Source: Candidatus Omnitrophota bacterium (GTDB lineage: Bacteria; Omnitrophota; Omnitrophia; Omnitrophales; Aquincolibacteriaceae). From it: 64,000 nt of DNA. Shown one piece after another: positions 1 to 64,000 of the stretch. The position numbers were made by a program, and so were the translations under genes. The first letter of the stretch is position 1. Every line of letters starts with the position of its first letter. The notes below the pieces were generated by a model, which was not told the DNA's origin, did no database searches, and saw only the letters and a program-made list of their open reading frames with translations. The stretch is taken from positions 136,572-200,571 of the forward strand of contig JAKLFP010000005.1 in assembly GCA_022711115.1 (NCBI GenBank), in the 5' to 3' direction.

Positions 1-2559
1 TTCCGATCGGTTGCGGAACAATCTCCTAACATGATTTTTATCCATCTGAATGGGCGGGTTCTTTATGTGAACAAGGTGTGTGAAAAGGTCCTAGGATATA
101 AAGTGAAGGAAATCTATGCTCCTGATTTCAATTTTCTAAACTTGGTGCACTCGGACGACTTGGCGCTCGCTCGCCGTAACCTTAGATCGCACCGGGAGGG
201 AAAAGAAGTGCCGGCTTGTGAATACCGGGTGAAAACCAAAAAAGGGCAATTAATATATTGCATCTTGGCAACGAAATTGATTCATTATGCCAATGAGAGA
301 GCTGTGATGGGGGTCATTACGGATGTTACCGAGCGTAAACAGGCAGAAAAAGATTTAAGGCAAAGGGAGGGACAGTATCGATCTCTTGTGGAGATGTCGC
401 CGGAAGCAATTTTCATCAATTACCACAATAAAATTGTTTTTGCAAACCCGCAGGCAATCCAACTCTTCGGAGCATCGTCCCCCAAAGAAATCGTGGGAAG
501 ATCGCCGTTTGATTTTTTTCACCCCTCTTATCACTCCAAGATGCGGGAACGCATCCGGCGATTATTGAAAGGGAAATCTGTTCCGATGGTCGAGACGCGA
601 GTTTTGCGGTTGGATCGACAGGTGATCGATGTGGAAGTAGTCGCTTCTCGTTTCCGTTATCAGGAAGATTTCGCGATCCAGGTTCTTCTCCGTGATATCA
701 CTGAGCGGAAGCGGGCAGAAAAAGCCCTTCGGGACAGTGAATTCAGGCTTAGGGAATCTCAGCGCGTTTCCCTTATCGGGAGTTACGAACTTGATGTGAA
801 AGCGGGTGTTTGGAAAAGTTCCGAGACTTTAGACGCTATTTTTGGAATCCCGCCTTCTTATAAGAAAGATGTTAAAGGATGGGAAAATATTTTGCATCCT
901 GATCACCGAAAAGCCATGGCGGGTTATTTGCAGAAGGATGTGCTGATCCAGAAAAAACCGTTTAATCGTGAATATAAAATTTGCCGGCAAAACGATGGGC
1001 AGATCCGTTGGGTGATTGGTAGAGGTTCCTTGATTCTCGATCCGCGTGGTAAGCCCCTTAAAATGATCGGAACCATCCAGGATATTACCGAACGAAAAAA
1101 CTCGGAGGAAGAAATAAAAAAAATGGCCTCTGTGGTGGAACATAGCGACGAACTTATTAACCTGGCTACTCCGGATGGGAAGATGGTCTTCCTTAATAAA
1201 GCTGGAGGTAAAATGTTAGGCCTCGATCCTAACAACATAAAGCGGACAAACATAAGGCAAGTTTTCCAAAAAGCCATGAGAGAAAAAGTAGAAAAAGAGG
1301 TTCTTCCGGTACTCAAAAAAGGAGGCAGTTGGAAGGGCGAGTTGCAGTATCTCAACTGCAAGACAGGTAAAACGACCGATGTGCAAGCCATGACTTTTGC
1401 TATCAAGGATCCCCACACTGGCAGGGTGGTGCATCTGGCGAACGTATCGCTGGATATTACCGCACGCAAACAGGCAGAAGATGCTTTGCAAAAAGAGAGA
1501 CACCAGTTATTTCAGATCATTGATACGGTGCCGCATATGATTTTTGCAAAAGACAAGAGCGGACGGTTTCTTCTTGTCAACAAGGCCGTGGGGGATATGT
1601 ACGGGATGAACCCTAAGGACTTGATCGGGAAAAAGCGTCAAGATGTTCACAAGGTTGCGGAGGAAGTCGCGGCCTATTTAGAGATCGATCGGATGATTCT
1701 TGCATCGGGTTTGCCCAGGATCGTCGCGGCGGAAAGATTTACGGATGTTCACGGGAACGTCCATATCCTTCAGACGATCAAGATTCCTTTTAAAATGCAA
1801 GGGATTGAGGATACTGTGATCCTGGGTGTTTCTGTGGATGTCACGGAACAGAAAAAAGTAGAAGAATTCCGGAATGATGTCATCCGGACCATATCCCATG
1901 AGTTGCGAACACCTTTGTCGATCGAAAAAGAAGGGATCAACCTTCTTTTGGACGGAGCGGTCGGCAGCGTTAATGCGGATCAGAAAATGTTGTTGGAAGC
2001 GATTATGAAAAATATCAAGCGTTTGTCACGGATGATCGATAGCCTTTTAGATGTTGCCCACATCGAGACCAGAAAATTGCAGCTTAAGAGGAACATTGTG
2101 GACCTGAGAGATATTGTTCGGGATGTGGTTTTTGAGTTTCGGACAAAAATAAGAGAAAAAAAGATGCAATTAACGGTCGATCTTCCAAAGGATACCGTGC
2201 CTGTCTTTGTCGATCAGGACAAGATCATCCAGGTGCTAAGCAATTTAATGGACAATGCCGTGAGGTTTACAAAAGAAGGAACGATCCATGTGTTTCTTGA
2301 GGTGTTGCAAAATGAAGTGGAGTGTAGCGTGCGGGATACGGGGGCCGGCATTGCCCCTGAGCACTTGCACCATATTTTTGAAAAATTTCAGCAATTTGGA
2401 CGCGCTGTCGGGCCAGGTGAAAAAGGGCTCGGCCTTGGGCTTTCTATTGCCAAGGGACTTATCGAATTACAACACGGCCGGATCTGGGCAAAGAGCGAAC
2501 TCGGTGTCGGGACGAAGATGACGTTTGCGTTGCCGCTTTATAACGAGAAAGGTGTCTAA
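1..2559 (+). CDS. Multi-PAS domain sensor histidine kinase, 5' end probably truncated by the window edge
   Basis: The frame is open from nt 1. It has several PAS/PAC-like blocks, each followed by DIT/VTERK(Q/R)AE linkers, then a HisKA region (SHELRTPL) and a HATPase_c region with DTGAGI and GLGLGLSI motifs. Confidence 0.85.
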   Translation, partial: FRSVAEQSPNMIFIHLNGRVLYVNKVCEKVLGYKVKEIYAPDFNFLNLVHSDDLALARRNLRSHREGKEVPACEYRVKTKKGQLIYCILATKLIHYANERAVMGVITDVTERKQAEKDLRQREGQYRSLVEMSPEAIFINYHNKIVFANPQAIQLFGASSPKEIVGRSPFDFFHPSYHSKMRERIRRLLKGKSVPMVETRVLRLDRQVIDVEVVASRFRYQEDFAIQVLLRDITERKRAEKALRDSEFRLRESQRVSLIGSYELDVKAGVWKSSETLDAIFGIPPSYKKDVKGWENILHPDHRKAMAGYLQKDVLIQKKPFNREYKICRQNDGQIRWVIGRGSLILDPRGKPLKMIGTIQDITERKNSEEEIKKMASVVEHSDELINLATPDGKMVFLNKAGGKMLGLDPNNIKRTNIRQVFQKAMREKVEKEVLPVLKKGGSWKGELQYLNCKTGKTTDVQAMTFAIKDPHTGRVVHLANVSLDITARKQAEDALQKERHQLFQIIDTVPHMIFAKDKSGRFLLVNKAVGDMYGMNPKDLIGKKRQDVHKVAEEVAAYLEIDRMILASGLPRIVAAERFTDVHGNVHILQTIKIPFKMQGIEDTVILGVSVDVTEQKKVEEFRNDVIRTISHELRTPLSIEKEGINLLLDGAVGSVNADQKMLLEAIMKNIKRLSRMIDSLLDVAHIETRKLQLKRNIVDLRDIVRDVVFEFRTKIREKKMQLTVDLPKDTVPVFVDQDKIIQVLSNLMDNAVRFTKEGTIHVFLEVLQNEVECSVRDTGAGIAPEHLHHIFEKFQQFGRAVGPGEKGLGLGLSIAKGLIELQHGRIWAKSELGVGTKMTFALPLYNEKGV

Positions 2560-2561
2560 AT

Positions 2562-2945
2562 ATGACGCTCCCCAAGAAGAAAATTTTATTTATTGAAGAT
2601 GAACCCGATCAGATCTTGATGATCCGTTTGCGCCTGGAAAAAAACGATTTTATGGTCGTCTCAGCGGAAGACGGTCTAGAAGGGATCAAAAAAGCTAAGG
2701 AAGAAAAGCCCGATCTTATTTTGTTGGATGTCATTATGCCGGGCATGAATGGTCTTGAGGTTTGCAGAAAGCTCCGCAGTGATCCATTGACAAAAAAGAT
2801 TCCTGTCATTACAACCACGGCCGCCGGTATTGACGATCTTGAACATGAATGTCTTGCGGCGGGTGCAGATGCCTGTGTTCGGAAGCCTTATGATTCGGTC
2901 GATCTGATCTCAAAAGTTACCAGCCTGCTTCAACAAAGCAAATAA
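2562..2945 (+). CDS. Single-domain response regulator (CheY-like receiver)
   Basis: The protein is 127 aa. It shows the receiver-domain pattern: acidic pocket residues, the phospho-acceptor Asp in LILLDVIMPGMNG, and the downstream T/K motifs. It starts 3 nt after the kinase stop. Confidence 0.85.
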   Translation: MTLPKKKILFIEDEPDQILMIRLRLEKNDFMVVSAEDGLEGIKKAKEEKPDLILLDVIMPGMNGLEVCRKLRSDPLTKKIPVITTTAAGIDDLEHECLAAGADACVRKPYDSVDLISKVTSLLQQSK

Positions 2946-2969
2946 AACGAATATCTGCGGTGCTTTTTT

Positions 2970-4406
2970 ATGAATACTAAAAAATCCATGCTTGTCTGGT
3001 TCCGCAATAACCTTCGCACGGAAGATAACATCACTCTCGCACGAGCCGTGGAACAGGATGCGCCTCTGATCCCTCTGTTTATTTTTGATGAAAAACGGGA
3101 TTGTGGGAGTGCCAGCCGCTTGTGGCTTTACCATGCTCTTAAAAGTTTTGAGCGGGAACTTTTCAGGCTTGGAACGCGATTGATTTTTTTGAAAGGAGAT
3201 TCGCGCATCATTCTCGCGCGTTTGGCATCCGAGACAGGAGCGAAAGCACTTTACTGGGATCGTTCCTATGAACCTTATCAAAAAGAACAGGATCAGCTTA
3301 TTCAAAAAGATCTGGAGGGTTGGGGTATCCGTTGCGAATCGTTCAACGACACGCTTCTTTTTGATCCGGCCCAGATTCGTACTCGACAAGGCACTCCGTT
3401 TAAGGTTTTTACTGCGTTTTGGAATCACTGCACCAGTTTGCCAGAGCCGATGCTGCCAGTTCGAGCGCCTCAAAGATTGTCTGGTCCTGCAAAATGGCCC
3501 CAGTCCAAACGGCTAGAGGATTTTGGATTGCGGGATAAGGCACGCTGGTCAAACAAAGTGGAGGCTTTTTGGGAACCGGGAAACGTAGATGTCAGAAAGA
3601 ACTGGCGCAAGTTCCTAAAAGAAAAACTCGAAAATTACTCTCACGATCGGGATCGGCCAGCTCTAGAGGGGACCTCACGTCTTTCTCCGTATCTGCATTT
3701 TGGAGAAATAAGCGTCCGCAGTATTTGGCATGAGATGCGGCAGTATATGGTCCAGCATCGAAGGGCCGGGATCTTTCGTGAGGCAGAAACGTTTTTGAGG
3801 CAAATCGTCTGGCGGGAATTCGCGCACTATTTTTTGTTCCATTTCCCGGAAACGATCGAGCATCCGTTCAGAAAAGAATTTGAGAAATTTCATTGGAAAA
3901 AAAATTCCGCGTTACTTTGTGCATGGCGGAAAGGAAAGACGGGGTATCCTATCGTGGATGCGGGGATGCGTGAGCTTTGGGCCACTGGGTGGATGCACAA
4001 TCGCGTTCGAATGATTGTGGCATCATTCTTGGTGAAAGATCTTTTGCAGCCATGGCAAGAGGGTGCTCAATGGTTTCTAGAAACCCTTGTGGATGCTGAT
4101 GTCGCGAACAATGTGTTCGGATGGCAATGGACTGCGGGTTGCGGGGCAGATGCGGCTCCTTATTTCCGAATTTTTAATCCCATCCTGCAAGGTGAAAAAT
4201 TTGACTCCCGAGGTGATTATGTTCGTCGTTGGGTTCCCGAACTGTCCAAACTGCCGGACCGGTTTATTCACAAACCTTGGCAGGCATCTCCGGAAATTCT
4301 TGCAAAAGCCGGTATCCGGTTGGGTAAGGATTACCCCGATCCGGTTGTGGATCACCATCAAGCACGGAATCGTGCCCTTTTTAACTATGCCAGGATGAAA
4401 AAATAA
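2970..4406 (+). CDS. phrB: Deoxyribodipyrimidine photolyase / cryptochrome family protein
   Basis: The N-terminal WFRNNLRTEDN photolyase signature is present. The C-terminal FAD-binding domain carries WREF and GWQW...AG..DAAPYFRIFNP motifs. Confidence 0.85.
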   Translation: MNTKKSMLVWFRNNLRTEDNITLARAVEQDAPLIPLFIFDEKRDCGSASRLWLYHALKSFERELFRLGTRLIFLKGDSRIILARLASETGAKALYWDRSYEPYQKEQDQLIQKDLEGWGIRCESFNDTLLFDPAQIRTRQGTPFKVFTAFWNHCTSLPEPMLPVRAPQRLSGPAKWPQSKRLEDFGLRDKARWSNKVEAFWEPGNVDVRKNWRKFLKEKLENYSHDRDRPALEGTSRLSPYLHFGEISVRSIWHEMRQYMVQHRRAGIFREAETFLRQIVWREFAHYFLFHFPETIEHPFRKEFEKFHWKKNSALLCAWRKGKTGYPIVDAGMRELWATGWMHNRVRMIVASFLVKDLLQPWQEGAQWFLETLVDADVANNVFGWQWTAGCGADAAPYFRIFNPILQGEKFDSRGDYVRRWVPELSKLPDRFIHKPWQASPEILAKAGIRLGKDYPDPVVDHHQARNRALFNYARMKK

Positions 4407-4522
4407 TCTCATGGGCAATAAAACAAGCTTCGGAATACTTGCTTTTCGCCGGAAAGAGGGTAGTGCTAGAATAGCACCCTTTGGAGTTCCGTTTATTTCT
4501 TTCACAGAGGAAATTCCCCAAT

Positions 4523-5239
4523 ATGAAATCACTGAACAGTAAACAAATCATTGACGCTTTAACCAAGATAAGCGATGCGGTCACTTCGGATCTTTATTTG
4601 GAAGAGATTCTTAAGTTGATCGTTACGGTAACGGCAGAAGTGATGCACTCCAAGATTTGTTCTCTCATGCTTTTGGATAAATCTACGAATGAGTTGGTGG
4701 TCAAAGCGACCCAGTCTGTCAGTGAGTTTTATAATAAAAAACCCAACGCAAAATTGGGCGAAGGCATTGCCGGAAGGGTGGCGCAATCCGGGAAGCCTAT
4801 CACGGTCCTGGATGTCCGGAAAGACGAACGTTATCTCAACCAGGCTATCGCGCGAAAGGAAAACCTTTGTTCGCTGTTGAGTGTGCCGCTTATTTTTAAA
4901 CGGAATATTATCGGGGTGTTAAACTGTTACACCATCACGGCGCATCGTTTCAGCCAAAGAGAGATCCGCGTCATCAAATCGATCGCGAATCAAGCGGCAA
5001 TCGTCATCGAAAACTTCAGGTTGGTGGTCGAATCGCAGGTGATCCAAGAAGAATTGGAGTCAAGGAAAGCGATTGAGCGTGCCAAAGGCATTTTGATGAA
5101 AAGGGAGAATCTGAGCGAACAGGGGGCTTACAAGCTCATTCAGAAATATAGTATGGATAAGCGTAAGAGCATGAAGGAGGTTTCGGAGGCGATTTTATTG
5201 AATGAAGAAATGCAAAGGTTTTCTTCCAGCAGAGAATAA
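4523..5239 (+). CDS. GAF-ANTAR RNA-binding antitermination regulator
   Basis: An N-terminal GAF domain (GEGIAGRVAQSGKPI) is followed by a C-terminal ANTAR domain (ERAKGILMKRENLSEQGAYKLIQKYSMDKRKSMKEVSEAI). A start at 4523 (MKSLNSK) is preferred over 4481 because GAGGAA lies upstream of it. Confidence 0.8.
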   Translation: MKSLNSKQIIDALTKISDAVTSDLYLEEILKLIVTVTAEVMHSKICSLMLLDKSTNELVVKATQSVSEFYNKKPNAKLGEGIAGRVAQSGKPITVLDVRKDERYLNQAIARKENLCSLLSVPLIFKRNIIGVLNCYTITAHRFSQREIRVIKSIANQAAIVIENFRLVVESQVIQEELESRKAIERAKGILMKRENLSEQGAYKLIQKYSMDKRKSMKEVSEAILLNEEMQRFSSSRE

Positions 5240-5247
5240 AATCAGCA

Positions 5248-5275
5248 TTGAAAGTCAAAATGCCTGTGCTATAAT
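5248..5275 (+). promoter_or_regulatory. Sigma70-like promoter for the gdhA leader (TTGAAA, 16-nt spacer, TATAAT)
   Basis: The -35 TTGAAA lies at 5248-5253 and the -10 TATAAT at 5270-5275, both read directly from the sequence. Confidence 0.55.
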
Positions 5276-5379
5276 TTCAACGCTCAACACACAGTGAGTG
5301 TTTGGCAGAAAGAAAGTGAAGCAGCGTTCTGCGAAGAACATAGCTTTATCTTCGTTTTTGGAAGAGAGGATAATGACGT

Positions 5380-5417
5380 CCTTTTCGGTAAAAATTTTGC
5401 CGGAAAGGTTTTTTTTT
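5380..5417 (+). terminator. Intrinsic terminator or attenuator inside the gdhA 5' leader
   Basis: A stem of about 13 bp pairs CCUUUUCGGUAAA with UUUGCCGGAAAGG, including G-U pairs. It is followed by a run of 9 T and sits between the promoter and the gdhA start codon. Confidence 0.65.
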
Positions 5418-5536
5418 GCCCAATTTGGGTTATGCCGTGAATGAAATAGCGTCAGCTCGAAGAGGTGATGACGTTTGCCGGCAGGCGGGTGTTTGGATTT
5501 TCGAAAAGTATAACCGATAAATGAAAGGGATATGCC

Positions 5537-6877
5537 ATGACAAAAGAAATCGATGCGTTCATGAAAAAAGTCATCGCTAGGAACTCAGGCGAAAAGGAAT
5601 TTCACCAAGCGGTCAGGGAAGTTGTGGAATCTGTAACTCCGTTTATTGAAAAACACCCAAAGTATAAAAATGCGAAGATCCTAGAACGGATGGTCGAACC
5701 GGAGCGTGTGATCATGTTTCGAGTTCCCTGGTTGGATGATAAGGGAGAGATTCAGATTAATCGCGGATTTCGTATCCAGATGAACAGTGCTATTGGTCCT
5801 TACAAGGGAGGCCTTCGTTTCCATCCCAGTGTCAATCTTGGTATTTTGAAGTTTTTGGCATTTGAACAGGTCTTCAAAAATAGCCTGACCACGCTTGCCA
5901 TGGGTGGTGGCAAAGGCGGTTCGGACTTTGATCCAAAAGGAAAATCGGATCAAGAAGTTATGAAATTCTGTCAAAGTTTCATGACGGAATTGTTCCGACA
6001 CATCGGACCGGACACGGATGTTCCTGCAGGCGATATTGGTGTGGGTGGTAGGGAGATCGGTTTTCTTTACGGTCAGTACAAGAGATTGCGTAATGAGTTT
6101 ACGGGTGTTTTGACTGGGAAGAGCTTGAATTGGGGAGGAAGTTTGATTCGACCCGAGGCGACCGGTTACGGATGCGTTTATTTTGTCCAGGAAATGCTTA
6201 AGACACGAAAGATGTCTTTTGCGGGTAAGGTTTGTGTTGTTTCCGGCTCCGGGAATGTGGCACAGTACACAGTCGAAAAATTGAACCAGTTGGGTGCCAA
6301 AGTGGTGACCTTGTCGGACTCCGACGGTTACATTTATGATAAGAAGGGCATTGACGACAAGAAATTGGAATTTGTCATGCACCTTAAAAATGTAAAGCGT
6401 GGTCGTATTAAGGAATGCGCGGATGAATTCGGCTGCGAATATGTCGCCGGTCAACGGCCATGGAAAGTCGCATGCGATGTCGCTTTTCCGAGTGCCACGC
6501 AAAACGAGATCAATGAAGCGGACGCGAAGGTTCTTGTCAAGGGCGGCTGCATTGCGATCGGGGAAGGTGCCAATATGCCGACCACACCGGAAGGCGTCCG
6601 GGTGTTCCAAAAGGCGAAGATTCTCTATGCCCCTGGAAAAGCGGCGAATGCCGGGGGGGTGTCGACTTCGGGCCTGGAAATGAGCCAGAATAGCATGCGC
6701 TTGGGCTGGTCCCGGGAAGAAGTGGACAAGAAATTGCATGGCATCATGGTCTCGATTCATGAGAATTGCGTGAAATATGGAAAAGAACAGGATAAGTACA
6801 TCAACTATGTCAATGGCGCGAATATCGCGGGCTTTGTAAAGGTTGCGGACGCCATGCTTGATCAGGGGCTGGTGTAA
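5537..6877 (+). CDS. gdhA: NADP-specific glutamate dehydrogenase
   Basis: Full-length similarity in the Glu/Leu/Phe/Val dehydrogenase family. The catalytic Lys is in the GGGKGGSDFDPKGKS motif and a C-terminal Rossmann GSGNVAQY is present. Confidence 0.9.
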   Translation: MTKEIDAFMKKVIARNSGEKEFHQAVREVVESVTPFIEKHPKYKNAKILERMVEPERVIMFRVPWLDDKGEIQINRGFRIQMNSAIGPYKGGLRFHPSVNLGILKFLAFEQVFKNSLTTLAMGGGKGGSDFDPKGKSDQEVMKFCQSFMTELFRHIGPDTDVPAGDIGVGGREIGFLYGQYKRLRNEFTGVLTGKSLNWGGSLIRPEATGYGCVYFVQEMLKTRKMSFAGKVCVVSGSGNVAQYTVEKLNQLGAKVVTLSDSDGYIYDKKGIDDKKLEFVMHLKNVKRGRIKECADEFGCEYVAGQRPWKVACDVAFPSATQNEINEADAKVLVKGGCIAIGEGANMPTTPEGVRVFQKAKILYAPGKAANAGGVSTSGLEMSQNSMRLGWSREEVDKKLHGIMVSIHENCVKYGKEQDKYINYVNGANIAGFVKVADAMLDQGLV

Positions 6878-6888
6878 GCTTAGTTTCA

Positions 6889-6935
6889 AAGGGGCAGTCT
6901 TCCAGAGGTTCGGGAGATGGCCCCTTTGTTTTTTC
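6889..6935 (+). terminator. Intrinsic terminator after gdhA
   Basis: A hairpin pairs AAAGGGGC with GCCCCTTT across a loop of about 25 nt and is followed by TTTTTT. Confidence 0.55.
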
Positions 6936-6964
6936 TTGACAAATGATACTATGATAGTATCATT
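6936..6964 (+). promoter_or_regulatory. Promoter -35 (TTGACA) overlapped by a 23-bp near-perfect palindrome, AATGATACTAT-G-ATAGTATCATT; candidate Rrf2 operator
   Basis: The palindrome spans 6942-6964 and has a single central mismatch. It lies immediately upstream of the Rrf2 gene. Confidence 0.55.
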
Positions 6965-6970
6965 AAAAGA

Positions 6971-7426
6971 ATGAAGCTCATCACTCGAAACACAGATTAT
7001 GCGATGCGCGCACTTTGTTATATCGCGCAGCAAACAAAAGATTCGGTGCCTGTCACCGAAATGGTGAAGGATCTTGCTATCCCGCGCCCCTTTCTCAGGA
7101 AAATCCTTCAAACTCTAAGCGGTGAAGGGATGCTCGATTCCTACCGTGGACAGGGCGGTGGTTTCTCTCTCAGTCTTTCTCCCTCAAAAATTTTTATCAC
7201 GGATTTGATAAAAATTTTTCAGAATGCCATCCAACTTAATGAATGTATCTTTAAAAAAAAGATGTGCCCGAATCGTAAGACTTGTCTCATGAAAAGAGAG
7301 ATGGACTCTATTGAAAAAGATGTTTTGTTGCGACTGAGCCGTATCAGCATTGCTTCTTTGATTTCAAACGGGAACGGGAAGCGCTCAAATCGAGAAAGAA
7401 AAGAGGGGAGGTATGGTGAAGCTTAA
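6971..7426 (+). CDS. Rrf2-family transcriptional regulator with three Cys ligands (NsrR/IscR-like)
   Basis: The N-terminal helix-turn-helix region has the Rrf2 pattern (DYAMRALCYIA). A C-x7-C-x5-C cluster-ligand motif is present. Confidence 0.8.
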   Translation: MKLITRNTDYAMRALCYIAQQTKDSVPVTEMVKDLAIPRPFLRKILQTLSGEGMLDSYRGQGGGFSLSLSPSKIFITDLIKIFQNAIQLNECIFKKKMCPNRKTCLMKREMDSIEKDVLLRLSRISIASLISNGNGKRSNRERKEGRYGEA

Positions 7427-9086
7427 TAGTGAAACACGCTTCAAAGGGTTGCCTCTAAGCAGTGGTGTTGCTTTTGCGAAGGTGTGTCTTTTTAACGAGC
7501 GCCGCCATCAGAATCCTCCTGTTCAAACCATCCGCACCAAGGAAGTTTTACAGGAAAAAGAGCGCGTTCAGAAGGCCTTGGGCATCGTCCGGGAACGGTT
7601 GGATGTATTGATTGAAAGTGTGAAATCGAAAGTGGGGCCTGCGGAAGCAGAAATCTTTACGGCTCAGAAAATGATCTTGCAGGATTCGGCTCTGCAGAGA
7701 CGGATCTTTGAACATATCGACAGTAAAAATTTTAATGCCGAAAAGGCAATTATTAGCTCGCTTGATTTTTTTGAGTCCAAAATTATGCAGATGGACAATG
7801 CTTACCTCAAAGAACGCGCTTCCGATATTGGAGAGGTTAAACGAAGACTTTTGGATGTGTTGACGAATTTGAATCCATCGTTCCAGTGTGCCAATGAATC
7901 TTATTGTTTGCGGGGGAAAAATCGCATCGTGATTGCTGAAGAGCTGACGCCGAGTTTAACCATGGAATTGAACACGGATTATATCCGAGGTTTTGTGACC
8001 GATCGTGGCGGCGTTGCCTCTCATGCTGCGATCCTTGCCCGTGGGCTGAAAATACCGGCGGTGAGCGGGATTCCGAACATTCACGATCTTATGTTCTGCG
8101 GGACGGATGTTTTAATTAATGGCGATACGGGAGAAGTGATTCTCTGGCCGACCGAAGAAACATTGGCACAATATCCGGAGTTGAAGCTTCCACCGCCGGA
8201 GTCCCTGAAAGCGGTGGAGCCTATCGCAAGCTTAAAAGTCATGGCCAATTTAAGTCTCGCGAAGACCGTGAAGGAAGCCGTGCATCATAAAGCTGAGGGC
8301 ATAGGGCTTTACCGGACGGAATTTGAATTTTTTGCAGCGGGGAAACTTCTAACCGAAGAAGAACAATATGAAAGGTATGTCAGCGTTCTTAAGGCCATGC
8401 ATGGGAAACCGGTTTATTTCCGTATGCTCGATATTGGAGGAGATAAAAACGCTCCTTTTCTGAAACTTCCCAAAGAACAGAACCCTTATCTCGGGTTTCG
8501 CGGCAGCCGTTTTCTTCTCGGACATAGGGACCTTTTCAAAATTCAGGCGCGCGCTTTAGCAAGGGCTTCCGTGCATGGACGAATTCATGTCATGTATCCC
8601 ATGGTGATTGATGTGGATCAATTTCTCAAACTGAAAAAAGCCTTTTTAGAAGATACGACGGGGATTGCTTCGGGAGAGATCAAACACGGGATTATGTTTG
8701 AGGTGCCGTCCGCTTGTCTGGACGCGGCGGAGCTTTTCAAACTCATTGATTTTGGCAGCATCGGAACGAACGATCTTATTCAGTATCTGTTTGCCGTGGA
8801 TCGCGATAATGAGTCAGTCGCTTATGACCATCACCCGAATCGCAAGATTTTCTGGTCTTTAATGCATCATGTCGCGCATGCAGCCAGGAAACATCGGAAG
8901 CCTCTTTCGGTTTGCGGAGAACTTGCCGGTATTCCGGAATATGCACACAAGCTTGTCCGGGAAGGGATCCGGGCGGTCAGCGTCGCTCCCAAGGTGATCC
9001 CGTTACTGAGAGTGGCGATTAAAAACAAACCAAAACTTTCCAGGAGGAAAACGCAACACCTTCTTCTCAAGAAACTTAAAAAATAA
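7413..9086 (+). CDS. ptsI: Phosphoenolpyruvate-protein phosphotransferase (PTS enzyme I-like)
   Basis: The PEP-utilizer mobile domain (GGVASHAAILARGLKIPAVSG) and the C-terminal TIM barrel (GLYRTEFEF, SIGTNDLIQY) are present. There is no N-terminal GAF domain. Confidence 0.75.
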   Translation: MVKLNSETRFKGLPLSSGVAFAKVCLFNERRHQNPPVQTIRTKEVLQEKERVQKALGIVRERLDVLIESVKSKVGPAEAEIFTAQKMILQDSALQRRIFEHIDSKNFNAEKAIISSLDFFESKIMQMDNAYLKERASDIGEVKRRLLDVLTNLNPSFQCANESYCLRGKNRIVIAEELTPSLTMELNTDYIRGFVTDRGGVASHAAILARGLKIPAVSGIPNIHDLMFCGTDVLINGDTGEVILWPTEETLAQYPELKLPPPESLKAVEPIASLKVMANLSLAKTVKEAVHHKAEGIGLYRTEFEFFAAGKLLTEEEQYERYVSVLKAMHGKPVYFRMLDIGGDKNAPFLKLPKEQNPYLGFRGSRFLLGHRDLFKIQARALARASVHGRIHVMYPMVIDVDQFLKLKKAFLEDTTGIASGEIKHGIMFEVPSACLDAAELFKLIDFGSIGTNDLIQYLFAVDRDNESVAYDHHPNRKIFWSLMHHVAHAARKHRKPLSVCGELAGIPEYAHKLVREGIRAVSVAPKVIPLLRVAIKNKPKLSRRKTQHLLLKKLKK

Positions 9087-9104
9087 AATCAACGGAGGTA
9101 ATTT

Positions 9105-10781
9105 ATGGGGATGTTTTGTTATCAATGTGAACAAACAGCAAAAGGAAAAGGCTGCGATACCTTGGGTATCTGCGGCAAAACGCCGGAAGTCGCGACTTTG
9201 CAGGACCTGCTTATCCACGCCTTGAAGGGGATCGCAGTCTATGGGCAATTGGCGCTTGAACTGGGAGTAAAAGACAAGAATGCGGATCTTTTTCTGATCG
9301 AAGGACTTTTTACGACGGTGACGAATGTTGATTTTGATCCCGCCCGGATTCAGGAAGAGATTGTCCGAGCCTATCAAGTCAAAGAAGCCATCAAAAGATT
9401 GTTTCTGGATGCGTATAAGAAAAAAAACGGTAGAGATTTTGACGGTGAATTGCCTGCAGCCGCTTACTGGAAACCGGCAGAGACGCTTGCGGGTTTGCTG
9501 GACCAAGGGAGTAAAGTCGGCATTCTCTCCGATAAAATTTTAAATGAAGATATCCGTAGTCTTCGGGAACTTCTCCTCTATGGGCTCAAGGGCATGGCGG
9601 CTTACGCGGATCATGCGCTGATCCTTGGTAAAGAAAATGAGGAAGTTACGGCGTTTTTCCATAAAGGATTACGTGCGCTGACGAACAATAGCCTGACGGT
9701 AAATGACCTTGTCAATCTCAATATGGAATTTGGGATGGTGAATTTGAAATGTCTGGAGCTGCTGGACCAGGCGCATACGGATCATTTTGGGCATCCTGTC
9801 CCCACCAAGGTATTTTTGGGCGCGAAAAAGGGCCCGGCGATTTTGGTGTCAGGGCATGATCTTTTGGATCTGGAATGGCTGCTTCAGCAGACAGAAGGCA
9901 AAGGGATCAGTATTTATACGCACGGTGAGATGTTGCCGGCGCATGGCTATCCGGCGCTAAACAAATACAAACATCTTGTCGGTAACTACGGGGGTGCATG
10001 GCAGGATCAGGCCAAAGAATTCGATGCCTTTCCCGGTGCGATCCTCATGACGACCAATTGTATTCAAAGACCGCGTGAAACTTACCAGGACAGAATTTTT
10101 ACGACGGGACTTGTGGCTTGGCCAGGCGTTGCCCATATTTCGCTTCAAAACGGCAAAAAAGATTTTTCGCCTGTAATTCAAAAGGCCTTATCCGCAGGTG
10201 GTTTTAAGCAGGATATTCCGGGCAAAGAAATTATGGTGGGATTTGGTCACCAGGCGGTGCTTGGCGTGGCGGATAAAGTAGTGGGAGCTGTGAAAGCAGG
10301 TCAGATCCGTCATTTCTTTTTAGTGGGGGGTTGCGATGGTGCCAAACCCGGCCGAAACTACTACACGGAATTTGCCGAGCAGGCGCCCAAAGATACGGTT
10401 ATTCTGACGCTGGCCTGCGGAAAATACCGTTTCAATAAACTGGAATTCGGTGATATCGGCGGGATTCCCAGGCTTTTGGATATGGGACAATGCAATGATG
10501 CTTATTCCGCGATCCAGGTCGCGGTGGCACTATCCAAAGTATTTAACTGTGGGGTCAATGAATTACCGCTTTCGATGATCCTTTCGTGGTATGAGCAAAA
10601 GGCGGTTTGTATTCTTCTAACACTGCTGGCGCTTGGGATTCAGAATATCCGGATCGGTCCGTCTTTGCCGGCTTTCGTTAGTCCGAATGTACTCAAAGTA
10701 TTGGTGGAAAAATTCAATATTAAACCTATCACCAGTGCCAAAGAAGATTTGGAGGCTATTCTAGGAACGGCAGCAGTTTAG
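9105..10781 (+). CDS. hcp: Hybrid cluster protein / hydroxylamine reductase
   Basis: The N-terminal Cys cluster MFCYQCEQT...C..LGICGK is present and similarity extends over the full length. A GGAGG Shine-Dalgarno sequence lies 6 nt upstream of 9105. Confidence 0.9.
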   Translation: MGMFCYQCEQTAKGKGCDTLGICGKTPEVATLQDLLIHALKGIAVYGQLALELGVKDKNADLFLIEGLFTTVTNVDFDPARIQEEIVRAYQVKEAIKRLFLDAYKKKNGRDFDGELPAAAYWKPAETLAGLLDQGSKVGILSDKILNEDIRSLRELLLYGLKGMAAYADHALILGKENEEVTAFFHKGLRALTNNSLTVNDLVNLNMEFGMVNLKCLELLDQAHTDHFGHPVPTKVFLGAKKGPAILVSGHDLLDLEWLLQQTEGKGISIYTHGEMLPAHGYPALNKYKHLVGNYGGAWQDQAKEFDAFPGAILMTTNCIQRPRETYQDRIFTTGLVAWPGVAHISLQNGKKDFSPVIQKALSAGGFKQDIPGKEIMVGFGHQAVLGVADKVVGAVKAGQIRHFFLVGGCDGAKPGRNYYTEFAEQAPKDTVILTLACGKYRFNKLEFGDIGGIPRLLDMGQCNDAYSAIQVAVALSKVFNCGVNELPLSMILSWYEQKAVCILLTLLALGIQNIRIGPSLPAFVSPNVLKVLVEKFNIKPITSAKEDLEAILGTAAV

Positions 10782-10842
10782 GGTGGGGGAATCCGTTTGA
10801 AAAAAGAAGGATTCCATGATTAAATAAGAAACAAAAAGTTTA

Positions 10843-10874
10843 AACCCCCTCGGCATACTCCTTGGGGGTTTTTT
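10843..10874 (+). terminator. Intrinsic terminator after hcp
   Basis: A hairpin pairs AACCCCC with GGGGGTT and is followed by TTTT. Confidence 0.6.
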
Positions 10875-10904
10875 CTTCCGAGATATTTGAAATAAAGGAA
10901 AAAG

Positions 10905-11702
10905 ATGGAACAAGCCCGGTACAAATATATCTATGGTCCTGTTGCTTCCTGGAGATTCGGCAAGTCTCTCGGGATCGATCCGATTTCGCGTCCGGAAAAG
11001 ACCTGTACGTTTGATTGCGTTTATTGTCAGGCTGGAAAGACCCGGGTTTTTCCAAAAGCAAGGGAGATATTCATTCCCACAGAAGATCTTCTGGAAGAAG
11101 TCCAGTCTTTGCCTCCGATGGATTTAGATACGATTACTTTTGCAGGGAATGGGGAGCCTACGCTTGCCAAGAATCTTGGCGAAATGATTGAGGGAATCAA
11201 ATCTTTCCGAAATGAAAAAATCACAGTGATCACGAACGCTTCTTTGATCAATCAAAAGGACGTGCAGGAGGATCTTCTCTTGGCCGATCTCGTGGTGGCA
11301 AAACTGGATGCTTTTTCCGAAGCTTCTCTCAATGACGTGAATCAGGCGATGCCGAATGTCCTGATGCATCATATCATCCAGGGGTTGAAAGATTTTCGGC
11401 GTATCTATCGCGGCCGCTTAGCGCTTCAGATCATGTTTATCGACGCCAATAAAAAATACGCAGCTCAAATCGCGGACATCGTCAAGGAAATCCGTCCGGA
11501 CGAGATTGAAATTAATACCCCTTTGCGTGCATGTGCTGTGAAACCACTGCCGGAAAGGGATATTCTGGAAATCACGGCTTGTTTTACGAAAATAGGTGTG
11601 GAATCTTTTAGGATAAGACATGTTTATGAAGCCCCTAAAAAGACAAGCAGTCCTATTTGCCCACAGTCGACTGAAAGGCGGCGGGGGAAAGAGGGTGTGT
11701 AG
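10905..11702 (+). CDS. Radical SAM domain protein (CxxxCxxC), specific function unknown
   Basis: The CTFDCVYCQ motif is present, and the YGPV.SWRFGKSLGI N-terminus is typical of small radical SAM enzymes. Confidence 0.65.
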   Translation: MEQARYKYIYGPVASWRFGKSLGIDPISRPEKTCTFDCVYCQAGKTRVFPKAREIFIPTEDLLEEVQSLPPMDLDTITFAGNGEPTLAKNLGEMIEGIKSFRNEKITVITNASLINQKDVQEDLLLADLVVAKLDAFSEASLNDVNQAMPNVLMHHIIQGLKDFRRIYRGRLALQIMFIDANKKYAAQIADIVKEIRPDEIEINTPLRACAVKPLPERDILEITACFTKIGVESFRIRHVYEAPKKTSSPICPQSTERRRGKEGV

Positions 11703-11768
11703 GTTTGTGATGTGGACATTGCAAGAGAAGCTAAAAGAAAGTAAGATAACAGCCTTTCGGAGCTCTTC

Positions 11769-12785
11769 ATGGGAATAAAAAATCAGGATATTTCAGCGGA
11801 AGACCTTATCAAGCAGATCAACTCCCTGAAACAGAAAAGGGAGGCGGTGATCCTTGCGCATAATTATCAGCCTCCGGAGATCCAGGATCTGGCTGATTAT
11901 ACGGGAGATTCGCTGGAACTCAGCATCATTGCGGCCAAAACAGAAGCGAAAGTGATTGTTTTTTGCGGGGTTCGGTTCATGGGCGAGACGGCGGCGATTC
12001 TGTCCCCGGAAAAAACCGTTTTGTTGCCCGTTCTGGAAGCCGGCTGTACGCTTGCGGATTATGCGACGGCGGAGCAGGTCCGTGAAATGAAAAAGAAACA
12101 TCCGAATGCGATAGTGGTGACCTATGTCAACAGCTCCGCGGAGGTTAAAGCAGAGAGCGATATTTGTTGCACTTCGGCGAATGCCATCGATATTGTTCGC
12201 ACCATCGATCTGAGCCGTCCCATCATATTTGTTTCGGATTATAATTTAGGGCATTATGCGGCCAAGATCACAAAACGGGAGATTATTCTTTGGGATGGTT
12301 GCTGTCCGACTCATGCGCTTCTGTCGACCTTTGCAGTGCAAAGGGCCAGAAAGAAGTGGCCGGGGGCACAAGTGATCATGCACCCAGAATGCAAACCGGA
12401 TGTTCTTGAGCTCGCGGATTTCGTGGGAAGCACTTCAGGGATGCTGCGCTATGCCAAGCAGCAGCCGGCAGGAGCATCTTTGATCGTTGGAACCGAGATT
12501 GGGTTGCTCCACCGTTTGCAAAAGGAAAATCCCGATAAAACCTTCTATCCGGCCTCGGACTATTTGATTTGTCCGATGATGAAAATGACCACGCTTAAAA
12601 ATGTCAAGGATTCACTCGAGAAGATGCAGTATGTTGTGACAGTTCCCGAGAACATCGCGATGCGAGCTCGCGCTGCTGTCAATGCCATGTTGAACTACAA
12701 AGGAACTCCTAAGAAGTCGACTCCTCCGTCCCCTCCGGCAGAGAAGGCAAAAGGAGAAACAGAAATTTCTATTGGTGTGGAATGA
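11769..12785 (+). CDS. nadA: Quinolinate synthase A
   Basis: The ILAHNYQ motif is present along with the three Cys-containing repeats of NadA. There is a short Pro/Ser-rich C-terminal tail. Confidence 0.85.
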
Positions 12786-14563
12786 AAGGAAAGACCATGC
12801 GAAAAGCAATAAATCCGGGAATTGAAGCAATCCAAAAACGCGGAAGTCGCATCGTGGCGGAAGGGAAGCATATGTTGCCCGCCGCAGGTCTGATGGTAGC
12901 TGCCGGAGCGATTGGAAAAATAGAAGATCGACAAAAACCATTTGTCACGGTGATCAATTCCTATACCACGCATATTCCGGGGCACATGCACCTGAATATT
13001 CTCGGAGAAAAGCTGGTCGCGGTACTTAAAACCAAGGGTTATAACGTCTGGTATGCCAATATCGGAGCAGCGATTTGCGATGGTATTGCGATGGGGCATT
13101 TCGGCATGAAATATTCCCTGCCGTCTCGCGAACTGATTGCCGATCAGATCGAAAGCATTATTGGTGCGCACCCTTGCGACGCCTGGATCGGGATCGGGAA
13201 TTGCGACAAGATCATTCCTGCCATGCTGAATGCGATGGTGAGGCTTAATATTCCTTCGGTTTATGTCAGCGGCGGGCCGATGTTGGCAGGACAGAACAAT
13301 GCGGATTTGATCACGGTCTTCGAGGGGGTGGGCGGTGAAGCTGCCGGAAAAATATCCGAAACACAGCTGACGAATTTGGCGAATACCGCTTGCCGGACCT
13401 GTGGCAGCTGCGCGGGTATGTTTACGGCAAATTCCATGAACTGCCTGGCCGAAGCGATCGGATTAGCACAGCCCGGCAATGGTACGATTCCTGCTGCCGC
13501 GTGGGTGGATCGTTCCAAGATGACATGGGTGATTAATCCGGAACGCATTCAGCTTGTAGAGCATGCTGCAGAAACATTGGAATATCTTTTGAAGAATAAT
13601 ATCCGGCCGCTTGATATCGTGACCAAAGCATCAATCGACAATGCGTTCATTCTTGATCTGGCGATGGGAGGCTCGAGCAATACGGTGCTTCATACTTTGG
13701 CGCTTGCCTGCGAAGCGGGGATTGATTACCCGCTGGATCGTATCAATCATCTTGCGAAGATGACACCGACTCTCTGCAAAGTTTCTCCCTCCCGGCCGGA
13801 TGTCCATATCGAAGATGTCCATCGCGTGGGCGGCATTGCGGCTATATTAAAGGCCGTGCAGCAAGACGGTCGTGCTCCATTGAAATTGGATTTGAAGACC
13901 TGTACGGGAATTTTAAGGGATATGGTTGAAAAAGCGCCGGATGCGGACGGCGATGTAATCCGGAAAGGGGATAAGGTTTTTTCGCAGGAAGGTGGATTGG
14001 CGATTCTTTACGGAAATATCGCACCGGAAGGAGCTGTGGTCAAAACCGCCGGTGTGGATAAGGATATGATGCAGTTCCGCGGCAAAGCAAAATGTTACTC
14101 TTCCCAGGAAGAAGCTGCCGAGGCCGTTTTAGCAGGCAAAGTTGTGAACGGGGACGTGGTGGTGATCCGTTATGAAGGACCGCGAGGCGGACCGGGCATG
14201 CAGGAAATGCTTTCGCCGACCTCAGCTTTGAAAGGACGTGGGATTCGTGCGGCCTTGATTACGGATGGTCGTTTCTCGGGAGGAACGCGAGGACTTTGTA
14301 TTGGTCACATTTCTCCGGAAGCTGCCGCAGGCGGGCCGATTGCTGCGATTAAAAACGGAGACATTATCGAGATTGATGCGGAGAAAAGAACCTTGAACGT
14401 TGCGATACCGGCTAAAGAGATTAAGAAACGGCTTTCCAAACTCAAACCTTTTGTCCCTAAAGTGACAGGGGGATGGCTTGGAAGGTATGCCCGTCATGTT
14501 TTGAGCGCTCATACGGGTGCTGTGATGGATAATGTGAGGATAACAAAATTAAAAGGGAAATAA
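12782..14563 (+). CDS. ilvD: Dihydroxy-acid dehydratase
   Basis: The CDKIIPAML and [18 protein letters not shown] Fe-S ligand motifs are present, as is the C-terminal ILVD/EDD signature. The ATGA overlap with nadA suggests translational coupling; an alternative start at 12797 is possible. Confidence 0.9.
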
Positions 14564-14575
14564 AGGAGAGAGAAC

Positions 14576-15064
14576 ATGATTAGTGAGAAGATGGTGAAAG
14601 CGATCAACGAACAAATCAATAAAGAAATTTATTCCGCTTATCTCTATGCCGGGATGGCGATTTATGCTGGTTCGGTGGGATTGAACGGAGTGATGAACTG
14701 GTTTCAGCTTCAGGCCAAGGAAGAACTGGGGCATGCCGCAAAGTTCATGGCATATGTAAATGAGCAAGGCAGTCGTGTTATGTTGAAGGCCATTGATGCG
14801 CCGGATCAGAAGTTTACTTCGGTGGCGAGCCTTTTCGATAAAACTCTTGAGCATGAAAAAGAAGTCACCGCGTCGATTAATAGCTTAGTGTTCCTGGCTA
14901 AAAAAGAGGCAGATTATGCGACCGACGGCTTGCTCCAGTGGTTTGTGAAGGAACAGGTAGAGGAAGAAGCGAGCGTGGCAGATATTATTCAAAAGCTTGA
15001 GATCGGTGGAAAAGCCGGGAATTCGCTCCTCATCTTGGATGGGATTCTGGCACAGAGAAAGTAA
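14576..15064 (+). CDS. ftn: Non-haem ferritin (Ftn-like)
   Basis: It has the ferritin-like diiron four-helix pattern (E..Y...M, EE.GHA) and is 162 aa. Confidence 0.8.
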   Translation: MISEKMVKAINEQINKEIYSAYLYAGMAIYAGSVGLNGVMNWFQLQAKEELGHAAKFMAYVNEQGSRVMLKAIDAPDQKFTSVASLFDKTLEHEKEVTASINSLVFLAKKEADYATDGLLQWFVKEQVEEEASVADIIQKLEIGGKAGNSLLILDGILAQRK

Positions 15065-15081
15065 ATACGGAGATCCAAAAA

Positions 15082-16275
15082 ATGAAGGCGTTACCGATAA
15101 CAAAGAACATATGGTGGGTGGGGGCCATTGATTGGGGCGCGCGTCATTTCCATGGACACACCTACACGACAAAACGCGGTACTACCTACAATGCGTACTT
15201 GATCATTGATGAGAAAATCACGTTGATCGATACAGTTTATGGCCCCTTTGCCGCAGAAATGATGGAGCGGATTAAAACAATCGTTCCGCTCGAGAAAATC
15301 GACATCATTATCGCCAACCATATTGAACCAGATCATTCCGGAGCCCTTCCGGAACTTTTGAAACATTGTCCGCAAGCCAAGGTCTATGGAAGTGCCAAAG
15401 CGGGTATCGGATTGGAGCAGCATTATCACCTCAAACTGGATTTTCAGACTGTCAAGACCGGGGACAAACTAAGCCTTGGGAAAAGGACACTTACTTTTAT
15501 TGAAATTCCGATGATTCACTGGCCGGACAGCATGATGAGTTATCTCGTGGAAGAGCAAATCCTTTTTTCCAATGATGCGTTCGGGCAGCATTATGCCACC
15601 AGTGAGCGGTTCGATGATGAGGTGCCGCAGGAAACCCTGATGGAAGAAGCGGCAAAATATTTTGCCAACATCCTGTGGCCTTTTAGCCACCTCATCACGA
15701 AACGGCTTGCTGAGATAGAGCAGATGAATCTGCCGATCCGTATGATTGCCACATCCCATGGTCTGAGTTGGCGAAAAAATCCAGACAAGATTGTAGAGGC
15801 CTATCAGCATTGGGCTGCGAATGAAACTAAACCAAAGGTTGTGATTGCGTATGAAACCATGTGGGGCGCAACGGCCAAAATGGCGCAGAAGATCGCAGAA
15901 GGGATTGCGGATGCTGGGGTTCGTTATGAGCTTTATGATGTGGCGCAGGCGGATCGTACGGAAGTGATTTATGATATGTTCGATGCCAAAGCCTACATCG
16001 TAGGTTCCTCGAATCATGACAGCGGGATTCTGCCGAATATGGTTTCGTTTATGGAGTTTTTGAAAGGGTTACATCCGAGAAATCGCATCGGTTGCGCCTT
16101 CGGTTCGTACGGATGGTCCGGTGTGGCCATTCAGAAATTGGAAACTATCCTTAAAGAAGCCGGGGTGGAGATTGTTCAACCGGCTCTTTCAATTCAATAT
16201 GTCCCGGACGAATCCCAATTGGCCCAATGCTATGAATTTGGGAAGAAAGTGGCTACACTGGTTCTCAATCAATGA
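15082..16275 (+). CDS. Flavodiiron protein (FprA/ROO family NO/O2 reductase), with no rubredoxin domain
   Basis: A metallo-beta-lactamase-like diiron domain (HIEPDHSG, HWPDSMM) is followed by a C-terminal flavodoxin domain. Confidence 0.85.
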   Translation: MKALPITKNIWWVGAIDWGARHFHGHTYTTKRGTTYNAYLIIDEKITLIDTVYGPFAAEMMERIKTIVPLEKIDIIIANHIEPDHSGALPELLKHCPQAKVYGSAKAGIGLEQHYHLKLDFQTVKTGDKLSLGKRTLTFIEIPMIHWPDSMMSYLVEEQILFSNDAFGQHYATSERFDDEVPQETLMEEAAKYFANILWPFSHLITKRLAEIEQMNLPIRMIATSHGLSWRKNPDKIVEAYQHWAANETKPKVVIAYETMWGATAKMAQKIAEGIADAGVRYELYDVAQADRTEVIYDMFDAKAYIVGSSNHDSGILPNMVSFMEFLKGLHPRNRIGCAFGSYGWSGVAIQKLETILKEAGVEIVQPALSIQYVPDESQLAQCYEFGKKVATLVLNQ

Positions 16276-16359
16276 TTTATTGAAAACGAATGCGGCACGA
16301 AGCAAACCCTAAAAGAGGGAGGAAGCTAAGCGCCGGACTCGTAAAAAAAAGCTAACGCT

Positions 16360-16854
16360 ATGGAAACATTCGAATCTATTTCAAAAAGGGCAAGCGTTCG
16401 CGAATACCTCAATCAACCTGTCCCGAAAAATCTGCTTGAAAAACTCGTGGATGCCGGCCACCGTGCGCCAACAGCTCGAGCCATCGAACCTTGGGAATTT
16501 GTGGTGGTGACCGAACGCCAGACTTTGGATAAACTTGCCGGGATGATCAGTACGGGCCTTTTTCTGAAACAGGCGACCGCATGTATTATCGTTTTTTGCC
16601 AGGATGTGAAATATTATCTCGAGGATGGCGCCGCGGCGACGGAAAATATTCTTCTTGCAGCCACCGATCTTGGATTAGGAACCTGCTGGATTGCCGGAGA
16701 CAAAAAAGAGTACTGTGAAGAGGTGAAGTCTCTTTTTGGTGTTCCGGCTACTCATAAACTTATCAGCTTGATTTCAGTAGGATGGGCATCCAAAGTACCG
16801 AAGCAGCATAAAAAACGAAAACTTGAAGAAGTCTTGCACTGGGAAAAATTCTAA
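16360..16854 (+). CDS. Nitroreductase-family protein
   Basis: The sequence shows the nitroreductase fold pattern (RASVREY, PTARAIEPWEFVVV, GLGTCWIAG). Confidence 0.75.
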   Translation: METFESISKRASVREYLNQPVPKNLLEKLVDAGHRAPTARAIEPWEFVVVTERQTLDKLAGMISTGLFLKQATACIIVFCQDVKYYLEDGAAATENILLAATDLGLGTCWIAGDKKEYCEEVKSLFGVPATHKLISLISVGWASKVPKQHKKRKLEEVLHWEKF

Positions 16855-16893
16855 CTTATCCACATGAAACGTTTGTTTTGGGGAGGATAAAAA

Positions 16894-17331
16894 ATGCCTT
16901 ACAAACACACGCAAATCGGATATGTCATTATTGTTTGCATGGCGGTGGGGAGTGTGATTGCCTATTTCAATCATGCGCTGCCTCTTTTTTGGATTATGGC
17001 TGCTGCCGGAATTTTTTTTGGAACATTAACGGTTTCAATCGGCAGCGAATCTGTTGAGATATCATTTGGCCCCGGATTGATTCGAAAGCGATTTTCACTG
17101 GCAGACATTGAGACTTGTCAGGCGATGAAACAAAGATGCTGGTCCTGGGGTATCCACGGATGGCCTGGGAGGGGCTGGCTCTATAATGTGTCCGGCTTTC
17201 ATTGTGTAGAACTTAAAATGAAAAACGGTAGAAAATATTACATCGGAACCGACGAGCCGGAAGTATTGGAAAAAGCAATTCATGAGGCCATGCACCTTTC
17301 CCTTTACCGCTCCATAAAAATGTCAGAATGA
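16894..17331 (+). CDS. Hypothetical membrane protein (two TM helices plus a small soluble domain)
   Basis: The ORF has two hydrophobic N-terminal segments. No recognisable catalytic motif is present. Confidence 0.5.
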   Translation: MPYKHTQIGYVIIVCMAVGSVIAYFNHALPLFWIMAAAGIFFGTLTVSIGSESVEISFGPGLIRKRFSLADIETCQAMKQRCWSWGIHGWPGRGWLYNVSGFHCVELKMKNGRKYYIGTDEPEVLEKAIHEAMHLSLYRSIKMSE

Positions 17332-17506
17332 AATCTTAAAAAAATAATGCAAGGATCCGATATTTAACGTATATTACCGCATCATCAACAAAGCGCTTTG
17401 ACCAGACCTTAGGATCTTTCGAAGAGGCGATGGTTTTTTGAAAAATGTCTTTGAGGGCCGTGGGTTTGGACAAGTGACGAGTCACAAAAGAAGGAGATTT
17501 GCAGGA

Positions 17507-17707
17507 ATGGCAAAAGGAAAAGTTAAATGGTTCAATAATCAAAAAGGGTACGGATTCATAACGCCGGAAAACGGCAGCGATGTGTTCGTCCATCACACAG
17601 CCATCCAAGGTGAGGGATATAAGACTTTGGAAGAAGGCCAGGATGTTGAGTTTGAGATCACAAAGGGTCCGAAGGGTAATCAAGCGGTTAATGTCGTCAA
17701 GGTATAA
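17507..17707 (+). CDS. cspA: Cold-shock protein (CspA family)
   Basis: The sequence is [30 protein letters not shown], carrying the RNP1 and RNP2 motifs. The ORF-track start at 17438 is rejected in favour of the internal ATG at 17507. Confidence 0.9.
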
Positions 17708-17716
17708 GAAAACGCT

Positions 17717-17757
17717 AAAGATCAAAGCCCGGTGTTAGAAGCCGGGCTTTGATCTTT
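17717..17757 (+). terminator. Intrinsic terminator after cspA
   Basis: A hairpin of about 16 bp pairs AAAGATCAAAGCCCGG with CCGGGCTTTGATCTTT. Confidence 0.7.
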
Positions 17758-17940
17758 ACAAAGACGTCGCAGTGCTTCCTTCCTTATCAAAAATTTTTGA
17801 GGAACCAAGGTGCTTTTTCATAGCCTTGTTTCGACAGGATTTTAAAAGCAACCAAGACTGCACTGATTTCCTTGTTTTATTTTTGGTTCACCAAAATCAG
17901 TGATGCCTTGGTTTTTTATTTATAAGGATTTTCTTACTTT

Positions 17941-19794
17941 ATGACAAATCAGAAAAGACGAAAAGATGTACGGAATGTCGCGATTGTGGCGCATGTCGAC
18001 CATGGGAAAACTACGCTTGTGGACGCCCTTTTGAAGCAAAGCGGCGCCTATCAATTCCAGGAGGGCGAGTCGACGATTATGGACTCTAACGATCTGGAAC
18101 GCGAACGCGGTATTACGATCTTTTCTAAGAACGCCTCATTCCGTTATAAGGATGTGCAGTTCAATATTGTCGATACGCCGGGACATGCCGATTTTGGAAG
18201 CGAGGTCGAGCGGATCCTCAAAATGGTTGATGGCGTTCTGCTATTGGTGGATGCTTTTGACGGTCCCATGCCGCAGACAAAGTTTGTTCTCAGGAAATCC
18301 CTCGAAATGCATTTAAAACCGATTCTTGTCGTCAATAAAGTGGACCGTCCGAACTGTCGGCCGCATGAGGTGGCGGATATGACGTTCGATCTTTTCTGCG
18401 AGTTGAATGCCACTGATGAACAATTGGATTTTCCGATTGTTTATGCTTCCGGGAAAGAGGGTTGGGCTGCCATGTCGCTTGAAGATGAGCGCAAAGACAT
18501 GACGCCGCTTCTAGAAACGATCCTGCATCGTGTGCTTCCGCCTATTGCAGACTCGGAGCAGCCCTTTCAAATGCTGGTGACCATGCTGGATTATGATAAT
18601 TATCTTGGCCGCATCGCAATCGGCCGTATTTTTCACGGGCAGATCCGTTCGGGTGATCCTATGGTGGTGATCAAGCATAACGGTGAGGTGCTCCGGGGCA
18701 AAGTAACCAAGATCCTCAAGTACCAAGGACTTAAAAAGGTTGAAGCTCAGGATGCGATGGCGGGAGATATTATCACAATCAGCGGGATTGATGAGGTCAA
18801 AGTGGGTGAAACACTTGCGTCGCCGGAAAAACCGGAAGCCTTGCCGACCCTGAAGATTGATGAGCCGACTATCTCTATGAATTTTTCCCACAACACCAGT
18901 CCGCTTGCCGGGAAAGACGGAGGACGGTTTCTGACATCGCGGCACATCCGCGAAAGGCTTGCACATGAAGCCATGATGAATGTCGGGATTAAAGTTGAGG
19001 AAGTGGAGCAAGGAGAGCGTTTCAAGGTTTCCGGCCGGGGAGAATTGCATCTTGCGATCCTGATTGAGACGATGCGCCGGGAAGGCTATGAGATGGAAGT
19101 CTCGCCGCCTAAGGTAATTTTAAAAACCATAGACGGAGAAATTTTCGAACCGGTGGAAGAAGTGACGGTCGAAGTGGATCCGGGGTACCAAGGATCTGTG
19201 ATCGAAGCTTTGGGAAAAAGACGCGCGGAGATGAAAAGTATGCATGCCGGTTCTGTCGGAGGAACGATCCGCATGGAATTCCTGGTTGCGTCGAGGGCTC
19301 TTCTTGGTTTTCGCAATGAATTTATGGTCATGACACGCGGTACGGGGATGATGTACCAGAACTTTTTTGAATATCAGGAGTTTAAAGGAGAGATGCCAAG
19401 CCGCCAATCCGGTGTTTTGATTTCACAAACAGCCGGCAATGCGGTGGCCTATGCGCTTTGGGGGCTTCAAGAACGCGGTGAGATCTTTGTGAATCCCGGT
19501 CACGAGCTTTACGAAGGGATGATTGTGGGTGTGAATAACAAAGGCAATGATCTGGTGGTCAACGCGATCCGCGAGAAGAAACAATCCAATATGCGCTCGT
19601 CCGGAGCCGATGAGGCGATCCAGTTAATTCCGCCGCGGGAAATGACGCTTGAATTTGCTTTGGAATTTATCGAAGAAGACGAGCTGGTGGAGATCACGCC
19701 TAAAAATATTCGGTTGAGGAAAAGGCACCTCACGGAAAATGGGCGAAAGACCGTGGCACGTCAGGCGGCAGGCAAAAGACTTTCTTCGTCTTAG
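17941..19794 (+). CDS. typA: Translational GTPase BipA/TypA
   Basis: The AHVDHGKTT and DTPGHADF G-motifs are present. The protein has EF-G-like domain architecture and is 617 aa. Confidence 0.9.
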   Translation: MTNQKRRKDVRNVAIVAHVDHGKTTLVDALLKQSGAYQFQEGESTIMDSNDLERERGITIFSKNASFRYKDVQFNIVDTPGHADFGSEVERILKMVDGVLLLVDAFDGPMPQTKFVLRKSLEMHLKPILVVNKVDRPNCRPHEVADMTFDLFCELNATDEQLDFPIVYASGKEGWAAMSLEDERKDMTPLLETILHRVLPPIADSEQPFQMLVTMLDYDNYLGRIAIGRIFHGQIRSGDPMVVIKHNGEVLRGKVTKILKYQGLKKVEAQDAMAGDIITISGIDEVKVGETLASPEKPEALPTLKIDEPTISMNFSHNTSPLAGKDGGRFLTSRHIRERLAHEAMMNVGIKVEEVEQGERFKVSGRGELHLAILIETMRREGYEMEVSPPKVILKTIDGEIFEPVEEVTVEVDPGYQGSVIEALGKRRAEMKSMHAGSVGGTIRMEFLVASRALLGFRNEFMVMTRGTGMMYQNFFEYQEFKGEMPSRQSGVLISQTAGNAVAYALWGLQERGEIFVNPGHELYEGMIVGVNNKGNDLVVNAIREKKQSNMRSSGADEAIQLIPPREMTLEFALEFIEEDELVEITPKNIRLRKRHLTENGRKTVARQAAGKRLSSS

Positions 19795-19854
19795 TTTGTC
19801 GTTTTGAATTTACTTCTATTATATAATCATGCGCGTCATACAGGAGATGACAAT

Positions 19855-20460
19855 ATGAAACAACTACTCGTTCTTTCGTTGTGTTTTTTTACAGCCGGAT
19901 GTGCAACCCATGTTGCTAAGGAAATACCAACCAATACCAAAAGTATGGCATCTGTCCCTCCAATAGTAGTCTCTGAACCTCGAAAGGAAACAAGCATCGT
20001 GAAGATTAAAATCGAAACTTCTCTGGGAGATATTTACGCAGACCTTTACAAGTCCGAAGTACCGAAAACCGTTGAAAATTTTGTAACGTTAGCCAAAAAA
20101 GGTTTTTATGATGGAATTATTTTTCATCGGGTCATTCCTGGTTTTATGATCCAAACCGGGGATCCGACAGGCACGGGTATGGGCGGACCGGGTTATAAGT
20201 TCAAGGATGAATTTTCGCCTAAATTGCGGCACGATAAGACAGGTGTTCTTTCTATGGCGAATGCCGGTCCGAATACAAACGGAAGCCAATTCTTCATTAC
20301 GGAAGTACCCACGCCTTATTTAGATGACCGCCACTCTGTGTTCGGTCAGGTGACCCAGGGTATGGATGTGGTCAATAAGATCGCCAGAGTTCCTCGTGAC
20401 GGCCAGGACAGGCCCAAACAGGATGTCGCCATGACGAAGGTGACGATCATCGAGGAGTAA
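19855..20460 (+). CDS. ppiA: Cyclophilin-type peptidyl-prolyl cis-trans isomerase, lipoprotein
   Basis: The FTAGC lipobox follows a signal peptide, and the [15 protein letters not shown] and NGSQFFIT cyclophilin motifs are present. The start at 19855 (MKQLL) is preferred over 19804. Confidence 0.85.
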
Positions 20461-20483
20461 ATCTCTTCTTCTAAACGGGAGAC

Positions 20484-21737
20484 ATGGCTGTCCGTATGCA
20501 TGATACAGTTTGGGACGTGATGGTCGTTGGTGCCGGCCCGGCCGGGCTCATGGCCGCGATCACTTGTGCCAGAGGTTCGCTTCGGGTTCTTGTTCTCGAG
20601 GCTAAAGAAAAGATCGGAGCCAAACTCCTGATTTCAGGCGGTGGACGTTGTAACATCACAAACCTGAAAGTCAGCGAACGGGATTATCAGAGCGGCCAGT
20701 CTCGTACTGTCAGAAATATCCTCAGAGCATTTCCTCCCGAACGGGCTCTGGATTTCTTTAAGGAGCTGGGTGTGACAATGGTTCTGGAAGAGGGAACGAA
20801 ATTCTTTCCGAAGGACCAATCTGCGAAGACGGTTCTCAATGCCTTGCTTCAGGAAGCGGATCGCTGTGGCGTGCATATGGAGAGATCGAGAAAAGTCAAC
20901 AGCATCTCCTGTCATCAAAACCTTTTTCAGGTGCAAGGAAACGGTTTTCAATATAACTCAAAAACAGTTATCATGGCCACCGGTGGACTTTCTTATCCCG
21001 GAACTGGCAGTGATGGTACGGGCTATGAGTTGGCAAAAAAATTCAGGCACAAAATCGTTTCAACCATTCCCGCATTGACTCCACTCACGACGGATGATCC
21101 TGATTGGAAAAGTCTTTCGGGGATTACGTTGCCGGTCATTTTAATGCTTGAAGTCAACAATCAAGAAATAGCATCGAGTGCGGGCCCTGTGCTTTTTACG
21201 CATAGGGGATTCAGCGGGCCTGCGGTGCTGGATATCAGCGGTGCCTGGCTTCGGTGCCATGCAAAAGAAAAAAAGCTTCGGGTAAATTTTTTACCGGAAA
21301 AAAATGAGACGGCATTACGCCGGGAATTCATAGAAGCTTTGAAGGAGCATCCTAAGTGGAGTTGGAAACGCTTTCTTGCTCTTTATTTCCCTGACAGATT
21401 AGTCGAAGTGCTTCTGCGTAAGCTGGATATGCCTCCTGGCTTGCAGATTATCCACACCTCAAAAGAGGAAAGAGAAGATCTCTTGAAAGGCCTGCTCCAT
21501 TTTTCGTTGCAAGTGACGGGATCATTGGGTTATGAAAAAGCGGAAGTGACGTCCGGTGGGGTGGATCTCGCGGAAGTGGATAGCAAAACGCTTGAGTCCA
21601 AGCGGTGCCCCGGGCTTTTTTTCGCGGGAGAGATCTTGGATGTGGACGGACGGATCGGGGGATTCAATTTTCAGTGGGCTTGGGCAAGTGGGTTTGTGAC
21701 AGGAATGACGATTTCAAAGAAACGGGGTTCCCCTTAA
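20484..21737 (+). CDS. HI0933/BaiN-family NAD(P)/FAD-dependent flavoprotein
   Basis: The GAGPAG dinucleotide-binding motif and the GGGRCNITN motif are present. The length of 417 aa is typical of the family. Confidence 0.8.
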   Translation: MAVRMHDTVWDVMVVGAGPAGLMAAITCARGSLRVLVLEAKEKIGAKLLISGGGRCNITNLKVSERDYQSGQSRTVRNILRAFPPERALDFFKELGVTMVLEEGTKFFPKDQSAKTVLNALLQEADRCGVHMERSRKVNSISCHQNLFQVQGNGFQYNSKTVIMATGGLSYPGTGSDGTGYELAKKFRHKIVSTIPALTPLTTDDPDWKSLSGITLPVILMLEVNNQEIASSAGPVLFTHRGFSGPAVLDISGAWLRCHAKEKKLRVNFLPEKNETALRREFIEALKEHPKWSWKRFLALYFPDRLVEVLLRKLDMPPGLQIIHTSKEEREDLLKGLLHFSLQVTGSLGYEKAEVTSGGVDLAEVDSKTLESKRCPGLFFAGEILDVDGRIGGFNFQWAWASGFVTGMTISKKRGSP

Positions 21738-21852
21738 GTGAAAAATTTTTTTTGCCGTTATCTAAACAATAATTCTATAGCCATGCCGTGCTTTTACGGC
21801 TAAAGTATTGGCTCTTGAAGCGATTTAATTTTATGAAAATATTAGTGACGCT

Positions 21853-23277
21853 GTGAGGATGGATATGAAAAAAAATCTTTTCCTTTTTCTTGTTTTTCTT
21901 TCTATTTTTTCAACTGCTTGGGCAGAGGAAGATCTTCCGCCGCTTCCGAAAGGGCCGTTGCTTTTAACGAGCGCGACGCCTGCGATGCAGGAACCGGAAT
22001 ACTGGATCAAAAGGATCCCGAATGCGGAAAAACCTATTAAAACGTTCGAGCAATTGAAGCATTTTAATGATGAAATCCGCGCCTTGATCAACGAATGTGT
22101 GGATGTTTTTAAACTGGACAGGGTTCGACCGGGAAAACAAATCACGGATACCCTCAAACTCGAATTTGATACGATCCGGAACCGGAAGCTTTTCGGAGTG
22201 GATGATAAGTATATCAAGAAGGATTTTTTCGACGAAGAAATCAAGCCGCTTGTCCAGATTGATAAAGTTCCGGAAAGAATCAAAATGAAGTGGGGTGTTA
22301 CGACGCGCGCGACCTCGGTGCGCGCATTGCCCGTGGATGTCAAAATGCTTGAAGAAAAAGGCGATGTCGAATTCGATCAGCTGCAGTTTACATTGATCAA
22401 ACTTTGGACGCCTGTCGGAATTTTTCACAAGTCGAGTGATGGAAAATGGTTATATGTCCAGGCGCCCTATGTCCGCGGCTGGGTGAGAGCGAAAGATATA
22501 GCCCTATTTCCGGAGCGGGAGGATATCAAGAAGTATCTCCGGGCGGGGCATTTTTTAGTGGTGACGGGCGAAAGCATTCGCGTCTATCGGGACATGGCGC
22601 TCCAGGAAATGATTTATCGTCCTACCATGGGAACTTTGATCCCGCTTGTGGCTTCAGCGCAAAAAGCCGAACAGAAATCAGAGGGGATCTCATCCGTAAA
22701 ATCTGCCGGACCTTACACGGTTTGGATGCCTTTTCGCAAGGATGACGGTAGCGTAGGACTGATGAAAGGTTATGTCAGCCGGAAAAGTGATGTGACCAAA
22801 GGTTATCCCGTTTACAGTCAAGCGAATCTGATCCGCCAAGCTTTTAAACTTTTGGGAGCAAGGTACGGATGGGGCGGCCAATATAACGGGCGTGATTGTT
22901 CGGGATTCGTGCATGATGTTTTTTTGAGTCTGGGAGTAGATTTGCCCCGGGATTCCAAACAGCAAGCTTTGGTGGGGACACAGCTTGGATTTTTCCAGCC
23001 TTTTCAGGATGATGCTGAGAAAAAAGCTGTTTTAAAAGCCGCGCGTCCGGGGATCACACTGCTTAAGATGCCGCACCACCAGATGATGTATCTCGGTACG
23101 GTAAATGACCAGTTTTATGTGATTCATTCGACATGGGCTGAGCGAACAGGCCCGGATAAGCAGTTGGATGAAAAGCGGAGGATCAATCAGGTGGTTGTTT
23201 CTGACCTTGAGTTAAACGGTCGTTCGTATGTCGGTTCTCTTTTTGATAGGATTATTTCCATGAATGAGGTCGATTAA
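21853..23277 (+). CDS. Secreted NlpC/P60-family peptidoglycan hydrolase with N-terminal SH3-like region
   Basis: A signal peptide is present. The C-terminal catalytic Cys/His lies in YGWGG...DCSGFVHDVF...H. Confidence 0.75.
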   Translation: MRMDMKKNLFLFLVFLSIFSTAWAEEDLPPLPKGPLLLTSATPAMQEPEYWIKRIPNAEKPIKTFEQLKHFNDEIRALINECVDVFKLDRVRPGKQITDTLKLEFDTIRNRKLFGVDDKYIKKDFFDEEIKPLVQIDKVPERIKMKWGVTTRATSVRALPVDVKMLEEKGDVEFDQLQFTLIKLWTPVGIFHKSSDGKWLYVQAPYVRGWVRAKDIALFPEREDIKKYLRAGHFLVVTGESIRVYRDMALQEMIYRPTMGTLIPLVASAQKAEQKSEGISSVKSAGPYTVWMPFRKDDGSVGLMKGYVSRKSDVTKGYPVYSQANLIRQAFKLLGARYGWGGQYNGRDCSGFVHDVFLSLGVDLPRDSKQQALVGTQLGFFQPFQDDAEKKAVLKAARPGITLLKMPHHQMMYLGTVNDQFYVIHSTWAERTGPDKQLDEKRRINQVVVSDLELNGRSYVGSLFDRIISMNEVD

Positions 23278-23860
23278 AATGATGGGAAAAAGATTTTTCA
23301 TATTTTTAATGCTGCTTTTGATGCTATTTCCCGTGTGCCTTGTTCATGCCGAAAAATTTGAATCGGAAGAAAAAAAATTTTCTATCGAACCGCCTGCGGA
23401 GTGGATGCAGTTACCGCTTGGCTATGAAAGCGTGGCAGTCTCCTATGGGAAAAAAGGGACTTTGGCTACTTTTCATATCTCGGCACGAGACCTTGAAGAC
23501 GGCAAAACGCTGGAGTCCCTTAAATGGGAAGATCTTTTTAGCCCGGAATTCAATTCCATTGATATCCATACACAAGGTGTGACAATGATTGGCGGTAAAA
23601 AGGCCAGGTTTTGTATCTATTCGCTGAAGCCCGGTGCCTTCAAAACAAAAATGGAAGGAAAACTAGCGGGCAAGTACATGAACGGCATTCTGATTCATAA
23701 TCAAGAGCTTTATTCCATTACCTTTAAAGATACGGAAGACGGATTCAGCATGAATTACCCATCCTATATGGCCGCAATTCGAACACTCCGGTTCAGTGAA
23801 CCATCTCAACCTATGTCGGGAGGACCCCATGACCTTCCAGGAACTTCTTCAAGCAATTAA
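23264..23860 (+). CDS. Hypothetical secreted protein
   Basis: An N-terminal signal peptide is present (MMGKRFFIFLMLLLMLFPVCLVHA). No other motifs were recognised. Confidence 0.5.
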   Translation: MRSIKMMGKRFFIFLMLLLMLFPVCLVHAEKFESEEKKFSIEPPAEWMQLPLGYESVAVSYGKKGTLATFHISARDLEDGKTLESLKWEDLFSPEFNSIDIHTQGVTMIGGKKARFCIYSLKPGAFKTKMEGKLAGKYMNGILIHNQELYSITFKDTEDGFSMNYPSYMAAIRTLRFSEPSQPMSGGPHDLPGTSSSN

Positions 23861-24155
23861 GTCATTTAAAAACGAAGAAAACCGAGCTTTTACGGACGAC
23901 TACTTGGAAGTTGTTATCGCCAAAAGTAAAATTCAGCAGTACCAAACGGTTCTTGAAACTTTCTTTGGTTTGCCGCTGAAGCCTGAAGGTCAGGCGCCTT
24001 CTCCGGAGGCGAATCTGCATGCAAAAGCCTACGGTGGCATCCATGATAATCAAACTATGTACTTGCGGAAAGACAACGGAACGACAGCGCTCGCATTTTT
24101 ATGGCCTTGGGGAAACGGTTCGCTTGTGACGCTGAAGGTCTTTTCGGAAAAGTAA
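23829..24155 (+). CDS. Hypothetical protein
   Basis: A GGGAGGA Shine-Dalgarno lies 6 nt upstream of ATG 23829. The ORF-track start at 23796 would overlap the upstream gene more extensively. Confidence 0.45.
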   Translation: MTFQELLQAIKSFKNEENRAFTDDYLEVVIAKSKIQQYQTVLETFFGLPLKPEGQAPSPEANLHAKAYGGIHDNQTMYLRKDNGTTALAFLWPWGNGSLVTLKVFSEK

Positions 24156-24215
24156 GCGCCTATCAAAGGTCCTTTTTGCTGAATTATCGGACCCAACGAC
24201 ATGTCTGCTGTGTTC

Positions 24216-24248
24216 ATCCTCTACGGAAAGAGGATATTTTTTTTGATT
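24216..24248 (+). terminator. Intrinsic terminator
   Basis: A hairpin pairs ATCCTCT with AGAGGAT across the loop ACGGAA and is followed by 8 T. Confidence 0.6.
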
Positions 24249-24308
24249 TAAACTGGACAAAATTAGTCTGGTTTGGTAAGCTTACCCTAATGAGCATCGA
24301 GGTTTAAA

Positions 24309-24773
24309 ATGAAATTTACGAGTAAGACAGAGTATGGGGTTCTTTGCCTGGCGCACATGGCAAAAAAGGCCTGGCCCGATTCCGTGACGGTCAAGGAGAT
24401 CTCAGGGGAGGAAGGTTTTTCTACAACGTTTACGGAGAAAATTCTTCAAAATCTTCGTCGATCCGGGATTGTCACTTCCCAACAAGGAAATCGTGGCGGG
24501 TGGATGCTGACGCGGCCGCCTGCAGAGATCAATCTGAAGGAAATTATTGAGGCTCTTGAGGGAAGCACCTTTGAGGTTTTTTGTGCACCGAAGCGCCGGA
24601 GAAATATTGTTTGCACGCATTTTTCTTTGTGCAAGCTTAAACCAATTTGGTATAAAACACAAAAGACCCTGGATGATCTTTACCAGACCATTACGCTCGA
24701 AATGATTGCCGAGGATGTCACCCATCACGGAGCCAAACCGGAGCTTGTTCCCAGTGCGAGAGGCAAAAGATGA
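24309..24773 (+). CDS. iscR: Rrf2-family regulator (IscR-like), first gene of the suf operon
   Basis: The N-terminal helix-turn-helix has the Rrf2 pattern ([11 protein letters not shown]). Cys residues at C92/C101/C107-equivalent positions are present. It is 3 nt upstream of sufB. Confidence 0.8.
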
Positions 24774-26206
24774 CAGATCCCGAATCGTTTCTCAAAAAAG
24801 AATATCCTTATGGGTTTGTAACCCCCATCGAGTCTGACACCGCGCCGCGCGGATTGAATGAGGATATCATCCGCTTTATTTCCAAGAAGAAAAATGAACC
24901 GGAATTCCTTTTCGAGTGGAGGCTTAAGGCTTATCGGGCATGGCTTAAGATGAAGGAACCTCATTGGGCGAATGTCGAGTATCCGGCTATCGATTATCAG
25001 GATATGATTTATTATTCGGCGCCTAAACAAAAAAAGGATGGACCTAAAAGCCTCGAAGAAGTGGATCAAGAAATCCTCCGGACCTACGAGAAATTGGGGA
25101 TCCCATTGGAAGAGCAGAAGCGTCTGGCCGGTGTGGCCGTGGACGCTGTGTTTGACAGCGTTTCCGTGGCCACGACTTTCAAGGAAAAACTCAAGGAATT
25201 CGGGATTGTTTTTTGTTCTTTTTCGGAAGCGGTTCAGCATCATCCGGACCTTGTGAAAAAATATCTCGGTTTGGTGGTGCCGCCGACGGATAATTTTTTT
25301 GCCGCGCTGAATGCCGCAGTTTTTAGCGACGGGTCTTTCTGCTATATCCCGAAAGGGGTCCGCTGTCCGATGGAGCTTTCGACTTATTTTCGCATCAATG
25401 CGGCAGATACCGGGCAGTTCGAACGTACATTGATCGTAGCGGACGAAGGGAGTTCCGTCAGTTATCTGGAAGGTTGTACGGCTCCGATTCGTGATAAAAA
25501 CCAGCTTCATGCGGCCGTGGTCGAACTTGTGGCGCATGAACGTGCCCAGATCAAATATTCGACGGTTCAAAACTGGTATGCCGGAGACAAGGATGGAAAA
25601 GGCGGGATCTATAATTTTGTGACGAAGCGCGGGCTTTGCCAGGGTTCGCATTCCAAAATCTCCTGGACTCAAGTTGAAACCGGTTCCTCGATCACATGGA
25701 AATACCCGAGCTGTATTTTGAAAGGGGATTATTCGACCGGAGAGTTTTATTCCGTGGCCGTAGTCAACAATCGCCAGCAGGCAGATACGGGCACCAAAAT
25801 GATTCATCTTGGGAAAAACACTAAAAGTACGATTATTTCCAAAGGGATCTCCGCAAGGTTTGGAAAAAATACTTATCGCGGGCTGGTGCGAATCACCCCT
25901 GGTGCAAAGGGTTCACGCAATTACACGCAGTGCGATTCGCTTTTGATGGGTGATCAGTGCGCGGCGGATACTTTTCCGTCCATTGAGGTGAACAATCGGA
26001 CATCGCAGGCGGAGCATGAGGCAACGACTTCCAAGATCAATGAGGATCAGCTTTTTTACTGTAAACAGCGCGGAATGTCCGAAGAAAATGCTATCTCCAT
26101 GATCGTTCATGGTTTCTGCAAAGAAGTTTTCAAGAATCTCCCTATGGAATTCGCGGTCGAAGCCTCACGACTTTTAGGTGTGAGTCTTGAGGGCAGTGTG
26201 GGTTAA
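24770..26206 (+). CDS. sufB: Fe-S cluster assembly protein SufB
   Basis: Full-length SufB/SufD-family beta-helix protein of 478 aa with conserved Cys. Confidence 0.9.
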
Positions 26207-26284
26207 TACCATTTCACGCACCCGGTGTGTGATGTGGGGTACCATAGGGCATACCGGGTGTGTGAAAGAGGTTGGAGGAAAGTT

Positions 26285-27025
26285 ATGCTGGAAATAAAAA
26301 ATTTACATGTAAGTGTTGGAGATGTGGAAATCCTCAAAGGCATCGATTTGAAAGTTGAGGGCGGAGAAGTTCATGCCGTAATGGGGCCGAACGGCTCCGG
26401 GAAAAGTACACTGACACGCGTTTTGGCTGGTCATCCAGCCTATGTCGTGACCGAAGGTCATGTGACTTATGAAGGGAAAAATCTTTTGGATCTCTCCGTC
26501 GAGGATCGTGCGCGTCAGGGCGTCTTTCTTGCTTTTCAGTATCCCATTGATATCCCGGGTGTGAATAACGCTTATTTTCTCAAAACGGCTGTCAACGAAA
26601 TCCGGAAAGCCAAAGGGCTGGAGGAACTGGATGCTATGGAATTTCTGGAATTCCTCAAAGAGAAAATGAAAATCGTGGAAATGGATGAAGGATTTTTGAA
26701 CCGTCCGGTGAATGAAGGTTTTTCGGGAGGCGAGAAAAAACGCAACGAAATCCTTCAAATGGCGGTTTTGAATCCCAAACTGGCGATCCTGGATGAAACG
26801 GATTCCGGTTTGGATATCGACGCTTTAAAGATCGTTTCAGAGGGAGTGAATCGGCTTCGCCGTCCGGACCGCTCTATCATTCTCGTAACCCATTATCAGA
26901 GGATGCTCAATTACATTACACCTGATTTTGTACATGTGCTGATGGGGGGCAAGATCGTGAAATCCGGTGGAAAGGATCTCGCGCTGCAACTGGAGGCGAA
27001 AGGTTATGAATGGATGAAGGATTAG
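26285..27025 (+). CDS. sufC: Fe-S cluster assembly ATPase SufC
   Basis: The Walker A motif GPNGSGKST, the ABC signature LSGGEKKR and the Walker B motif ILDETDSGLD are present. The start at 26285 (MLEIKNL) is preferred. Confidence 0.9.
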   Translation: MLEIKNLHVSVGDVEILKGIDLKVEGGEVHAVMGPNGSGKSTLTRVLAGHPAYVVTEGHVTYEGKNLLDLSVEDRARQGVFLAFQYPIDIPGVNNAYFLKTAVNEIRKAKGLEELDAMEFLEFLKEKMKIVEMDEGFLNRPVNEGFSGGEKKRNEILQMAVLNPKLAILDETDSGLDIDALKIVSEGVNRLRRPDRSIILVTHYQRMLNYITPDFVHVLMGGKIVKSGGKDLALQLEAKGYEWMKD

Positions 27026-27038
27026 GTGGGGAATATTT

Positions 27039-28367
27039 ATGACGGAACTGGCTGGGACAAAACAATATTTAGATGCTTTTGAGCATTTTAGGGGGCATTT
27101 AAAAGAAGAACCTTCATGGCTTCGGGAAATGCGGGTCGAGGCAATCGCGCACTTTGCCGAACAAGGATTTCCAAGCACCCGACAGGACGCATGGCGTTAT
27201 ACCGATATGGCAAAGGTTCGTGATTCGGAGATTGCTTTTGACCCTGTCTCGGATGCCTCTGCCTATGGAGAGATCAAGAAATTTAAGCAAACGCACAAAG
27301 GATTTTTCCTCTTTTTCATTAATGGACAATATGCGGAAAATTATTCTTCAATTCCCCAGGGTGTTCGGGTTCTCGGGCTTCGGGAAGCCGCCGCTTCGGA
27401 GGAGAAGCTTTTAAAAAAATATTTTTTTTGTAAAACATCCGAAATCAAGCGTGATGCCTTTGAGGCCCTCAATGAAGCTTTTTTTGACCGGGGTATTTTT
27501 ATTCATGTTTCCGAACGGAAAAAGCTGGTGGAGCAAATTCATATCGTATCCATAGCGGCTTCCGACAACGATCAGGTTTTTTTAACACCGCGGGTTCTAG
27601 CTTTGGTGGGACGCGACAGTCAGGCAACTTTTGTGGAAAGCTATGTGGCGGGCAATGACCGGCCTTATTTCACCAATGCCTTTGCGGAGATTTTTTTAGA
27701 TGAGGACGCGATACTGGAGCATTTTAAAATCCAGCAGGAGGGCAAAAATGCTTTTCATGTAGCGAAAAAACACATCCGTCAGGCGGGTGGCAGTAGTTTT
27801 GCTTCCATGACCTTATCACTTGGAGCTAGGCTGATGCGGGATGAATCTCGTGTGGAGCTTGCGGGGCCAGAGGCACAAAGCCATTTGAAAGGTCTTTATC
27901 TTGCAGAACAGGAGCAGCTTCTTGATCACCACCTTTTTATGGACCATCAGCAGCCGTCCTGCAGGAGCAGGCAGCTTTTTAAAGGAATTTTGTCGGGAAA
28001 TTCGAGGGGTGTCTTTAGCGGGAAAATTCTTGTTCGGCGAGGGGCTCAGCAAACTGACGCGCAGCAGACGAATAGGAATCTCTTTCTTTCGGACGGCGCA
28101 AAAGTGGACACGCAACCGCAGTTGGAGATTCTTGCGGATGATGTAAAATGTAGCCATGGGGCTGCGGTGGGTCGCCTGGAAGAAGATTCGGTTTTTTATC
28201 TGAAGTCTCGCGGGATCAGTGAAAAGAAAGCAAACTATATGTTAGCCCAGGGATTTGCTCAAGAGATGATCCGGGATATCGCGCCAGGTTCCTTTGAGGA
28301 TCTATTGGTGCGTTTCGTGAACGAGAAATTGGAAAAACAATTTGCCGATTTTGAGGATCCAAAATGA
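27039..28367 (+). CDS. sufD: Fe-S cluster assembly protein SufD
   Basis: SufB/SufD family. It sits between sufC and sufS, as in the canonical operon. Confidence 0.85.
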   Translation: MTELAGTKQYLDAFEHFRGHLKEEPSWLREMRVEAIAHFAEQGFPSTRQDAWRYTDMAKVRDSEIAFDPVSDASAYGEIKKFKQTHKGFFLFFINGQYAENYSSIPQGVRVLGLREAAASEEKLLKKYFFCKTSEIKRDAFEALNEAFFDRGIFIHVSERKKLVEQIHIVSIAASDNDQVFLTPRVLALVGRDSQATFVESYVAGNDRPYFTNAFAEIFLDEDAILEHFKIQQEGKNAFHVAKKHIRQAGGSSFASMTLSLGARLMRDESRVELAGPEAQSHLKGLYLAEQEQLLDHHLFMDHQQPSCRSRQLFKGILSGNSRGVFSGKILVRRGAQQTDAQQTNRNLFLSDGAKVDTQPQLEILADDVKCSHGAAVGRLEEDSVFYLKSRGISEKKANYMLAQGFAQEMIRDIAPGSFEDLLVRFVNEKLEKQFADFEDPK

Positions 28368-29608
28368 ATGCTTCTATAAATCAGCAATCAACATGGAATG
28401 TGCAAAAAATCCGTCAGGATTTTCCGTTGCTTCAAGAACAAGTATACGGAAAGCCGCTTGTTTATTTAGACAATGCAGCGACGACTCAGAAGCCAGCAGT
28501 TGTGATCGAGACGATCGGACAGTTTTATGCTAAGGAGAACGCGAATATTCATCGCGGGATATTCTGTTTAAGCGAGCAGGCGACTAAGCGTTACAAAAGT
28601 GCCCGGCATAAAATCCAGGAATTTATTCATGCATCTTCCGATAAAGAAATTATTTTTGTGCGCGGAGCCACAGAAGCGATCAACCTTGTGGCGCAATGCT
28701 ATGGGAAGTCTTTTCTCAAGCGGGGGGATGAGGTGCTCATTACCCATATGGAACATCATTCCAACATTGTTCCCTGGCAAATGCTAGCGGAAACGAACGG
28801 TATCAAACTCACAGTCGTTCCCATCAATGATCATGGGGAGCTTATGATGGAGGAGTTTCAGAAGCTTCTGACGGACAAAGTGAAATTGGTCTCTGTCGTC
28901 CATGTCTCAAATGCCCTGGGGACCATGAATCCCGTCAAGGAAATCATCAATGCCGCACATGGAAAAGGAATTCCTGTGCTGGTGGATGGGGCGCAGGCTG
29001 TGGCTCACACGAGAGTGGATGTTCAGGAATTAGACTGCGATTTTTATGCGTTTTCGGGGCATAAGCTCTTGGGGCCGACTGGGATCGGTGTGCTATACGG
29101 GAAGAAAAACCTGCTTGAGAAAATGCCTCCTTATCAGGGCGGAGGCGATATGATTCGTTCCGTGACGTTTGAGAAAACAACTTACAATGATTTGCCTTAC
29201 AAATTTGAAGCCGGGACGCCGCATATCGCGGGCGTGATCGGGCTCGGCACGGCTGTGGAATATATCCAGTCGATCGGGCTGGACAGGATCGAAGCTTATG
29301 AACAGGAACTTCTCAAATATGGAACAGAAAAGCTTTTGCAGGTGCCGGGTCTCAGGATGATCGGGACCGCTGCAAAAAAATCCGCGATCCTTTCCTTTGT
29401 CCTCGGGGAAGCGCATGCCCATGATATCGGTACTATCCTGGACCGGCAGGGGATCGCGATCCGCGCGGGACATCACTGCGCGATGCCGGTAATGCAGCGG
29501 TTCAAAGTGCCGGCAACGACACGCGCCTCGTTGGCTTTTTATAATACCTTTCAGGAAATAGACCGTCTCGCAGAAGCTCTGCGGGAAGTGATTGAGGTGT
29601 TCAAGTGA
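28364..29608 (+). CDS. sufS: Cysteine desulfurase SufS
   Basis: The PLP lysine lies in SGHKLLGPTGIGVLYG, and the catalytic Cys-loop RAGHHCAMP is present. Confidence 0.9.
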   Translation: MNASINQQSTWNVQKIRQDFPLLQEQVYGKPLVYLDNAATTQKPAVVIETIGQFYAKENANIHRGIFCLSEQATKRYKSARHKIQEFIHASSDKEIIFVRGATEAINLVAQCYGKSFLKRGDEVLITHMEHHSNIVPWQMLAETNGIKLTVVPINDHGELMMEEFQKLLTDKVKLVSVVHVSNALGTMNPVKEIINAAHGKGIPVLVDGAQAVAHTRVDVQELDCDFYAFSGHKLLGPTGIGVLYGKKNLLEKMPPYQGGGDMIRSVTFEKTTYNDLPYKFEAGTPHIAGVIGLGTAVEYIQSIGLDRIEAYEQELLKYGTEKLLQVPGLRMIGTAAKKSAILSFVLGEAHAHDIGTILDRQGIAIRAGHHCAMPVMQRFKVPATTRASLAFYNTFQEIDRLAEALREVIEVFK

Positions 29609-30063
29609 ACGGTGACATCCGGGAACTTTATCAGCAGATGATCATGGACCACAATAAAAGCCCGCGGAATTTCCACCCTCTAGAAAATGCGGACCGCATT
29701 GCGGAAGGATATAACCCGCTTTGCGGCGATCATTTTAAGGTCTATGTCAAAATGGAAGGAGATGTGATTAAGGATATCAGTTTTGACGGGGCGGGCTGCG
29801 CGATCTCAAAGTCTTCGGCATCCATGATGACTACGGCGCTCAAGGGAAAAAGCAGACAGGATGCGAGGGCTCTCTTTGCAGAAGTGATCAAAATGCTTTC
29901 CCGGAAAATCGATGAGCCTTTTGATCCCGGCAAAGTTGGAAAATTGTCGATACTCGCCGGAGTGTGTGAATTTCCAACGCGTGTCAAATGTGCCTCTCTG
30001 GCATGGCATACGATGCTTGAAGGATTGGAGCCCACCGGAAAACAAGTCACCACAGAATCATGA
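29605..30063 (+). CDS. sufU: SUF system Fe-S scaffold/sulfur acceptor SufU (IscU-like)
   Basis: The NPLCGD, GAGCAIS and C-terminal Cys motifs are present. Confidence 0.8.
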   Translation: MNGDIRELYQQMIMDHNKSPRNFHPLENADRIAEGYNPLCGDHFKVYVKMEGDVIKDISFDGAGCAISKSSASMMTTALKGKSRQDARALFAEVIKMLSRKIDEPFDPGKVGKLSILAGVCEFPTRVKCASLAWHTMLEGLEPTGKQVTTES

Positions 30064-30395
30064 TGGCCGATATTCCACCTCAGGATCCTATAGAAAAGCA
30101 GGTATGGGACCAACTGCGTCTTTGCTATGACTATGAAATTCCGGTCAATATCGTGGAATTGGGTCTTATCTATGGCGTGACATTCACCGATCTGCCCGAA
30201 GGTAAACAAGCGACCATTCAAATGACGTTTACCAGCCCGATGTGCCCGATGGGGGATGTGATCAAGAAAGATATTGAGCGCCGGGTATCGGCTATTCCCC
30301 ATGTGAGAAAAGTTTTAATCGAAATCGTCTGGGATCCGCCGTGGGATCAAACAAGGATGAGTGAAGCGGCAAAGCTGCAATTAGGGCTGATGTAA
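30060..30395 (+). CDS. DUF59 / MIP18-family Fe-S assembly factor (SufT-like)
   Basis: The CYDYEIPVNIVELGLIY signature is present. Confidence 0.75.
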   Translation: MMADIPPQDPIEKQVWDQLRLCYDYEIPVNIVELGLIYGVTFTDLPEGKQATIQMTFTSPMCPMGDVIKKDIERRVSAIPHVRKVLIEIVWDPPWDQTRMSEAAKLQLGLM

Positions 30396-30518
30396 TGACC
30401 GCCACAAGCGAATAATCTACTCTTGATATCTGCTGAAAATATGATAAAACATAGTACTTTTGTCGCAAGAAATCATTTCTGAAAAACTCAGCGAAGCCGT
30501 TCTAGTGGAGGATGATTT

Positions 30519-30881
30519 ATGGATAAAAAAGAGCTCTACGAAAAGTCTGAAGTGATCATCAATGATACTTTTGAAGTGATAAAAAAGTATGCCAAGATTT
30601 TGGCTGAAAAGACGGGAGAAGCTGCCAGTATTACGAAGCTTTTGATCCGCAAGAAGACCTTGGAGTATCAGATTGCTAAGTGTTTTTCAAGGCTTGGTAA
30701 TCAGGTGTATCAGCAGATGGTACGGCAAGGAGAAGCTGTTTCGTTAAACAGTCAAGACATCCAGAAGATCGTGGACGAGGCAAAAAAGCTTGACGCAGAA
30801 TTGGCACAAGTGGAAGTGGTTTTGGAAAAGGAGCGGAAAGCCATCACCGCGAAACCCAAAACTGCCAAGCGGAAATCTTGA
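30519..30881 (+). CDS. Hypothetical coiled-coil protein
   Basis: The ORF has a charged helical composition and no recognisable motifs. Confidence 0.45.
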   Translation: MDKKELYEKSEVIINDTFEVIKKYAKILAEKTGEAASITKLLIRKKTLEYQIAKCFSRLGNQVYQQMVRQGEAVSLNSQDIQKIVDEAKKLDAELAQVEVVLEKERKAITAKPKTAKRKS

Positions 30882-30908
30882 TTTAAAAACATCCTGTATA
30901 AAGTACAT

Positions 30909-30990
30909 GCGAGCGTGGTGAAATTGGCAGACACACCAGCTTGAGGGGCTGGCGCCGCAAGGCATGGAGGTTCAAGTCCTCTCGCTCGCA
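30909..30990 (+). tRNA. tRNA-Leu (anticodon GAG), long variable arm
   Basis: I folded the cloverleaf manually. The 7-bp acceptor stem pairs GCGAGCG with CGCTCGC. It has a 3-bp D-stem with a GG D-loop, an anticodon loop uuGAGgg, a variable arm of about 13 nt with a 3-bp stem, a T-arm GGAGG-TTCAAGT-CCTCT and discriminator A. CCA is not encoded. Confidence 0.85.
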
Positions 30991-31071
30991 CTTGTTTTTT
31001 GTTAAAACAAGTACGTCATCGTGGCGGCATGAGGATGGCCGTTTGCGATGAATGCACTTGAGAGGACTTGA
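30974..31071. repeat. Copy 1 of a ~100-bp direct repeat, overlapping the tRNA-Leu T-arm and acceptor 3' end
   Basis: The AAGTCCTCTC end is reverse-complementary to the distal GAGAGGACTT end. An internal hairpin pairs CTTGTTTT with AAAACAAG. The unit is repeated at 31149-31248. Confidence 0.7.
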
Positions 31072-31148
31072 AGGGAGCACTTGATAAAAACATGACGGAT
31101 GTCATGTTTTTAAGTGCGGGTGGCCGACCGAAGCGAAGCGGAGGCGCC

Positions 31149-31248
31149 AAGTCCTCTCGTTCGCACTTGTTTTTTTGTTAAAACAAGTACGTCATCGTGG
31201 CGGCATGAGGATGGCCGTCTACGATGAACGCACTTGAGAGGACTTGAA
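31149..31248. repeat. Copy 2 of the ~100-bp direct repeat, including a degenerate second copy of the tRNA 3' end
   Basis: It is about 95% identical to copy 1 and is preceded by GAGGCGCC, which mimics the tRNA T-stem. Confidence 0.7.
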
Positions 31249-31355
31249 AAGGCCTCGGCGAAGCCGTCCTGATTTCGGAAAAATAAAAAAATCAGGGCTT
31301 GCTCGCACCATTTTCTAATTTTGCAACCCAAGACCTCAAAGGAATTTCACAAACT

Positions 31356-32723
31356 ATGATCCCATCCCATATTTTTAGAGAATACGATATTCGTGGTATT
31401 GCCGGTAAAGAACTGACCGAAGAGGTCGCGGTAGCGATTGGAAGGGCGTTTGGCACGGTTTTGGCGCGCGAAGGCAAAAAGACGATTGCGATTGCTCATG
31501 ACCACCGATGGAGTTGGGAATTTCTTTTTCGCGGTCTCACAAGCGGCCTTCAAAGTTGCGGGCTTACCGTTATCGATATTGGTCTGGCACCCACACCGCT
31601 TCTTTATTTCTATGTCACAAACAATAAAGTGGATGCCGGTATTTCGGTGACAGGTTCGCATAACCCCCCGGATGAAAACGGATTCAAGTTCCAGCACGCA
31701 TCCCGTTCTTTTTACGGAAAAGATATTCAAGGTCTCAAACAACTTATCGATGCGAACGATTTCGTGAGCGGTCAAGGGAAGATTGAACATCCAGACCACA
31801 AGAGTGTTCTCAAATCCTATGAGGATTTTATCGTAAGCGGTTTCAAATTCACTAAAAAGCTCAAGGTTGTTTTGGATACGGGACACGGGATGGGCGGACT
31901 TACCGCGCCAGAGCTTCTCCGGCGCTTCGGGCATGATGTGACCGTGCTTTTTGAGAATCTGGATTCCAAGATGCCGGACCATCAGGCCGATCCTTCGGTT
32001 CCCGCTAATTTAAAAGACCTTCAGAAAAAAGTTCTGGAATTAAAAGCTGACATCGGAATCGCCTTTGACGGAGATGCGGACCGCATCGGCGTTGTGGATG
32101 AAAAAGGCCAAATTATTTTCGGCGACAAACTGTTGCTTCTTTACGCTCGAGAAATTCTGACGCGAAAACCCGGCTCGATCATCATCGGCGATGTGAAAAG
32201 TTCCAAGCAGATCTATGATGATATTGCCAAGCGCGGCGGCAAGCCTCTTATGTGGAAAACAGGGCATTCGTTAATTAAGGCGAAGATGAAGGAAACGCAT
32301 GCGGAACTGGCCGGAGAAATGAGTGGGCATATGTTCTTCAAAGACCGCTGGCTCGGTTTTGATGACGCCGTCTACGCGGCATGCCGGATCCTTGAGATAG
32401 CGGACAAGGCAAACGCGCCGTTCTCGTCACTCTTAGCCGATGTGCCCCAGTTGATTTCCACGCCGGAGATTCGTTTTGATGTGTCCGAGGCGATCAAGTT
32501 CAAGGTGGTGGCGCAAGCGGTTGCGGATCTTAAGAAAAAATATGAAGTGGTGGATATTGATGGAGCGCGGGTCCAATTTCCGGACGGATGGGGACTTGTG
32601 CGTGCTTCGAACACCCAGCCTGTGCTTGTGATGCGCTTTGAAGCCCAAACGCAGAAGCGTTTGGATGAGATCCGTGCGATCGTGGAGAATGAAGTCAAGA
32701 CCGCGATCAGCGGGATGAGCTAA
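31356..32723 (+). CDS. manB: Phosphomannomutase/phosphoglucomutase
   Basis: The active-site Ser is in TGSHNPP. A divalent metal motif GIAFDGDADR and a C-terminal sugar-binding domain are present. The start at 31356 (MIPSHIFREYDIRG) is preferred over 31299. Confidence 0.85.
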   Translation: MIPSHIFREYDIRGIAGKELTEEVAVAIGRAFGTVLAREGKKTIAIAHDHRWSWEFLFRGLTSGLQSCGLTVIDIGLAPTPLLYFYVTNNKVDAGISVTGSHNPPDENGFKFQHASRSFYGKDIQGLKQLIDANDFVSGQGKIEHPDHKSVLKSYEDFIVSGFKFTKKLKVVLDTGHGMGGLTAPELLRRFGHDVTVLFENLDSKMPDHQADPSVPANLKDLQKKVLELKADIGIAFDGDADRIGVVDEKGQIIFGDKLLLLYAREILTRKPGSIIIGDVKSSKQIYDDIAKRGGKPLMWKTGHSLIKAKMKETHAELAGEMSGHMFFKDRWLGFDDAVYAACRILEIADKANAPFSSLLADVPQLISTPEIRFDVSEAIKFKVVAQAVADLKKKYEVVDIDGARVQFPDGWGLVRASNTQPVLVMRFEAQTQKRLDEIRAIVENEVKTAISGMS

Positions 32724-32802
32724 TGCCCTGGGTGGTCCCAATACCCATGAATCGCCGTAAAACAAAGATGGGAGCCTTCCAGACGACGACGAAGGAAAAA
32801 AA

Positions 32803-33870
32803 ATGAAAGCTTGGGCAGTGATTATGGCGGGCGGAAGCGGTACACGCTTCTGGCCGGAAAGCCGTAAAAATTTCGCAAAGCAATACCTCAGTCTCTTTGG
32901 CCGTAAAACACTCCTGGAACAGACCTTTCAGCGAATTATCCGGACCGTTCCTGCCTCCAGAGTCATTGTTTTTACATCCCAGGCAAAGGCAAATTATGCC
33001 GCGAAACTCCTCGGTATTCCGTGTTCCCAGGTCATCGGGGAGCCTGTCGGACGCAATACAGCGCCTTGTGCGGTATGGGCTGCTTCGCTTATTCTTAAAA
33101 AAGATCCCTCGGCGGTCATCGGAATCTTTCCATCGGATCATTACATAAAGGATAAAAAGGCTTTCACGAAGGCGTTGCGGGTTGGCTACACACAAGCGGA
33201 TCAGACAGGTATGCCTGTGACGCTTGGCATCAAACCGGGATATCCCCATACGGGTTATGGCTATCTCAAAATGGGACAAAAAAAAGTTTTGTGTCAGGGT
33301 GTGCCGGTTTTTCATCTTCAACAGTTCTGCGAAAAGCCGAAGTTGTCTCTCGCGAAGAAGTATGTCCGGTCCGGAAAATATTTATGGAATGCCGGCATCT
33401 TCATCTGGCGTGCAGACTGCTTGTTGGAGACCGCGCGGCGTTATTTGCCCGCCGTCTTTAATCCTGTCGTCAAGATAGCCTCAGGGGATGTGCCAGCCAG
33501 CCGGATCAAAAACGTTTTTCAAAAAGTACCCGCGATTTCGATCGACTATGGGTTGATGGAAAAACTTTCCGGCCAGATATTGACCATCCCGGTCTCCATG
33601 GGCTGGAACGATGCGGGAAATTGGGCAATGCTCACGAAGCTTCTTCCCATGGATCCTCAGGGAAATGTTTCACTTGGAAAAACGGTTCTGGTCGAAAGTT
33701 CCGGGAATGTCATCAAAAGCAAAGACCGCCTGATTACAGCCATAGGTCTTAAAGATCATGTGGTTGTTGATGCCGGAGATGCGATTCTGGTGTGTCCGAT
33801 GCATGAAACGGAATCGATCCGTAAGATCGTGGCCGAACTCGAAAAACGAAAGTTAAATCATTTTTTATAA
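32803..33870 (+). CDS. manC: Mannose-1-phosphate guanylyltransferase
   Basis: The N-terminal nucleotidyltransferase motif MAGGSGTRFWPESR is present. At 355 aa it has no C-terminal isomerase domain. Confidence 0.85.
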   Translation: MKAWAVIMAGGSGTRFWPESRKNFAKQYLSLFGRKTLLEQTFQRIIRTVPASRVIVFTSQAKANYAAKLLGIPCSQVIGEPVGRNTAPCAVWAASLILKKDPSAVIGIFPSDHYIKDKKAFTKALRVGYTQADQTGMPVTLGIKPGYPHTGYGYLKMGQKKVLCQGVPVFHLQQFCEKPKLSLAKKYVRSGKYLWNAGIFIWRADCLLETARRYLPAVFNPVVKIASGDVPASRIKNVFQKVPAISIDYGLMEKLSGQILTIPVSMGWNDAGNWAMLTKLLPMDPQGNVSLGKTVLVESSGNVIKSKDRLITAIGLKDHVVVDAGDAILVCPMHETESIRKIVAELEKRKLNHFL

Positions 33871-33901
33871 ATCTTTCACATTCACAAAGGGAGGGCTTTT
33901 T

Positions 33902-34126
33902 ATGAAATTTTCTTGCCAGGCTTTAGCGTTGGTATTTTTAGCATTGTCGTTCTCGGGGTGTTCGACATGCCATTGCAAGGATCGCGCAGCCGTTGCTCCG
34001 GCGCTTGTTGAAACAAAAGCTGTTGCATTGCCGGCGGTGCCCGTAAAAACAGAAGCGGTTGTGGTAAGGCCGGCAGAAGCGCCTGTGGCTGAAGCTGAAA
34101 AAATTCCGTCTGCTGTTTTAAAATAG
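33902..34126 (+). CDS. Small Ala/Val/Pro-rich lipoprotein
   Basis: A signal peptide with lipobox LSFSGC is present, and the mature region is low-complexity. Confidence 0.5.
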   Translation: MKFSCQALALVFLALSFSGCSTCHCKDRAAVAPALVETKAVALPAVPVKTEAVVVRPAEAPVAEAEKIPSAVLK

Positions 34127-34149
34127 TTTGAAATTTTAAGGAGAATAAA

Positions 34150-34980
34150 ATGAGTCTGCTTCAAGCAACTGTGCTCGGTTTTGTTCAGGGCGTTACGGAG
34201 TTTTTGCCTGTTTCCAGTTCAGGCCATTTGGTTCTTTTCCAGACGCTTTTCAAGATGAAAGAGCCGATGATCGCATTCGATGTGGCGCTTCATGCGGCAA
34301 CGCTTCTGGTGGTTGTGGTTTATTTCTGGAAGGACGTTGCGGAGGTCGTGTCGGATTTTTGGAACAGTATGACCGGCTTGATCTCAAGAAAAAGTGTTGA
34401 AACGTCCGGGATTCAGGCCCCGCATAAGGGACTTTGGATTTGCATTCTGATTACCATGATCCCGACCGGAATCATGGCAGTGCTCTTTAAAGACTTTTTT
34501 GAAAAAGCGTTCTCAAATTTATTTTTTGTCGTTTGCGCATGGCTCGTCATGGGGATCCTTCTGATCCTTAGCCGGCGGTTTCAAAAAGGCCAAAAGGATT
34601 TGTCCGTGATTCATTATGGCGATGCGTTCTGGATCGGTCTGGTGCAGGGAGTCGCGCTTATGCCGGGCATCTCAAGGTCAGGAAGCACGATCCTGGTCGG
34701 GTTGCTTTTAGGCCTTCGGAAAGAAACAGCCGCTAAATTTTCTTTTCTGATGTCCATTCCCGCGGTCCTAGCCGCCTGTGTGCTCGAACTGCGCCACGGA
34801 GCCGGTTTTTTTCTGGAGTATCCTGCCGCGTCTTTTGCGGGTTTTGCGGCCGCGGTTATTTCCGGTTATTTTGTCATCCGGTGGCTGATGTCACTGATCC
34901 AAAAAGGCCGCTTCTATCTTTTTGGTTTTTATTGTATTGCCGTGGGTCTTTTTTCGCTTGTGATGGTTGTGTTTTCATAA
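34150..34980 (+). CDS. uppP: Undecaprenyl-diphosphate phosphatase
   Basis: The TEFLPVSSSGHL and PGISRSGSTI BacA motifs are present and the protein is polytopic. Confidence 0.9.
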   Translation: MSLLQATVLGFVQGVTEFLPVSSSGHLVLFQTLFKMKEPMIAFDVALHAATLLVVVVYFWKDVAEVVSDFWNSMTGLISRKSVETSGIQAPHKGLWICILITMIPTGIMAVLFKDFFEKAFSNLFFVVCAWLVMGILLILSRRFQKGQKDLSVIHYGDAFWIGLVQGVALMPGISRSGSTILVGLLLGLRKETAAKFSFLMSIPAVLAACVLELRHGAGFFLEYPAASFAGFAAAVISGYFVIRWLMSLIQKGRFYLFGFYCIAVGLFSLVMVVFS

Positions 34981-34984
34981 AAGT

Positions 34985-36163
34985 ATGAAAACCGTCCGCT
35001 GTATCCTCAAACAAAGCAAGGAAAAGCCTGTCTGGAACCGTCATCCCTGGATTTTTTCGGGTGCGGTGGATCAGATTGAGGAAGGTTATGAAACCGGTGA
35101 CCTTGCGCGTGTTTTTTCTGCCAAGGAAGAATTTCTCGGTATCGGATACCTCAACCCCGAATCGCAGATCGTCATCCGAATGCTCGCGTTTGAAGATATT
35201 TCGATTGATGAGCATTTTTTCAATCAAAAAATAATTGATGCGATTGAACTCCGAAAGGCATTTTTATCGCCGGAGACGAATGCCTACCGCCTGATTCATG
35301 CCGAAGGGGATTTTTTGCCGGGTCTCATTGCGGATGTTTACGGAGATTTTCTTGTCGTGGAATTCAACACGGCTGGGATCGACGTATGGAAGCCGGAGGT
35401 CGTGAGATGCCTTCAAAAACATTTTCCTTCGCATTCGATTTATGAAAGAAGCGACTCGGACCTCCGTAAGCGGGAAGGCCTCAACCGTTCGGTGGGCGTT
35501 CTTGTGGGGCATGAACCGGCACCTATCATCGAAATCAGAGAAAACGGAATGACGTTTGGCGCGGATATCCAGGGCGGTCAAAAGACGGGATTTTTTTTAG
35601 ATCAGCGCGAAAACAGGTCAACGGTCCGTGATTTGAGCGGCGGCAAGAAAGTCTTGAATTGTTTCGCTTATACGGGCGGGTTTTCGGTGTGCGCGGTCAA
35701 AGGGGGTGCTAAAGAAGTCGTTTCCGTGGAATCTTCGGAATCCGCGGTAATGCTGGGTAGAAAAAATGATGAGCGGAATCAGATCCCTGCGGCCGTCCAC
35801 ACCTGGGAGCAACAGGATGTTTTTGATTATTTGCGTGCGGCTAATCGGGAATTTGACCTGATCATTCTGGACCCGCCGGCTTTCTGTAAGAATAAACAGC
35901 AGATTCAACAAGCCGCACGTGGTTATAAAGATATCAACCTGCAAGCTTTAAAACATATTCCAAGAGGTGGGTTGCTTTTCACATTTTCATGTTCTTCGTA
36001 TATCACGCCTGATCTTTTTCAGAAAATTGTTTTTGGAGCAGCTGCTGATGCCAAAAGGAATGTTCGGATTCTCAAAAAAACTTCCCACGCATTCGACCAT
36101 CCGATTAACATCTTTCACCCGGAAGGCGAATACCTCAAAGGTCTGCTTTGTGAGGTTATTTGA
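34985..36163 (+). CDS. rlmI: 23S rRNA (cytosine-C5) methyltransferase RlmI-like (PUA plus class I SAM-dependent methyltransferase)
   Basis: An N-terminal PUA-like region is followed by FAYTGGFSV and DPPAF SAM motifs. It is 393 aa from ATG 34985. Confidence 0.8.
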   Translation: MKTVRCILKQSKEKPVWNRHPWIFSGAVDQIEEGYETGDLARVFSAKEEFLGIGYLNPESQIVIRMLAFEDISIDEHFFNQKIIDAIELRKAFLSPETNAYRLIHAEGDFLPGLIADVYGDFLVVEFNTAGIDVWKPEVVRCLQKHFPSHSIYERSDSDLRKREGLNRSVGVLVGHEPAPIIEIRENGMTFGADIQGGQKTGFFLDQRENRSTVRDLSGGKKVLNCFAYTGGFSVCAVKGGAKEVVSVESSESAVMLGRKNDERNQIPAAVHTWEQQDVFDYLRAANREFDLIILDPPAFCKNKQQIQQAARGYKDINLQALKHIPRGGLLFTFSCSSYITPDLFQKIVFGAAADAKRNVRILKKTSHAFDHPINIFHPEGEYLKGLLCEVI

Positions 36164-36250
36164 TGAAAGCGATTCAACGGGTGTAGAATTCATGTTTGTT
36201 GGGTCGATGATAAAGAGCAAGGGAACCAATCAAGTAAGGAGCGGGAACAG

Positions 36251-38830
36251 ATGATGGTCAGTACCGGAGTCAAAGGTCTTGATAAGGTAATCACTGGGTT
36301 GCAATTGGGAGATAATGTTGTTTGGCAGATGGACGCCCCGGAACAATATAAGGATTTTGTCGATCCTTTTGTCAAGAAGGCGTTGGAAGAAAAAAGAAGG
36401 CTTGTCTATATCCGTTTCGCTAACCACGAGCCCCTTTTGAAGGAAGGAAAGGACATCACGGTCTATCGACTGGACCCTCATGTGGGCTTCGAGCCTTTTT
36501 CCGCGCAGATCAATCATATCGCCAAAAAAGAAGGGGAAGGGGTCTTCTATGTTTTTGACTGTCTGTCGGACCTGCTCTCTGCCTGGTCAAATGACCTGAT
36601 GATCGGTAATTTTTTTAAAATCACCTGTCCGTATCTTTTTGAACTTAATACGATCGCTTATTTTGGCCTCTTGCGCAGCCGTCACTCTTTTAAAACAGTG
36701 GCGCGTATTCGCGACACCACCCAACTGCTCATCGATCTGTATGATCACGACGGGGAATGTTACATCCATCTCCTGAAGGTCTGGAATCGTTACTCCCCGA
36801 CCATGTTCCTGCCGCATGTCAAAGTCAAGGATCGCTTCGTTCCGATTGCCAACAGCGCGGACACCGCAAAACTTTTCTCCCATCTGTTCAAGAAAGGGGC
36901 CAAATCCGTTAAAAGGAATTTTGATTATTGGGACATGCTTTTTTTTAAAGCGGAGGATCTCGATGCGAATAAAAAGGCTTCGCATGCGGAAAAAAGCCAG
37001 ATGCTGGACCAGCTTTGCAGGATTATTATTGTCCGGGATGAAAAGATCCAAAAGCTGGCGAAAGAAAATCTCACGCTGAAGGATTTTTTAGGCATCAAGG
37101 CAAGGATGATCGGAACGGGGTTTATCGGCGGGAAAACGGTGGGAATGTTGCTTGCGCGGAATATTCTGTTAAAAGAGAAGTCTCTGAAGGCGGAAAGATT
37201 TTTTGAGCCTCATGATTCTTTTTACGTCGGCGCGGATGTTTTTTACACTTATATTGTTGAGAACGGTTTGTGGAAAGAACATATGGCCCAAAGAACCAAA
37301 GAGGGTTATTTCGAGACGGCTCAAACGCTTCGGGGAAAATTGCTGGCCGGTATTTTCCCGGAGGAGATCAAGGAACAATTCCAGGAAATGATCGAATATT
37401 TTGGGCAGTCGCCGATCATTGTCCGTTCCAGCAGTTTGTTGGAGGATAGCTACGGCAATGCCTTTGCGGGAAAATACGAAAGTGTTTTTTTGGTCAACCA
37501 GGGAACTCCGGACGAACGGTATGCCAAATTTGTGGAAGCTGTCCGCCACATTTATGCCTCGACCATGAGTGAAGATGCCTTGGCCTACAGGTTACAGCGC
37601 GGGCTTGATCAATTGGACGAACAAATGGCGCTTCTCGTTCAAAGGGTCTCCGGATCCTATCATAAAGATTATTTTTTTCCGGACATGGCCGGTGTTGGCA
37701 TTTCCAAAAATGTTTTTGTCTGGAAAAACGGACTGGATTCCGATGCGGGGATGTTACGGTTGGTGCTTGGACTCGGAACCCGTGCTGTTAACAGGGTCGA
37801 AGGGGATTATCCCAGGATCGTGGCCCTGGATGAACCTTTATTGAAGGCTTATGCGGGCATGGCGGCGGAGCACAGGTTTTCCCAGCATGATGTGGATGTG
37901 CTGGATGTCAAAGAGAATGCTCTGCGGACAGTCTCTTTTCAAAAGCTTCTAAAGGAACAGGTCGATATGAGTTTAGAACTGGTCGCGATCAAAGATGAAG
38001 AGGTCGCCGAAAAGGCGGCGGCCATGGGCGCGGAAGAAGAATCCTGGATCATTAATTTTGACCCTCTTGTTTCCCAAACAAAATTCTGCGAGACCATGCA
38101 AAAGATTCTCAAGACACTGGAAAAGGCCTATGGATATCCTGTTGATATTGAATTCACAGTCAATTTTAAAAAAGGCAAAGAGTTCCAGGTAAATCTCCTC
38201 CAATGCCGGCCGATGCAGACCAAGGGTTTGGGACATCGCGTCAAAATCCCGGATGCGATCGCCAAGGAAAAAACGCTTTTCAAGTCAGAAGCGAATTTTC
38301 TCGGCGGGAATATTTCCCAGATTATTGACAGGATTATTTATGTGGATCCCAAGGGCTATTGCGGTCTGGATGCTCAGTCGGACCGTTATGAAATCGCGCG
38401 TGTGGTCGGGGAACTCAACCGGCAGATCGGCGGCCGGGAGAAGATGGCTGTCATGCTTTTAGGCCCGGGGAGATGGGGGACGACGACGCCGTCCTTGGGG
38501 GTTCCCGTGTCTTTTGCGGAAATCAATCACATTACAGTCCTCGGCGAGATTGCCTTTGTCACGGAAAATGCGGCTCCGGAGATTTCATTTGGGACGCACT
38601 TTTTCCAGGATCTCGTGGAGACGGGGATTTTTTATGTCGCCCTTTTCCCGGATAATCCCGGTGTTTATATTGACCAGAAATTCTTTGATGCGATCCCGAA
38701 AACCCTCCGGAAACTCGCGCCGCAATATAAAAAGTACGAGGACATCGTCAAGGTGTTCGATGTAAAGAAACAGGAGCTCAAGATTGCCGCGGACATTGTC
38801 TCCCAAAAACTAATCTGCTATTTTCAGTGA
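36251..38830 (+). CDS. PEP/pyruvate-binding (PPDK_N, ATP-grasp-type) domain protein with an N-terminal KaiC/RecA-like domain that lacks a Walker A motif
   Basis: The N-terminus STGVKGLDKVITGLQLGDNVV resembles KaiC but has no GxxxxGK[ST]. The central segment IVRSSSLLEDSYGNAFAGKYESV is the PPDK nucleotide-binding signature. No phospho-His swivel domain is recognisable. Confidence 0.65.
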   Translation: MMVSTGVKGLDKVITGLQLGDNVVWQMDAPEQYKDFVDPFVKKALEEKRRLVYIRFANHEPLLKEGKDITVYRLDPHVGFEPFSAQINHIAKKEGEGVFYVFDCLSDLLSAWSNDLMIGNFFKITCPYLFELNTIAYFGLLRSRHSFKTVARIRDTTQLLIDLYDHDGECYIHLLKVWNRYSPTMFLPHVKVKDRFVPIANSADTAKLFSHLFKKGAKSVKRNFDYWDMLFFKAEDLDANKKASHAEKSQMLDQLCRIIIVRDEKIQKLAKENLTLKDFLGIKARMIGTGFIGGKTVGMLLARNILLKEKSLKAERFFEPHDSFYVGADVFYTYIVENGLWKEHMAQRTKEGYFETAQTLRGKLLAGIFPEEIKEQFQEMIEYFGQSPIIVRSSSLLEDSYGNAFAGKYESVFLVNQGTPDERYAKFVEAVRHIYASTMSEDALAYRLQRGLDQLDEQMALLVQRVSGSYHKDYFFPDMAGVGISKNVFVWKNGLDSDAGMLRLVLGLGTRAVNRVEGDYPRIVALDEPLLKAYAGMAAEHRFSQHDVDVLDVKENALRTVSFQKLLKEQVDMSLELVAIKDEEVAEKAAAMGAEEESWIINFDPLVSQTKFCETMQKILKTLEKAYGYPVDIEFTVNFKKGKEFQVNLLQCRPMQTKGLGHRVKIPDAIAKEKTLFKSEANFLGGNISQIIDRIIYVDPKGYCGLDAQSDRYEIARVVGELNRQIGGREKMAVMLLGPGRWGTTTPSLGVPVSFAEINHITVLGEIAFVTENAAPEISFGTHFFQDLVETGIFYVALFPDNPGVYIDQKFFDAIPKTLRKLAPQYKKYEDIVKVFDVKKQELKIAADIVSQKLICYFQ

Positions 38831-38892
38831 AGTGTTTTTTCGGGTTAGTAAAATAGCAGAGCAAAACGGCTAGCTTTAAAGACAAGTACCCA

Positions 38893-39885
38893 TTAAGGTA
38901 AGAGGACGACTTTTAGAGATTGTTTCGCTTCGGCGACGAGGCGGAAGCCTTCCTGGACTTTTTCGAGAGGGAGTTTGTGGGTGATCAGATCCCTCACGGG
39001 GATTTTGCCTGAGCCGATCAATTTTATCGCTTCTTCCAAATCCTCGGGTGCTGCCCCATAAGAAGATGTCACCGTCATTTCATTGCGCCACACGTCCACG
39101 GTCGGGATCTGGATGTCCGTTTCTGGGATTGCAAAAAGCAAAAGAGTTCCTTTCCGGTCAAGCGACTGGAAGGCCTGTTTGACGGCCGGCATGGCACCGG
39201 TACATAAAATGGCACGATCTGCTTTAAGCGGTGGCAGTGCCGTAGGCTTATAGACTTCATCCGCCCCGCAATCTTTGGCAATTTTAAGACGGGCTTCATC
39301 CATATCTGTTGTAATCACTTTAGCGCCTCTTGATTTTGCGATCCGGATGTTCAACAAACCGGAAATGCCGCTTCCCAAAATTAAAACAAGCTGTCCTTTC
39401 TTGATACCGGTGACGCGTTGGCCACGAACAGCGCAGGCCAAAGGTTCGATCATGGTGCCTTCCTCATAAGACATTTTCTTTGGGAGGACATAAACACCGC
39501 GTTCGACATTGATTTTCGGGACCCGAATGAATTCACTATAGCCGCCCGGATCGAAATTACCGGTGTGCAGTGTTTCGCAGGCAGTGTGATTGCCATTTTT
39601 GCAGTGTTTGCATTGATAACACGGGACATGATGGCTGACGAAAACCCGCTGACCGATTTTATATTTCGGTGAATCCGATTGAACGATGTCGCCGCTTATT
39701 TCATGGCCAAGGATGCGCGGGGCTTTTTTGATGCGATACCATTCCATGACATCCGTGCCGCAGATCCCGCTCGCTTTGACTTTGACAAGGATCTCACCTT
39801 TGCCGATCGCAGGCACGGGCCGTTCTTCGAGACGGACATCATGGTTGCAGTAATAAACCGCAACGAGCATCGTTTTTGGGATCAT
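38893..39885 (-). CDS. Zn-dependent alcohol/polyol dehydrogenase (MDR family, sorbitol/threonine-DH-like)
   Basis: The catalytic-Zn motif GHEISG is present, along with the structural-Zn motif C-x2-C-x2-C-x7-C and the Rossmann motif GSGISG. Confidence 0.85.
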   Translation of the reverse strand: MIPKTMLVAVYYCNHDVRLEERPVPAIGKGEILVKVKASGICGTDVMEWYRIKKAPRILGHEISGDIVQSDSPKYKIGQRVFVSHHVPCYQCKHCKNGNHTACETLHTGNFDPGGYSEFIRVPKINVERGVYVLPKKMSYEEGTMIEPLACAVRGQRVTGIKKGQLVLILGSGISGLLNIRIAKSRGAKVITTDMDEARLKIAKDCGADEVYKPTALPPLKADRAILCTGAMPAVKQAFQSLDRKGTLLLFAIPETDIQIPTVDVWRNEMTVTSSYGAAPEDLEEAIKLIGSGKIPVRDLITHKLPLEKVQEGFRLVAEAKQSLKVVLLP

Positions 39886-39951
39886 ATTATTTTAAAATCC
39901 TAATTCATTCTGAGAACAGGCAGTTCATGAATGCCTGTCCCCTTTGAGAGT

Positions 39952-40758
39952 TTATTTTTTCCGTAGTTTGCCGCTGTTTTTGGTTTCGAGGAAAATTTTA
40001 TAAGCTTCTTTGGCTGTCGCATTTTTATGAACGATCGCGTTCAGGGCCTTGGCCATGGGAACAGGATTCGGATTCTGCCAAACATTCCGGCCCAGGTTGA
40101 TCCCGGCGGCGCCTTTTTGTATCCCGTCGGCGACAAATTCCAGCACTTCTAAATCGGTTTCGCACTTCGGACCGCCGGCCATGACCACTGGAACAGGACA
40201 ACCTTTGACGACTTTATCAAAATCCTTTTCACACCAATAGGTTTTGACCACGCGGGCGCCGAGTTCCGCGCAGATGCGGCAACAGAGACCTAAATACCGG
40301 GCTTCTCGCTTTTCCATTTCTTTTCCCACCGCCGTGACCGCCATGACTGGAATCCCGAAGTCCTCACACTGATTGACAAGGTCCGAGAGATTGTTGAGAG
40401 TTTCTTTTTCGTAATCACTGCCGATAAAAACCGAAACTCCCACAGCATCAACATTCAGACGGACAATCTCTTCGATGGATGTCGTGACGATCTCGTCAGC
40501 AAGATCATGACCGACCATGCTCGTTCCGCCGGAGACTCTTAAAATAATGGGTTTTCCCATAGCCGGATCAATAGCTGCTCGAAGGGTGCCGCGGGTACAG
40601 AACAGCGCATCAAAATAAGGGATGAGCGGTTTGATGGTTTCTCCCGGTTTTTCAAGGCCGGTGGTGGGTCCCTGGAAATAACCGTGGTCGATCGGCATAA
40701 AAAAACCACGGCCGTTCGGCATGAGTTGATTCAATCGATTTTTCATTCCCCAGTCCAT
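39952..40758 (-). CDS. Class I aldolase, DhnA/FbaB (archaeal-type FBP aldolase / ADH-synthase-like) family
   Basis: The protein is 268 aa. It has TIM-barrel DeoC/LacD-like motifs (PIDHG, VKTYW with a Schiff-base Lys region). Confidence 0.6.
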   Translation of the reverse strand: MDWGMKNRLNQLMPNGRGFFMPIDHGYFQGPTTGLEKPGETIKPLIPYFDALFCTRGTLRAAIDPAMGKPIILRVSGGTSMVGHDLADEIVTTSIEEIVRLNVDAVGVSVFIGSDYEKETLNNLSDLVNQCEDFGIPVMAVTAVGKEMEKREARYLGLCCRICAELGARVVKTYWCEKDFDKVVKGCPVPVVMAGGPKCETDLEVLEFVADGIQKGAAGINLGRNVWQNPNPVPMAKALNAIVHKNATAKEAYKIFLETKNSGKLRKK

Positions 40759-41070
40759 AGAGAGTCTCCTTAAATGAAAGCTTCACTTGTGGAGCAGCGT
40801 GAGCAAGTGATTTGCTTGAATTTAATCCGCCAATGTTTTGTGGCGGATTTTTAAAAATGATATTTGTAAAAAAAGGATTATACCTATAAAGACTGTAGCG
40901 GTCATGTTCTTTTAGAAGCTTTTAGAGGCGATATAGGCAACTTTACGCTTTGGCTTCCTGATTGTTTAGGTTATACTTCTGGCATCATGATTATCATTCA
41001 TTGTGAAGAGTTAGGAAATCATGATTGTCCTGACTTCCTCATTAATGAAATCCAATGAAAGTCAGGGCCT

Positions 41071-41631
41071 ATGACGAACGATATTACGATCAATACTGAA
41101 TTCACCCCTAATCCGAATTCGCTGAAATTCAATGTCAGTGTGTCCCTATGCGATCACGGGCCTGTCCAGTTCGCCTCGTCCGCGGAATCCAAAAAGTCGC
41201 CACTGGCCGCGCAGCTTTTTGAGATCGAGGGCATCAAGGAAGTTATGATCGGACCGGATTTTGTCACCGTGACGCGGCAAGAGAACATTGTGTCGTGGGG
41301 GCCGCTAATCCCTCGTGTTTCAGAGACCATACGGGAATATCTCTGCTGCGGCAAGTCAGGTCCCAAGGTTTGTCAAAGTTGCGCGGATGTTGCCAGTCCT
41401 CATTCGGATGTAGAGAAGCGTATCCTTGAGGTGTTGAATGAGCATATCCGTCCGGCGCTGGCCAATGACGGCGGGGATGTCCGGTTCTGCGGCTATGAGA
41501 ACGGGATCGTGAAGCTTCATCTGAAGGGTGCTTGCGCGGGTTGTCCGAGTGCCATGATCACGCTGAAGATGGGTATCGAAGCCTACCTGAAAGAATATAT
41601 CCCCGAAGTTAAAGAAGTCGTTCGCGTCTGA
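41071..41631 (+). CDS. nfuA: NfuA-like Fe-S cluster carrier (Nfu_N plus NifU C-terminal CxxC domain)
   Basis: The N-terminal FTPNPNSLKF motif and the C-terminal GACAGCP motif are present. Confidence 0.8.
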   Translation: MTNDITINTEFTPNPNSLKFNVSVSLCDHGPVQFASSAESKKSPLAAQLFEIEGIKEVMIGPDFVTVTRQENIVSWGPLIPRVSETIREYLCCGKSGPKVCQSCADVASPHSDVEKRILEVLNEHIRPALANDGGDVRFCGYENGIVKLHLKGACAGCPSAMITLKMGIEAYLKEYIPEVKEVVRV

Positions 41632-41796
41632 TAACCCTCACCTTACGCAATACAAGCTACAAGACGGAAAATGTTTGCGTAACATGTTGTGAACACCCTT
41701 TATCGTTTTCTCAAATAGCCGATACTTTAATCAGTGAAATTCACAATTGAGGAGAGAATACGTGCCAAATAATTCCTCGCGTATTTTTTATCAATA

Positions 41797-42573
41797 ATGA
41801 AGCCAATTCTTAGCGCCTTTTTATTGCTTGTTCCCTTTATTTTTGGGATTTTGCTTTACATTAAGACAAACCGAAAACCGCTTATTTCCCATGCTTTCTG
41901 CATGGGATTTTTTTTGATGCTTGTGGCCCAATTAGCTGAATTTGCGATCCAACAAAACTTTAATTGCTATCTTGTAAATCGATGTCCTGATTTCCGACTA
42001 AAAATCTTTGTATGGCTGCTATGTGTGGGGGTGGAGGAGATCGTGAGATGCGGGGCGGTCCTTGTGGAGATATTTCGCTCAAATTTTTTGAAGGGGCCTA
42101 AAGAAGGGATCCTTTATGCGGTTTCCGCGTCTCTTGGTATGGTAGGCTGGGAAAATATGAACTACTTTTTCTTTATCTTTCCATCTTACCCTGTCTTATC
42201 TACATCATCACCATTTATCCAGTATGCAGCAAAAACAGGCATATTGGCGACGATAGTCGGGCCAATTAATCGTTTAGGGTTACCACTTGTTGCGCACGTT
42301 ACTTTTGGAGTCGTATTAGGATACTTCTTAGGAATAGCCAAAGCAGAGAAAGATCGTCGTTTTTTTTGGATTACAATGGGCATGAGTGTCTCATTTTTAA
42401 TGCATTTTGTTTACAATTTTTTGGATGAGATCATAAAGAAACTATTTTTTAATCTATCAGATCTTATTAGTGGTGGTGTGCAGTCCATTGTGAAATTAGC
42501 TGTGTTTGCTATCGAAGTTTATATAGCGTTTCAATTGATAAAAAAGGCAAAAACAAAGGAGACTTTACCATGA
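41797..42573 (+). CDS. Polytopic membrane protein, possibly a PrsW/CPBP-type intramembrane metalloprotease
   Basis: The protein is multi-TM. Motifs resembling EExxR (VEEIVR), F...H and HxxxN (HFVYN) are present. Confidence 0.45.
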   Translation: MKPILSAFLLLVPFIFGILLYIKTNRKPLISHAFCMGFFLMLVAQLAEFAIQQNFNCYLVNRCPDFRLKIFVWLLCVGVEEIVRCGAVLVEIFRSNFLKGPKEGILYAVSASLGMVGWENMNYFFFIFPSYPVLSTSSPFIQYAAKTGILATIVGPINRLGLPLVAHVTFGVVLGYFLGIAKAEKDRRFFWITMGMSVSFLMHFVYNFLDEIIKKLFFNLSDLISGGVQSIVKLAVFAIEVYIAFQLIKKAKTKETLP

Positions 42574-43169
42574 TTTCAGAAAAACCGTCCTTTTTGGGAT
42601 TCATTCTTTTTTCATTAATGCTTGCCGGGGGTCTTTCTGTTATTTCAGCCATGATCTTAATTACAACAAGAAATAATTTTCCGGCTAATCAACCCGTGAT
42701 GATTACGGCTTTAGATGCTGCTTTGGGGCTGTTTCTAGCGTTTCTTGCTTGGGGGATTGATCACGGAAAAGGTTTCTACCGGAAATATCTTGTCGGTTTG
42801 TTTGTGATCGTTCTCATGGAACTGATTATTAAATGGGTCTGTTTGATTCTTTATTTAGGAAAATTTGGTGATTATATATTTTCGTTAGTGCCTTCTTCTG
42901 CTTTTTTCATACTGGTGACAATTTATTTTTGCCGAAGAAATGTGGTGCAATTTTTAGATCATGAGGATCCTGCGGCGGATGGGCTAGAAGCAACCACATC
43001 TCAAAAAAGTTGGAAAAAACCACTAGGCATTTCAATACAAATTGCGGGGATCGCACTCGGTGTTTTGTTTGGCGCAGAAAAAATAGGTACTTCATTTTAC
43101 TTGCCCACTCTTTTATTCTTTGGAGGACTTTTAGGCGGAGGTTTTCTATATCGCTTTGGCAAAAAATAA
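42570..43169 (+). CDS. Hypothetical membrane protein
   Basis: The 4-nt ATGA overlap with the upstream gene suggests coupling. It has 5-6 hydrophobic helices. Confidence 0.5.
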   Translation: MISEKPSFLGFILFSLMLAGGLSVISAMILITTRNNFPANQPVMITALDAALGLFLAFLAWGIDHGKGFYRKYLVGLFVIVLMELIIKWVCLILYLGKFGDYIFSLVPSSAFFILVTIYFCRRNVVQFLDHEDPAADGLEATTSQKSWKKPLGISIQIAGIALGVLFGAEKIGTSFYLPTLLFFGGLLGGGFLYRFGKK

Positions 43170-43191
43170 CATTAAAACAGAATCAGATTGA

Positions 43192-43572
43192 ATGCCATCG
43201 AAAGGAGATTCTATTTTTCGACCTTTATCGATTACTGTTATCTCATGGTTTATCATCAGCTCAAGCGTGGCAGGATTTTTTCTCACTATAGGCAATTTTA
43301 ATAAAGCCATAGAACAGCGCAATTTCTTTTGGGTCTGTTTTTACATTATCGCGCCGGGCGTAGCGATGCTCTCTGGTTTTTTCATGCTTCAAGGAAAGAA
43401 TTGGGCTAGATTTCTTTATGTTATTTGGAGTTTTTTTATTTCCATGGTCCCACACTTACTTTTGAGAGAACTAAAGGCTGGAGTAATTGTGCTGATTATG
43501 ATTTATGTTTTCTTGTTCCTTCCAAACGCTAATCGATATTTTTCAAGAAAAGAAGAGAGTTCGTTGCTGTGA
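43192..43572 (+). CDS. Hypothetical membrane protein
   Basis: The protein has 3-4 hydrophobic helices and sits in the same operon. Confidence 0.5.
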   Translation: MPSKGDSIFRPLSITVISWFIISSSVAGFFLTIGNFNKAIEQRNFFWVCFYIIAPGVAMLSGFFMLQGKNWARFLYVIWSFFISMVPHLLLRELKAGVIVLIMIYVFLFLPNANRYFSRKEESSLL

Positions 43573-44129
43573 CATTTCATTTTGATGAGAATAAATTTTT
43601 GTTGAATCAAAAGGTTTTCACAATTGGGTCCAAGTACGATGTTCTGGATGAGAGTGGACATCCGTTGTGCTATCTCAAACAAAAAATCTGGACGCTTAAG
43701 CGGCATGTTGATGTCTATGCATCCGAGACATCTGAGAATGTTTTGATGAGAATTGTGCAGGATCGCATCTTCACACTATTTACAAGTTTTTCTGTTATTG
43801 ATGAGGCTGGCCAGTTAGTAGGAAGGATTTGTCAGAAATTCTCTCTCTTTAGGCGAACCTACGGTGTGAAAAGTTTTGCAGGGGAAGAAATTGCAACTGC
43901 GGAGCAAGATGTTGTGTCTTCCGTTCTTGGTGCTACAAGCAGAGGTTATGTACGCGACTTGGCGAATTTTAATATCATGATGAAGGGTGAGCAAATAGGA
44001 GTTTTTAATCGCAAACTTATGCTCTTTGATCGGTATGTTATGGATATTTATGATGATCCGGTAAAGAGGTTGGACCGGCGATTGGCATTAGCATTAGCCG
44101 TAATCTTAGATTTAGGTGAAGATCGGTAA
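43569..44129 (+). CDS. LURP-one-related / tubby-like (DUF567-like) protein
   Basis: The 186-aa protein shows the pattern of LOR-family beta-barrel proteins. It overlaps the upstream gene by 4 nt. Confidence 0.45.
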   Translation: MTFHFDENKFLLNQKVFTIGSKYDVLDESGHPLCYLKQKIWTLKRHVDVYASETSENVLMRIVQDRIFTLFTSFSVIDEAGQLVGRICQKFSLFRRTYGVKSFAGEEIATAEQDVVSSVLGATSRGYVRDLANFNIMMKGEQIGVFNRKLMLFDRYVMDIYDDPVKRLDRRLALALAVILDLGEDR

Positions 44130-44152
44130 TTAAAAGTAAAACGGAGGGTCTT

Positions 44153-44329
44153 ATGGCAAAGAAAATACTTCGGAAATTAAGCACAAGTAAAGTGACAACA
44201 TTCAAAATCAAAAATCGTCGCGGGTATGCGGCTATTTGTATGGGGAATCTGACCGAGGGGAATACTGTCGGGATTGCGATGGCGCGCATGGCCAAAGCCG
44301 TGAAGAGGATGGGATATCTTTTGGCGTAA
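44153..44329 (+). CDS. Small basic protein (58 aa), unannotated in the ORF track
   Basis: A GGAGGG Shine-Dalgarno lies 6 nt upstream of the ATG. The sequence is MAKKILRKLSTSKVTTFKIKNRRGYAAICMGNLTEGNTVGIAMARMAKAVKRMGYLLA. A hairpin follows at 44351-44384. Confidence 0.45.
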   Translation: MAKKILRKLSTSKVTTFKIKNRRGYAAICMGNLTEGNTVGIAMARMAKAVKRMGYLLA

Positions 44330-44484
44330 AAGCGCCAAAGTAACAAAGTCACACGCCACAAGGCCACATGTAAAGAATTATTCTGTGGCGTGTGGCTTGA
44401 GTCATGTGGCGTTGGTTATTTGACACCCCTCGCTTCATCCTATAAGATACAGAAAATTCAAAGGTTGCGGAGAACTCTTTTAAA

Positions 44485-45471
44485 GTGAAGAAAACACGTG
44501 TTTTTAGCGGCACCCGACCTACTGGTAAGCTCCATCTCGGGAATCTTCTCGGTGCGCTTGAAAATTATAAAAAACTCCAGGGACAGGACGCGTTTTTCAT
44601 GATTGCTGACTTGCACGCCCTGACGACTGAGTACGAGTCCAAAACAACAATCGCGCAGAATGTGATGGAAGTTGTGATCGATTATCTGGCGAGCGGTCTA
44701 GATCCGGAAAAGTGTACCTTTTTTGTGCAAAGCGAAGTTCAGGAGCACGCGAGTCTTTCGCTATTGCTTTCCATGATCACGCCGTTGGGATGGCTGGAGC
44801 GGAACCCGACTTACAAAGACCAGTTGCAGGAACTCAAGGGGAAAGACCTGAACACGCACGGTTTTCTAGGGTATCCGGTTCTGCAGGCCGCGGATATCAT
44901 GCTTTACAAGGGGGAAAAAGTGCCGGTTGGAGAAGACCAGTTGCCGCATTTAGAGCTGACGCGTGAAATTATCCGTCGATTTTTTTATTTATACAAAAAA
45001 AATATTTTTCCGGAACCCGAAGCCGTTCTAACTCAGGTGCCGAAGGTGCCGGGATTGGACGGTCGCAAAATGAGTAAAAGTTACAATAATTGTATTTATC
45101 TGGCGGACTCGCGCGAAGAGGTGACAAAAAAGATCCGTGGGATGATGACGGATCCGGCACGCAAGACCAAAGAAGACAAGGGACATCCGGAAGTTTGCCC
45201 GGTGTTTTTTTATCACAAGCTTTTAAATCCTGAAAGAGTAGAAGGCGTAGCCCATGAATGTCGGAATGCGTTACGCGGGTGCGTGGAATGTAAAATGGAA
45301 ATGGCGACGAAACTGAATGAATTTTTAGATCCCATTCGGGAGAGACGTGAATCATGGATGAAGAAAAAAACGGAAGTCAGGCAGATCCTGGACCAGGGAG
45401 CCAAGAGGGCGCGGGAAATAGCGAGCCAAACTCTCAGGGAGACCATGGAAGCCATGGGGTTGGTAGCGTAG
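44485..45471 (+). CDS. trpS: Tryptophan--tRNA ligase
   Basis: It has a GTG start. The HIGH-like motif TGKLHLGN and the KMSKS motif are present, and it is 328 aa. Confidence 0.9.
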   Translation: MKKTRVFSGTRPTGKLHLGNLLGALENYKKLQGQDAFFMIADLHALTTEYESKTTIAQNVMEVVIDYLASGLDPEKCTFFVQSEVQEHASLSLLLSMITPLGWLERNPTYKDQLQELKGKDLNTHGFLGYPVLQAADIMLYKGEKVPVGEDQLPHLELTREIIRRFFYLYKKNIFPEPEAVLTQVPKVPGLDGRKMSKSYNNCIYLADSREEVTKKIRGMMTDPARKTKEDKGHPEVCPVFFYHKLLNPERVEGVAHECRNALRGCVECKMEMATKLNEFLDPIRERRESWMKKKTEVRQILDQGAKRAREIASQTLRETMEAMGLVA

Positions 45472-45497
45472 TCTCCTCCTCCGTTCCTGAGCCGGCG

Positions 45498-46307
45498 GTG
45501 ACACAAGTTCCGGATAATCAGGGCACGGAAAAAGGGATCAACCCGCTTCACGTCAAGATTGCCGCATACGACGGGCCGCTCGATCTTCTTTTGGACCTTA
45601 TCAAGAAGAACGAGATGAACATCTATGACATCGCGATCGCGGAAATCACGAAACAGTATCTGGATTACCTGCACACGATGAAACAGCTGGATCTTGAGGT
45701 CGCCGGGGAATTCATCGTGATGGCGGCGACGCTGATTTACATCAAGTCCAAAATGCTTCTTCCGACCGAAAAAGACGAAGAAGACAGTGAAGGGGAAGAC
45801 CCGCGCGCGGAACTGGTTCGCAAACTGCTGGAATATCAGGCGTTCAAGGAGGCGGCCAAGGAACTTGGGCTGTTACAGACCGAGCGCGGCAAGATGTTCA
45901 CGCGCCAGATCTCGGATTATTATCTTGGCGAATTAGAACCTGAAGATATCGGGATCGACAGCTTCAGCGCGAATTTTTTCGATTTGATCGTCGCGTTTCA
46001 GAATGTCCTTTCGAAAAAAGAGGCGAAACGGGATCACGAGGTCTTTGAAGAAGTTATTTCGATCGAGGAAAAGATGATCGAGATCCAATCTTACCTCGCG
46101 GAAAAAAAGAGGATCAGTTTCAACGATCTTTTTTCAGAACAGTGGACACGCAACGAACTCATCGCGACATTCCTCGCGGTGCTTGAACTTGTCAGAACGC
46201 GGTTTGCGTGGGTGCGCCAGGAAAAGCAATTCGGCGAGATCATCATTGAAAAAAGAGAAGGGAATGATATAAAGGTCGTTCCAGAAGCTTCCGGAGAAAC
46301 AGCCTGA
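45498..46307 (+). CDS. scpA: Segregation and condensation protein A (start uncertain; GTG 45498 proposed)
   Basis: The YDGPLDLLLDLIKK N-terminal signature is present. The ORF-track start at 45354 overlaps trpS by 118 nt, and no ATG lies between 45471 and that motif. Confidence 0.7.
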   Translation: MTQVPDNQGTEKGINPLHVKIAAYDGPLDLLLDLIKKNEMNIYDIAIAEITKQYLDYLHTMKQLDLEVAGEFIVMAATLIYIKSKMLLPTEKDEEDSEGEDPRAELVRKLLEYQAFKEAAKELGLLQTERGKMFTRQISDYYLGELEPEDIGIDSFSANFFDLIVAFQNVLSKKEAKRDHEVFEEVISIEEKMIEIQSYLAEKKRISFNDLFSEQWTRNELIATFLAVLELVRTRFAWVRQEKQFGEIIIEKREGNDIKVVPEASGETA

Positions 46308-46415
46308 TTTTTAAAAAGTAAAAGAAAAGGATGGATACTTTCAATAGCCCTCAACAGTCAACCCATAGCGAAGATATCACATGGCGTGTTTGCGGAGCAA
46401 GTTGAATAAAAAGTC

Positions 46416-47279
46416 ATGAAACCAACAGCGGCACAGGAACGGGAAAAGCAGGCCAAAATGAAGGCCTTGCGCAAGGAACTTGACCGGGAGATCCAAGACC
46501 AACTCGAAGAAAGTAAGGCGGCCGAAGACCTTGTGGAAACTCCCAAGTTTGAAATGGAAGCATTGCGGGAAGAAGACCTGCAAGATCCCCAAAAAGCCAA
46601 GCAAGTTGTTGAAGCCCTGATTTTTGCCTCGTCCAAGCCGCTGACTCCGGCCGAGATTCGCAAAGTCACCAAAGTTTTAAATGTTTCCCAAATCGAGGCG
46701 ATTGCGGCGGAGCTTAAGGAAGATTATCAGAAAACGGAACGCTGTTTTGAGCTTTTGGAGATCGCGGGTGGTTATGAGATTTCGACCAAAAAAGAATTTG
46801 CGCCCTGGATTCTAAGGATTGAGCTTCAACGTAAGGCCAGGCAAGCCACGCAGTCGGCGCTTGAAAGTCTGGCGATTCTGGCTTACAAACAGCCGCTGAC
46901 ACGCGCTGAGATCGAAGCCCTGCGAGGCGTCGATACGACCGGCGTGATCAATACGCTTATGGAAAAGGGATTCATCAGGATTGTCGGAAAAAAAGAGGTT
47001 CCGGGACGGCCGTTTCTTTATGGTACGACCGAGAAATTTTTGGAGCATTTCGGTTTAAAAGCGCTGCAGGATCTTCCGAGCATTGATGAGATCAAACAGA
47101 TGGTGGAGAGTTCTGTGAAGAAAGAAGACCTTTTAGGAACGACCAAGATGGTGGATATCCCGAAAGAGGAACAGGCGGCTTCCTCGGAGGAGAAACCTCA
47201 AGAAATAGAAATGCCTCATGAACAAGAGCAAGAGGGAGTGACTGAAAATGGACCTGAGCCAAATACGCAAGAAGATTGA
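46416..47279 (+). CDS. scpB: Segregation and condensation protein B with acidic C-terminal tail
   Basis: The winged-helix motifs EALIFAS..PL and LRGVDTTGVI are present. It lies immediately after scpA. Confidence 0.8.
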   Translation: MKPTAAQEREKQAKMKALRKELDREIQDQLEESKAAEDLVETPKFEMEALREEDLQDPQKAKQVVEALIFASSKPLTPAEIRKVTKVLNVSQIEAIAAELKEDYQKTERCFELLEIAGGYEISTKKEFAPWILRIELQRKARQATQSALESLAILAYKQPLTRAEIEALRGVDTTGVINTLMEKGFIRIVGKKEVPGRPFLYGTTEKFLEHFGLKALQDLPSIDEIKQMVESSVKKEDLLGTTKMVDIPKEEQAASSEEKPQEIEMPHEQEQEGVTENGPEPNTQED

Positions 47280-48327
47280 TGAACTAGATCAGAAGATAGT
47301 CGGGTTGTTGAACGATCGCACAAAACTTGCGCTTGAGATCGGCAAAAAAAAGCTCGAGGCAGGCAAGGAAGTTTATGCCCCGGAGCGGGAAAGCGAAATC
47401 TACCAAAAAATCGATCGTTTAGCTGAAAAAGGTGTTTTGCCGAAGGATGCTTTGAAGGCGGTTTATCGCGAAATCATGTCCGCTTTGCTCGCTTTAGAAA
47501 AACCGTTGACCATTGCCTATCTTGGTCCTGAAGCGACCTTTACTCATTTGGCTTCTTTGTCAAAATTCGGGACGAGTGTTCACTATCGCCCTTGTGTCAG
47601 CATCAATGAAGTATTCCGTGATGTTGAGCAAGGTCGCGCGGATTACGGGGTCATTCCCATCGAGAATTCCATAGAAGGGGCTGTGAGCCATACGCTGGAT
47701 ATGTTTATTGATTCGGATCTGAAAATCTGTTCGGAAATTTATTCCGAGATCTCGCATTTCCTGATGTCCAATGCGCCAAGCTTAAAGCAGATCCGGCGGG
47801 TTTATTCCAAGGCTGAAGTGTTTGGCCAGTGTCGCCTGTGGCTTGAAACAAATCTTCATCATGCCGAGTTGATGGATGCTTCCAGTACGGCCGCAGCCGC
47901 AAAACGCGCGCAAAACGAAGACGGTGCGGCGGCGATCGGTTCCAAATTGGCGGCCACTTTATACAATCTGCCGGTTCTGGCCGAAGGGATTCAGGATTTT
48001 GCGCAAAATGTGACGCGGTTTCTTGTGATTTCCAAGCAGGTGCCGGCGCCGACGAAACATGATCGCACCTCGATCCTTGTATCCATTCGTGACAAGGTAG
48101 GAGCGCTTTATGAAATGCTAGGCCCTATCCGGAAATACAAGGTCAACATGACCAAGATCGAATCGCGGCCGTCCAAGAAAAAGGCCTGGGACTATTACTT
48201 CTATATCGATTTCGAAGGACATGTCCATAATGCCAGGATCCGCAAGATGCTCGCGGACATGGAAAAGAACGTAAAATTCATCAAAGTACTCGGTTCTTAT
48301 CCGATTTCGGGTAGTCCGAGGGATTAA
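47248..48327 (+). CDS. pheA: Bifunctional chorismate mutase / prephenate dehydratase
   Basis: An N-terminal CM_2 region (IRKKIDELDQKIVGLLNDR) is followed by a PDT domain (TRF) and a C-terminal ACT domain. Confidence 0.85.
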   Translation: MDLSQIRKKIDELDQKIVGLLNDRTKLALEIGKKKLEAGKEVYAPERESEIYQKIDRLAEKGVLPKDALKAVYREIMSALLALEKPLTIAYLGPEATFTHLASLSKFGTSVHYRPCVSINEVFRDVEQGRADYGVIPIENSIEGAVSHTLDMFIDSDLKICSEIYSEISHFLMSNAPSLKQIRRVYSKAEVFGQCRLWLETNLHHAELMDASSTAAAAKRAQNEDGAAAIGSKLAATLYNLPVLAEGIQDFAQNVTRFLVISKQVPAPTKHDRTSILVSIRDKVGALYEMLGPIRKYKVNMTKIESRPSKKKAWDYYFYIDFEGHVHNARIRKMLADMEKNVKFIKVLGSYPISGSPRD

Positions 48328-48378
48328 ACCCATAGTGACGAACGGCGCATCATCCATCACTCATTTTTTAAAAATAAC

Positions 48379-49479
48379 ATGATACCATTCAAAAAAAATA
48401 TCCAGAATATCAGTCCTTATGAGCCCGGGAAGCCGATCAAAGAGCTTCAACGGGAGTACGGGATTCGAAATGTCACCAAGCTGGCATCGAATGAGAATCC
48501 CCTCGGTCCTTCGGGCAAGGCCATCCGTGCCATGCGAAGAGCGATTCGTGATGCGCATCTTTATCCGGAGGGAAGCTGCTACTATCTGCTTAATCGTTTG
48601 GCGCAAGAATTGAAGCTGGATTCCGGACACATCATTTTTGGAAACGGTTCCAATGAGATCATCGAGCTTTTGGCGCGTGGATTTTTATCGGAAGGGGATG
48701 AAGTCATCTCTTCCGAGAAAACCTTTTTGGTTTATCCGATCCTCAGCCAGGTTTGCGGCGCGAAATTCCGTGCGGTGCCCATGAAGGACTACCGTTATGA
48801 CCTTCAGGCCATCCTTGAAGCGATCACGCCGAAAACAAAGCTTATCTTCATCGCAAATCCGAACAATCCGACCGGGACTTATGTGACGGCTGGTGAGGTC
48901 GAAGACTTTCTCGCCAAGGTCCCGGAGCATGTCGTGGTCTGTTTTGATGAAGCGTATGTTGATTTTGTGGATGCCGAAGATTTTCCGAAAATGCTTTCTT
49001 ATATTAAAAATGAGCATTCCAATGTTGTCGTGCTTCGGACCTTTTCCAAGGCCTACGGGCTTGCCGGCCTCCGCATCGGCTACTGCCTGGCATCCAAGGA
49101 GATGGTGGCTTATCTTCACAAGATAAGACAGCCGTTCAACGTGAATTCGATCGCGCAGGCCGCAGCGACAGCGGCTTTAGATGATGAATTTTTTCGGTGG
49201 CGCACCAAATGGCTGGTACTTCGCGGTAAAAAATTTTTCTACCGCCGATTCAAGAAATTAGGATTAGAATATTTACCGACCCAAGCCAACTTCATTCTTG
49301 TGAATGTGAGAGGCGATGGCCAGGAGATTTTTCAGGATCTGCTTCGTAGCGGGATGATTGTCCGGGCGATGAATGCGTATAACCTGCCGGATTGGATTCG
49401 AATCACGATCGGACGGCGCAGCCAGAATGTACAGCTCGTCAAACTATTGAAAGCGTCTCTAAACAGAAAAGCTGTTTAG
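48379..49479 (+). CDS. hisC: Histidinol-phosphate / aromatic aminotransferase (class II aminotransferase)
   Basis: The PLP lysine lies in RTFSKAYGLAGLRIGY, and the N-terminal LASNENPLGPS motif is present. Confidence 0.8.
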   Translation: MIPFKKNIQNISPYEPGKPIKELQREYGIRNVTKLASNENPLGPSGKAIRAMRRAIRDAHLYPEGSCYYLLNRLAQELKLDSGHIIFGNGSNEIIELLARGFLSEGDEVISSEKTFLVYPILSQVCGAKFRAVPMKDYRYDLQAILEAITPKTKLIFIANPNNPTGTYVTAGEVEDFLAKVPEHVVVCFDEAYVDFVDAEDFPKMLSYIKNEHSNVVVLRTFSKAYGLAGLRIGYCLASKEMVAYLHKIRQPFNVNSIAQAAATAALDDEFFRWRTKWLVLRGKKFFYRRFKKLGLEYLPTQANFILVNVRGDGQEIFQDLLRSGMIVRAMNAYNLPDWIRITIGRRSQNVQLVKLLKASLNRKAV

Positions 49480-49593
49480 ATCATACAACGCACAACGAAA
49501 AAACGCATTGTTTGTGATGGAATGTCGTGCTGAGAAACGCTCTAAGCAGATGAAATATTTTGAGTCGAGTCGTTTATAAGGAGAGCAAACCAC

Positions 49594-50610
49594 ATGATCA
49601 TTGTTCTTAAGAAAAATGCAACGCCGCAAGAACTGGAACACATCTGTCAAAAGGTTCGTGAACTCGGGCTGACACCGCAGGTGTCACGAGGCATCGAACG
49701 GACGGTGATCGGTGTGATCGGACAAGAGGAAAAACTCCAGGTCCAGCCGCTGGAGGCTTTTCCAGGTGTCGAATCGGTGATGTCGATTCTCAAGCCGTAT
49801 AAACTGGCGAGCCGCGATTACAAGAACGAAAACACGGAATTTGAAATGACGCATGGCGTGAAAGTCGGGGCCAAGAAGATTGTGGTGATGGCCGGGCCGT
49901 GTTCTGTGGAAAATTATGATATGCTTCTTCATCTTGCCAAGTCCGTCAAAAAAGCGGGTGCAACGTTTCTTCGGGGCGGGGCTTTTAAACCCCGCACTTC
50001 GCCCTATTCCTTTCAAGGATTGGGAGAGGAAGGTTTAAAGTATCTTCGGCAGGCAGCGGATGAAACCGGGCTTTTGGTTGTGACCGAAGTGATGGATACA
50101 CGCCAAGTGGAGCTCGTATCGCAATACGCGGATATGCTTCAAATCGGGGCACGGAATATGCAGAACTTTGATCTTCTCAAGGAGTGCGGGATGACGAAAA
50201 AACCGGTCCTTCTCAAACGGGGCCTCAGCGCTACGGTGAAAGATCTTTTGATGTCTGCCGAATATCTTCTCTCCCGAGGAAATTTTAAGGTCATGCTTGC
50301 CGAGCGCGGGATCCGGACTTTCGAGACCGCAACCCGTAATACACTGGATCTCAATGCGATACCGGTCATCAAAAAAGAAACACATCTGCCAGTACTAGTG
50401 GATCCGTCGCATGGCACCGGGTACAGGGATTTTGTAACCCCTATGGCAATGGCTGGTGTGGCAGCCGGGTGTGATGGGCTCATGGTCGAAGTCCATCCCT
50501 GTCCGGAAGAAGCGAAAAGTGACGGCGAACAATCGGTAGTACCGGGTCAATTTGAGGAAATGATGAGAAAAGTCCGCCTTGTGGCCCAAGCGGTCGATCG
50601 CGACATTTGA
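49594..50610 (+). CDS. aroF: 3-deoxy-7-phosphoheptulonate (DAHP) synthase, class I-beta, with N-terminal regulatory domain
   Basis: The KDO8P/DAHP TIM-barrel motifs (GPCSVE, KRG and DPSH) are present. An N-terminal extension of about 70 aa matches the regulated Thermotoga-type enzymes. Confidence 0.8.
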
Positions 50611-50705
50611 TGTGCGTCATGAGAAACGGTCACTGTACACTGTAAAAGCTGCCGCTTGTGCGTTTTGCCTTGAGACTTAAACCAGTGACAAGGATGATAA
50701 AGCCT

Positions 50706-51539
50706 ATGTTTAAGAAGATTGCAATTATAGGATTGGGACTGATGGGCGGCTCACTGGCTGCTGCCTGCCGGGAAAAATTGCCAAAAACGCGGATTGTCGG
50801 GATTACCCGTAACCGCAAAGCGCTTTCCTTTGCTAAAAAAAACAAATGGATCCACGAGGGATCGCGTGAGTTACGTTCGGGCGTCCAAGATGCGGATCTT
50901 ATCGTTCTATGCACACCAGTCGATACTTTTCCCTGTTATCTCAAAGAAATCGACCGTTTCTGTAAAAAAGGAACTTTGGTCACGGACGTTGGTAGCGTCA
51001 AGGCCTCCATTCAAAAAGAGGTCCATAAAAGGCACTGGCGGCATCTTTCCTTTGTTAGCTGCCACCCGATGGTGGGTTCTCATGAGCGTGGGATCCGGGT
51101 GTCGCATCCGGCTCTTTATGATGATGGATTGATGATTTTGGTGCGTGACAAGAGAACATGTTTGCGCAGCTACAAGAAGGTAAAACAATTCTGGAGCCGT
51201 TTCAGCGGAAGAATCGTGGAATTAAGCCCGAACATGCATGATAAACTTGTGGGGGAGGTCAGCCATTTGCCGCATGCCATCGCTGTTTGCCTGATGCATA
51301 CGGTTTCTAAGCCTGCGCTGAAACTTGCCTCGGCGGGTTTTCGGGATACGACGAGGATCGCAGCGTCCGATCCTTCGATCTGGGAGCCGATTTTTAAAGC
51401 CAATCAGAAATTTATTTTGCAGGACCTGAACCGCTTTGAACGGACCCTTAAAATTTTTAAAAGAAATCTTTCCGCAAGCAATCCCTATCCGTTGGTTCGT
51501 TTTCTGGATCGCGCCAAAAAGATTCGTTGTTCGATTTGA
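50706..51539 (+). CDS. tyrA: Prephenate dehydrogenase
   Basis: The N-terminal Rossmann motif IAIIGLGLMGGS is present, and the catalytic His lies in HPMVGSHE. ATG 50706 is preferred, with AAGGA upstream. Confidence 0.85.
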   Translation: MFKKIAIIGLGLMGGSLAAACREKLPKTRIVGITRNRKALSFAKKNKWIHEGSRELRSGVQDADLIVLCTPVDTFPCYLKEIDRFCKKGTLVTDVGSVKASIQKEVHKRHWRHLSFVSCHPMVGSHERGIRVSHPALYDDGLMILVRDKRTCLRSYKKVKQFWSRFSGRIVELSPNMHDKLVGEVSHLPHAIAVCLMHTVSKPALKLASAGFRDTTRIAASDPSIWEPIFKANQKFILQDLNRFERTLKIFKRNLSASNPYPLVRFLDRAKKIRCSI

Positions 51540-51719
51540 ATTTTAAGAGATTCGTTAAAATTTACTCTTCCCAAGATAGGAATCTATGCTATAATCCCTT
51601 TGTTCGCGCTGATTTCAGCAAAAGCCCAGGCGCTTTATGATGAAAGGGAAGCAACAGCGCGGATACCCATTTTCATGCAATCCTAATGGAAAGGGTACTC
51701 TCAAGGAGGTTTTTCCCTT

Positions 51720-53285
51720 ATGCATTCCCAATTTTCAGAGCTGTACGAGAAGTCTTTAAGCCGTGATATTTTAGTCGGCGAGGTTGTTAAAGGAACGGTG
51801 ATTGCCGTCCACGACCGTGAAGTCGTGGTGGATATCGGCTATAAGGCCGAGGGTATTTTGGCTAAAGATGAATTCCTGCAGCCGGAAACGCTGACGGTAG
51901 GTTCCGAGGTTGAAGTTCTTTTCGAAGGCTTTGACGATGTGGAAGGGAGTGCCATTTTATCCAAAAGGAAAGCCGACAGGCAAAAAACATGGAATGATAT
52001 TCTTTCGAATGCCGAAGAGGGTGCCATTGTGGAAGGACGCATTTCGCGTAAGGTCCGCGGTGGTTTCATGGTCGATATCGGCATGGAGGCCTTTTTGCCG
52101 GCATCGCTCGTGGATATTAAACCTGTCCGTAATCAGGATGCCTTTATCGGATTGCAGAGTAAATTTCTCGTCGTCAAGATCAATCACAAACGCAAAAATG
52201 TCGTTGTATCCCGAAAAGATCTCCTTGAGAAAAGCCGCAACGAAGCTCGAACGGAAAAGCTCAGCACGCTGAAGGTCGGGCAAGTTGTTAAAGGTAAAGT
52301 GAAAAACATTACCGATTTCGGCGTTTTCATCGATCTTGGCAATCTTGATGGTCTTCTTCATATCACCGATATGAGTTGGGGACGCGTTTCGCATCCTTCG
52401 GACCTTGCAAAGCTCGGGGATGAAATCGAGGTGGTGGTCATTGCCATTGATCAGGCGAAACAGAAGATTTCCCTTGGTCTCAAGCAAAAAGGTTCAGATC
52501 CTTGGGGAACGGTCGATCAACGCTATTCCATCGGCAATCAGGTTTGCGGGCGTGTGGTGAATATCCTTCCTTATGGTGCATTCGTGGAACTGGAACCCGG
52601 TATTGAAGGGCTTGTTCACATCAGTGAACTTTCCTGGACCAAACGGGTGAATCATCCCAGTGAGATTCTCTCCATCGGGATGGAATTGGATGTTGTCATT
52701 TTGAGTCTGGATAAAGAAGCTAAAAAGATTTCTCTGGGCGCCAAGCAGGCACAGGAAAATCCTTGGACTGCGGCAGCCAATAAGTATCAAGTCGGCAATC
52801 GTGTGACCGGGACGATTCGTAATTTGACGGATTATGGCGCGTTCATTGAATTAGAGCCCGGCATTGAAGGACTTCTTCACGTTTCGGATATTTCCTGGAC
52901 GCATAAGGTCGCCAAACCGTCAGATGTTCTTAAAAAAGGTGATCCGGTCGAGGTGATGATCCTGGCGGTGGATACGGAAGCAAAGAAGATTTCCCTCGGC
53001 ATGAAACAGCTTACCGATGATCCGTGGGTGGATCTTACGAAGAATTTTTTAACGGGCCTCGAACTCCAGGCAAAGATCACGAGGATTGTGAATTTCGGAC
53101 TTTTCGTGGAACTGGACAACGGGCTTGAAGGGTTGATCCACGTTTCTGAAATCCCTGATTGTTCGGGACAGGATCTCGCCAAGCAATATAAAATTGGCGA
53201 TACCCTTCGCTGCAGTATCCTGAATGTCGACCAAGAAGGCCGCAAGATCGCATTGACTTGCAAGAACGAATCCCTAAGTGCCTGA
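51720..53285 (+). CDS. rpsA: 30S ribosomal protein S1 (six S1 domains)
   Basis: Six repeated S1 OB-fold units with G.V..I..FG.FV...G..GL.H.S motifs are present. Confidence 0.9.
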   Translation: MHSQFSELYEKSLSRDILVGEVVKGTVIAVHDREVVVDIGYKAEGILAKDEFLQPETLTVGSEVEVLFEGFDDVEGSAILSKRKADRQKTWNDILSNAEEGAIVEGRISRKVRGGFMVDIGMEAFLPASLVDIKPVRNQDAFIGLQSKFLVVKINHKRKNVVVSRKDLLEKSRNEARTEKLSTLKVGQVVKGKVKNITDFGVFIDLGNLDGLLHITDMSWGRVSHPSDLAKLGDEIEVVVIAIDQAKQKISLGLKQKGSDPWGTVDQRYSIGNQVCGRVVNILPYGAFVELEPGIEGLVHISELSWTKRVNHPSEILSIGMELDVVILSLDKEAKKISLGAKQAQENPWTAAANKYQVGNRVTGTIRNLTDYGAFIELEPGIEGLLHVSDISWTHKVAKPSDVLKKGDPVEVMILAVDTEAKKISLGMKQLTDDPWVDLTKNFLTGLELQAKITRIVNFGLFVELDNGLEGLIHVSEIPDCSGQDLAKQYKIGDTLRCSILNVDQEGRKIALTCKNESLSA

Positions 53286-53295
53286 TCCAAAAAAG

Positions 53296-54546
53296 ATGAC
53301 GAATCCCCAGCACCGACGAGTCGTCATTACTGGTTTGGGGGTCGTTTCCCCGATCGGTTCCGGGAAAGAAACTTTTTGGAAAGCGCTGGTCGAGGGGAAA
53401 AGCGGTATTTCCAACATCACCTCGTTTGATACATCTGCTTTTACAACGCGTTTTGCCGGTGAGATCAAAGATTTCCAACCTACGTCATATATCCTTCCTA
53501 AAAAACTCAAACGCATGGATCGCACCACCCAATTAGCGGTTGTGGCCTCTAAAATGGCAGTTCAAGACGCGGGTCTCGATTTCCAGCAAAACGGTGGACG
53601 GGAAAGAACGGGCGTCATCATCGGAACGGCCCTTGCCGGTGTCGGTTATATCTTGGAACAATCGGTGATTCTTATGCAAAAAGGCCCTATGCGGCTTAAT
53701 CCCTTTACGGCCCTGGCGTCTTTTCCGGACGCTTGTGCCGGGAATGTTTCCATTGAATTGGGTGTAACCGGTCCGAGTTTTTCGATTGCTACCGCGTGCT
53801 CTTCAGCGTCTGACGCATGCGGCTATGCCTTTGATGCGATCCGGAGCGGCGATCTGGATTTTTTGATCATGGGTGGGGCGGAGGCCACTATTTTCCCGGG
53901 GATCGTGGCATCTTTTTGCGTTGCGCGTGCTCTTTCCACACGAAATGATCAACCGGAAAAAGCATCGCGTCCGTTCAGTATGGACCGTGACGGATTTGTG
54001 ATCGGAGAAGGTGCCGGCATGTTAGTGCTGGAGGAGTATGAGCACGCGAAAAAACGTGGCGCTCACATTTATGCTGAGATTCTTGGCCACGGCATGACCT
54101 GCGATGCTTATCATATGACGGCGCCGGACCCGGAAGGGCGGGAAGCAAGCCGCGCCATGCAACTTGCGATGAAACACGCGGGGATTGGGCCGCAAGAGAT
54201 TGATTATATCAATGCCCACGGCACCTCCACGCCTCTGAATGACAAGACCGAAACCCTGATCATCAAAAAAGTGTTCGGGTCTCGCGCCTATGAAATCCCT
54301 GTCAGTTCTGTCAAATCCATGATCGGGCATTTGATCGGTGCTGCCGGCAGTGTCGAGCTCATCGCCGCACTCCTTGCCATGCAACACCAGGTCATTCCGC
54401 CGACCATCAACTACACAAGCAAAGATCCTGAATGTGACTTGGATTATGTGCCGAATACGGCGCGGGAAGCCAAACTTCGGATTGTGATGAAGAATTCCTT
54501 TGGCTTCGGCGGGAAAAATTCCATCCTTATCCTCAAAAAAGTCTAA
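53296..54546 (+). CDS. fabF: 3-oxoacyl-ACP synthase II
   Basis: The Cys-His-His triad context is present (ACSS, HGTST, GH.IGA.G). The start at 53296 (MTNPQHRRVVITG) is preferred. Confidence 0.9.
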   Translation: MTNPQHRRVVITGLGVVSPIGSGKETFWKALVEGKSGISNITSFDTSAFTTRFAGEIKDFQPTSYILPKKLKRMDRTTQLAVVASKMAVQDAGLDFQQNGGRERTGVIIGTALAGVGYILEQSVILMQKGPMRLNPFTALASFPDACAGNVSIELGVTGPSFSIATACSSASDACGYAFDAIRSGDLDFLIMGGAEATIFPGIVASFCVARALSTRNDQPEKASRPFSMDRDGFVIGEGAGMLVLEEYEHAKKRGAHIYAEILGHGMTCDAYHMTAPDPEGREASRAMQLAMKHAGIGPQEIDYINAHGTSTPLNDKTETLIIKKVFGSRAYEIPVSSVKSMIGHLIGAAGSVELIAALLAMQHQVIPPTINYTSKDPECDLDYVPNTAREAKLRIVMKNSFGFGGKNSILILKKV

Positions 54547-54598
54547 CCTTATCAGCCTATCGAGTATAGCTGATTGCCTATAGCCGTTGCTATGAGCT

Positions 54599-55498
54599 TT
54601 AAAGAACTTCTTCGTTGATTTCTTCGGCGGGATTTGCTGCTGTGCGATTCTTTCGGTGGGAAATAGTATCAACACCTGAACCATCGAGGATGCCGCGTTT
54701 GGATGCTTCAATAAAGGCCACCATATGCGCTACTTCTTTGCTCTTGAGATCCCGCTTGATCGTTTCCAAAGCCTGACTGACATTCATCCCTGAGCGGTAA
54801 AGGAGTTTGTAGGCTTCCTTGATCTCCATGCGGACCTCGGGGCCGATGCCCGCGCGTCTCAAGCCGACTACATTGATCCCCTGAGCGATCGCAGGACGCC
54901 CGCCGCAAATAACGTAGGGAGGAATATCTTTATTAATCGCTGAAAGGGCGCTGACCATGGCAAGCGTTCCGATGCGCGTGAATTGGTGGAACCCTGTCAT
55001 GCCGGAAAGGAACGCGCGATCCTCCACCTCACAATGGCCGGTCAGCGATGCCTGATTGACCATGATGATATGGCTGCCGAGATGGCAGTTGTGCGCGATA
55101 TGGCAGTAAGCCATAAAAAAATTCGAATCACCAATGATCGTAGCCGTACCTTCCTTGGTGCCGCGATGGATCGTGACAAACTCCCGGATTTCATTTTTAT
55201 TCCCGATTTTTGTGAAAGTTTCTTGTCCCTGGTAGGCCAGATCCTGAGGGGCATGGCCGAGCACGGCATTCATGTGGATTGTATTGTAATGACCGAGTTC
55301 GGTGCCCCGAGCGAGATAAGCGCCGGCCATGATCTTATTATGACCGCCGAGCTTCACCCCATCTTCAATAATGACATTGGGACCGATGGTGTTGTTAACC
55401 CCAATTTCGACGTTTTTACCGATTATGGCTGAAGCATGAATTTCTGACACGGTTCCAATCCCTTTCAATGTCTGCGAAGTGGCCCCCATACGGATCAA
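54599..55498 (-). CDS. lpxA: Acyl-ACP--UDP-N-acetylglucosamine O-acyltransferase
   Basis: The hexapeptide-repeat left-handed beta-helix is present, with a C-terminal helical domain. The catalytic His lies in MAYCHIAHNCHLG. Confidence 0.85.
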   Translation of the reverse strand: MIRMGATSQTLKGIGTVSEIHASAIIGKNVEIGVNNTIGPNVIIEDGVKLGGHNKIMAGAYLARGTELGHYNTIHMNAVLGHAPQDLAYQGQETFTKIGNKNEIREFVTIHRGTKEGTATIIGDSNFFMAYCHIAHNCHLGSHIIMVNQASLTGHCEVEDRAFLSGMTGFHQFTRIGTLAMVSALSAINKDIPPYVICGGRPAIAQGINVVGLRRAGIGPEVRMEIKEAYKLLYRSGMNVSQALETIKRDLKSKEVAHMVAFIEASKRGILDGSGVDTISHRKNRTAANPAEEINEEVL

Positions 55499-55885
55499 CT
55501 ATAAAAAAATCTAAAATTGTAATGGTCGGAATTATAACATAGGAGATAGCACGTAAAAAATACCTTTTTAACACTCAGTGCTAAATCGGGTTTATTGCCA
55601 CCCGAGGTCAATGTGTCGATTTTAATCCTTGGAGTTGTCAATAAGTGCTTCCAGAGGCTAAATGTTGCTATAAATGGCTATGGAGTATATCTCGATCTCA
55701 TAACCCGTTATAAAATAAGGTGTTGCAAACTAAAAAAAAGTAAAATAAATTGAATCCCTCTCTTGAAAAATCGAATCTCATCGAGTATATTTTCGCATAC
55801 TTTTTTTAAGCCTGAGAAAACACAAGAAAATCTATTTTGAAATCAGAAAAGAAAAACTCCCTTCACGTATAGAATGGATTACTGA

Positions 55886-58800
55886 ATGATTCGACAAAAA
55901 ACATTCAAATCGTTCATCGCGTCTTTCACGGCCTTTACTTTTTTCTTCACGAGTCTCGGTTTTAATGGTTCTCTTTTTGCCGCGGCGACCATGCCCGAAG
56001 TATCCCTGCCTTATCAGGCTGTTTTAGGCCAGAATATTCGCATTTCGCTTCCGCAAGATATCGGCAAAATCGAAAATTTGAAAATCGGAAAAAGCGGTCT
56101 TCCGGTTGTTTTCCACATTCAAACCGCGCACGGACACTATCAGGCCCAAAAACAAATCCAAGCCATTCTGAAACATTTGGATCAGAATTATGGCGTGAAG
56201 ACAGCGTTGGTCGAAGGCAGTGCTTTCAAGCTCAATCCGGAAATCCTGCGTTTCTTTCCTTCCGACATGGATCTGACCTTGAAGATTGCCGATGAACTCA
56301 CCAAGCAAGCGCTTGTCAAAGGCCCGGAGCTTTATCTGCTTGATTCCAAGGGCAGTCAGGCTTTCGGTATCGAAAAGGCCGAAGCCTATCGCGCAAACCG
56401 TGCGTCCTTTGTCGACGTTCTAGAAGAGCAGAAAAAAACAGGTCAGTTTCTCGCCGATATGAACATGAGTATCGAGCGCCTTTCAAGTCATTATCTGAGT
56501 AAAGACCTTCGCGATTTTCTCAAACGCCTTGAATCTTTCGAAAAGAACCAACTGCCGTTTGAGCAATGGCTTTCTTATCTTAAGGAGGAAGCCCAAAAAC
56601 GTCTGAATGTCGATTTGACGCAGACGGGTTATCAGGTCGAATGGCCGATGCTTGTCCGCCTTTTTAAGGTTCAAGAACTCTCTCGAAAACTAGATAAGCA
56701 GGCTTATCAGAAGGAAAAAGACTTGTTTCTCAAAGCCATCCGTTCTATTTCAAAAACCACTTATGCAGAGATTGAAGCACTTCTGAACAATCCCAATCTT
56801 GCCCGCCAGTTGCCGGATCCGGAAACCAGTCTTTTGTTCGAGGACATGGTTCGTCAACTGCCGCGTCAGTTTAATTATGAGGCCTTTCCGAATGTGCGCT
56901 ACTATGCCGGTTGTTTGATCCTTCAAAGCGAGATAAAGGCTGTAGGGCTTATGTCGGAGACCCAAAAGCTTACGGATCTTATCACTCGGAAACTGACCCG
57001 AAATAAAGAGGAACACAAGCTTTTAACCCTTTTAAAAGACCACCGTCTTCTTCAGAAACTGTTTGCTCTGGAGTTACTGCCCGCCGATTACGAACAAATC
57101 CTCGAACGGGGGATGACGGATGCCGGATGGAGCTTAAAACCCTCCGAACTTGTCAAACGCTTTAGCCCTGCTATTTTCCAACCTTCGTCCAATATCCGAA
57201 GAGTCAAAGATGTAGCATTTACCCACATCGCCGATCTCGACATCCTTTTCAACAAGGCTATGAAATTTTATAAAGGTGTCAAAATGCGCGATGCACTTAT
57301 GGAACAGATGATCGAACAGCGTCTCCAGGAGACAGGCGCCACGAAAGTCGCGGTCATCACCGGGGGCTTTCACTCCGGGCCTTTTCAGGATTATTTCTCG
57401 AATAAAGATTATACGTACGCGCTCATTTCTCCGAAGATTTCCGGGGCGGATGACAAGGGCCATGAGGCTTATATCCAGAACATGATCGATTTTACTTTTC
57501 ACCCGGTCAAAGCGGCTACCATTGAATCAGCATTTTCTGCCGATCTCGGGATGAATGAAACACAAGCCGCCTCGGTTGGTCTTTCTCTCAGAGTTGCCCG
57601 CACAGCATTTGTTTCTGCGGTACGTGAAATCGTCGCCCATGTGGCCCAAGATCACAAAGACGCCTTTGCCGTTCTCCGCGCGCATTTCAAGAAAGTATTC
57701 GAAACGGGAGAACTTGCCGCGGTGCCTCAAATGGTCCCGATCCCTTCGCCGGCCACAGCGCCTGTTTTGAATGCGCGGTCCGAAGTGCGGGCCGAAGCGA
57801 CTGAGAATATTGATTTGAAAAATGCGATTCTTTTAGCCCTTATCAGTCACCTTCAACTTGCGGATATCGATCGAAGACTTCTCGATACAGATATTGTGGA
57901 AGAAATCCAGGGTAAATTGACGCTCCCCGCACGGCGCTTGGACGCGTTGTTTCAGCGGCATAAAGGGCAGCCTATTTTGAATGTTCAGGGGGCACAGAGT
58001 GTGGCTCGAAGTTTTGATCTGTTTTTGAGACGAAAAGAGGAAGTGGATCTTTATAAGACGCAGTTTTTTGAAATCCCCAAAACAGCCTATGTCGTTGAAG
58101 TCAAAAGTAACCCTAAAAAACCGGTTGAACCCGATATTTTTGGTACGGATCAGGATGCCCTGCGAGAACAGATCAAATTTATTTCGATTCTTAACCATTT
58201 GACACAGCCCGGGAAACAAAATCTCTTCAACAAATTTCTCGGGCATCCTGATGTCCAATATTACAAGACGATTCGCAAGGTTCGCGAAATGTACAAGCAA
58301 AAAGAAGGTCGAGGGCAGAATGACCAACTTGTGATGGGAGAAATACCCACGCTTGCGACTTTTGACCTTTTCCGGCAAAGGCTAAAAGAAGTGCTCAAGG
58401 GTGAAGAGTTTCTTGCGGAGGATGATGTGAAATTCATCAATCGCTTGAAGGGCGAAATCGACCGATTCATCGATTTAAACGATCTCATGAGCGAACTCCT
58501 TCATCAGGCCATGGACCGCGATTCGATTTCCCGTGAAGATGCGAACATTCTTCTTTATTTGCAGCAGGTGGGGGTGGGGGTGGTCAGCGAAGAAGTCGCT
58601 CAGGCAATCAAGAGCGATACCCATTATGTTAGTCTCGGCGCTTATAAGTATGGGTTGCAATATAACCCTGGCCGTGCTAAACGGAGCGGACTTTTTAAAG
58701 GGCATATGGTGGGAAGGCAAACGGAAACGATTGTGGCAGAGTCTTATGTCAATGATTTCCTCCCGCTTCAACGGCATCTGCGTGCCGGTAAAGCCGATGC

Positions 58801-61800
58801 CGGACTTCGCATCAGGGAACTTGCCAATCCCTATCCGCATAAATTTGCCAGCCGTAATACGGTTTTTGATCCGATTCAGCCCCAGGTCGTAAATCTTGAA
58901 GACCTGGAAAGTTTGTTGCGCAATCTGAGAGAAAGTACACCCTCCGGTGAACCGACGCGGTACCGCGGATTTTTTAACGGGCCATTCGCTGGTTTTACCA
59001 TCCCGCATCTTCATTATCAAGGTTTTCTCGGTGAAACCAAGATGGAAGAAGCCTTGAAGCAGGAGGGCGCGCTGGAACTGTTGGGTGTCGATAAAAACAA
59101 TATTAAACATTTCCGTCTTAATAATGAATTTTTTAAAGACAAAGCCCAATTTCCGTTGCGTTCCACCATAGTCATTGAAGGAAGAGATCCTGAGGCTACG
59201 GCGCAAGCGGTCATTGAAATTTTGAAATTAGCTAATGACAAAGAAAAACTAGGCAAAAAGAAAAAGTCCCTTCCCATTACCAAAGAATCTCTTTTTACCT
59301 ACAATATTCTTTTTTCTGATAATGGCGAATTTTCTCGCGTCTATGTGATGATGAATCGCATTGTGCTTGATCCGCTGAATCCTCCCGGAAGCCTTACGGA
59401 AAGGAATACACTCGTCTATTCTAATAAGGAAGAGCATAAGGAAAGAGTCAAAGCATTAAAAAGCGAATTGAAAAAAATCCGCCAGAAATTTCCGCCACTC
59501 TGGAAAAAACATGGGCAAATTGAGGGGAAGGCAGAGAAAGAGGCGTATCTAAAACAAGAGATCGAACCCTTGCAGAAAGAATACGGTAAAAAAGTCACGG
59601 AGGCTATCAAGGAAACCGTCATTCTCTTTCAAGGAAGACCTGCTAGCGTGGAGATGACCGATCTTCTGATCTTCGGGGATCCCAACCAGGAAAAAAGTTT
59701 TAAGACGATCCTGGAAAGCGCGGATTTACAACGGTACGTGATTGATGAAGTTTTTAACGAGAGGGTGTATCCGGATTTTGAAGACTTAATTAAAAAAGTG
59801 CAAGCTTCCTTGACATCTGGAGCTGTTCGTTCCGAGGTACGTTCACCCGATCAAATCCGGGGATTGCCAACCCTGGCAATACCCGGATTTGCCAAGGGTC
59901 GCTCGGAGGCGCACAGCAGTCTCCGCACTGAGAGTGACAAAGCCACCGTACGTGCTGAGATGAGGGCTGATGAAAGCCGTAACAAGAGACCTTTCCAGGT
60001 CGTAAAATATTTAGAGGCCGTGACAGAGGGAGGAAGCGTCACTTCTCCGGAATCTCAACCATTTCATGGTCAGGTGGGAGCCCGACCGGATGCGCCCTCG
60101 GTGCATTTAAGCAATCGACAGATTGCAGGCGCAGTCGGAAAAATGAGAAAAACTTCTGGTCGTTCGGAAGCGCGAAACGAGAGTAAATGGCATGAATTGC
60201 AGAGACAAATACAAGCTGTGGTTGATGCCCGTGAGGCAGTCATCAAGGGCCTGCAAGATGATCATCATCAGGCCGTTGCTGCTTTGCATCGTGAACTTCC
60301 GGGTAAAGAAAATGCCACTGCTCGTGCTTTGCGTATCGAACTCATGCATGAAGATCTTGAAAAGGCCGTCCACAAAATTAATCACGATGCTGGACGTCAG
60401 ATCGAAAAGCTGAATGTGCGGCAACGGCAACTTTCCGACTCCCGCTCCGAAGTAAGGAGCGCGGTATGGCCCAAGGATTCGGTTATTTTGAAATCCCAAT
60501 ATGAAACTTTGACACCCCCGCAACAAGAGGTGGTAAGGCAAGTGACGGAATTGCTTGATAGTGCTGGCAGTCATGTCGCAAGGTATAAACCGACCGTGAA
60601 ATATGCCGAGTTGACGGGTGGCAGCCAGACTTTTCGCGATTGGCGGGATATCCATCCAGGTGAATGGGATCTTAATGAAATTTTGGCGGGGATTCCTCTT
60701 GAGGCGGACTGGCAGCGAAATCTTATAGCGGAACATTTTTTTGATGCTTTTCGCAGGGGTTATGACCGGACGAAATCAGGAGTCATGAGCCGGGCACGCG
60801 GTTTGATTTTATTTCAGATTCAACGTCAGCCGGATGTGGAGCCGGATGCTTCCGTGACGACAACCGTTTTTCGCTATTTTAAAGACGTGCTTCCCGTTGC
60901 TAGCGATCTTCACCGGAAAATAAGTCATCAGGAGACATGGTTAAAACGAATGGGAGGTTCCGAGCTTTATCATTTGATCGTTCTCATTGAGCCGGATCCC
61001 ATGGTGCCGTATGTTGACGCCAATCGGTATGCCGGCATTTTACATGTCCTGGCATTGGGCAAAAAGGCTGCTGAAAAACTTCAATCGCTTTTGACAAATA
61101 ATCCCGAAGCTCTTCCCTATGCGCTTCGTAATAGCACAAGAACGGCTTTTAAAAATACTTATGAGGGATTTGTCAGGCCGACGTTGGACGCCGCCGGATT
61201 TTACAGGCCTTTGAATGTCGAAGACACTGCCCAACGCGATTTCGTCATTGCCCAGACAGATCAGCCTGCCCGCTCGGAGGCACGTAGTAGCCTCAGCACT
61301 GAAAACACCACGGGTGCTGTACGTGCCGAGCTGAGGGATGCTGGCAAACTTGCTATTGAACTTTCCATTTTGTCAGGGCTTCTTTATCCCGAGGAAAACC
61401 GAAAACCGGCAGGTTTTCAGAATACCCGGCTTTTGAGCCAGCTTAATGCGCCATTATTTGGCGGAATTCTTTTTGAGACTTTGAGAATTGTGGATCAGGA
61501 GATCGCAAAAGGGTCTGACGCGAAAGGATCCGCGGCGTGGAGAAAAATAAAAGCTGCTTATACAAAAGAACTAAAACAAACCATCAACCGGGAAAACAGG
61601 TCAAACCGGCTATTATCGGATCATCAAGCCGCGGATTTTTTAAGACGTTTTACGGCCGATCTTGCGACTGCCAGGATCTTTGCCCGCTCGGAGGCACGTA
61701 GTAGCCTTCGCACTGAGAGCACCACGGGTGCCGTACGTGCCGAGGTGAGGGGCATGGAGGTTGTCAAGGATGGTGTTCCGCTCCGTTCCGAAGTACGGAG

Positions 61801-64000
61801 TTGGGATGCTGAAATCATGAAGCAATTCAAAGCGATGTTTAGCAGAATGCTTGGCGCCAATTTGCCGGTTGGAACAGATATCACTATGCATACGCGCCTG
61901 AGGGAAGATCTGGGGATGGATGCGGATGGTTCGACAGACGATTTCAGCTTCTTTTTGCCCGATGCACTTGTGGGCACATTTAATCTTAACGTTCCGCAAA
62001 GTGAAATAAACCGCTGGCAGACGGTGGGCGATGTTTTCAACTATGTCAAAGGTCAACTTATCCGCTCTGGGGTGAGGCATAGAGGGTTATTGCCGGAACC
62101 GTGGCAGCGGATTACTCATGAATCGTTAGACAAGATCCGGCCAGGAACGGTTATTTATCATTGGATCGGATCACGGAGCACATTTGAATATTTAGGCCGT
62201 TCCGCGGACGAAAAGTTCTGGCTGATTGCGTTAAATCAAGATAGGCAGAGGATGCAGGGCGCTCGGCCCGTTGCAGTGGAAAGTCGCGAATTGATAGGGG
62301 GGTCTTTCTTGCAGACTGGCCTTTCCCGTTCCGAAACAGAGACCGGAGTTTGGGTTCCTTTAGATGCAGATAAAAAGGGAGCCTTGATTATTCCAAAGGG
62401 CAGTCGTGTGCGGAAGGGAGAAAGAGAGTACACGGTTACCGAACGGATTGCATCCGGCGCATCCGGGAAAGTGGAGTTCACTTATGGCTTAAAGGAGTAT
62501 CCGGCCACTTCGAGGCCGACAACCGCTCTTGGGTTGACGGAGATGGTGAGGGCTGGCTACGAGCTTTTCATTCCTTTTGTAAATGTTGAAGAGCTAAAAA
62601 CTTCGGAAGTCATTCATTCCGAGGTGCGGATTACCGGATCAAAACCCGGTTTTGAATCTCGCGGCCCCGAAGCCGAAAACCGGGTTTTGGATTCCCGCTC
62701 CGAGGTGAGGACTGCAGGACCGACGTTCCAGGGAGTGAATCTTTTTAAGGTGGTTTTTGGAAATTCAGCAAACACAAATTTGGCAATATTGCAGGAAGCC
62801 GTCAAAAAAAATTCGCCCCAAAGTCCCCAAATAAGCAAGGCAATACATGACGTAGCTCCATCGGTTTCCAAGAGAAAATTGCCGCTTCCTTCCGGAAATT
62901 TGACAGCATTCTCATTTGATGACGGGGTTCTTGAGCGGGTTTATGTTGCGGCCGATAAAGGGCAGCTAACGATTACTCAAATACTCGAATCGATTCTCAT
63001 GCCCGAGTCGAATAAATCGATGGTCTTGCAAGTCAGTAACAAGGGCGCGTTGCTTACTTTTTACCGGGTTGAGGGCGAATCGCCGATGGTGCAGCCGTTT
63101 TTCAAAAAGCTGAATCTTGCTTTGATTCGGGAAGTGGAAGTAATACCTGCACAGCCGGGCGGGTATCCTTCGATGATCTTAAAGACCTCACGGAGGCAAA
63201 GTCCTGAACTTCAAAGGTGGATCACCGCATTTCAACAGGCGCAGCGACAGGACGATTTCAGGGTGAGCGTGCTGATCCAGGCTGTGCAATCCACGCGACG
63301 TTCCGAGGCGCGAATTATCGGATCAAAACCCGGTTTTGAATCTCGCGGCCCCGAAGCCGAAAACCGGGTTTTGGATTCCCGCTCCGAGGTGAGGGCCATG
63401 GAAGAAGTCAGGGTCCTTGTTGCCGATAAGCCGGAAAGCGGGATGGCGGGATTAGAGAAGCTTATTGAAGGGTTTGGAAAAAACGCGAAGCTTGTGGGGC
63501 TTGCGGGGGTCGGTAAAGATGAAGCTCAACTCCGCAAGACGATTGAAGAAAACCATCCGACGATCGTGACAATCCGCGGTGTGACGAAGGCTTTCAAAAA
63601 CCCTGAATTTGTAAAATGGGCGGGCACGCAGGGCGTCCGCGCCATCATCCGCTACGGCGCCGGTGTTGACAATGTGGACCAACCTGCTGCAAAAGAAGCG
63701 GGCATCTCGGTCATCCCGACGTTTGGCAACGCCAACTCCGTCGCTAATTTTTCACTCCGTTTTTTAATCGCCGCTTTGAATCTCTCGGAACCGGAAGAAC
63801 AGGGGCCTGTGAAGGATCTTTCGGTAGAGGATCAATGGAAAGATGTTCTGGATGTGCCGTTGAGCGACATTGAGCAGGCGCTGGCAAGTTCGCTTGCAAA
63901 AGGCCGCGGAGAAATGATCAGCGGGCATCAGCAAAAAGTTTTCCGGGCGATTTCCGGCGAACGTTTGATCGCTCTTGTAAAAAAACTTGAAGGTAAAACG
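55886..64000 (+). CDS. Giant multidomain ORF (more than 2700 codons, 3' end beyond the window). It has an N-terminal signal peptide, recurring R-S-E-[V/A]-R linker motifs, a carrier-protein-like module near 61800-62050 and a D-2-hydroxyacid-dehydrogenase-like module from 63398
   Basis: I translated codon by codon from ATG 55886 to 64000 and found no in-frame stop. An in-frame TGA lies immediately upstream. Every minus-strand ORF in this span is short. The carrier-like domain reads ...REDLGMDADGSTDDFSFF.... The terminal domain reads MEEVRVLVAD...RYGAGVDNVD...AKEAGI.V..T.G.NA.SVA. Confidence 0.75.
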   Translation, partial: MIRQKTFKSFIASFTAFTFFFTSLGFNGSLFAAATMPEVSLPYQAVLGQNIRISLPQDIGKIENLKIGKSGLPVVFHIQTAHGHYQAQKQIQAILKHLDQNYGVKTALVEGSAFKLNPEILRFFPSDMDLTLKIADELTKQALVKGPELYLLDSKGSQAFGIEKAEAYRANRASFVDVLEEQKKTGQFLADMNMSIERLSSHYLSKDLRDFLKRLESFEKNQLPFEQWLSYLKEEAQKRLNVDLTQTGYQVEWPMLVRLFKVQELSRKLDKQAYQKEKDLFLKAIRSISKTTYAEIEALLNNPNLARQLPDPETSLLFEDMVRQLPRQFNYEAFPNVRYYAGCLILQSEIKAVGLMSETQKLTDLITRKLTRNKEEHKLLTLLKDHRLLQKLFALELLPADYEQILERGMTDAGWSLKPSELVKRFSPAIFQPSSNIRRVKDVAFTHIADLDILFNKAMKFYKGVKMRDALMEQMIEQRLQETGATKVAVITGGFHSGPFQDYFSNKDYTYALISPKISGADDKGHEAYIQNMIDFTFHPVKAATIESAFSADLGMNETQAASVGLSLRVARTAFVSAVREIVAHVAQDHKDAFAVLRAHFKKVFETGELAAVPQMVPIPSPATAPVLNARSEVRAEATENIDLKNAILLALISHLQLADIDRRLLDTDIVEEIQGKLTLPARRLDALFQRHKGQPILNVQGAQSVARSFDLFLRRKEEVDLYKTQFFEIPKTAYVVEVKSNPKKPVEPDIFGTDQDALREQIKFISILNHLTQPGKQNLFNKFLGHPDVQYYKTIRKVREMYKQKEGRGQNDQLVMGEIPTLATFDLFRQRLKEVLKGEEFLAEDDVKFINRLKGEIDRFIDLNDLMSELLHQAMDRDSISREDANILLYLQQVGVGVVSEEVAQAIKSDTHYVSLGAYKYGLQYNPGRAKRSGLFKGHMVGRQTETIVAESYVNDFLPLQRHLRAGKADAGLRIRELANPYPHKFASRNTVFDPIQPQVVNLEDLESLLRNLRESTPSGEPTRYRGFFNGPFAGFTIPHLHYQGFLGETKMEEALKQEGALELLGVDKNNIKHFRLNNEFFKDKAQFPLRSTIVIEGRDPEATAQAVIEILKLANDKEKLGKKKKSLPITKESLFTYNILFSDNGEFSRVYVMMNRIVLDPLNPPGSLTERNTLVYSNKEEHKERVKALKSELKKIRQKFPPLWKKHGQIEGKAEKEAYLKQEIEPLQKEYGKKVTEAIKETVILFQGRPASVEMTDLLIFGDPNQEKSFKTILESADLQRYVIDEVFNERVYPDFEDLIKKVQASLTSGAVRSEVRSPDQIRGLPTLAIPGFAKGRSEAHSSLRTESDKATVRAEMRADESRNKRPFQVVKYLEAVTEGGSVTSPESQPFHGQVGARPDAPSVHLSNRQIAGAVGKMRKTSGRSEARNESKWHELQRQIQAVVDAREAVIKGLQDDHHQAVAALHRELPGKENATARALRIELMHEDLEKAVHKINHDAGRQIEKLNVRQRQLSDSRSEVRSAVWPKDSVILKSQYETLTPPQQEVVRQVTELLDSAGSHVARYKPTVKYAELTGGSQTFRDWRDIHPGEWDLNEILAGIPLEADWQRNLIAEHFFDAFRRGYDRTKSGVMSRARGLILFQIQRQPDVEPDASVTTTVFRYFKDVLPVASDLHRKISHQETWLKRMGGSELYHLIVLIEPDPMVPYVDANRYAGILHVLALGKKAAEKLQSLLTNNPEALPYALRNSTRTAFKNTYEGFVRPTLDAAGFYRPLNVEDTAQRDFVIAQTDQPARSEARSSLSTENTTGAVRAELRDAGKLAIELSILSGLLYPEENRKPAGFQNTRLLSQLNAPLFGGILFETLRIVDQEIAKGSDAKGSAAWRKIKAAYTKELKQTINRENRSNRLLSDHQAADFLRRFTADLATARIFARSEARSSLRTESTTGAVRAEVRGMEVVKDGVPLRSEVRSWDAEIMKQFKAMFSRMLGANLPVGTDITMHTRLREDLGMDADGSTDDFSFFLPDALVGTFNLNVPQSEINRWQTVGDVFNYVKGQLIRSGVRHRGLLPEPWQRITHESLDKIRPGTVIYHWIGSRSTFEYLGRSADEKFWLIALNQDRQRMQGARPVAVESRELIGGSFLQTGLSRSETETGVWVPLDADKKGALIIPKGSRVRKGEREYTVTERIASGASGKVEFTYGLKEYPATSRPTTALGLTEMVRAGYELFIPFVNVEELKTSEVIHSEVRITGSKPGFESRGPEAENRVLDSRSEVRTAGPTFQGVNLFKVVFGNSANTNLAILQEAVKKNSPQSPQISKAIHDVAPSVSKRKLPLPSGNLTAFSFDDGVLERVYVAADKGQLTITQILESILMPESNKSMVLQVSNKGALLTFYRVEGESPMVQPFFKKLNLALIREVEVIPAQPGGYPSMILKTSRRQSPELQRWITAFQQAQRQDDFRVSVLIQAVQSTRRSEARIIGSKPGFESRGPEAENRVLDSRSEVRAMEEVRVLVADKPESGMAGLEKLIEGFGKNAKLVGLAGVGKDEAQLRKTIEENHPTIVTIRGVTKAFKNPEFVKWAGTQGVRAIIRYGAGVDNVDQPAAKEAGISVIPTFGNANSVANFSLRFLIAALNLSEPEEQGPVKDLSVEDQWKDVLDVPLSDIEQALASSLAKGRGEMISGHQQKVFRAISGERLIALVKKLEGKT
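59900..59965. repeat. 66-nt in-frame repeat unit (encodes RSEA[HR]SSL[RS]TE...VRAE[MLV]R), divergent copy A
   Basis: It begins CGCTCGGAGGCRCA and ends GTACGTGCYGAGNTGAGG. It has a terminal inverted repeat in which GGCACGTA pairs with TACGTGCC. Confidence 0.7.
61271..61336. repeat. 66-nt in-frame repeat unit, copy B
   Basis: It is about 90% identical to copy C at 61685-61750. Confidence 0.75.
61685..61750. repeat. 66-nt in-frame repeat unit, copy C
   Basis: It is about 90% identical to copy B. It is followed 35 nt later by another RSEVR word at 61783. Confidence 0.75.
62617..62710. repeat. 94-nt in-frame palindromic repeat unit, copy 1 (direct repeats of CCGAGGTG[C/A]GG flank an inverted repeat made of AAAACCCGGTTTT and AAAACCGGGTTTT)
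   Basis: Its 3' 72 nt are identical to copy 2 at 63301-63394. It encodes SEVRITGSKPGFESRGPEAENRVLDSRSEVR. Confidence 0.8.
63301..63394. repeat. 94-nt in-frame palindromic repeat unit, copy 2
   Basis: It is near-identical to 62617-62710 and immediately precedes the Met of the dehydrogenase-like module. Confidence 0.8.

Follow-up and report, generated by a model that had tools for sequence, protein, structure and literature searches.

A GAF-ANTAR protein and a probable ANTAR-type transcription attenuator in front of gdhA in an uncultured Omnitrophota bacterium

The RNA specified by positions 5283-5417 of the window, the whole 64-kb stretch of Omnitrophota DNA analysed here, is probably an ANTAR-type transcription attenuator that gates the glutamate dehydrogenase gene gdhA, and its stop signal is most likely overridden by the GAF-ANTAR protein encoded immediately upstream. 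The gdhA attenuator thereby adds a new case to an already known kind of switch. Antitermination of gdhA by an ANTAR protein had been put forward in the original prediction; this reading is largely supported, although the leader does not conform to the strict published definition of the ANTAR target motif.

The source organism is an uncultured member of the Omnitrophota, known as a metagenome-assembled genome. On the plus strand of the window, the open reading frame at 4523-5239 encodes a one-component regulator of 238 aa with matches above the Pfam cutoffs to GAF_2, GAF and ANTAR, and it lies directly upstream of the leader as predicted, its end being separated by 8 nt from the start of the promoter. 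The GAF_2 match covers aa 26-163 (nt 4598-5011; 79.9 bits against a cutoff of 28.6), while the ANTAR match (PF03861) covers aa 174-225 (nt 5042-5197; 73.9 bits against a cutoff of 27.3) and spans profile positions 3-54 of 54. Searches with phmmer match the regulator to Rv1626 (1s8n), EutV (6wsh) and NasR (4akk), and its ANTAR region aligns to all three. The AF2 model of the monomer (pLDDT 87.8) displays a GAF fold followed by a helix of 51 residues (aa 145-195) and the last two ANTAR helices (aa 199-213 and 217-236), that is, a three-helix ANTAR bundle preceded by a long helix. Such a helix is of the type seen in dimeric ANTAR proteins and suggests that the protein is probably a dimer formed through it. 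The alignment was also read at the residues known to contact RNA in EutV (K143, R168, M172, N173, R175 and R177; PMC8934654) and in NasR (R340, W362, R366 and N373; PMC7496416). K143, M172 and R175 of EutV are kept, whereas R168 is replaced by Q, as in Rv1626, and R177 by S; the position of N173 is occupied by D, as in NasR and Rv1626. With respect to R340 and W362 of NasR, the arginine of the 'ERK' motif is kept and the aromatic position is a tyrosine.

Among solved structures, the GAF domains of PtsP (PDB 3trc, 3ci6) come nearest, and by sequence, structure and NCBIfam the regulator GAF domain is closest to PtsP (EI-Ntr) and NifA-like GAF domains, at an identity of only 22-26%. The GAF domains of PtsP and NifA sense nitrogen status, and that of EI-Ntr binds glutamine (PMC4848567). 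Fold and profile agree in assigning the domain to the GAF family, and its likeness to PtsP and NifA suggests glutamine or 2-oxoglutarate as the ligand; a ligand reporting on nitrogen status would thus follow from this similarity, and its transfer from those proteins to the window protein is offered as a hypothesis. In PtsP and NifA the output is a phosphotransferase and an AAA+ activator, respectively, whereas here it is an RNA-binding ANTAR domain.

The sigma70-type promoter that had been placed at 5248-5275 (+) is recovered with 11/12 consensus matches, consisting of the -35 sequence TTGAAA (5248-5253), a 16-nt spacer and TGn-TATAAT (5267-5275), from which transcription is predicted to start at about 5282. 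In a scan, three promoter-like sites were found against 3.7 expected, so that a single match is not above chance, and the same holds for a single terminator match; it is the conservation of promoter, leader and terminator as a composite that leads us to take it as real. The promoter stands at the same place, with the same 16-nt spacer, in 18/18 aligned leaders, and its family-wide form reads CTTGACAA-N17-TATAAT. In the aligned leaders, the stretch from the terminator to gdhA (5418-5536) yielded no conserved promoter, and the next promoter-like site follows gdhA at 6936-6963.

The intrinsic terminator at 5380-5417 (+) likewise has the form originally described, with a stem of 13 pairs (5 G-C) and a 3-nt loop at 5380-5408 followed by T9 at 5409-5417 (-15.8 kcal/mol, z = -5.4). 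Among 18 sequences 99% of its cells are paired, and 6/12 pairs show compensatory changes in 41 sequences. The spacer that follows (5418-5536) has no conserved structure (z = -0.5) and carries a ribosome-binding site AAAGGGA at about 5524-5530; in relatives it varies in length between about 35 nt (in locus L014) and 120 nt and is poorly conserved in sequence. A terminator-like site at 5470-5493 within it, together with the partial repeat GAGGUGAUGACGU at 5463-5475, was judged incidental, being conserved in no relative and having no real U-run. As predicted, gdhA (5537-6877, +; 446 aa) starts 120 nt after the U-run. Its product matches Pfam ELFV_dehydrog and ELFV_dehydrog_N and, over its full length, the NCBIfam equivalog NF006929 (778.1 bits against a cutoff of 536), which identifies it as an NADP-specific glutamate dehydrogenase, the cofactor specificity being predicted. 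Since gdhA has its own terminator at 6887-6932 (+), a hairpin (-26.8 kcal/mol, z = -4.4) followed by UUUGUUUU, it forms a single-gene unit.

The leader is structured (z = -4.4 for the fold of the full leader) and contains three predicted hairpins besides that of the terminator. The hairpin P1 (5286-5302, +; AACAC / ACAGUGA / GUGUU) has a stem of 5-6 bp and a 7-nt loop (5291-5297) whose first base is A (A1) and whose fourth is G (G4), the two loop bases that mutagenesis has established as determinants for EutV and NasR (PMC3369931), and it resembles the published P1 consensus SYAC-AAHGRH-GUDB. Covariation supports its pairing: compensatory changes occur in 4/7 pairs with 96% of cells paired in the 18-sequence alignment, and in 5/6 pairs with 97.5% paired in 41 sequences, while controls with slid partners, run for both P1 and the terminator, drop to 28-55% paired. 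Across the 18 syntenic leaders G4 of the P1 loop is found in 18/18 and A1 in 16/18. The loop has 7 nt in 38 of the 43 leaders listed, with an overall range of 6-8 nt and the extra base or bases lying 3' of G4.

The P2 hairpin (5364-5385, +; GAGAGGAU / AAUGAC / GUCCUUUU) consists of 8 bp around the core GGAU-AAUGAC-GUCC, with an A1/G4 hexaloop at 5372-5377 and a predicted energy of -7.5 kcal/mol. Its 3' arm is also the 5' arm of the terminator, the six bases 5380-5385 being common to both, which makes the two structures mutually exclusive in the predicted folds; P2 appears in the fold as soon as the 3' arm of the terminator is withheld, and being far weaker than the terminator it fits a hairpin that needs a protein to hold it. 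The layout is therefore that of an attenuator, in which a hairpin and U-run lie between the predicted promoter and the start codon and are excluded by an alternative structure. The 18 leaders, which were chosen by synteny, all share the GGAU..A.G..GUCC core; the loop has G4 in every one of them (18/18), and its first base is A in 14/18 and G in the remaining four. Because the core is invariant and shows no compensatory changes within the window leader type, in the 18- as in the 41-sequence alignment, the pairing of P2 is supported by conservation and analogy only.

The distance between P1 and P2 is 61 nt; the insert hairpin (5306-5361, +; -18.4 kcal/mol, z = -3.1) takes up 56 nt of it, and about 5 nt stay unpaired. 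The alignment of the insert hairpin to a nested attenuator of the wider family, GGCGUUC...GAACGCC-U6, marks it as the degenerate form of a second, nested attenuator that is retained in relatives. In L010, L007, L051 and L074 the insert is short or missing, and P1-P2 linkers in homologous leaders measure 9 nt (L051), 20 nt (L074) and 23 nt (L010). Two hairpins closer to P2, GUUC-UGCGAA-GAAC (5326-5339) and CUUC-GUUUUUG-GAAG (5350-5364), were considered as P1 and rejected, as neither has A1 or is conserved as a hexaloop and both fall within the insert hairpin.

Measured against the dual-hexaloop motif (Ramesh 2012, Mehta 2021), the dual-hairpin structure suggested for this leader was thus recovered in its essentials, namely two stems (P1 of 5-6 bp, P2 of 8 bp), A1 and G4 in both loops and an overlap of P2 with the 5' arm of a terminator followed by U9. 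It departs from the hexanucleotide loops of the definition, for which one point variation is allowed, in that the P2 loop has 6 nt and the P1 loop 7 nt, and the hairpin-filled distance of 61 nt exceeds the published linker limit of 2-25 nt (PMC8164766); on account of these two features the window element falls outside the strict definition. Lengthening of the linker abolished antitermination by EutV (PMC3369931, PMC8934654), whereas the window family carries a large structured insert. A covariance model, R1, built exclusively from published ANTAR targets (30 published hits plus nasF), gave the window leader no significant score, its match at 5336-5380 reaching 12.3 bits (E = 0.42) and placing only P2 correctly and pairing it with a spurious P1. 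When the same model was applied to 419 kb, its seven best matches (E = 4e-4 to 8e-3) were leaders of gdhA or of glutamate dehydrogenase paralogs and one regulator leader, and all 36 matches with E < 1 lay on the strand of the gene that they precede. Scores of 23-28 bits (E = 4e-4 to 7e-3) were reached by homologous gdhA leaders whose linkers are short. Searches by the strict definition, with hexaloops and linkers of 2-25 nt, hence miss real relatives of the motif.

The arrangement of regulator and leader recurs in 19 related loci (two scans), and the order GAF-ANTAR gene, leader, gdhA is kept in 17 of 18 loci from close genomes, the contig of the eighteenth ending too early. GAF-ANTAR homologs of 58-76% identity are linked to gdhA in other orders as well, downstream, upstream or divergent. 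In four such relatives (L041, L043, L050 and L030) the gdhA leaders contain canonical dual hexaloops with linkers of 6-13 nt and an overlapping terminator. In a set of 102 loci, hexaloop-plus-terminator elements occur 81 times on the strand of the regulator and 11 times on the opposite strand; the leaders of this wider family carry one to three attenuators, and in relatives the elements also precede amtB, a gene with a Glu_synthase domain, a sigma-factor-like gene and paralogs of the regulator. Loci L025-L029 contain an ortholog of the window protein (76-80% identical), behind it a homologous leader and, behind the leader, a GAF-ANTAR paralog of about 60% identity. Such paralogs, here called subfamily 2 (55-62% identical), stand directly behind leaders of this kind in about 27 loci. 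Within the 64-kb window, the exact pattern matches the gdhA leader only, and a looser regular expression adds just two matches without structural support. One-mismatch matches fall within coding sequence, and the top covariance-model match, 54582-54617 (-), was discarded because a stop codon falls within it, its 'P2 loop' has only 4 nt and a terminator is lacking. In enterobacteria gdhA and amtB respond oppositely to nitrogen supply, and since the same element precedes both genes in relatives, the direction of control cannot be read from the set of targets.

In the mechanism that we propose, transcription would start at the promoter at 5248-5275 or read in from the regulator gene. By default the terminator with its 13-bp stem and U9 would form and transcription would stop before gdhA. 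The active GAF-ANTAR protein, as a probable dimer, would bind P1, close to the start of the RNA, at its A1/G4 loop and then P2, brought into the vicinity of P1 by the insert hairpin, at its A1/G4 hexaloop. Once closed, P2 would sequester CCUUUU (5380-5385), and the leftover 7-bp terminator stem, 6 nt away from the U-run, would fail to terminate, allowing gdhA to be transcribed. Whether the protein is in its active or inactive state would be set by a small molecule bound to the GAF domain, with glutamine or 2-oxoglutarate as the most plausible candidates.

Other explanations of the locus have to be weighed against this one. It is rather unlikely that the leader is an ANTAR-type gdhA attenuator whose effector is an ANTAR protein encoded elsewhere, for instance a GAF-ANTAR protein of subfamily 2, with the adjacent gene serving another or an additional role. 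The L025-L029 arrangement and the other loci with a paralog directly behind the leader tie subfamily 2 to the same RNA elements, and because this approximately 60%-identical subfamily occupies such a place in relatives, a paralog elsewhere in the genome could be the real effector. Against this, the 64-kb window holds no second ANTAR gene, no attenuator was found upstream of the regulator (the fold of 4400-4522 has z = -0.4), and regulator, leader and gdhA are neighbours in every locus of the window clade that extends far enough. For NasR, AmiR and EutV, too, the regulator is as a rule encoded in cis with its target.

Two further accounts are less probable still. One holds that 5380-5417 merely ends the GAF-ANTAR gene, that the match at 5248-5275 arose by chance and that gdhA is transcribed from an unrecognised promoter in 5418-5536; we consider it very improbable. 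As no other terminator is available to the regulator gene, its transcript must be ended by 5380-5417 as well, and the chance-level frequency of promoter-like matches would fit such an account, as would the fact that promoters of Omnitrophota are, to our knowledge, uncharacterised. Yet position and spacing of the promoter are kept in every aligned leader and family-wide, the variable spacer is reduced to about 35 nt in one relative and contains no conserved promoter, and the same leader also stands before other genes in places without an upstream gene in need of a terminator. Moreover, a plain terminator requires no P1, insert hairpin or GGAU-AANGAC segment upstream of its stem, yet all of these are conserved. 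The length, structure and conservation of the leader, with a three-helix junction as in many riboswitches, could instead bring to mind a protein-independent riboswitch or a leader-peptide attenuator to which the ANTAR gene is unrelated, and this too is highly unlikely. An Rfam scan of 4000-7500 with E values up to 10 returned chance-level matches only (best, PyrR with 24.5 bits against a gathering score of 54), so no known riboswitch or leader family applies, and the conserved single-stranded bases are exactly the A1/G4 loop positions recognised by ANTAR domains. L010, L051 and L074 can dispense with the insert hairpin. A leader peptide was rejected because the leader has a single ATG, situated in the P2 loop, and relatives with AAAGAC or AACGAC loops have lost it, so that no such peptide is conserved. 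Finally, the element and GAF-ANTAR genes co-occur on the same strand in dozens of loci. Antitermination of gdhA by the adjacent GAF-ANTAR protein is the reading that we retain as probable.

Among the characterised systems, NasR and the nasF leader of Klebsiella oxytoca come close to this arrangement, as NasR is likewise a one-component protein with a ligand domain fused to ANTAR and without phosphorylation, its target likewise belongs to nitrogen assimilation, and nasF has P1 and P2 hairpins with A1/G4 loops, P2 competing with an intrinsic terminator. The P2 of nasF, GGAU-AAAGGC-GUCC, is identical to that of the L001 and L018 gdhA leaders and differs at two loop positions from P2 of the window. 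In contrast, P1 and P2 of nasF are separated by 9 nt rather than by a 56-nt hairpin, the P1 loop here has 7 nt, the target of NasR is nitrate assimilation rather than gdhA, and its sensor is a NIT rather than a GAF domain, so that nitrate or nitrite is not expected as the ligand here. The eut leaders of Enterococcus faecalis, controlled by the REC-ANTAR protein EutV with EutW, follow the same logic of a dual hairpin over a terminator; P1 of the window almost reproduces the EutV P1 consensus (G)CAC-AAnGnn-GUG, and several attenuators within one regulon are possible there as here. EutV is, however, phosphorylated by a kinase, whereas the present regulator has a GAF domain and no receiver domain.

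ANTAR-mediated antitermination has been described or predicted for genes of PII, ammonium transporters, glutamate and glutamine synthases and nitrogenase (PMC3369931; PMC2995071). GnfK/GnfR of Geobacter sulfurreducens and the regulons predicted by Ramesh 2012 thus likewise place nitrogen-metabolism genes under ANTAR control, and the window family likewise targets amtB and a Glu_synthase-domain gene in relatives, but GnfR and the nitrogen-regulon regulators of Ramesh 2012 are response regulators, unlike the GAF-ANTAR protein described here. The gdhA gene of Geobacter is a target of GnfM, which acts at the promoter and not through antitermination (PMC2995071), and no mention of gdhA was found in the searched text and supplements of Ramesh et al. 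2012, relative to which it is a new target. The original remark was that ANTAR control of gdhA is no textbook case; for nitrogen-metabolism genes in general, however, such control was already established (PMC3369931).

The combination of GAF and ANTAR is a widespread domain architecture. A search for papers characterising a GAF-ANTAR protein found none, the full-text search yielding one passing mention; the 2012 ANTAR paper (PMC3369931) states that no such protein had been characterised by then, and a 2025 review mentions only the architecture. The locus unites sensor, RNA target and output gene in a compact form that lends itself to testing, and its natural variants, with short or long linkers and one to three attenuators, are suited to studying the ligand of GAF-ANTAR proteins, the hairpin separation that is tolerated with a structured bridge and the acceptance of loops of more than six bases.

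Taken together, the GAF-ANTAR attenuator seems to govern nitrogen assimilation across the whole related group. It is conceivable, though on balance doubtful, that GAF-ANTAR proteins are master nitrogen regulators of the Omnitrophota that read glutamine or 2-oxoglutarate directly and control a regulon of gdhA, amtB-glnB, glutamate synthase, a dedicated sigma factor and themselves purely by antitermination, through composite leaders with up to three nested or tandem attenuators around a three-helix junction and with tolerance for loops of 6-8 nt. If so, control would be multi-step and possibly ultrasensitive, and the definition of the ANTAR binding site would have to be widened. For a candidate phylum known here from metagenome-assembled genomes only, the locus provides a first hypothesis of how nitrogen assimilation may be regulated.

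The regulator, promoter, leader terminator and gdhA of the original prediction were all re-found at their assigned positions. The regulator ORF (4523-5239, plus strand) encodes a 238-aa protein with GAF (aa 26-163) and ANTAR (aa 174-225) domains, both well over the Pfam cutoffs, and is followed 8 nt past its stop codon by a predicted promoter (5248-5275, TTGAAA-16 nt-TGnTATAAT) with 11 of 12 consensus matches. This protein matches at 100% identity one listed by NCBI under Omnitrophota. The leader terminator comprises a 13-pair stem with a 3-nt loop (5380-5408) and a U9 run (5409-5417; -15.8 kcal/mol, z = -5.4), and 120 nt past it, at 5537, starts gdhA, an NADP-specific glutamate dehydrogenase gene (NCBIfam equivalog, 778 bits against a cutoff of 536) that forms a single-gene unit, since it has a strong terminator of its own (6887-6928). 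Directly downstream of gdhA lie an Rrf2-family regulator gene and a PTS enzyme I gene (window 6971-9086), the first running 14 nt into the start of the second; the enzyme I has PEP-utilising domains and no GAF domain. 'GAF and PtsI domain', the name that JGI gives to the GAF-ANTAR family, reflects GAF similarity only.

A lone promoter-like or terminator-like match is by itself not significant (the promoter scan yielded 3 promoter-like sites against 3.7 expected), and the beyond-chance status of the composite is settled by conservation. Among the 18 most similar genome loci (79-91% identity at the protein level), 17 show the order regulator, intergenic region, gdhA, and the contig of the 18th stops too early to show it; the close loci are all from Omnitrophota MAGs, with intergenic regions of 240-430 nt, mostly 270-320 nt. 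The 16-nt-spacer promoter occupies the identical position in all 18 aligned leaders, the window's included, and no conserved promoter follows the leader terminator. Scanning metagenomes with a regulator profile yielded 80 loci (55-89% identity) and two more copies of the arrangement. Among the metagenome loci (L numbers denote loci from the two scans), gdhA lies downstream of the GAF-ANTAR gene in L030 and L066, upstream on the same strand in L035, L042, L054, L076, L079 and L088, and divergent from it in L041, L043, L050 and L059, and this linkage outlasting rearrangement argues for functional coupling. The clusters glnA-gdhA-GAF-ANTAR (L042:3-2924) and gltD-like-gdhA-GAF-ANTAR (L088:2-3687) have no intervening terminators before gdhA, which may there be co-transcribed with other assimilation genes and have no leader of its own.

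Two leader alignments, A1 (18 leaders) and the wider A3 (41 leaders), together define four modules. P1 (5286-5302, AACAC / ACAGUGA / GUGUU) begins 3-4 nt past the predicted start site and shows compensatory double changes at 4 of 7 pairs in A1 and 5 of 6 in A3, with 96-97.5% of cells paired; shifting the 3' partners by 1-3 columns lowers pairing to 28-55%. Its loop is 7 nt long in the window, with G at loop position 4 invariant and A at loop position 1 in 16/18 leaders. An insert hairpin (5306-5361, -18.4 kcal/mol, z = -3.1) separates P1 from P2 (5364-5385, GAGAGGAU / AAUGAC / GUCCUUUU, -7.5 kcal/mol), which appears in the RNAfold prediction once the terminator 3' arm is withheld. The P2 core GGAU-[A/G]ANG[A/G]N-GUCC is invariant in A1, whose leaders were picked by synteny and not by motif, and P2 pairing shows one-sided changes only there (U-G to U-A); A3 was gathered with a pattern demanding GGAT...[GA]TCC, so that P2 invariance in A3 holds by construction and A1 alone is unbiased for P2. 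The fourth module, the terminator, is 99% paired in A1 and has compensatory changes at 6 of 12 pairs in A3. Terminator and P2 have 5380-5385 in common, and since P2 formation leaves only a 7-bp stem, 6 nt from the U-run, the two are mutually exclusive; the terminator exceeds P2 in stability by about 8 kcal/mol and is therefore the default structure.

Past the leader terminator, GAAGAGGUGAUGACGU (window 5460-5493) is a partial repeat of the P2 segment GAGAGGAUAAUGACGU that coincides in part with a weak terminator-like hairpin lacking a proper U-run; no relative has this feature, which may be a second attenuator that has decayed. At one mismatch, GGATRANGNNRTCC has 13 sites in the window against 3.7 expected, a number reached in 0 of 100 shuffles; these include 1809, 2726, 9203, 20985 and 52136, and the sole one inspected (2726-2739) is coding sequence.

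An ANTAR target as defined by Ramesh et al. (2012) consists of two short hairpins with hexaloops carrying A at position 1 and G at position 4 (A1/G4), both loop positions being essential and P2 overlapping the terminator; the supplementary alignments give the consensus SYAC-AAHGRH-GUDB for P1 and RRGY-AAHGDV-GCYY for P2 (PMC3369931). The dual hairpin anticipated for the gdhA leader is borne out in its A1/G4 loops and P2/terminator overlap, whereas the heptaloop of P1 and the 56-nt structured element separating it from P2 depart from the motif's working definition (PMC8164766). P1 of the window (CAC-ACAGUGA-GUG) agrees with the published consensus except that its second loop base is C and its loop is one base longer. 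P2 has a loop that deviates at two positions from that of the NasR-bound nasF P2 (GGAU-AAAGGC-GUCC), which is the exact P2 of L001 and L018. A covariance model, R1, built solely from 30 published hits and nasF (alignment A5), scores the window leader at 12.3 bits (E = 0.42, 5336-5380), with P2 rightly placed and a spurious P1 partner; this non-significance is expected, the true P1 being 61 nt from P2. When R1 was run on both strands of 83 related loci (419 kb), its seven top matches (E = 4e-4 to 8e-3) fell in leaders of gdhA (L030, L041, L043, L050, L059) and in one leader each of a glutamate dehydrogenase paralog (L093) and a GAF-ANTAR gene (L036). All 36 matches with E < 1 are on the same strand as the gene that follows them. 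The top R1 match within the window (54582-54617, minus strand; 18.4 bits, E = 0.014) is probably due to chance: it runs across the stop codon of an ORF on the minus strand, has a second loop of just 4 nt and is followed by no terminator.

The gdhA leaders of the rearranged metagenome loci have the canonical ANTAR form, as in L041 (AUGCAC-AAUGGC-GUGCAU, cgcagu, GAC-AAAGAU-GUCC, running into a terminator with U9). A permissive pattern (4-nt arm, ANNGNN, 4-nt arm, 15-70 nt, T5 or more) occurs in the 102 loci 81 times on the regulator's strand versus 11 times on the other. Conserved family-wide, the leader architecture comprises a promoter (CTTGACAA-N17-TATAAT), P1 (GCAC-AAnGUU(A)-GUGC, 6-8-nt loops), a stem (AAAGAAAGGG / CCCUUUCUUU) enclosing a nested second attenuator (GGAC-AAUGGC-GUUC; terminator GGCGUUC...GAACGCC-U6) and P2 (GGAU-AAnGAC-GUCC) with its terminator, often with a third attenuator. 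The window insert hairpin aligns to the nested attenuator, its hexaloop hairpin and U-run having been lost, and the natural short P1-P2 linkers of L051 (9 nt), L074 (20 nt) and L010 (23 nt) indicate that P1 and P2 are a genuine pair and the insert optional.

Besides gdhA, the genes behind ANTAR-type leaders include, in about 27 loci, the GAF-ANTAR gene itself, an arrangement that implies autoregulation; the genes in question belong to a paralog subfamily sharing 55-62% identity with the window's regulator. Composite leaders of this subfamily (L080:2765-2937, L025:3230-3500, L054:2700-2900, L060:2817-2940, L076:2795-2968) hold up to three ANTAR-type attenuators, one nested in the stem between P1 and P2, and imply multi-step autoregulation. 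Leaders also precede an ammonium transporter gene (L070, L054) and, in L093, a 415-aa Glu/Leu-dehydrogenase paralog and a Glu_synthase-domain gene. A sigma-70-like protein of about 175 aa with weak Sigma70_r2 and GerE/LuxR HTH matches recurs behind attenuators beside GAF-ANTAR genes (L022:4923-5447, L042:3142-3660, L047:5673-6194, L048:802-1353, L049:3967-4500), and in L048 and L049 its gene is followed by a second attenuator, behind which a conserved protein of some 80 aa without Pfam match is encoded. Two uncharacterised small or membrane proteins are likewise leader-preceded. A conserved signal-peptide protein of about 265 aa, which has no Pfam match and may be an outer-membrane protein or a porin, is encoded behind an attenuator in L022 (5675-6475) and L100 (4461-5246). 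Putative NadE-like NAD+ synthetase genes, recognised by eye from sequence, lie directly 3' of GAF-ANTAR genes (L036:3693-3760 and L019:4679-6379), in L036 with an attenuator (GGGC-AAAGGC-GUCC) and terminator in between. With PII, glutamine synthetase, a GltD-like oxidoreductase and a GATase_2 protein as further neighbours, the surroundings of the elements are those of nitrogen assimilation, in keeping with the association of ANTAR proteins with nitrogen metabolism reported in 2012 (Ramesh et al.).

Along its entire length, the ANTAR region of the regulator can be aligned to Rv1626, EutV and NasR. It keeps the EutV RNA contacts K143, M172 and R175 (PMC8934654) and the NasR-critical R340 and aromatic position W362 (PMC7496416), while EutV R168 and R177 are replaced by Q and S, and N173 by D, as in NasR and Rv1626. 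The AF2 model (pLDDT 87.8) predicts a GAF fold, and a single 51-residue helix (aa 145-195) that continues into the ANTAR domain, whose bundle is completed by helices 199-213 and 217-236, the long-helix arrangement being that used for dimerisation in other ANTAR proteins. By sequence and structure, the nearest GAF domains are those of PtsP (EI-Ntr; 3trc, 3ci6), whose GAF domain binds glutamine (PMC4848567), and of NifA-like activators; these comparisons found no solved structure joining GAF and ANTAR.

The leader RNA can fold into two mutually exclusive structures that are conserved and covarying, and the regulator family, the elements and gdhA stay linked in cis, which supports ANTAR attenuation of gdhA overall. 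The adjacent GAF-ANTAR protein, presumably as a dimer, would bind P1 and then P2 and thereby prevent termination, its GAF domain perhaps sensing glutamine or 2-oxoglutarate. The true effector could instead be a paralog encoded elsewhere in the genome; the 64-kb window holds no second ANTAR gene. The response could have either sign, the same element preceding both gdhA and amtB in relatives. In enterobacteria these two genes respond oppositely to nitrogen.

ANTAR antitermination of nitrogen genes is already known. The GAF-ANTAR sensor is counted as new because no paper characterising such a protein was found in the literature searched, and gdhA as target because it was not found in the ANTAR literature that could be searched and is in Geobacter controlled at the promoter instead of by antitermination (PMC2995071). 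New as well is the phylum, Omnitrophota, and the RNA architecture is a variant form.

Follow-up and report, generated by a model that had tools for sequence, protein, structure and literature searches.

The window, i.e. the whole stretch of 64,000 nucleotides analysed here, ends inside a giant reading frame on the + strand, which opens at an ATG at position 55886 and, in a frame scan of the window, continued to position 64000 through 2705 codons and 0 stops. That this frame is open for 8.1 kb and yet missing from the list of open reading frames had been pointed out in the original prediction, and both observations hold; the frame went unlisted solely because the list omits ORFs that run off the window. 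On the source contig the frame extends for at least 546 nt beyond the window (2887 codons were read directly), and the JGI gene call for it is 10,238 aa long, reaching the end of contig Ga0209507_1000075. The stretch 55886-64000 (+) represents the 5' 8.1 kb of a multi-module ORF of at least 10,238 codons, the product of which falls into the class of at least 10 kAA (at least 10,000 aa; Nielsen & Lui 2026). An independent Logan assembly (SRR4244739) was 100% identical to window positions 48138-62041, which makes a frameshift artefact unlikely up to 62041; positions 62042-64000 are supported by the JGI contig alone. Upstream of the ORF lies an AT-rich intergenic region (55499-55885, +) with one promoter-like site (55763-55791, match 10/12), across which an lpxA-like gene (54599-55498, -) diverges from the giant gene. 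The lpxA/fabF neighbourhood was found again at 12 related loci. Within the ORF, internal promoter- and terminator-like sites occurred at chance level only. The taxon-labelled sequences among 120 homologs were almost always assigned to Omnitrophota/Omnitrophica, with one labelled Verrucomicrobiae, and Omnitrophota was likewise the taxon of the titled MAG records among 80 genome loci; judged by this homolog taxonomy (best head identity 50-60%), the genome belongs to Omnitrophota.

The first 630 residues form the head domain S1 (55886-57775, +), in which a hydrophobic helix at the N-terminus (aa 5-24), either a signal peptide or a signal anchor, precedes an alpha/beta core interrupted by a helical insertion of approximately 300 aa, followed by a tail that is disordered from about aa 537. 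The N-terminus, MIRQKTFKSFIASFTAFTFFFTSLGFNGSLFAAA, was modelled as a helix spanning residues 5-24 and has the character of a signal peptide or TM helix. A Kyte-Doolittle scan at a threshold of 1.6 flagged no segment in the 2705 aa, the N-terminal helix included; of 120 homologs scanned in the same way, 78 had a hydrophobic segment flagged at the N-terminus. A head of approximately 560 aa is common to the start of all these long proteins and probably adopts a Tiki/TraB/erythromycin-esterase-like hydrolase fold, the alpha/beta fold shared by the Tiki/TraB/EreA/ChaN superfamily. Conserved residues in the head are H77 (at least 90%), H82, E110, E163, R468 and H496, among which may be counterparts of the catalytic His/Glu/Arg/His constellation of that superfamily. 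When the head was searched against Pfam, no model reached its curated threshold, the best being PF04187 (E 0.0016, in 4 of 20 members), which Pfam describes as 'Tiki superfamily, ChaN'. The comparison with DUF5682 gave 14.3 bits against a cutoff of 26, and both Foldseek and a sequence profile run against the PDB were negative for the head. The head differs from Tiki/TraB/PrgY/GumN, erythromycin esterase and ChaN by the approximately 300-aa helical insertion that splits its core. Among positional orthologs the head is kept, while no homology was found past it in 64 of 66 pairs.

Downstream of the head, protein-sized segments alternate with short junctions, all on the + strand. The joint between S1 and S2 is an RSEVR motif (57776-57790), at the equivalent position of which the homolog P0122 has RSEIR. 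It is followed by module S2 (57791-59827), a segment of 679 aa with an HLHYQG motif and two homologs: P0122, where it again stands behind an S1 head, and P0121, a free-standing protein of 759 aa (57% identity) that begins just past the position of the S1/S2 motif. S2 had no Pfam match, and an assignment as HIT/GalT-like, considered on account of HLHYQG, was rejected for want of Pfam support. The next joint is a composite linker (59828-59965) made up of RSEVR (59828), a palindrome at 59852-59891 with 18-nt arms that are 94% complementary, RSEAH (59900), a type-A spacer and RAEMR (59951). Two short segments without any homologs found, S3 (65 aa, 59966-60160) and S4 (89 aa, 60176-60442), are separated by RSEAR (60161-60175), and RSEVR (60443-60457) leads into the orphan module S5 (271 aa, 60458-61270), which has coding-frame codon usage. 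Indeed, such codon usage was observed in all nine segments of the window ORF. A type-A composite linker (RSEAR, SSLSTENTTGAV, RAELR; 61271-61336) joins S5 to the orphan S6 (116 aa, 61337-61684), behind which comes a further type-A linker (RSEAR...RAEVR) extended by a short spacer and RSEVR at 61784 (61685-61798); the two type-A linkers on either side of S6 are 92% identical. The orphan S7 (272 aa, 61799-62614) is followed by a type-B composite linker (62615-62710) consisting of HSEVR, a palindrome at 62640-62689 with perfect 14-nt arms, and RSEVR. Over 94 nt this linker is 97% identical to the copy at 63301, and between the two lies the orphan S8 (196 aa, 62711-63298). The second type-B linker (63299-63394) contains RSEAR, a palindrome at 63324-63373 and RSEVR, after which S9 (63395-64000) continues beyond the window.

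S9 resembles D-isomer 2-hydroxyacid/phosphoglycerate dehydrogenases, as had been predicted for the last module, with Pfam PF00389 (2-Hacid_dh) matched at E 5.9e-9. It is 46% identical to residues 920-1126 of P0012, the alignment beginning at RSEVR in both proteins, and a weak match to a PGDH in the PDB places the N-terminus of the enzyme within about 10 aa of the motif. 2-Hacid_dh is the sole Pfam domain in the first 2705 aa; relatives carry PGM, UDPGP, hexokinase, GDH, PEPCK, PPDK and others. Less fortunate was the suggestion that the module starting with MKQFKAMF is an acyl or peptidyl carrier protein: S7 gave no Pfam PP-binding match even at E<=10 and no match among 1.84 billion representatives, which led to its rejection as a carrier protein, and its single-sequence AlphaFold model (pLDDT 51) was too poor for use. 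An HMMER search of S5-S8 against the same 1.84 billion representatives found no convincing homolog, with two weak matches, both in S5. Pfam matched S9 and left S2 and the supposedly carrier-like S7 unmatched, and the expectation that the segments between motifs are independent proteins, some encoded separately elsewhere, is borne out by S9, the homology of which starts at RSEVR, and by S2 with its free-standing homolog P0121.

The motif [RH]SE[VA][RH] occurs 12 times in the window ORF (at nt 57776, 59828, 59900, 60161, 60443, 61271, 61685, 61784, 62615, 62696, 63299 and 63380), compared to approximately 0.017 copies expected from composition, and all 12 lie in the giant frame, while only 2 matches were found in the remaining five frames, searched over all 64 kb. 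Its generalised form R[SA]ExR was found 13 times in the window ORF against 0.15 expected, with a maximum of 4 in 2000 residue shuffles. The at least 12 copies originally predicted were recovered with coordinates agreeing within 0-4 nt, and so were three related V-R-A-E-x-R copies, at 59948, 61319 and 61733. The claim that each copy is written by one conserved DNA word of approximately 15 nt did not survive, since CGYTCSGAGGYRMGG matches two sites only, 62696 and 63380. Wobble positions vary from copy to copy (GAA or GAG; CGG, CGT or CGC; a last codon of CGN, AGG or CAC), and the 10-nt core of the word, searched window-wide with one mismatch, was found 21 times against 13.8 expected, barely over chance.

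The same peptide is strongly enriched beyond this genome. In 121 Omnitrophota long proteins, R-[S/A]-E-x-R was present in 607 copies compared to 17 expected, while variants with K for R or D for E stayed at background (5-17). Across 80 loci, head-bearing ORFs contained 384 copies in 187.7k aa and other ORFs 33 in 220.7k aa, 18 of these 33 being concentrated in four other long ORFs. The motif is specific to these long ORFs, and an equal frequency in unrelated genes, which would have counted against the original prediction, was not observed. Wobble positions of Ser2, Glu3 and Arg5 followed background codon usage (GAG at Glu3: 39% vs 37% background), and in alignments crossing a junction R1, E3 and R5 were 73-80% identical compared to 18-35% in the flanks; when sites of one genome were compared in pairs, more than 99% of the pairs had unique flanks. 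The data demonstrate that the motif is conserved mainly at the peptide level, by selection. Codon choice is partly constrained, with AGR at Arg1 in 4% (24% background), AGY at Ser2 in 7% (33% background) and an enrichment of G at the wobble of position 4, where V, L, A, M, S, I and T occur; a contribution from the nucleotide level or from history is thus conceivable. An origin of all junctions from mobile linkers or MITEs was rejected on account of the unique flanks, and was retained for the composite linkers only.

The motif also marks module boundaries. Ends of BLAST HSPs fell within 15 aa of a motif in 31-32% of cases, compared to 9-12% in the control, and 108 HSPs spanned a motif as opposed to 238 +/- 16 in the control. 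In relatives, UDP-glucose dehydrogenase, hexokinase and a glycogen-synthase-like protein start 7-10 aa past a motif, and these bracketed enzymes finish about 3 aa before the next one. Spacing from motif to motif is mostly 75-600 aa, and the joints, in which the motif forms an island of conservation within fast-diverging linkers, carry it either singly or as two copies flanking a short spacer. Other genomes use alternative junction words (RPExR, [A/G/S]xSLG and GARLA), and no protein combines RSExR with xSLG. Paralogs of a genome share the word type, even with heads just 29-51% identical to the query, and P0051, an xSLG user, nests among RSExR heads. In many deep-branching family members no junction word was detectable.

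The composite linkers additionally show features at the nucleic-acid level. Their spacers contain strong palindromes that are translated in frame, usually between two motif copies, and it is in composite linkers, including the one at 59828-59965, that the 80-nt windows with the lowest energy in the ORF are located. A spacer family (…KAKTPSSILHP…) recurs in linkers and in surface loops of the head domain in several genomes. Type-A linker DNA is approximately 85% identical (hand count) between two genomes, the heads of which are 59% identical in protein. In its two-helix structure, 94.9% of cells were paired, compared to 24-47% with partners slid, and 7 of 20 pairs showed compensatory changes, some of them altering amino acids, this covariation resting on five non-independent copies. 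A conserved hairpin was seen in the type-A linker only. No match to known RNA families was found in Rfam. Once GC content was corrected for, 367 single-motif sites in other genomes showed no excess of structure (p = 0.82), and an RNA hairpin at every motif was rejected on this result.

The best explanation for these observations, which we put forward tentatively, is that the giant ORF encodes a polyprotein-like string of modules, with the motif serving as a site of specific recognition, most probably by a protease. The original prediction had offered a polyprotein or fused genes with a conserved linker; the string of protein-sized modules stands, and the single DNA word joining them does not. 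Several independent proteins are contained in one ORF, with a short conserved site at each junction. The region 55886-64000 holds the head and the eight modules next to it, from a gene at least 10,238 codons long, in which the hydrophobic helix and the approximately 560-aa head come first, followed by a hypervariable string of whole proteins (enzymes, regulators and orphans). R-[S/A]-E-x-R would be recognised by a factor specified by the genome, most likely an endopeptidase, which would cut the polyprotein into modules and remove the spacers between paired sites, and R-S-E-x-R may, judging from sequence, be the cleavage site in the giant protein. By its fold the head is a candidate protease, but a separately encoded enzyme would better fit the distribution of motif types. 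The type of motif does not follow the phylogeny of the heads, an observation that speaks against the head being the specific protease. No conserved protease was found beside the genes in the flanks of 80 loci, where the recurrent neighbours were lpxA and fabF. Certain composite linkers would also hold nucleic-acid elements, palindromic or structured, that stay in frame. Reading the N-terminal helix as a signal peptide would imply export of the enzymes, an unusual fate for proteins that depend on NAD or ATP, and this counts against the explanation.

It is possible, if rather less to be expected, that the product instead remains an uncut, membrane-tethered string of enzymes, in which the motif binds a partner such as a chaperone, translocase or scaffold, or sets the conformation of the linker. 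Peptide-level conservation, boundary position and genome-specific type fit any specific recognition, and these proteins often contain HEAT-repeat domains, which could serve as a scaffold. Of the Omnitrophota long proteins, 94% were reported to have a TM helix or signal peptide, and inner-membrane anchoring has been discussed for part of that catalogue (bioRxiv 10.64898/2026.06.07.730766). However, paired motifs around junk-like palindromic spacers are more easily explained by a double cut with the spacer discarded, and the free-standing S2 homolog starts exactly past the motif position. We know of no binding partner for R-S-E-x-R.

It appears unlikely that the motif is mainly a footprint at the nucleic-acid level, either as a joint for in-frame insertion, swapping or duplication of modules or as an RNA element, with the peptide being incidental. 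Such an origin would agree with the head-only homology of nearly all positional ortholog pairs, the bracketing of S6 and S8 by direct repeats of linker DNA (92-97% identical), the avoidance of AGR and AGY codons at positions 1 and 2, the conserved and compensated type-A structure, and the location of the lowest-energy windows. Against this, the single-motif sites lack excess structure, three of the five codons have background wobble, flanks are almost always unique, and the junction words of other genomes show no relationship in nucleotide sequence, while Lys and Asp, although reachable by a single mutation each, are not accepted as replacements; neither the Rfam search nor the chance-level promoter- and terminator-like sites lend support, and the covariation is drawn from non-independent copies. 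A combined view, in which the giant ORFs are in-frame cassette arrays that capture, swap and lose whole genes behind the conserved head, with junctions serving both as DNA/RNA-level joints (the structured type-A element and the palindromes between duplicated motif words) and as peptide cleavage sites that subsequently release the modules, is distinctly improbable; if true, it would amount to a 'translated integron', allowing a tiny cell to express, through one promoter and one start codon, a set of enzymes that changes fast. The locus does not resemble an integron-like array with a site-specific recombinase and attC-type folded sites, as no integrase-like gene was present among the recurrent neighbours and single junctions are without excess structure.

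It is very unlikely that the ORF is a stop-less operon whose modules are translated from internal starts, with ribosomes binding at the GAGG-containing motif. An ATG does follow GAGGTGAGG by 5-6 nt at two window junctions (61733-61756 and 63380-63400), and 8 of the 12 window copies have GAG at Glu3, but across 606 sites the residues following the motif showed no enrichment of Met (1.7x at the first position, 1.3x at the second and approximately 1x thereafter), the overall GAG frequency is at background, and the variable position 4 destroys the Shine-Dalgarno match. A Shine-Dalgarno or internal-start function was rejected on the Met and GAG frequencies, and without stops upstream ribosomes would read through regardless. 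Nothing was found in favour of the long frame being due to an assembly error or frameshift, or being open by chance, and the probability of this is negligible given the identical independent assembly over the covered part (to 62041), the 2705 stop-free codons, the codon usage in every segment and the hundreds of homologous long ORFs in other genomes.

Although the arrangement had been considered non-standard for bacteria, giant multi-enzyme ORFs have already been documented in Omnitrophota (bioRxiv 10.1101/2023.11.21.568195; bioRxiv 10.64898/2026.06.07.730766). The 'multi-enzyme metabolic cluster' proteins (Nielsen & Lui 2026; West-Roberts et al. 2023) come from the same phylum, as judged by homolog taxonomy, and resemble the present ORF in exceeding 10,000 aa, in starting with a hydrophobic segment and in having a large share of 'dark matter'. 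Cytoplasmic-type enzymes are tiled along those proteins, an arrangement that may extend to the present ORF. These papers cover domain content and topology, whereas the portion in the window has one Pfam domain in 2705 aa. Archaeovorin- or Dockerin-type features (West-Roberts 2023) were not detected, the window ORF having no Dockerin, TSP3, C39, S8 peptidase or SecA DEAD domain, and the first quarter or so of the gene has no further TM-like segment that would recall the many TM helices of the Archaeovorin type. As judged by a text search, neither paper mentions a motif at linkers or junctions, and one of the two calls the cleavage points unknown. Nor did a literature search on RSEVR, polyprotein, Tiki or cleavage site in Omnitrophota return anything relevant, and no description of a shared Tiki-like head in Omnitrophota giant proteins was found in either paper or in the literature. 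What appears to be new, no description having been found, is the junction motif and the head domain, the giant multi-enzyme ORFs as such being already known.

The junction signal provides concrete candidate sites that are conserved, ORF-specific, positioned at module boundaries and genome-specific in type. It lets giant ORFs be split in silico into modules for structure prediction and proteomes be searched for termini at defined positions, and a cognate protease could be sought via co-variation with motif type. The shared head, together with complete turnover of modules among positional orthologs, recasts these genes as conserved-head, variable-cargo loci, which bears on metabolic organisation and evolution in ultra-small, host-dependent bacteria.

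Parallels can be drawn with three known systems. Rickettsia palindromic elements are selfish palindromic DNA inserted in frame into genes, and the linker spacers described here are likewise palindromes translated in frame; the spacers are shorter (40-70 nt), unrelated in sequence and mostly flanked by two motifs, and their mobility is putative. In CdiA (VENN) and Rhs (PxxxxDPxGL) proteins, a short conserved motif tied to processing and recombinational swapping marks the boundary between a conserved N-terminal and a hypervariable C-terminal part. The giant ORF similarly combines a conserved N-terminal part and a hypervariable remainder with a short peptide motif at the boundary, but CdiA and Rhs have one boundary per protein and follow a toxin/immunity logic, while many boundaries, a genome-specific motif and no immunity genes were seen here. 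Finally, MARTX toxins and viral polyproteins are produced from one very long ORF as independent modules, separated by short sites that are cut by a dedicated protease, with module sets that vary between strains behind a conserved N-terminal part. The giant ORF of this genome shares with them the conserved N-terminal part, the variable modules and the short inter-module sites, at which cutting is putative.

The giant frame predicted to run from the ATG at 55886 on the + strand to the window edge was confirmed by translation (55886-64000, 2705 codons, 0 stops); it is missing from the ORF track because the track omits ORFs that run off the window. Locus L082 extends it by 546 nt with the frame still open. 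The same gene lies on contig Ga0209507_1000075 (153,287 bp) of JGI metagenome 3300025706, tied to the window by an exact-protein match of the upstream fabF gene, where the called product comprises 10,238 aa and reaches the contig end. Window 48138-62041 is matched at 100% identity by a Logan contig that was assembled separately (SRR4244739), so over this stretch the open frame is no assembly artefact, and positions 62042-64000 are supported by the JGI contig alone. Antisense ORFs of 181-243 aa on the - strand (57833-58378, 58475-59206 and 60107-60736) overlap the giant ORF and are in all likelihood spurious, a side effect of the sense strand staying open for so long. Upstream, G+C falls locally (0.387) and AT and GC skew change (42001-44000 and 38001-42000); the skew change surrounds two minus-strand ORFs at 38893-40758, the rest of the window being uniformly plus-strand with positive GC skew.

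Two preprints (bioRxiv 10.1101/2023.11.21.568195 and 10.64898/2026.06.07.730766) already describe giant ORFs of Omnitrophota, among them a 'multi-enzyme metabolic cluster' class, and the gene as such is therefore of a known kind. One of them names missing cleavage-point information as the obstacle. Keyword searches of both preprints and of the wider non-subscription literature retrieved no description of the shared head, of the junction motif or of the words that replace it in other lineages, although an earlier description of motif or head could exist in subscription journals.

In a protein search, the whole 2705-aa query matched 120 long proteins (1,500-4,700 aa), of which those with a named source were almost all labelled Omnitrophota, and the similarity was limited to the first ~560 aa, corresponding to the conserved head, S1. 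Downstream of the head, the Pfam sets differ widely, with cytoplasmic-type enzymes and regulators in the majority (phosphoglucomutase, UDP-glucose pyrophosphorylase, hexokinase, glutamate dehydrogenase, PEP carboxykinase, PPDK, acetate kinase, PAS/histidine kinases and HEAT repeats). When each species was represented by one genome, a scan yielded at least 528 head-encoding stretches, often several per genome, and in most of 80 loci the head-bearing ORF exceeds the 10-kb flank. Head-bearing giant genes also occur in tandem (L086, JAZDJU010000098.1; L013; L039); in L086, the tail of one motif-bearing gene comes before a 4251-aa gene, and ~175 nt beyond the latter a 5358-aa gene begins, again head-first. 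The neighbourhood of the window (rpsA-fabF-lpxA, then the head-bearing giant gene; 51720-57775) is kept in 12 loci (L001, L002, L004, L006, L007, L009, L010, L011, L015, L019, L021 and L074), which makes them positional orthologs. Head identity among them is 35-65%, but beyond the head 64 of 66 pairs are without any homology; the giant gene has a conserved-head, hypervariable-cargo architecture with rapid module turnover.

The head is always N-terminal in the relatives and opens with a hydrophobic, signal-peptide-like segment. An AlphaFold2 model built from a 20-sequence alignment (pLDDT 77) predicts an alpha/beta core into which a long helical segment is inserted, and after it a disordered tail running into the first motif. 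The model points to a Tiki/TraB/erythromycin-esterase-like superfamily fold, an assignment rated as probable, not established, since Foldseek and a sequence profile were both negative against the PDB. The superfamily comprises endopeptidases, esterases and haem binders, and the fold alone is therefore no proof of a protease.

All 12 predicted copies of [RH]SE[VA][RH] were recovered in the giant frame, 0-4 nt from where they had been placed, compared to ~0.017 expected from composition; elsewhere in the 64 kb, non-coding frames gave two matches by chance. A motif scan of the ORF likewise found the three VRAExR copies. The general form R[SA]ExR occurs 13 times (0.15 expected), with 2000 shuffles reaching at most 4. 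Across 121 proteins it was counted 607 times versus 17 expected, and, head motifs aside, the commonest 5-mers were RSEVR, RSELR, RSEAR, RSEMR and RAEVR. The residues seen at position 4 are V, L, A, M, S, I and T, Lys-for-Arg and Asp-for-Glu variants remain at background, and the flanks are unconserved save for a preference for small residues. In the 80 loci, 384 copies fall within 187.7k aa of head-bearing ORFs versus 33 within 220.7k aa of all other ORFs, 18 of these 33 sitting in four other long ORFs.

The motif is specific to module boundaries. In all-against-all BLAST comparisons, 31-32% of HSP starts and ends lay within 15 aa of a motif, compared to 9-12% for randomised motif positions, and motif-spanning HSPs were rare (108 vs 238 +/- 16). 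The similarity between S9, the dehydrogenase-like module from 63395, and the long relative P0012 starts at RSEVR in both. In P0064, a UDP-glucose dehydrogenase (from profile position 1) begins 7 aa past RSEAR and a hexokinase ends 3 aa ahead of RSEQR, and in P0005 a glycogen-synthase-like enzyme begins 10 aa past RAEAR, the next motif then following. Successive motifs mostly lie 75-600 aa from each other, while a minority form close pairs at 11-45 aa. For S2 (57791-59827), the first residues of a 759-aa free-standing homolog, P0121, align just past the motif position, and a second homolog follows another head, to which it is joined through RSEIR. P0121 (L081:10001-12280, ENA ERZ25039512 contig_25553), the only free-standing S2 homolog found, neighbours several transposase genes (DDE_Tnp_1, IS66, ISL3) and an RHS-repeat fragment, and may represent a module that broke off or was mobilised. 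S2 carries an H-x-H-x-Q-like motif, IPHLHYQGF (HLHYQG at ORF aa ~1100), recalling HIT/GalT-type nucleotidyl phosphorylases, an identity supported by no Pfam model. For S5-S8, a search of 1.84 billion representatives detected almost no homologs (two weak matches, both in S5), despite which their codon usage is that of a normal coding frame.

Head-bearing proteins lacking RSExR often have a different recurrent word in these positions, the head end among them: [A/G/S]xSLG (P0051, P0065, P0077-79, P0082, P0090), RPExR (L053, L035, L072, P0053) or GARLA (P0116). RSExR and xSLG never occur together in one protein. The paralogs of one genome share the word type despite very divergent heads (RSExR in three loci of RA.bin90, RPExR in two of CAYQTU), and the xSLG protein P0051 groups among RSExR heads in head-similarity clustering. 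A short, strict and genome-specific junction word is expected for a recognition site co-evolving with a trans-acting factor.

The motif would accordingly be read by some partner as a recognition site, and we tentatively favour putative proteolytic processing as its most likely function, because motifs bracket whole enzymes, a free-standing homolog begins at a motif site, excision of the spacer would explain why sites are paired around junk-like sequence, and the motif type changes along with the genome in the way that cleavage sites track their proteases. The head is a candidate protease by its modelled fold, yet a separately encoded enzyme fits the motif-type distribution better, and the N-terminal signal-like helix raises a topology problem for NAD- or ATP-dependent modules. 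A docking or tether motif in a protein that stays uncut is possible but somewhat doubtful.

A joint acting at the nucleic-acid level is rather unlikely. The proposal that one DNA word encodes every copy fails, as that degenerate word matches two sites and the copies vary at wobble positions. At 383 motif sites from loci L001-L080, wobble positions of Ser2, Glu3 and Arg5 follow background codon usage, which argues that selection acts on the peptide. Codons at position 4 favour G as their wobble base, and AGY at Ser2 is reduced (7% vs 33% background), which could be an effect of the disconnected Ser codon families. The asymmetry between Arg1, where AGA/AGG is used at 4% vs 24% background, and Arg5, where it is used freely (32%), is not accounted for by peptide-level selection. 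In junction-crossing alignments of diverged relatives, R1, E3 and R5 retain 73-80% identity versus mostly 18-35% for the ten residues on either side; the 36 nt flanking each side are unrelated in >99% of within-genome site pairs, and single sites showed no excess structure over control sites after GC correction (p = 0.82). The five motif residues themselves are the conserved object. Translation of the modules from internal starts is very improbable, and an artefactual frame can practically be dismissed given the Logan contig, identical over the part it covers (to 62041).

The impression of conserved DNA is partly upheld by the composite linkers, but not as a general rule, single sites being no more structured than controls and having unrelated flanks. 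In five linkers of the window, a spacer is surrounded by two or three copies of the motif, and no other local structures in the ORF are as stable as those within these spacers. In-frame palindromic spacers, with 14-18-nt arms, lie at 59852-59891, 62640-62689 and 63324-63373. Two type-B (palindromic) linkers of 94 nt, 97% identical, flank S8 (62711-63298) on both sides, as two type-A (RSEAR...RAExR) linkers, 92% identical, flank S6 (61337-61684). The type-A element occurs at 59894-59971, 61265-61342 and 61679-61756, and in two other genomes (L086:9654-9731; L087:6208-6279) with ~85% DNA identity by manual count (window 59900 vs L086), the heads of the genomes sharing it being ~59% identical in protein. 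In its predicted two-helix structure, 94.9% of cells are paired and 7 of 20 pairs carry compensatory changes, some altering amino acids; such covariation among five non-independent copies is suggestive only, and the linker may constitute a structured element, RNA or DNA, inside the ORF. In-frame palindromic inserts also occur in the L086 protein (residues 3272-3314 and 3845-3899) and in head loops of P0005, P0017 and P0084; one family, of the KAKTPSSILHP type, is present both in linkers and in head-domain loops. In linkers, such inserts usually lie between two junction-motif copies, a pair that could represent a duplicated target site or two sites of excision. We read the composite-linker spacers as in-frame palindromic or structured elements tolerated at junctions, and the palindromic inserts recall the Rickettsia palindromic elements.

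What the first reader, a model, noticed from the sequence alone, without database searches (positions are those of the whole stretch)
59828..61750. Family of 66-nt in-frame repeats plus an adjacent perfect-arm palindrome, again delimited by the same DNA word
There are three copies: 59900-59965, 61271-61336 and 61685-61750. Each encodes RSEA[R/H]SSL[R/S]TE..(T/A)VRAE[M/L/V]R. Copies B and C differ at only about 6 of 66 nt, which is far higher identity than the surrounding coding sequence. Each begins with ...TCGGAGGCRC and ends with GTACGTGCYGAGNTGAGG; that is, it starts and ends with versions of the SEVR word and carries an 8-bp terminal inverted repeat pairing GGCACGTA with TACGTGCC. Just upstream of copy A, a separate palindrome sits between CGTTCCGAGGTACGT and CGCTCGGAGGCGCAC; it pairs AAATCCGGGGATTGCC at 59853-59868 with GGCAATACCCGGATTT at 59875-59890. 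At least three different palindromic cores are therefore delivered between the same direct-repeat word.
Basis: seen in the sequence. Interest (0 to 1): 0.65.

Follow-up and report, generated by a model that had tools for sequence, protein, structure and literature searches.

The report
Repeat spacers between giant-gene modules
The repeats and the palindrome are short in-frame spacers at joints between whole-protein modules of a giant Omnitrophota gene, and each joint carries the peptide Arg-Ser/Ala-Glu-x-Arg, a candidate for the unknown cut sites of such proteins.

Summary
Three 66-nt in-frame copies and a 17/18-bp palindrome sit where stated, and I found a second repeat pair (62615-62710, 63299-63394). 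All lie in one + strand ORF that starts at 55886 and is called as at least 10,238 aa.

The "DNA word" is mainly a peptide motif, R-[S/A]-E-x-R. It occurs about 560 times in 120 related Omnitrophota giant proteins. Where domains could be mapped, it brackets whole enzymes. Its codons are also restricted: first Arg 0/92 AGR, Ser 0/76 AGY.

The 66-nt unit is two motifs around a 12-aa spacer. It recurs in giant genes of three other metagenomic sources, synonymous sites are conserved, and a two-hairpin fold has some covariation support. The palindromes resemble this genome's intergenic terminator-like hairpin. In other species the same palindrome families occur both in frame in giant genes and at the ends of ordinary genes.

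I found no target-duplication signature and no transposase upstream in the window. The 8-bp terminal inverted repeat is not conserved.

Best reading: these are junction spacers of a stop-less multi-gene ORF, copied between junctions by recombination that ends in the motif words. The motif is probably a proteolytic processing site, but that is inferred, not shown.

The parts
55886..64000 (+). Giant ORF with no stop before the window end. It is called as at least 10,238 aa on contig Ga0209507_1000075 and holds every feature of the finding.
55886..57565 (+). N-terminal helix plus a head domain of about 540 aa (TGGFH motif). This domain opens every member of the protein family.
57776..57790 (+). 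Junction motif RSEVR, the first one after the head domain
59828..59842 (+). Junction motif RSEVR, left bracket of the palindrome spacer
59843..59899 (+). 57-nt in-frame spacer (SPDQIRGLPTLAIPGFAKG) that holds the 17/18-bp palindrome 59852-59891
59900..59965 (+). 66-nt unit, copy A (RSEAH + 12-aa spacer + RAEMR). It is closest to the copy at L028 9660-9725 (85% nt identity).
60161..60175 (+). Junction motif RSEAR
60443..60457 (+). Junction motif RSEVR
61271..61336 (+). 66-nt unit, copy B (RSEAR + spacer + RAELR)
61337..61684 (+). 116-aa module flanked by copies B and C as direct repeats. No homologue was found.
61685..61750 (+). 66-nt unit, copy C (RSEAR + spacer + RAEVR)
61784..61798 (+). Junction motif RSEVR. 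An acyl-carrier-protein-like module starts right after it.
62615..62710 (+). 96-nt unit (HSEVR + ITGSKPGFESRGPEAENRVLDS + RSEVR) with the 14-bp perfect palindrome 62640-62689
63299..63394 (+). Second copy of the 96-nt unit (4 differences), palindrome 63324-63373. It is followed by an ATG and the 2-hydroxyacid dehydrogenase module.
17716..17758 (.). Intergenic perfect 17-bp hairpin 10 nt after the cold-shock gene. Its arm GATCAAAGCCCGG resembles the arms of the in-frame palindromes.

Best explanation
The region is a set of inter-module junction spacers inside a giant, stop-less multi-module gene of an Omnitrophota bacterium.

Shown:
- Related genes share only a head domain of about 540 aa, followed by variable strings of modules. 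Where domains could be mapped, the modules are complete proteins.
- Modules are separated by the pentapeptide R-[S/A]-E-x-R, encoded as CGY-KCN-GAR-NNN-MGN.
- At some joints the motif is doubled and the two copies bracket a short in-frame spacer.
- The 66-nt unit is one such spacer family. It recurs in giant genes of three other metagenomic sources, its synonymous sites are conserved, and it is predicted to form two small hairpins.
- The 40-nt palindrome and the 96-nt repeats form a second, genome-specific family. Their arm resembles this genome's intergenic terminator-like hairpin.

Inferred:
- Spacers and modules are copied between joints by homology-driven recombination whose end points lie in the motif words. 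I see no evidence that a transposase is involved.
- The motif is a proteolytic processing site that releases the modules. A doubled motif would release the spacer as a short peptide.
- The hairpins either act on the nucleic acid as their intergenic relatives do (mRNA hairpins), or are tolerated passengers in a disordered linker.
For: Motif as a peptide-level joint:
- RSE[VA]R occurs 11 times in this ORF and in no real reading frame elsewhere in the window.
- R[SA]ExR occurs about 560 times in 120 homologues, against fewer than 1 expected per variant.
- There are 13-19 motifs per roughly 3,900 aa in the long MAG loci.
- The last Arg uses AGG, CGG, AGA and CGN, so the amino acid itself is selected.
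- The flanks are rich in Pro, Ser, Thr and Ala.
- A full-length glucose-6-phosphate isomerase (model positions 4-542 of 544) lies between motifs at residues 2019-2023 and 2591-2595 of the L012 protein. In the window, the ACP-like and dehydrogenase modules start right after a motif.
- Signal-peptide-like segments are 3.6 times enriched after the motif.

DNA-level descent or constraint:
- The first Arg is never AGR (0/92; background 26%) and Ser is never AGY (0/76; background 33%). Sequence context does not explain this.

The 66-nt family:
- Copies are present in L028, L007 and L026.
- Codon identity at identical residues is 62-89%, against 40-46% in the head domain of the same gene pairs.
- In the consensus fold 91.7% of cells are paired, against 32-49% for slid controls. 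Six pairs carry double changes.
- For A versus B/C, dN/dS is about 0.15.

Hairpin spacers:
- z = -4.1 for the palindrome spacer alone and -3.9 with its two bracketing words; -2.6 and -2.0 for the 96-nt units.
- Motif-bracketed hairpin cassettes also occur in L027, L028 and L029 (z down to -6.1).
- The same palindrome families occur at ordinary gene ends and in head-domain loops in other species.
- In the window, an intergenic hairpin shares the arm.

Recombination at the words:
- Similarity ends at the words.
- Copies flank modules as direct repeats.
- P0009 and P0010 differ by one residue and by exactly one 92-aa module plus one motif.
Against: - There is no direct evidence of cleavage, and no protease has been assigned. 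The head domain gives only weak ChaN/EreA-like hints.
- No close relative or strain variant of this gene could be fetched, so presence/absence at orthologous joints is untested.
- The covariation rests on 5 sequences in 2 subtypes, and the structure was derived from those same sequences.
- The stems are almost pure Watson-Crick and show no strand asymmetry. That pattern fits DNA-level palindromes at least as well as evolved RNA structure.
- The link to the intergenic hairpin rests on a 13-nt arm.
- Only 9.6 kb of at least 30.7 kb of the gene was readable, so the genome-wide copy number is unknown.
- The restriction of the first Arg to CGY (about 90%) is not fully explained by descent alone.
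Confidence: 0.55

Rival explanations
1. These are miniature inverted-repeat or REP-like mobile elements that insert specifically at the word and duplicate it.
For: - The cores are palindromic, repeated, and always lie between two words.
- One 48-nt cassette has 7-8 copies at 97-100% identity within a single gene in L027.
- The same palindrome families turn up in several unrelated places in other species.
- The heptamer YTCSGAR in the word is a near-palindrome, so two words can act as inverted ends (folds).
Against: - Bracketing words are no more alike than random word pairs: 9.3 versus 10.6 of 15.
- The word exists about 560 times without any insert and is under amino-acid selection.
- Most motif doublets in other species have no hairpin.
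- No transposase or recombinase lies in the 55 kb upstream.
- The 66-nt unit is under purifying selection on its peptide.
- The 8-bp inverted repeat is not conserved.
Confidence: 0.15
2. The units exist mainly as functional RNA structures in the giant mRNA, for example processing, pausing or stabilising hairpins at module boundaries. On this view the peptide is a by-product.
For: - Synonymous sites of the 66-nt unit are conserved between species.
- There are compensatory changes in hairpin 2.
- Hairpins lie 7-9 nt from the motifs.
- They resemble an intergenic terminator-like hairpin.
- All covariance-model matches above noise are on the sense strand.
Against: - No Rfam family matches.
- There is no sense/antisense asymmetry and G-U pairs are few.
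- The hairpins are not found at most joints or in most species.
- For A versus B/C, dN/dS of about 0.15 shows that the peptide is also constrained.
Confidence: 0.15
3. These are ordinary low-complexity linker repeats produced by slippage or duplication, with meaning only at the protein level, or none at all.
For: - The spacer peptides are rich in Ser, Pro, Gly and Thr and look disordered.
- Short doublets are only slightly more common than chance (11.9% versus 8.7%).
- Doublets in other species do not fold.
Against: - Hairpin stability is far beyond codon-shuffled controls.
- Codon identity across species is 62-89% versus 40-46%.
- The motif's codon families are restricted.
- The copies are dispersed, not tandem.
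Confidence: 0.08
4. These are integron-like site-specific recombination sites: the word is the crossover core, the palindromic spacers are attC-like sites, and the modules are cassettes joined in frame.
For: - Module content differs completely between genes that share the head domain.
- Palindromes of 57-190 nt are bracketed by words that can pair.
- There is a module-sized indel with end points at the words.
- Repeats flank modules.
Against: - No integrase lies nearby.
- Most joints have a single word and no palindrome.
- There is no GTTRRRY core.
- The two variable positions of the heptamer do not covary (Fisher p = 0.67).
- The heptamer is not enriched outside the giant gene.
Confidence: 0.05

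Closest known systems
Rickettsia palindromic elements (RPEs)
   Same: Both are short palindromic repeats carried in frame inside protein-coding genes and translated as tolerated extra peptide. Both come in several families, and some are conserved between species (RPE features from PMC10969869).
   Different: RPEs are about 150 bp and are scattered through unrelated ordinary genes. Here the repeats are 57-190 nt and lie at module joints (or head-domain loops) of giant genes. At joints they are bracketed by a conserved peptide motif. Relatives of the same palindromes sit at ordinary gene ends.
REP/REPIN and terminator-like repeats (for example SPRITE)
   Same: Both are genome-specific families of short G+C-rich hairpins. 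In this phylum, members lie just after stop codons (window 17716-17758; L018/L019).
   Different: The classical elements are extragenic and tied to a RAYT transposase. Here copies are translated in frame, and no RAYT was seen in the sequence available.
Polyprotein processing sites with spacer peptides (viral polyproteins, Kex2-processed repeat precursors, gingipain polyproteins)
   Same: A short conserved motif sits at every boundary between functional units, and some boundaries are doubled around a short spacer. The comparison systems are cited from my own knowledge.
   Different: Cleavage is not shown here and no protease is identified. The units are ordinary metabolic enzymes in a bacterial gene of more than 10,000 codons.
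Omnitrophota giant multi-enzyme proteins
   Same: The gene belongs to this class: many unrelated enzyme domains in one ORF with an N-terminal signal or transmembrane segment (10.64898/2026.06.07.730766; 10.1101/2023.11.21.568195).
   Different: Those papers do not describe a junction motif, linkers or palindromes. One of them states that cleavage points are unknown.

Membership tests
Rickettsia-type in-frame palindromic elements | A palindromic repeat able to form a stable hairpin | tested here: met
   Palindrome spacer z = -4.1; 96-nt units z = -2.6 and -2.0. The 66-nt unit forms only two small hairpins.
Rickettsia-type in-frame palindromic elements | Inserted in frame in a functional protein-coding gene | tested here: met
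   All copies lie in the reading frame of the giant ORF without stops.
Rickettsia-type in-frame palindromic elements | Many dispersed copies in unrelated genes of the genome | tested here: inconclusive
   Two to three copies per family in 65 kb, all in one gene, plus one intergenic relative.
Rickettsia-type in-frame palindromic elements | Presence/absence at orthologous sites between relatives | not testable with these tools
   The closest relatives found have about 60% protein identity in the head domain. The other assemblies carry the same sequence.
MITE | Target-site duplication flanking each copy | tested here: not met
   Bracketing words match at 9.3/15, against 10.6/15 for any two words.
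MITE | Conserved terminal inverted repeats | tested here: inconclusive
   GGCACGTA/TACGTGCC occurs in B and C only. Words can pair through CTCGG/CCGAG at some units.
MITE | A related autonomous element or transposase | tested here: not met
   Only housekeeping genes lie in the 55 kb upstream. The whole genome was not examined.
REP/REPIN | Extragenic location | tested here: not met
   The copies in question are translated in frame. One relative is extragenic.
Integron attC | An adjacent intI integrase and a GTTRRRY core | tested here: not met
   No integrase nearby. The core here is YTCSGAR.
Polyprotein cleavage-site linkers | The same short motif at boundaries between complete functional units | tested here: met
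Polyprotein cleavage-site linkers | Demonstrated cleavage and a cognate protease | not testable with these tools
   The head-domain fold search was not significant. No proteomic data were available.
Known RNA families (Rfam 15) | A match at or near the gathering score | tested here: not met

The most novel reading that the evidence does not exclude
R[SA]ExR and its quasi-palindromic coding word form a dual-purpose grammar for building stop-less operons. At the DNA level the word is the crossover point that lets whole genes and spacer cassettes be swapped in frame between giant genes. At the protein level it is the cut site at which the head domain, or another protease, releases the individual enzymes. 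The conserved 66-nt unit would be a dedicated structured signal in that system.
Probability: 0.2. Interest if true: 0.9.

Novelty: new variant of a known kind. Interest (0 to 1): 0.72.

Why it matters
Giant Omnitrophota genes are a recognised puzzle. The literature asks whether their products are cut into pieces, and one paper states that cleavage points are unknown.

A pentapeptide that brackets whole enzymes where domains could be mapped, in more than 100 such proteins, gives concrete candidate cut points. These can be checked in existing metaproteomes, and they can be used to split giant proteins for structure prediction.

Terminator-like palindromes and one cross-species structured unit survive in frame at these joints. 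This suggests the genes are operons that lost their stop codons. It would also extend in-frame palindromic repeats beyond Rickettsia.

Tried and rejected
Searches that found nothing:
- The metagenome scan for the 66-nt pattern gave 0 hits. The source contig is not in that collection.
- Genome and metagenome scans with the head domain found no relative above 60% identity, so no orthologous presence/absence test was possible.
- Other assemblies of the organism are identical in the region or stop before the gene.
- A protein search with the doubled 22-aa unit found nothing, and so did a search with the B-module-C segment.
- A literature search for RSEVR gave nothing relevant.
- Rfam gave no family.

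Ideas rejected:
- The word as an internal ribosome-binding site. Only some copies read GAGGTGAGG, 58% use GAA, and Met after the motif is enriched only 1.2-1.3 times.
- The heptamer YTCSGAR as a selected DNA palindrome. Its two variable positions do not covary (p = 0.67), and it is not enriched outside the gene.
- The hairpins as canonical intrinsic terminators. The scan did not call them.
- Hairpins as a general property of motif doublets. They are not.
Full report
**1. What is there**

The finding lies inside a single + strand ORF that starts at 55886 and has no stop before the window end. On the source contig, JGI Ga0209507_1000075, the gene is called as 10,238 aa and runs to the contig end.

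The three 66-nt copies, their encoded peptides, the 6-nt difference between B and C, and the 17/18-bp palindrome at 59852-59891 are all as described.

A further repeat pair not in the finding lies at 62615-62710 and 63299-63394. It has 4 differences in 96 nt and a perfect 14-bp palindrome in its core. An independent assembly is 100% identical across copies A to C.

**2. The 'word' is a junction motif of a protein family**

The 120 proteins found with this ORF are all 1,500-4,700 aa, and every one that a source names is an Omnitrophota giant protein. They share only the N-terminal domain of about 540 aa and otherwise carry very different enzyme domains.

RSE[VA]R occurs 218 times in them. The general form R-[S/A]-E-[VLAMSIT]-R occurs about 560 times, against fewer than one expected per variant. 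Giant genes in related MAGs have 13-19 motifs per roughly 3,900 aa in the long loci.

In the window the motif occurs only in the giant ORF. The three other six-frame hits lie in non-coding frames.

The flanks are not conserved but are rich in Pro, Ser, Thr and Ala.

The motif brackets complete proteins:
- A full-length glucose-6-phosphate isomerase (model positions 4-542 of 544) occupies residues 2032-2588 of the L012 protein, between motifs at 2019-2023 and 2591-2595.
- Adenylate kinase in L010 is bracketed in the same way.
- In the window an ACP-like module and a 2-hydroxyacid dehydrogenase module begin right after a motif.

Hydrophobic signal-like segments are 3.6 times enriched after the motif, and several clear Tat-type signals follow it. 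The 2026 preprint on these proteins discards internal signal-peptide calls as impossible. The gene therefore looks like a string of whole genes joined without stop codons.

**3. Both protein and nucleotide levels are constrained at the word**

The last Arg uses AGG, CGG, AGA and CGN. That shows selection on the amino acid.

The first Arg is never AGR (0/92; background 26%) and is CGY in about 90% of cases. Ser is never AGY (0/76; background 33%). Ordinary Arg-Ser dipeptides in the same genes show no such bias.

This fits descent of joints by DNA copying, with purifying selection that blocks the TCN-to-AGY switch. Some extra nucleotide constraint may also act. The heptamer YTCSGAR is a near-palindrome, but its two variable positions do not covary (p = 0.67) and it is not enriched outside the gene.

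**4. The 66-nt unit**

The unit is two motifs (RSEA[R/H] and RAExR) around a 12-aa spacer.
- A versus B or C is saturated at synonymous sites (dS 1.0-1.3) with dN 0.16-0.21.
- B versus C has dS 0.19 and dN 0.065.

So the copies are not very recent, and the peptide is conserved.

The unit is not private to this genome:
- L028, from GCA_043803685.1, has a copy 85% identical to copy A. That is closer than A is to B or C.
- L007 has a 63-nt copy.
- L026 has the first half.
- P0003 has it at the peptide level.

At identical residues, codons are identical in 62-89% of cases inside the unit, against 40-46% in the head domain of the same gene pairs.

RNAalifold on five copies gives two hairpins: GGAGGC-N8-GCCTCC, and a second hairpin with an invariant GCAC/GTGC base. 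The upper stem of the second hairpin changes from GTGRC/GCCAC to GCACC/GGTGC. In this fold 91.7% of cells pair, against 32-49% when partners are slid. Six pairs carry double changes.

The sample is small and the structure came from these same sequences, so this is suggestive only.

**5. The palindromes**

The palindrome spacer and the 96-nt units fold far better than synonymous-codon shuffles (z = -4.1 for the spacer alone, -3.9 with its bracketing words, and -2.6 and -2.0 for the 96-nt units).

Three of the four inverted repeats with at least 11 paired bases in the window's part of the ORF are these palindromes. Each sits 7-9 nt from a motif, between two motif copies.

The two families share the 5' flank and arm (ACCNGATCAAAWCCSGG). 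The best intergenic hairpin in the window, 17716-17758, lies 10 nt after the cold-shock gene and has the arm GATCAAAGCCCGG. This arm is not found in the other species' loci.

Other sources show the same pattern with their own families:
- L027 has a 48-nt hairpin cassette in 7-8 copies at 97-100% identity, and a 186-nt unit in three copies.
- L029 and L028 have motif-bracketed cassettes with z down to -4.9.

Members of these families also lie in head-domain loops, and they straddle the stop codons of ordinary genes in L018/L019.

Most motif doublets in other species have no hairpin. One hairpin-free doublet is conserved across at least five loci. The stems are nearly pure Watson-Crick with no strand bias.

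I read the palindromes as the genome's REP-like or terminator-like repeats carried in frame at joints that behave like intergenic spacers.

**6. How copies spread**

- Similarity between copies ends at the words.
- B and C flank a 116-aa module, and the 96-nt copies flank a 197-aa module.
- P0009 and P0010 differ by one residue and by a tandem duplication of exactly one 92-aa module plus one motif.
- Bracketing words are no more alike than any two words.
- No transposase or recombinase lies in the 55 kb upstream.

This favours recombination or conversion with end points in the words over transposition with target duplication. Without strain comparisons it remains an inference.

**7. Function**

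I commit to the motif as a proteolytic processing site. Complete enzymes, including ones that I know from general knowledge to be oligomeric, are joined by linkers of about 5-10 residues. Some modules carry their own export signals. The literature already suspects cleavage but has no sites.

No protease is assigned. The head domain models well (pLDDT 85.6) and has invariant His, Glu and GGFH positions. Its only structural hints are weak ChaN, EreA-like and HopBA1 matches.

The role of the hairpins is open. They may be mRNA hairpins, as in intergenic regions, or tolerated selfish DNA.

**8. Verdict**

The closest known kinds are Rickettsia in-frame palindromic elements, REP or terminator-like repeats, and polyprotein linkers. 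None of them fits fully. I found no description of the junction motif or of these cassettes in the papers I read on Omnitrophota giant genes.

Noticed in passing
window 17716-17758: A perfect 17-bp terminator-like hairpin lies 10 nt after the cold-shock gene stop. Its arm GATCAAAGCCCGG resembles the in-frame palindromes of the giant ORF.
   Followed up: partly
window 61736-61756 and 63380-63403: The sequence GAGGTGAGGG(G/C)CATGG reads like a ribosome-binding site plus an in-frame ATG right after the motif. The ATG at 63398 opens the 2-hydroxyacid dehydrogenase module (MEEVRVLVADK). This is not general: Met is enriched only 1.2-1.3 times after motifs.
   Followed up: partly
P0015, P0027, P0032, P0084, P0034, P0064 (proteins): Tat-type (RRxFL plus a hydrophobic run) and Sec-like signal peptides occur deep inside giant proteins, directly after the junction motif.
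   Followed up: partly
window 55886-57565; L028 14932-16755: Every family member, including the next giant gene in L028, opens with the same head domain of about 540 aa (invariant E110, R468, GGFH 493-496). The AF2 model is confident, but no significant fold or family match was found, only weak ChaN/EreA/HopBA1 and DUF5682/DUF5694 hints.
   Followed up: partly
L008 1582-1607, L009 10591-10616, L013 10426-10460, L011 1835-1897: In-frame palindromic inserts (11-17 bp stems) lie in variable regions of the head domain in other species. At the LLD/GIE loop site (L008, L009, L013) the window's gene has no insert.
   Followed up: partly
L018 2377-2402 and 4396-4417; L019 3430-3455 and 5449-5470: GGGGAAC-repeat palindromes straddle the stop codons of ordinary genes. 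The same repeat type is found in frame in giant genes of L028, L011 and L012.
   Followed up: partly
L027 6865-7041, 9676-9852, 10621-10797: An in-frame unit of about 186 nt occurs in three copies. It is made of four to five hairpins (-95 to -98 kcal/mol), is bracketed by the motif, and matches no Rfam family.
   Followed up: partly
P0016 residues 715-767: A CsrA (RNA-binding global regulator) domain is embedded as a module in a giant protein.
   Followed up: no
P0009 vs P0010: These near-identical proteins from different sources differ by a tandem duplication of exactly one 92-aa module plus one motif.
   Followed up: yes
window 17850-17913, 26212-26267, 44333-44411: Other inverted repeats lie in gaps between the listed ORFs or at their edges. 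Their role is unknown.
   Followed up: no
window 60107-60736 (- strand): A 209-aa ATG ORF lies antisense to the giant ORF. It is probably spurious.
   Followed up: no
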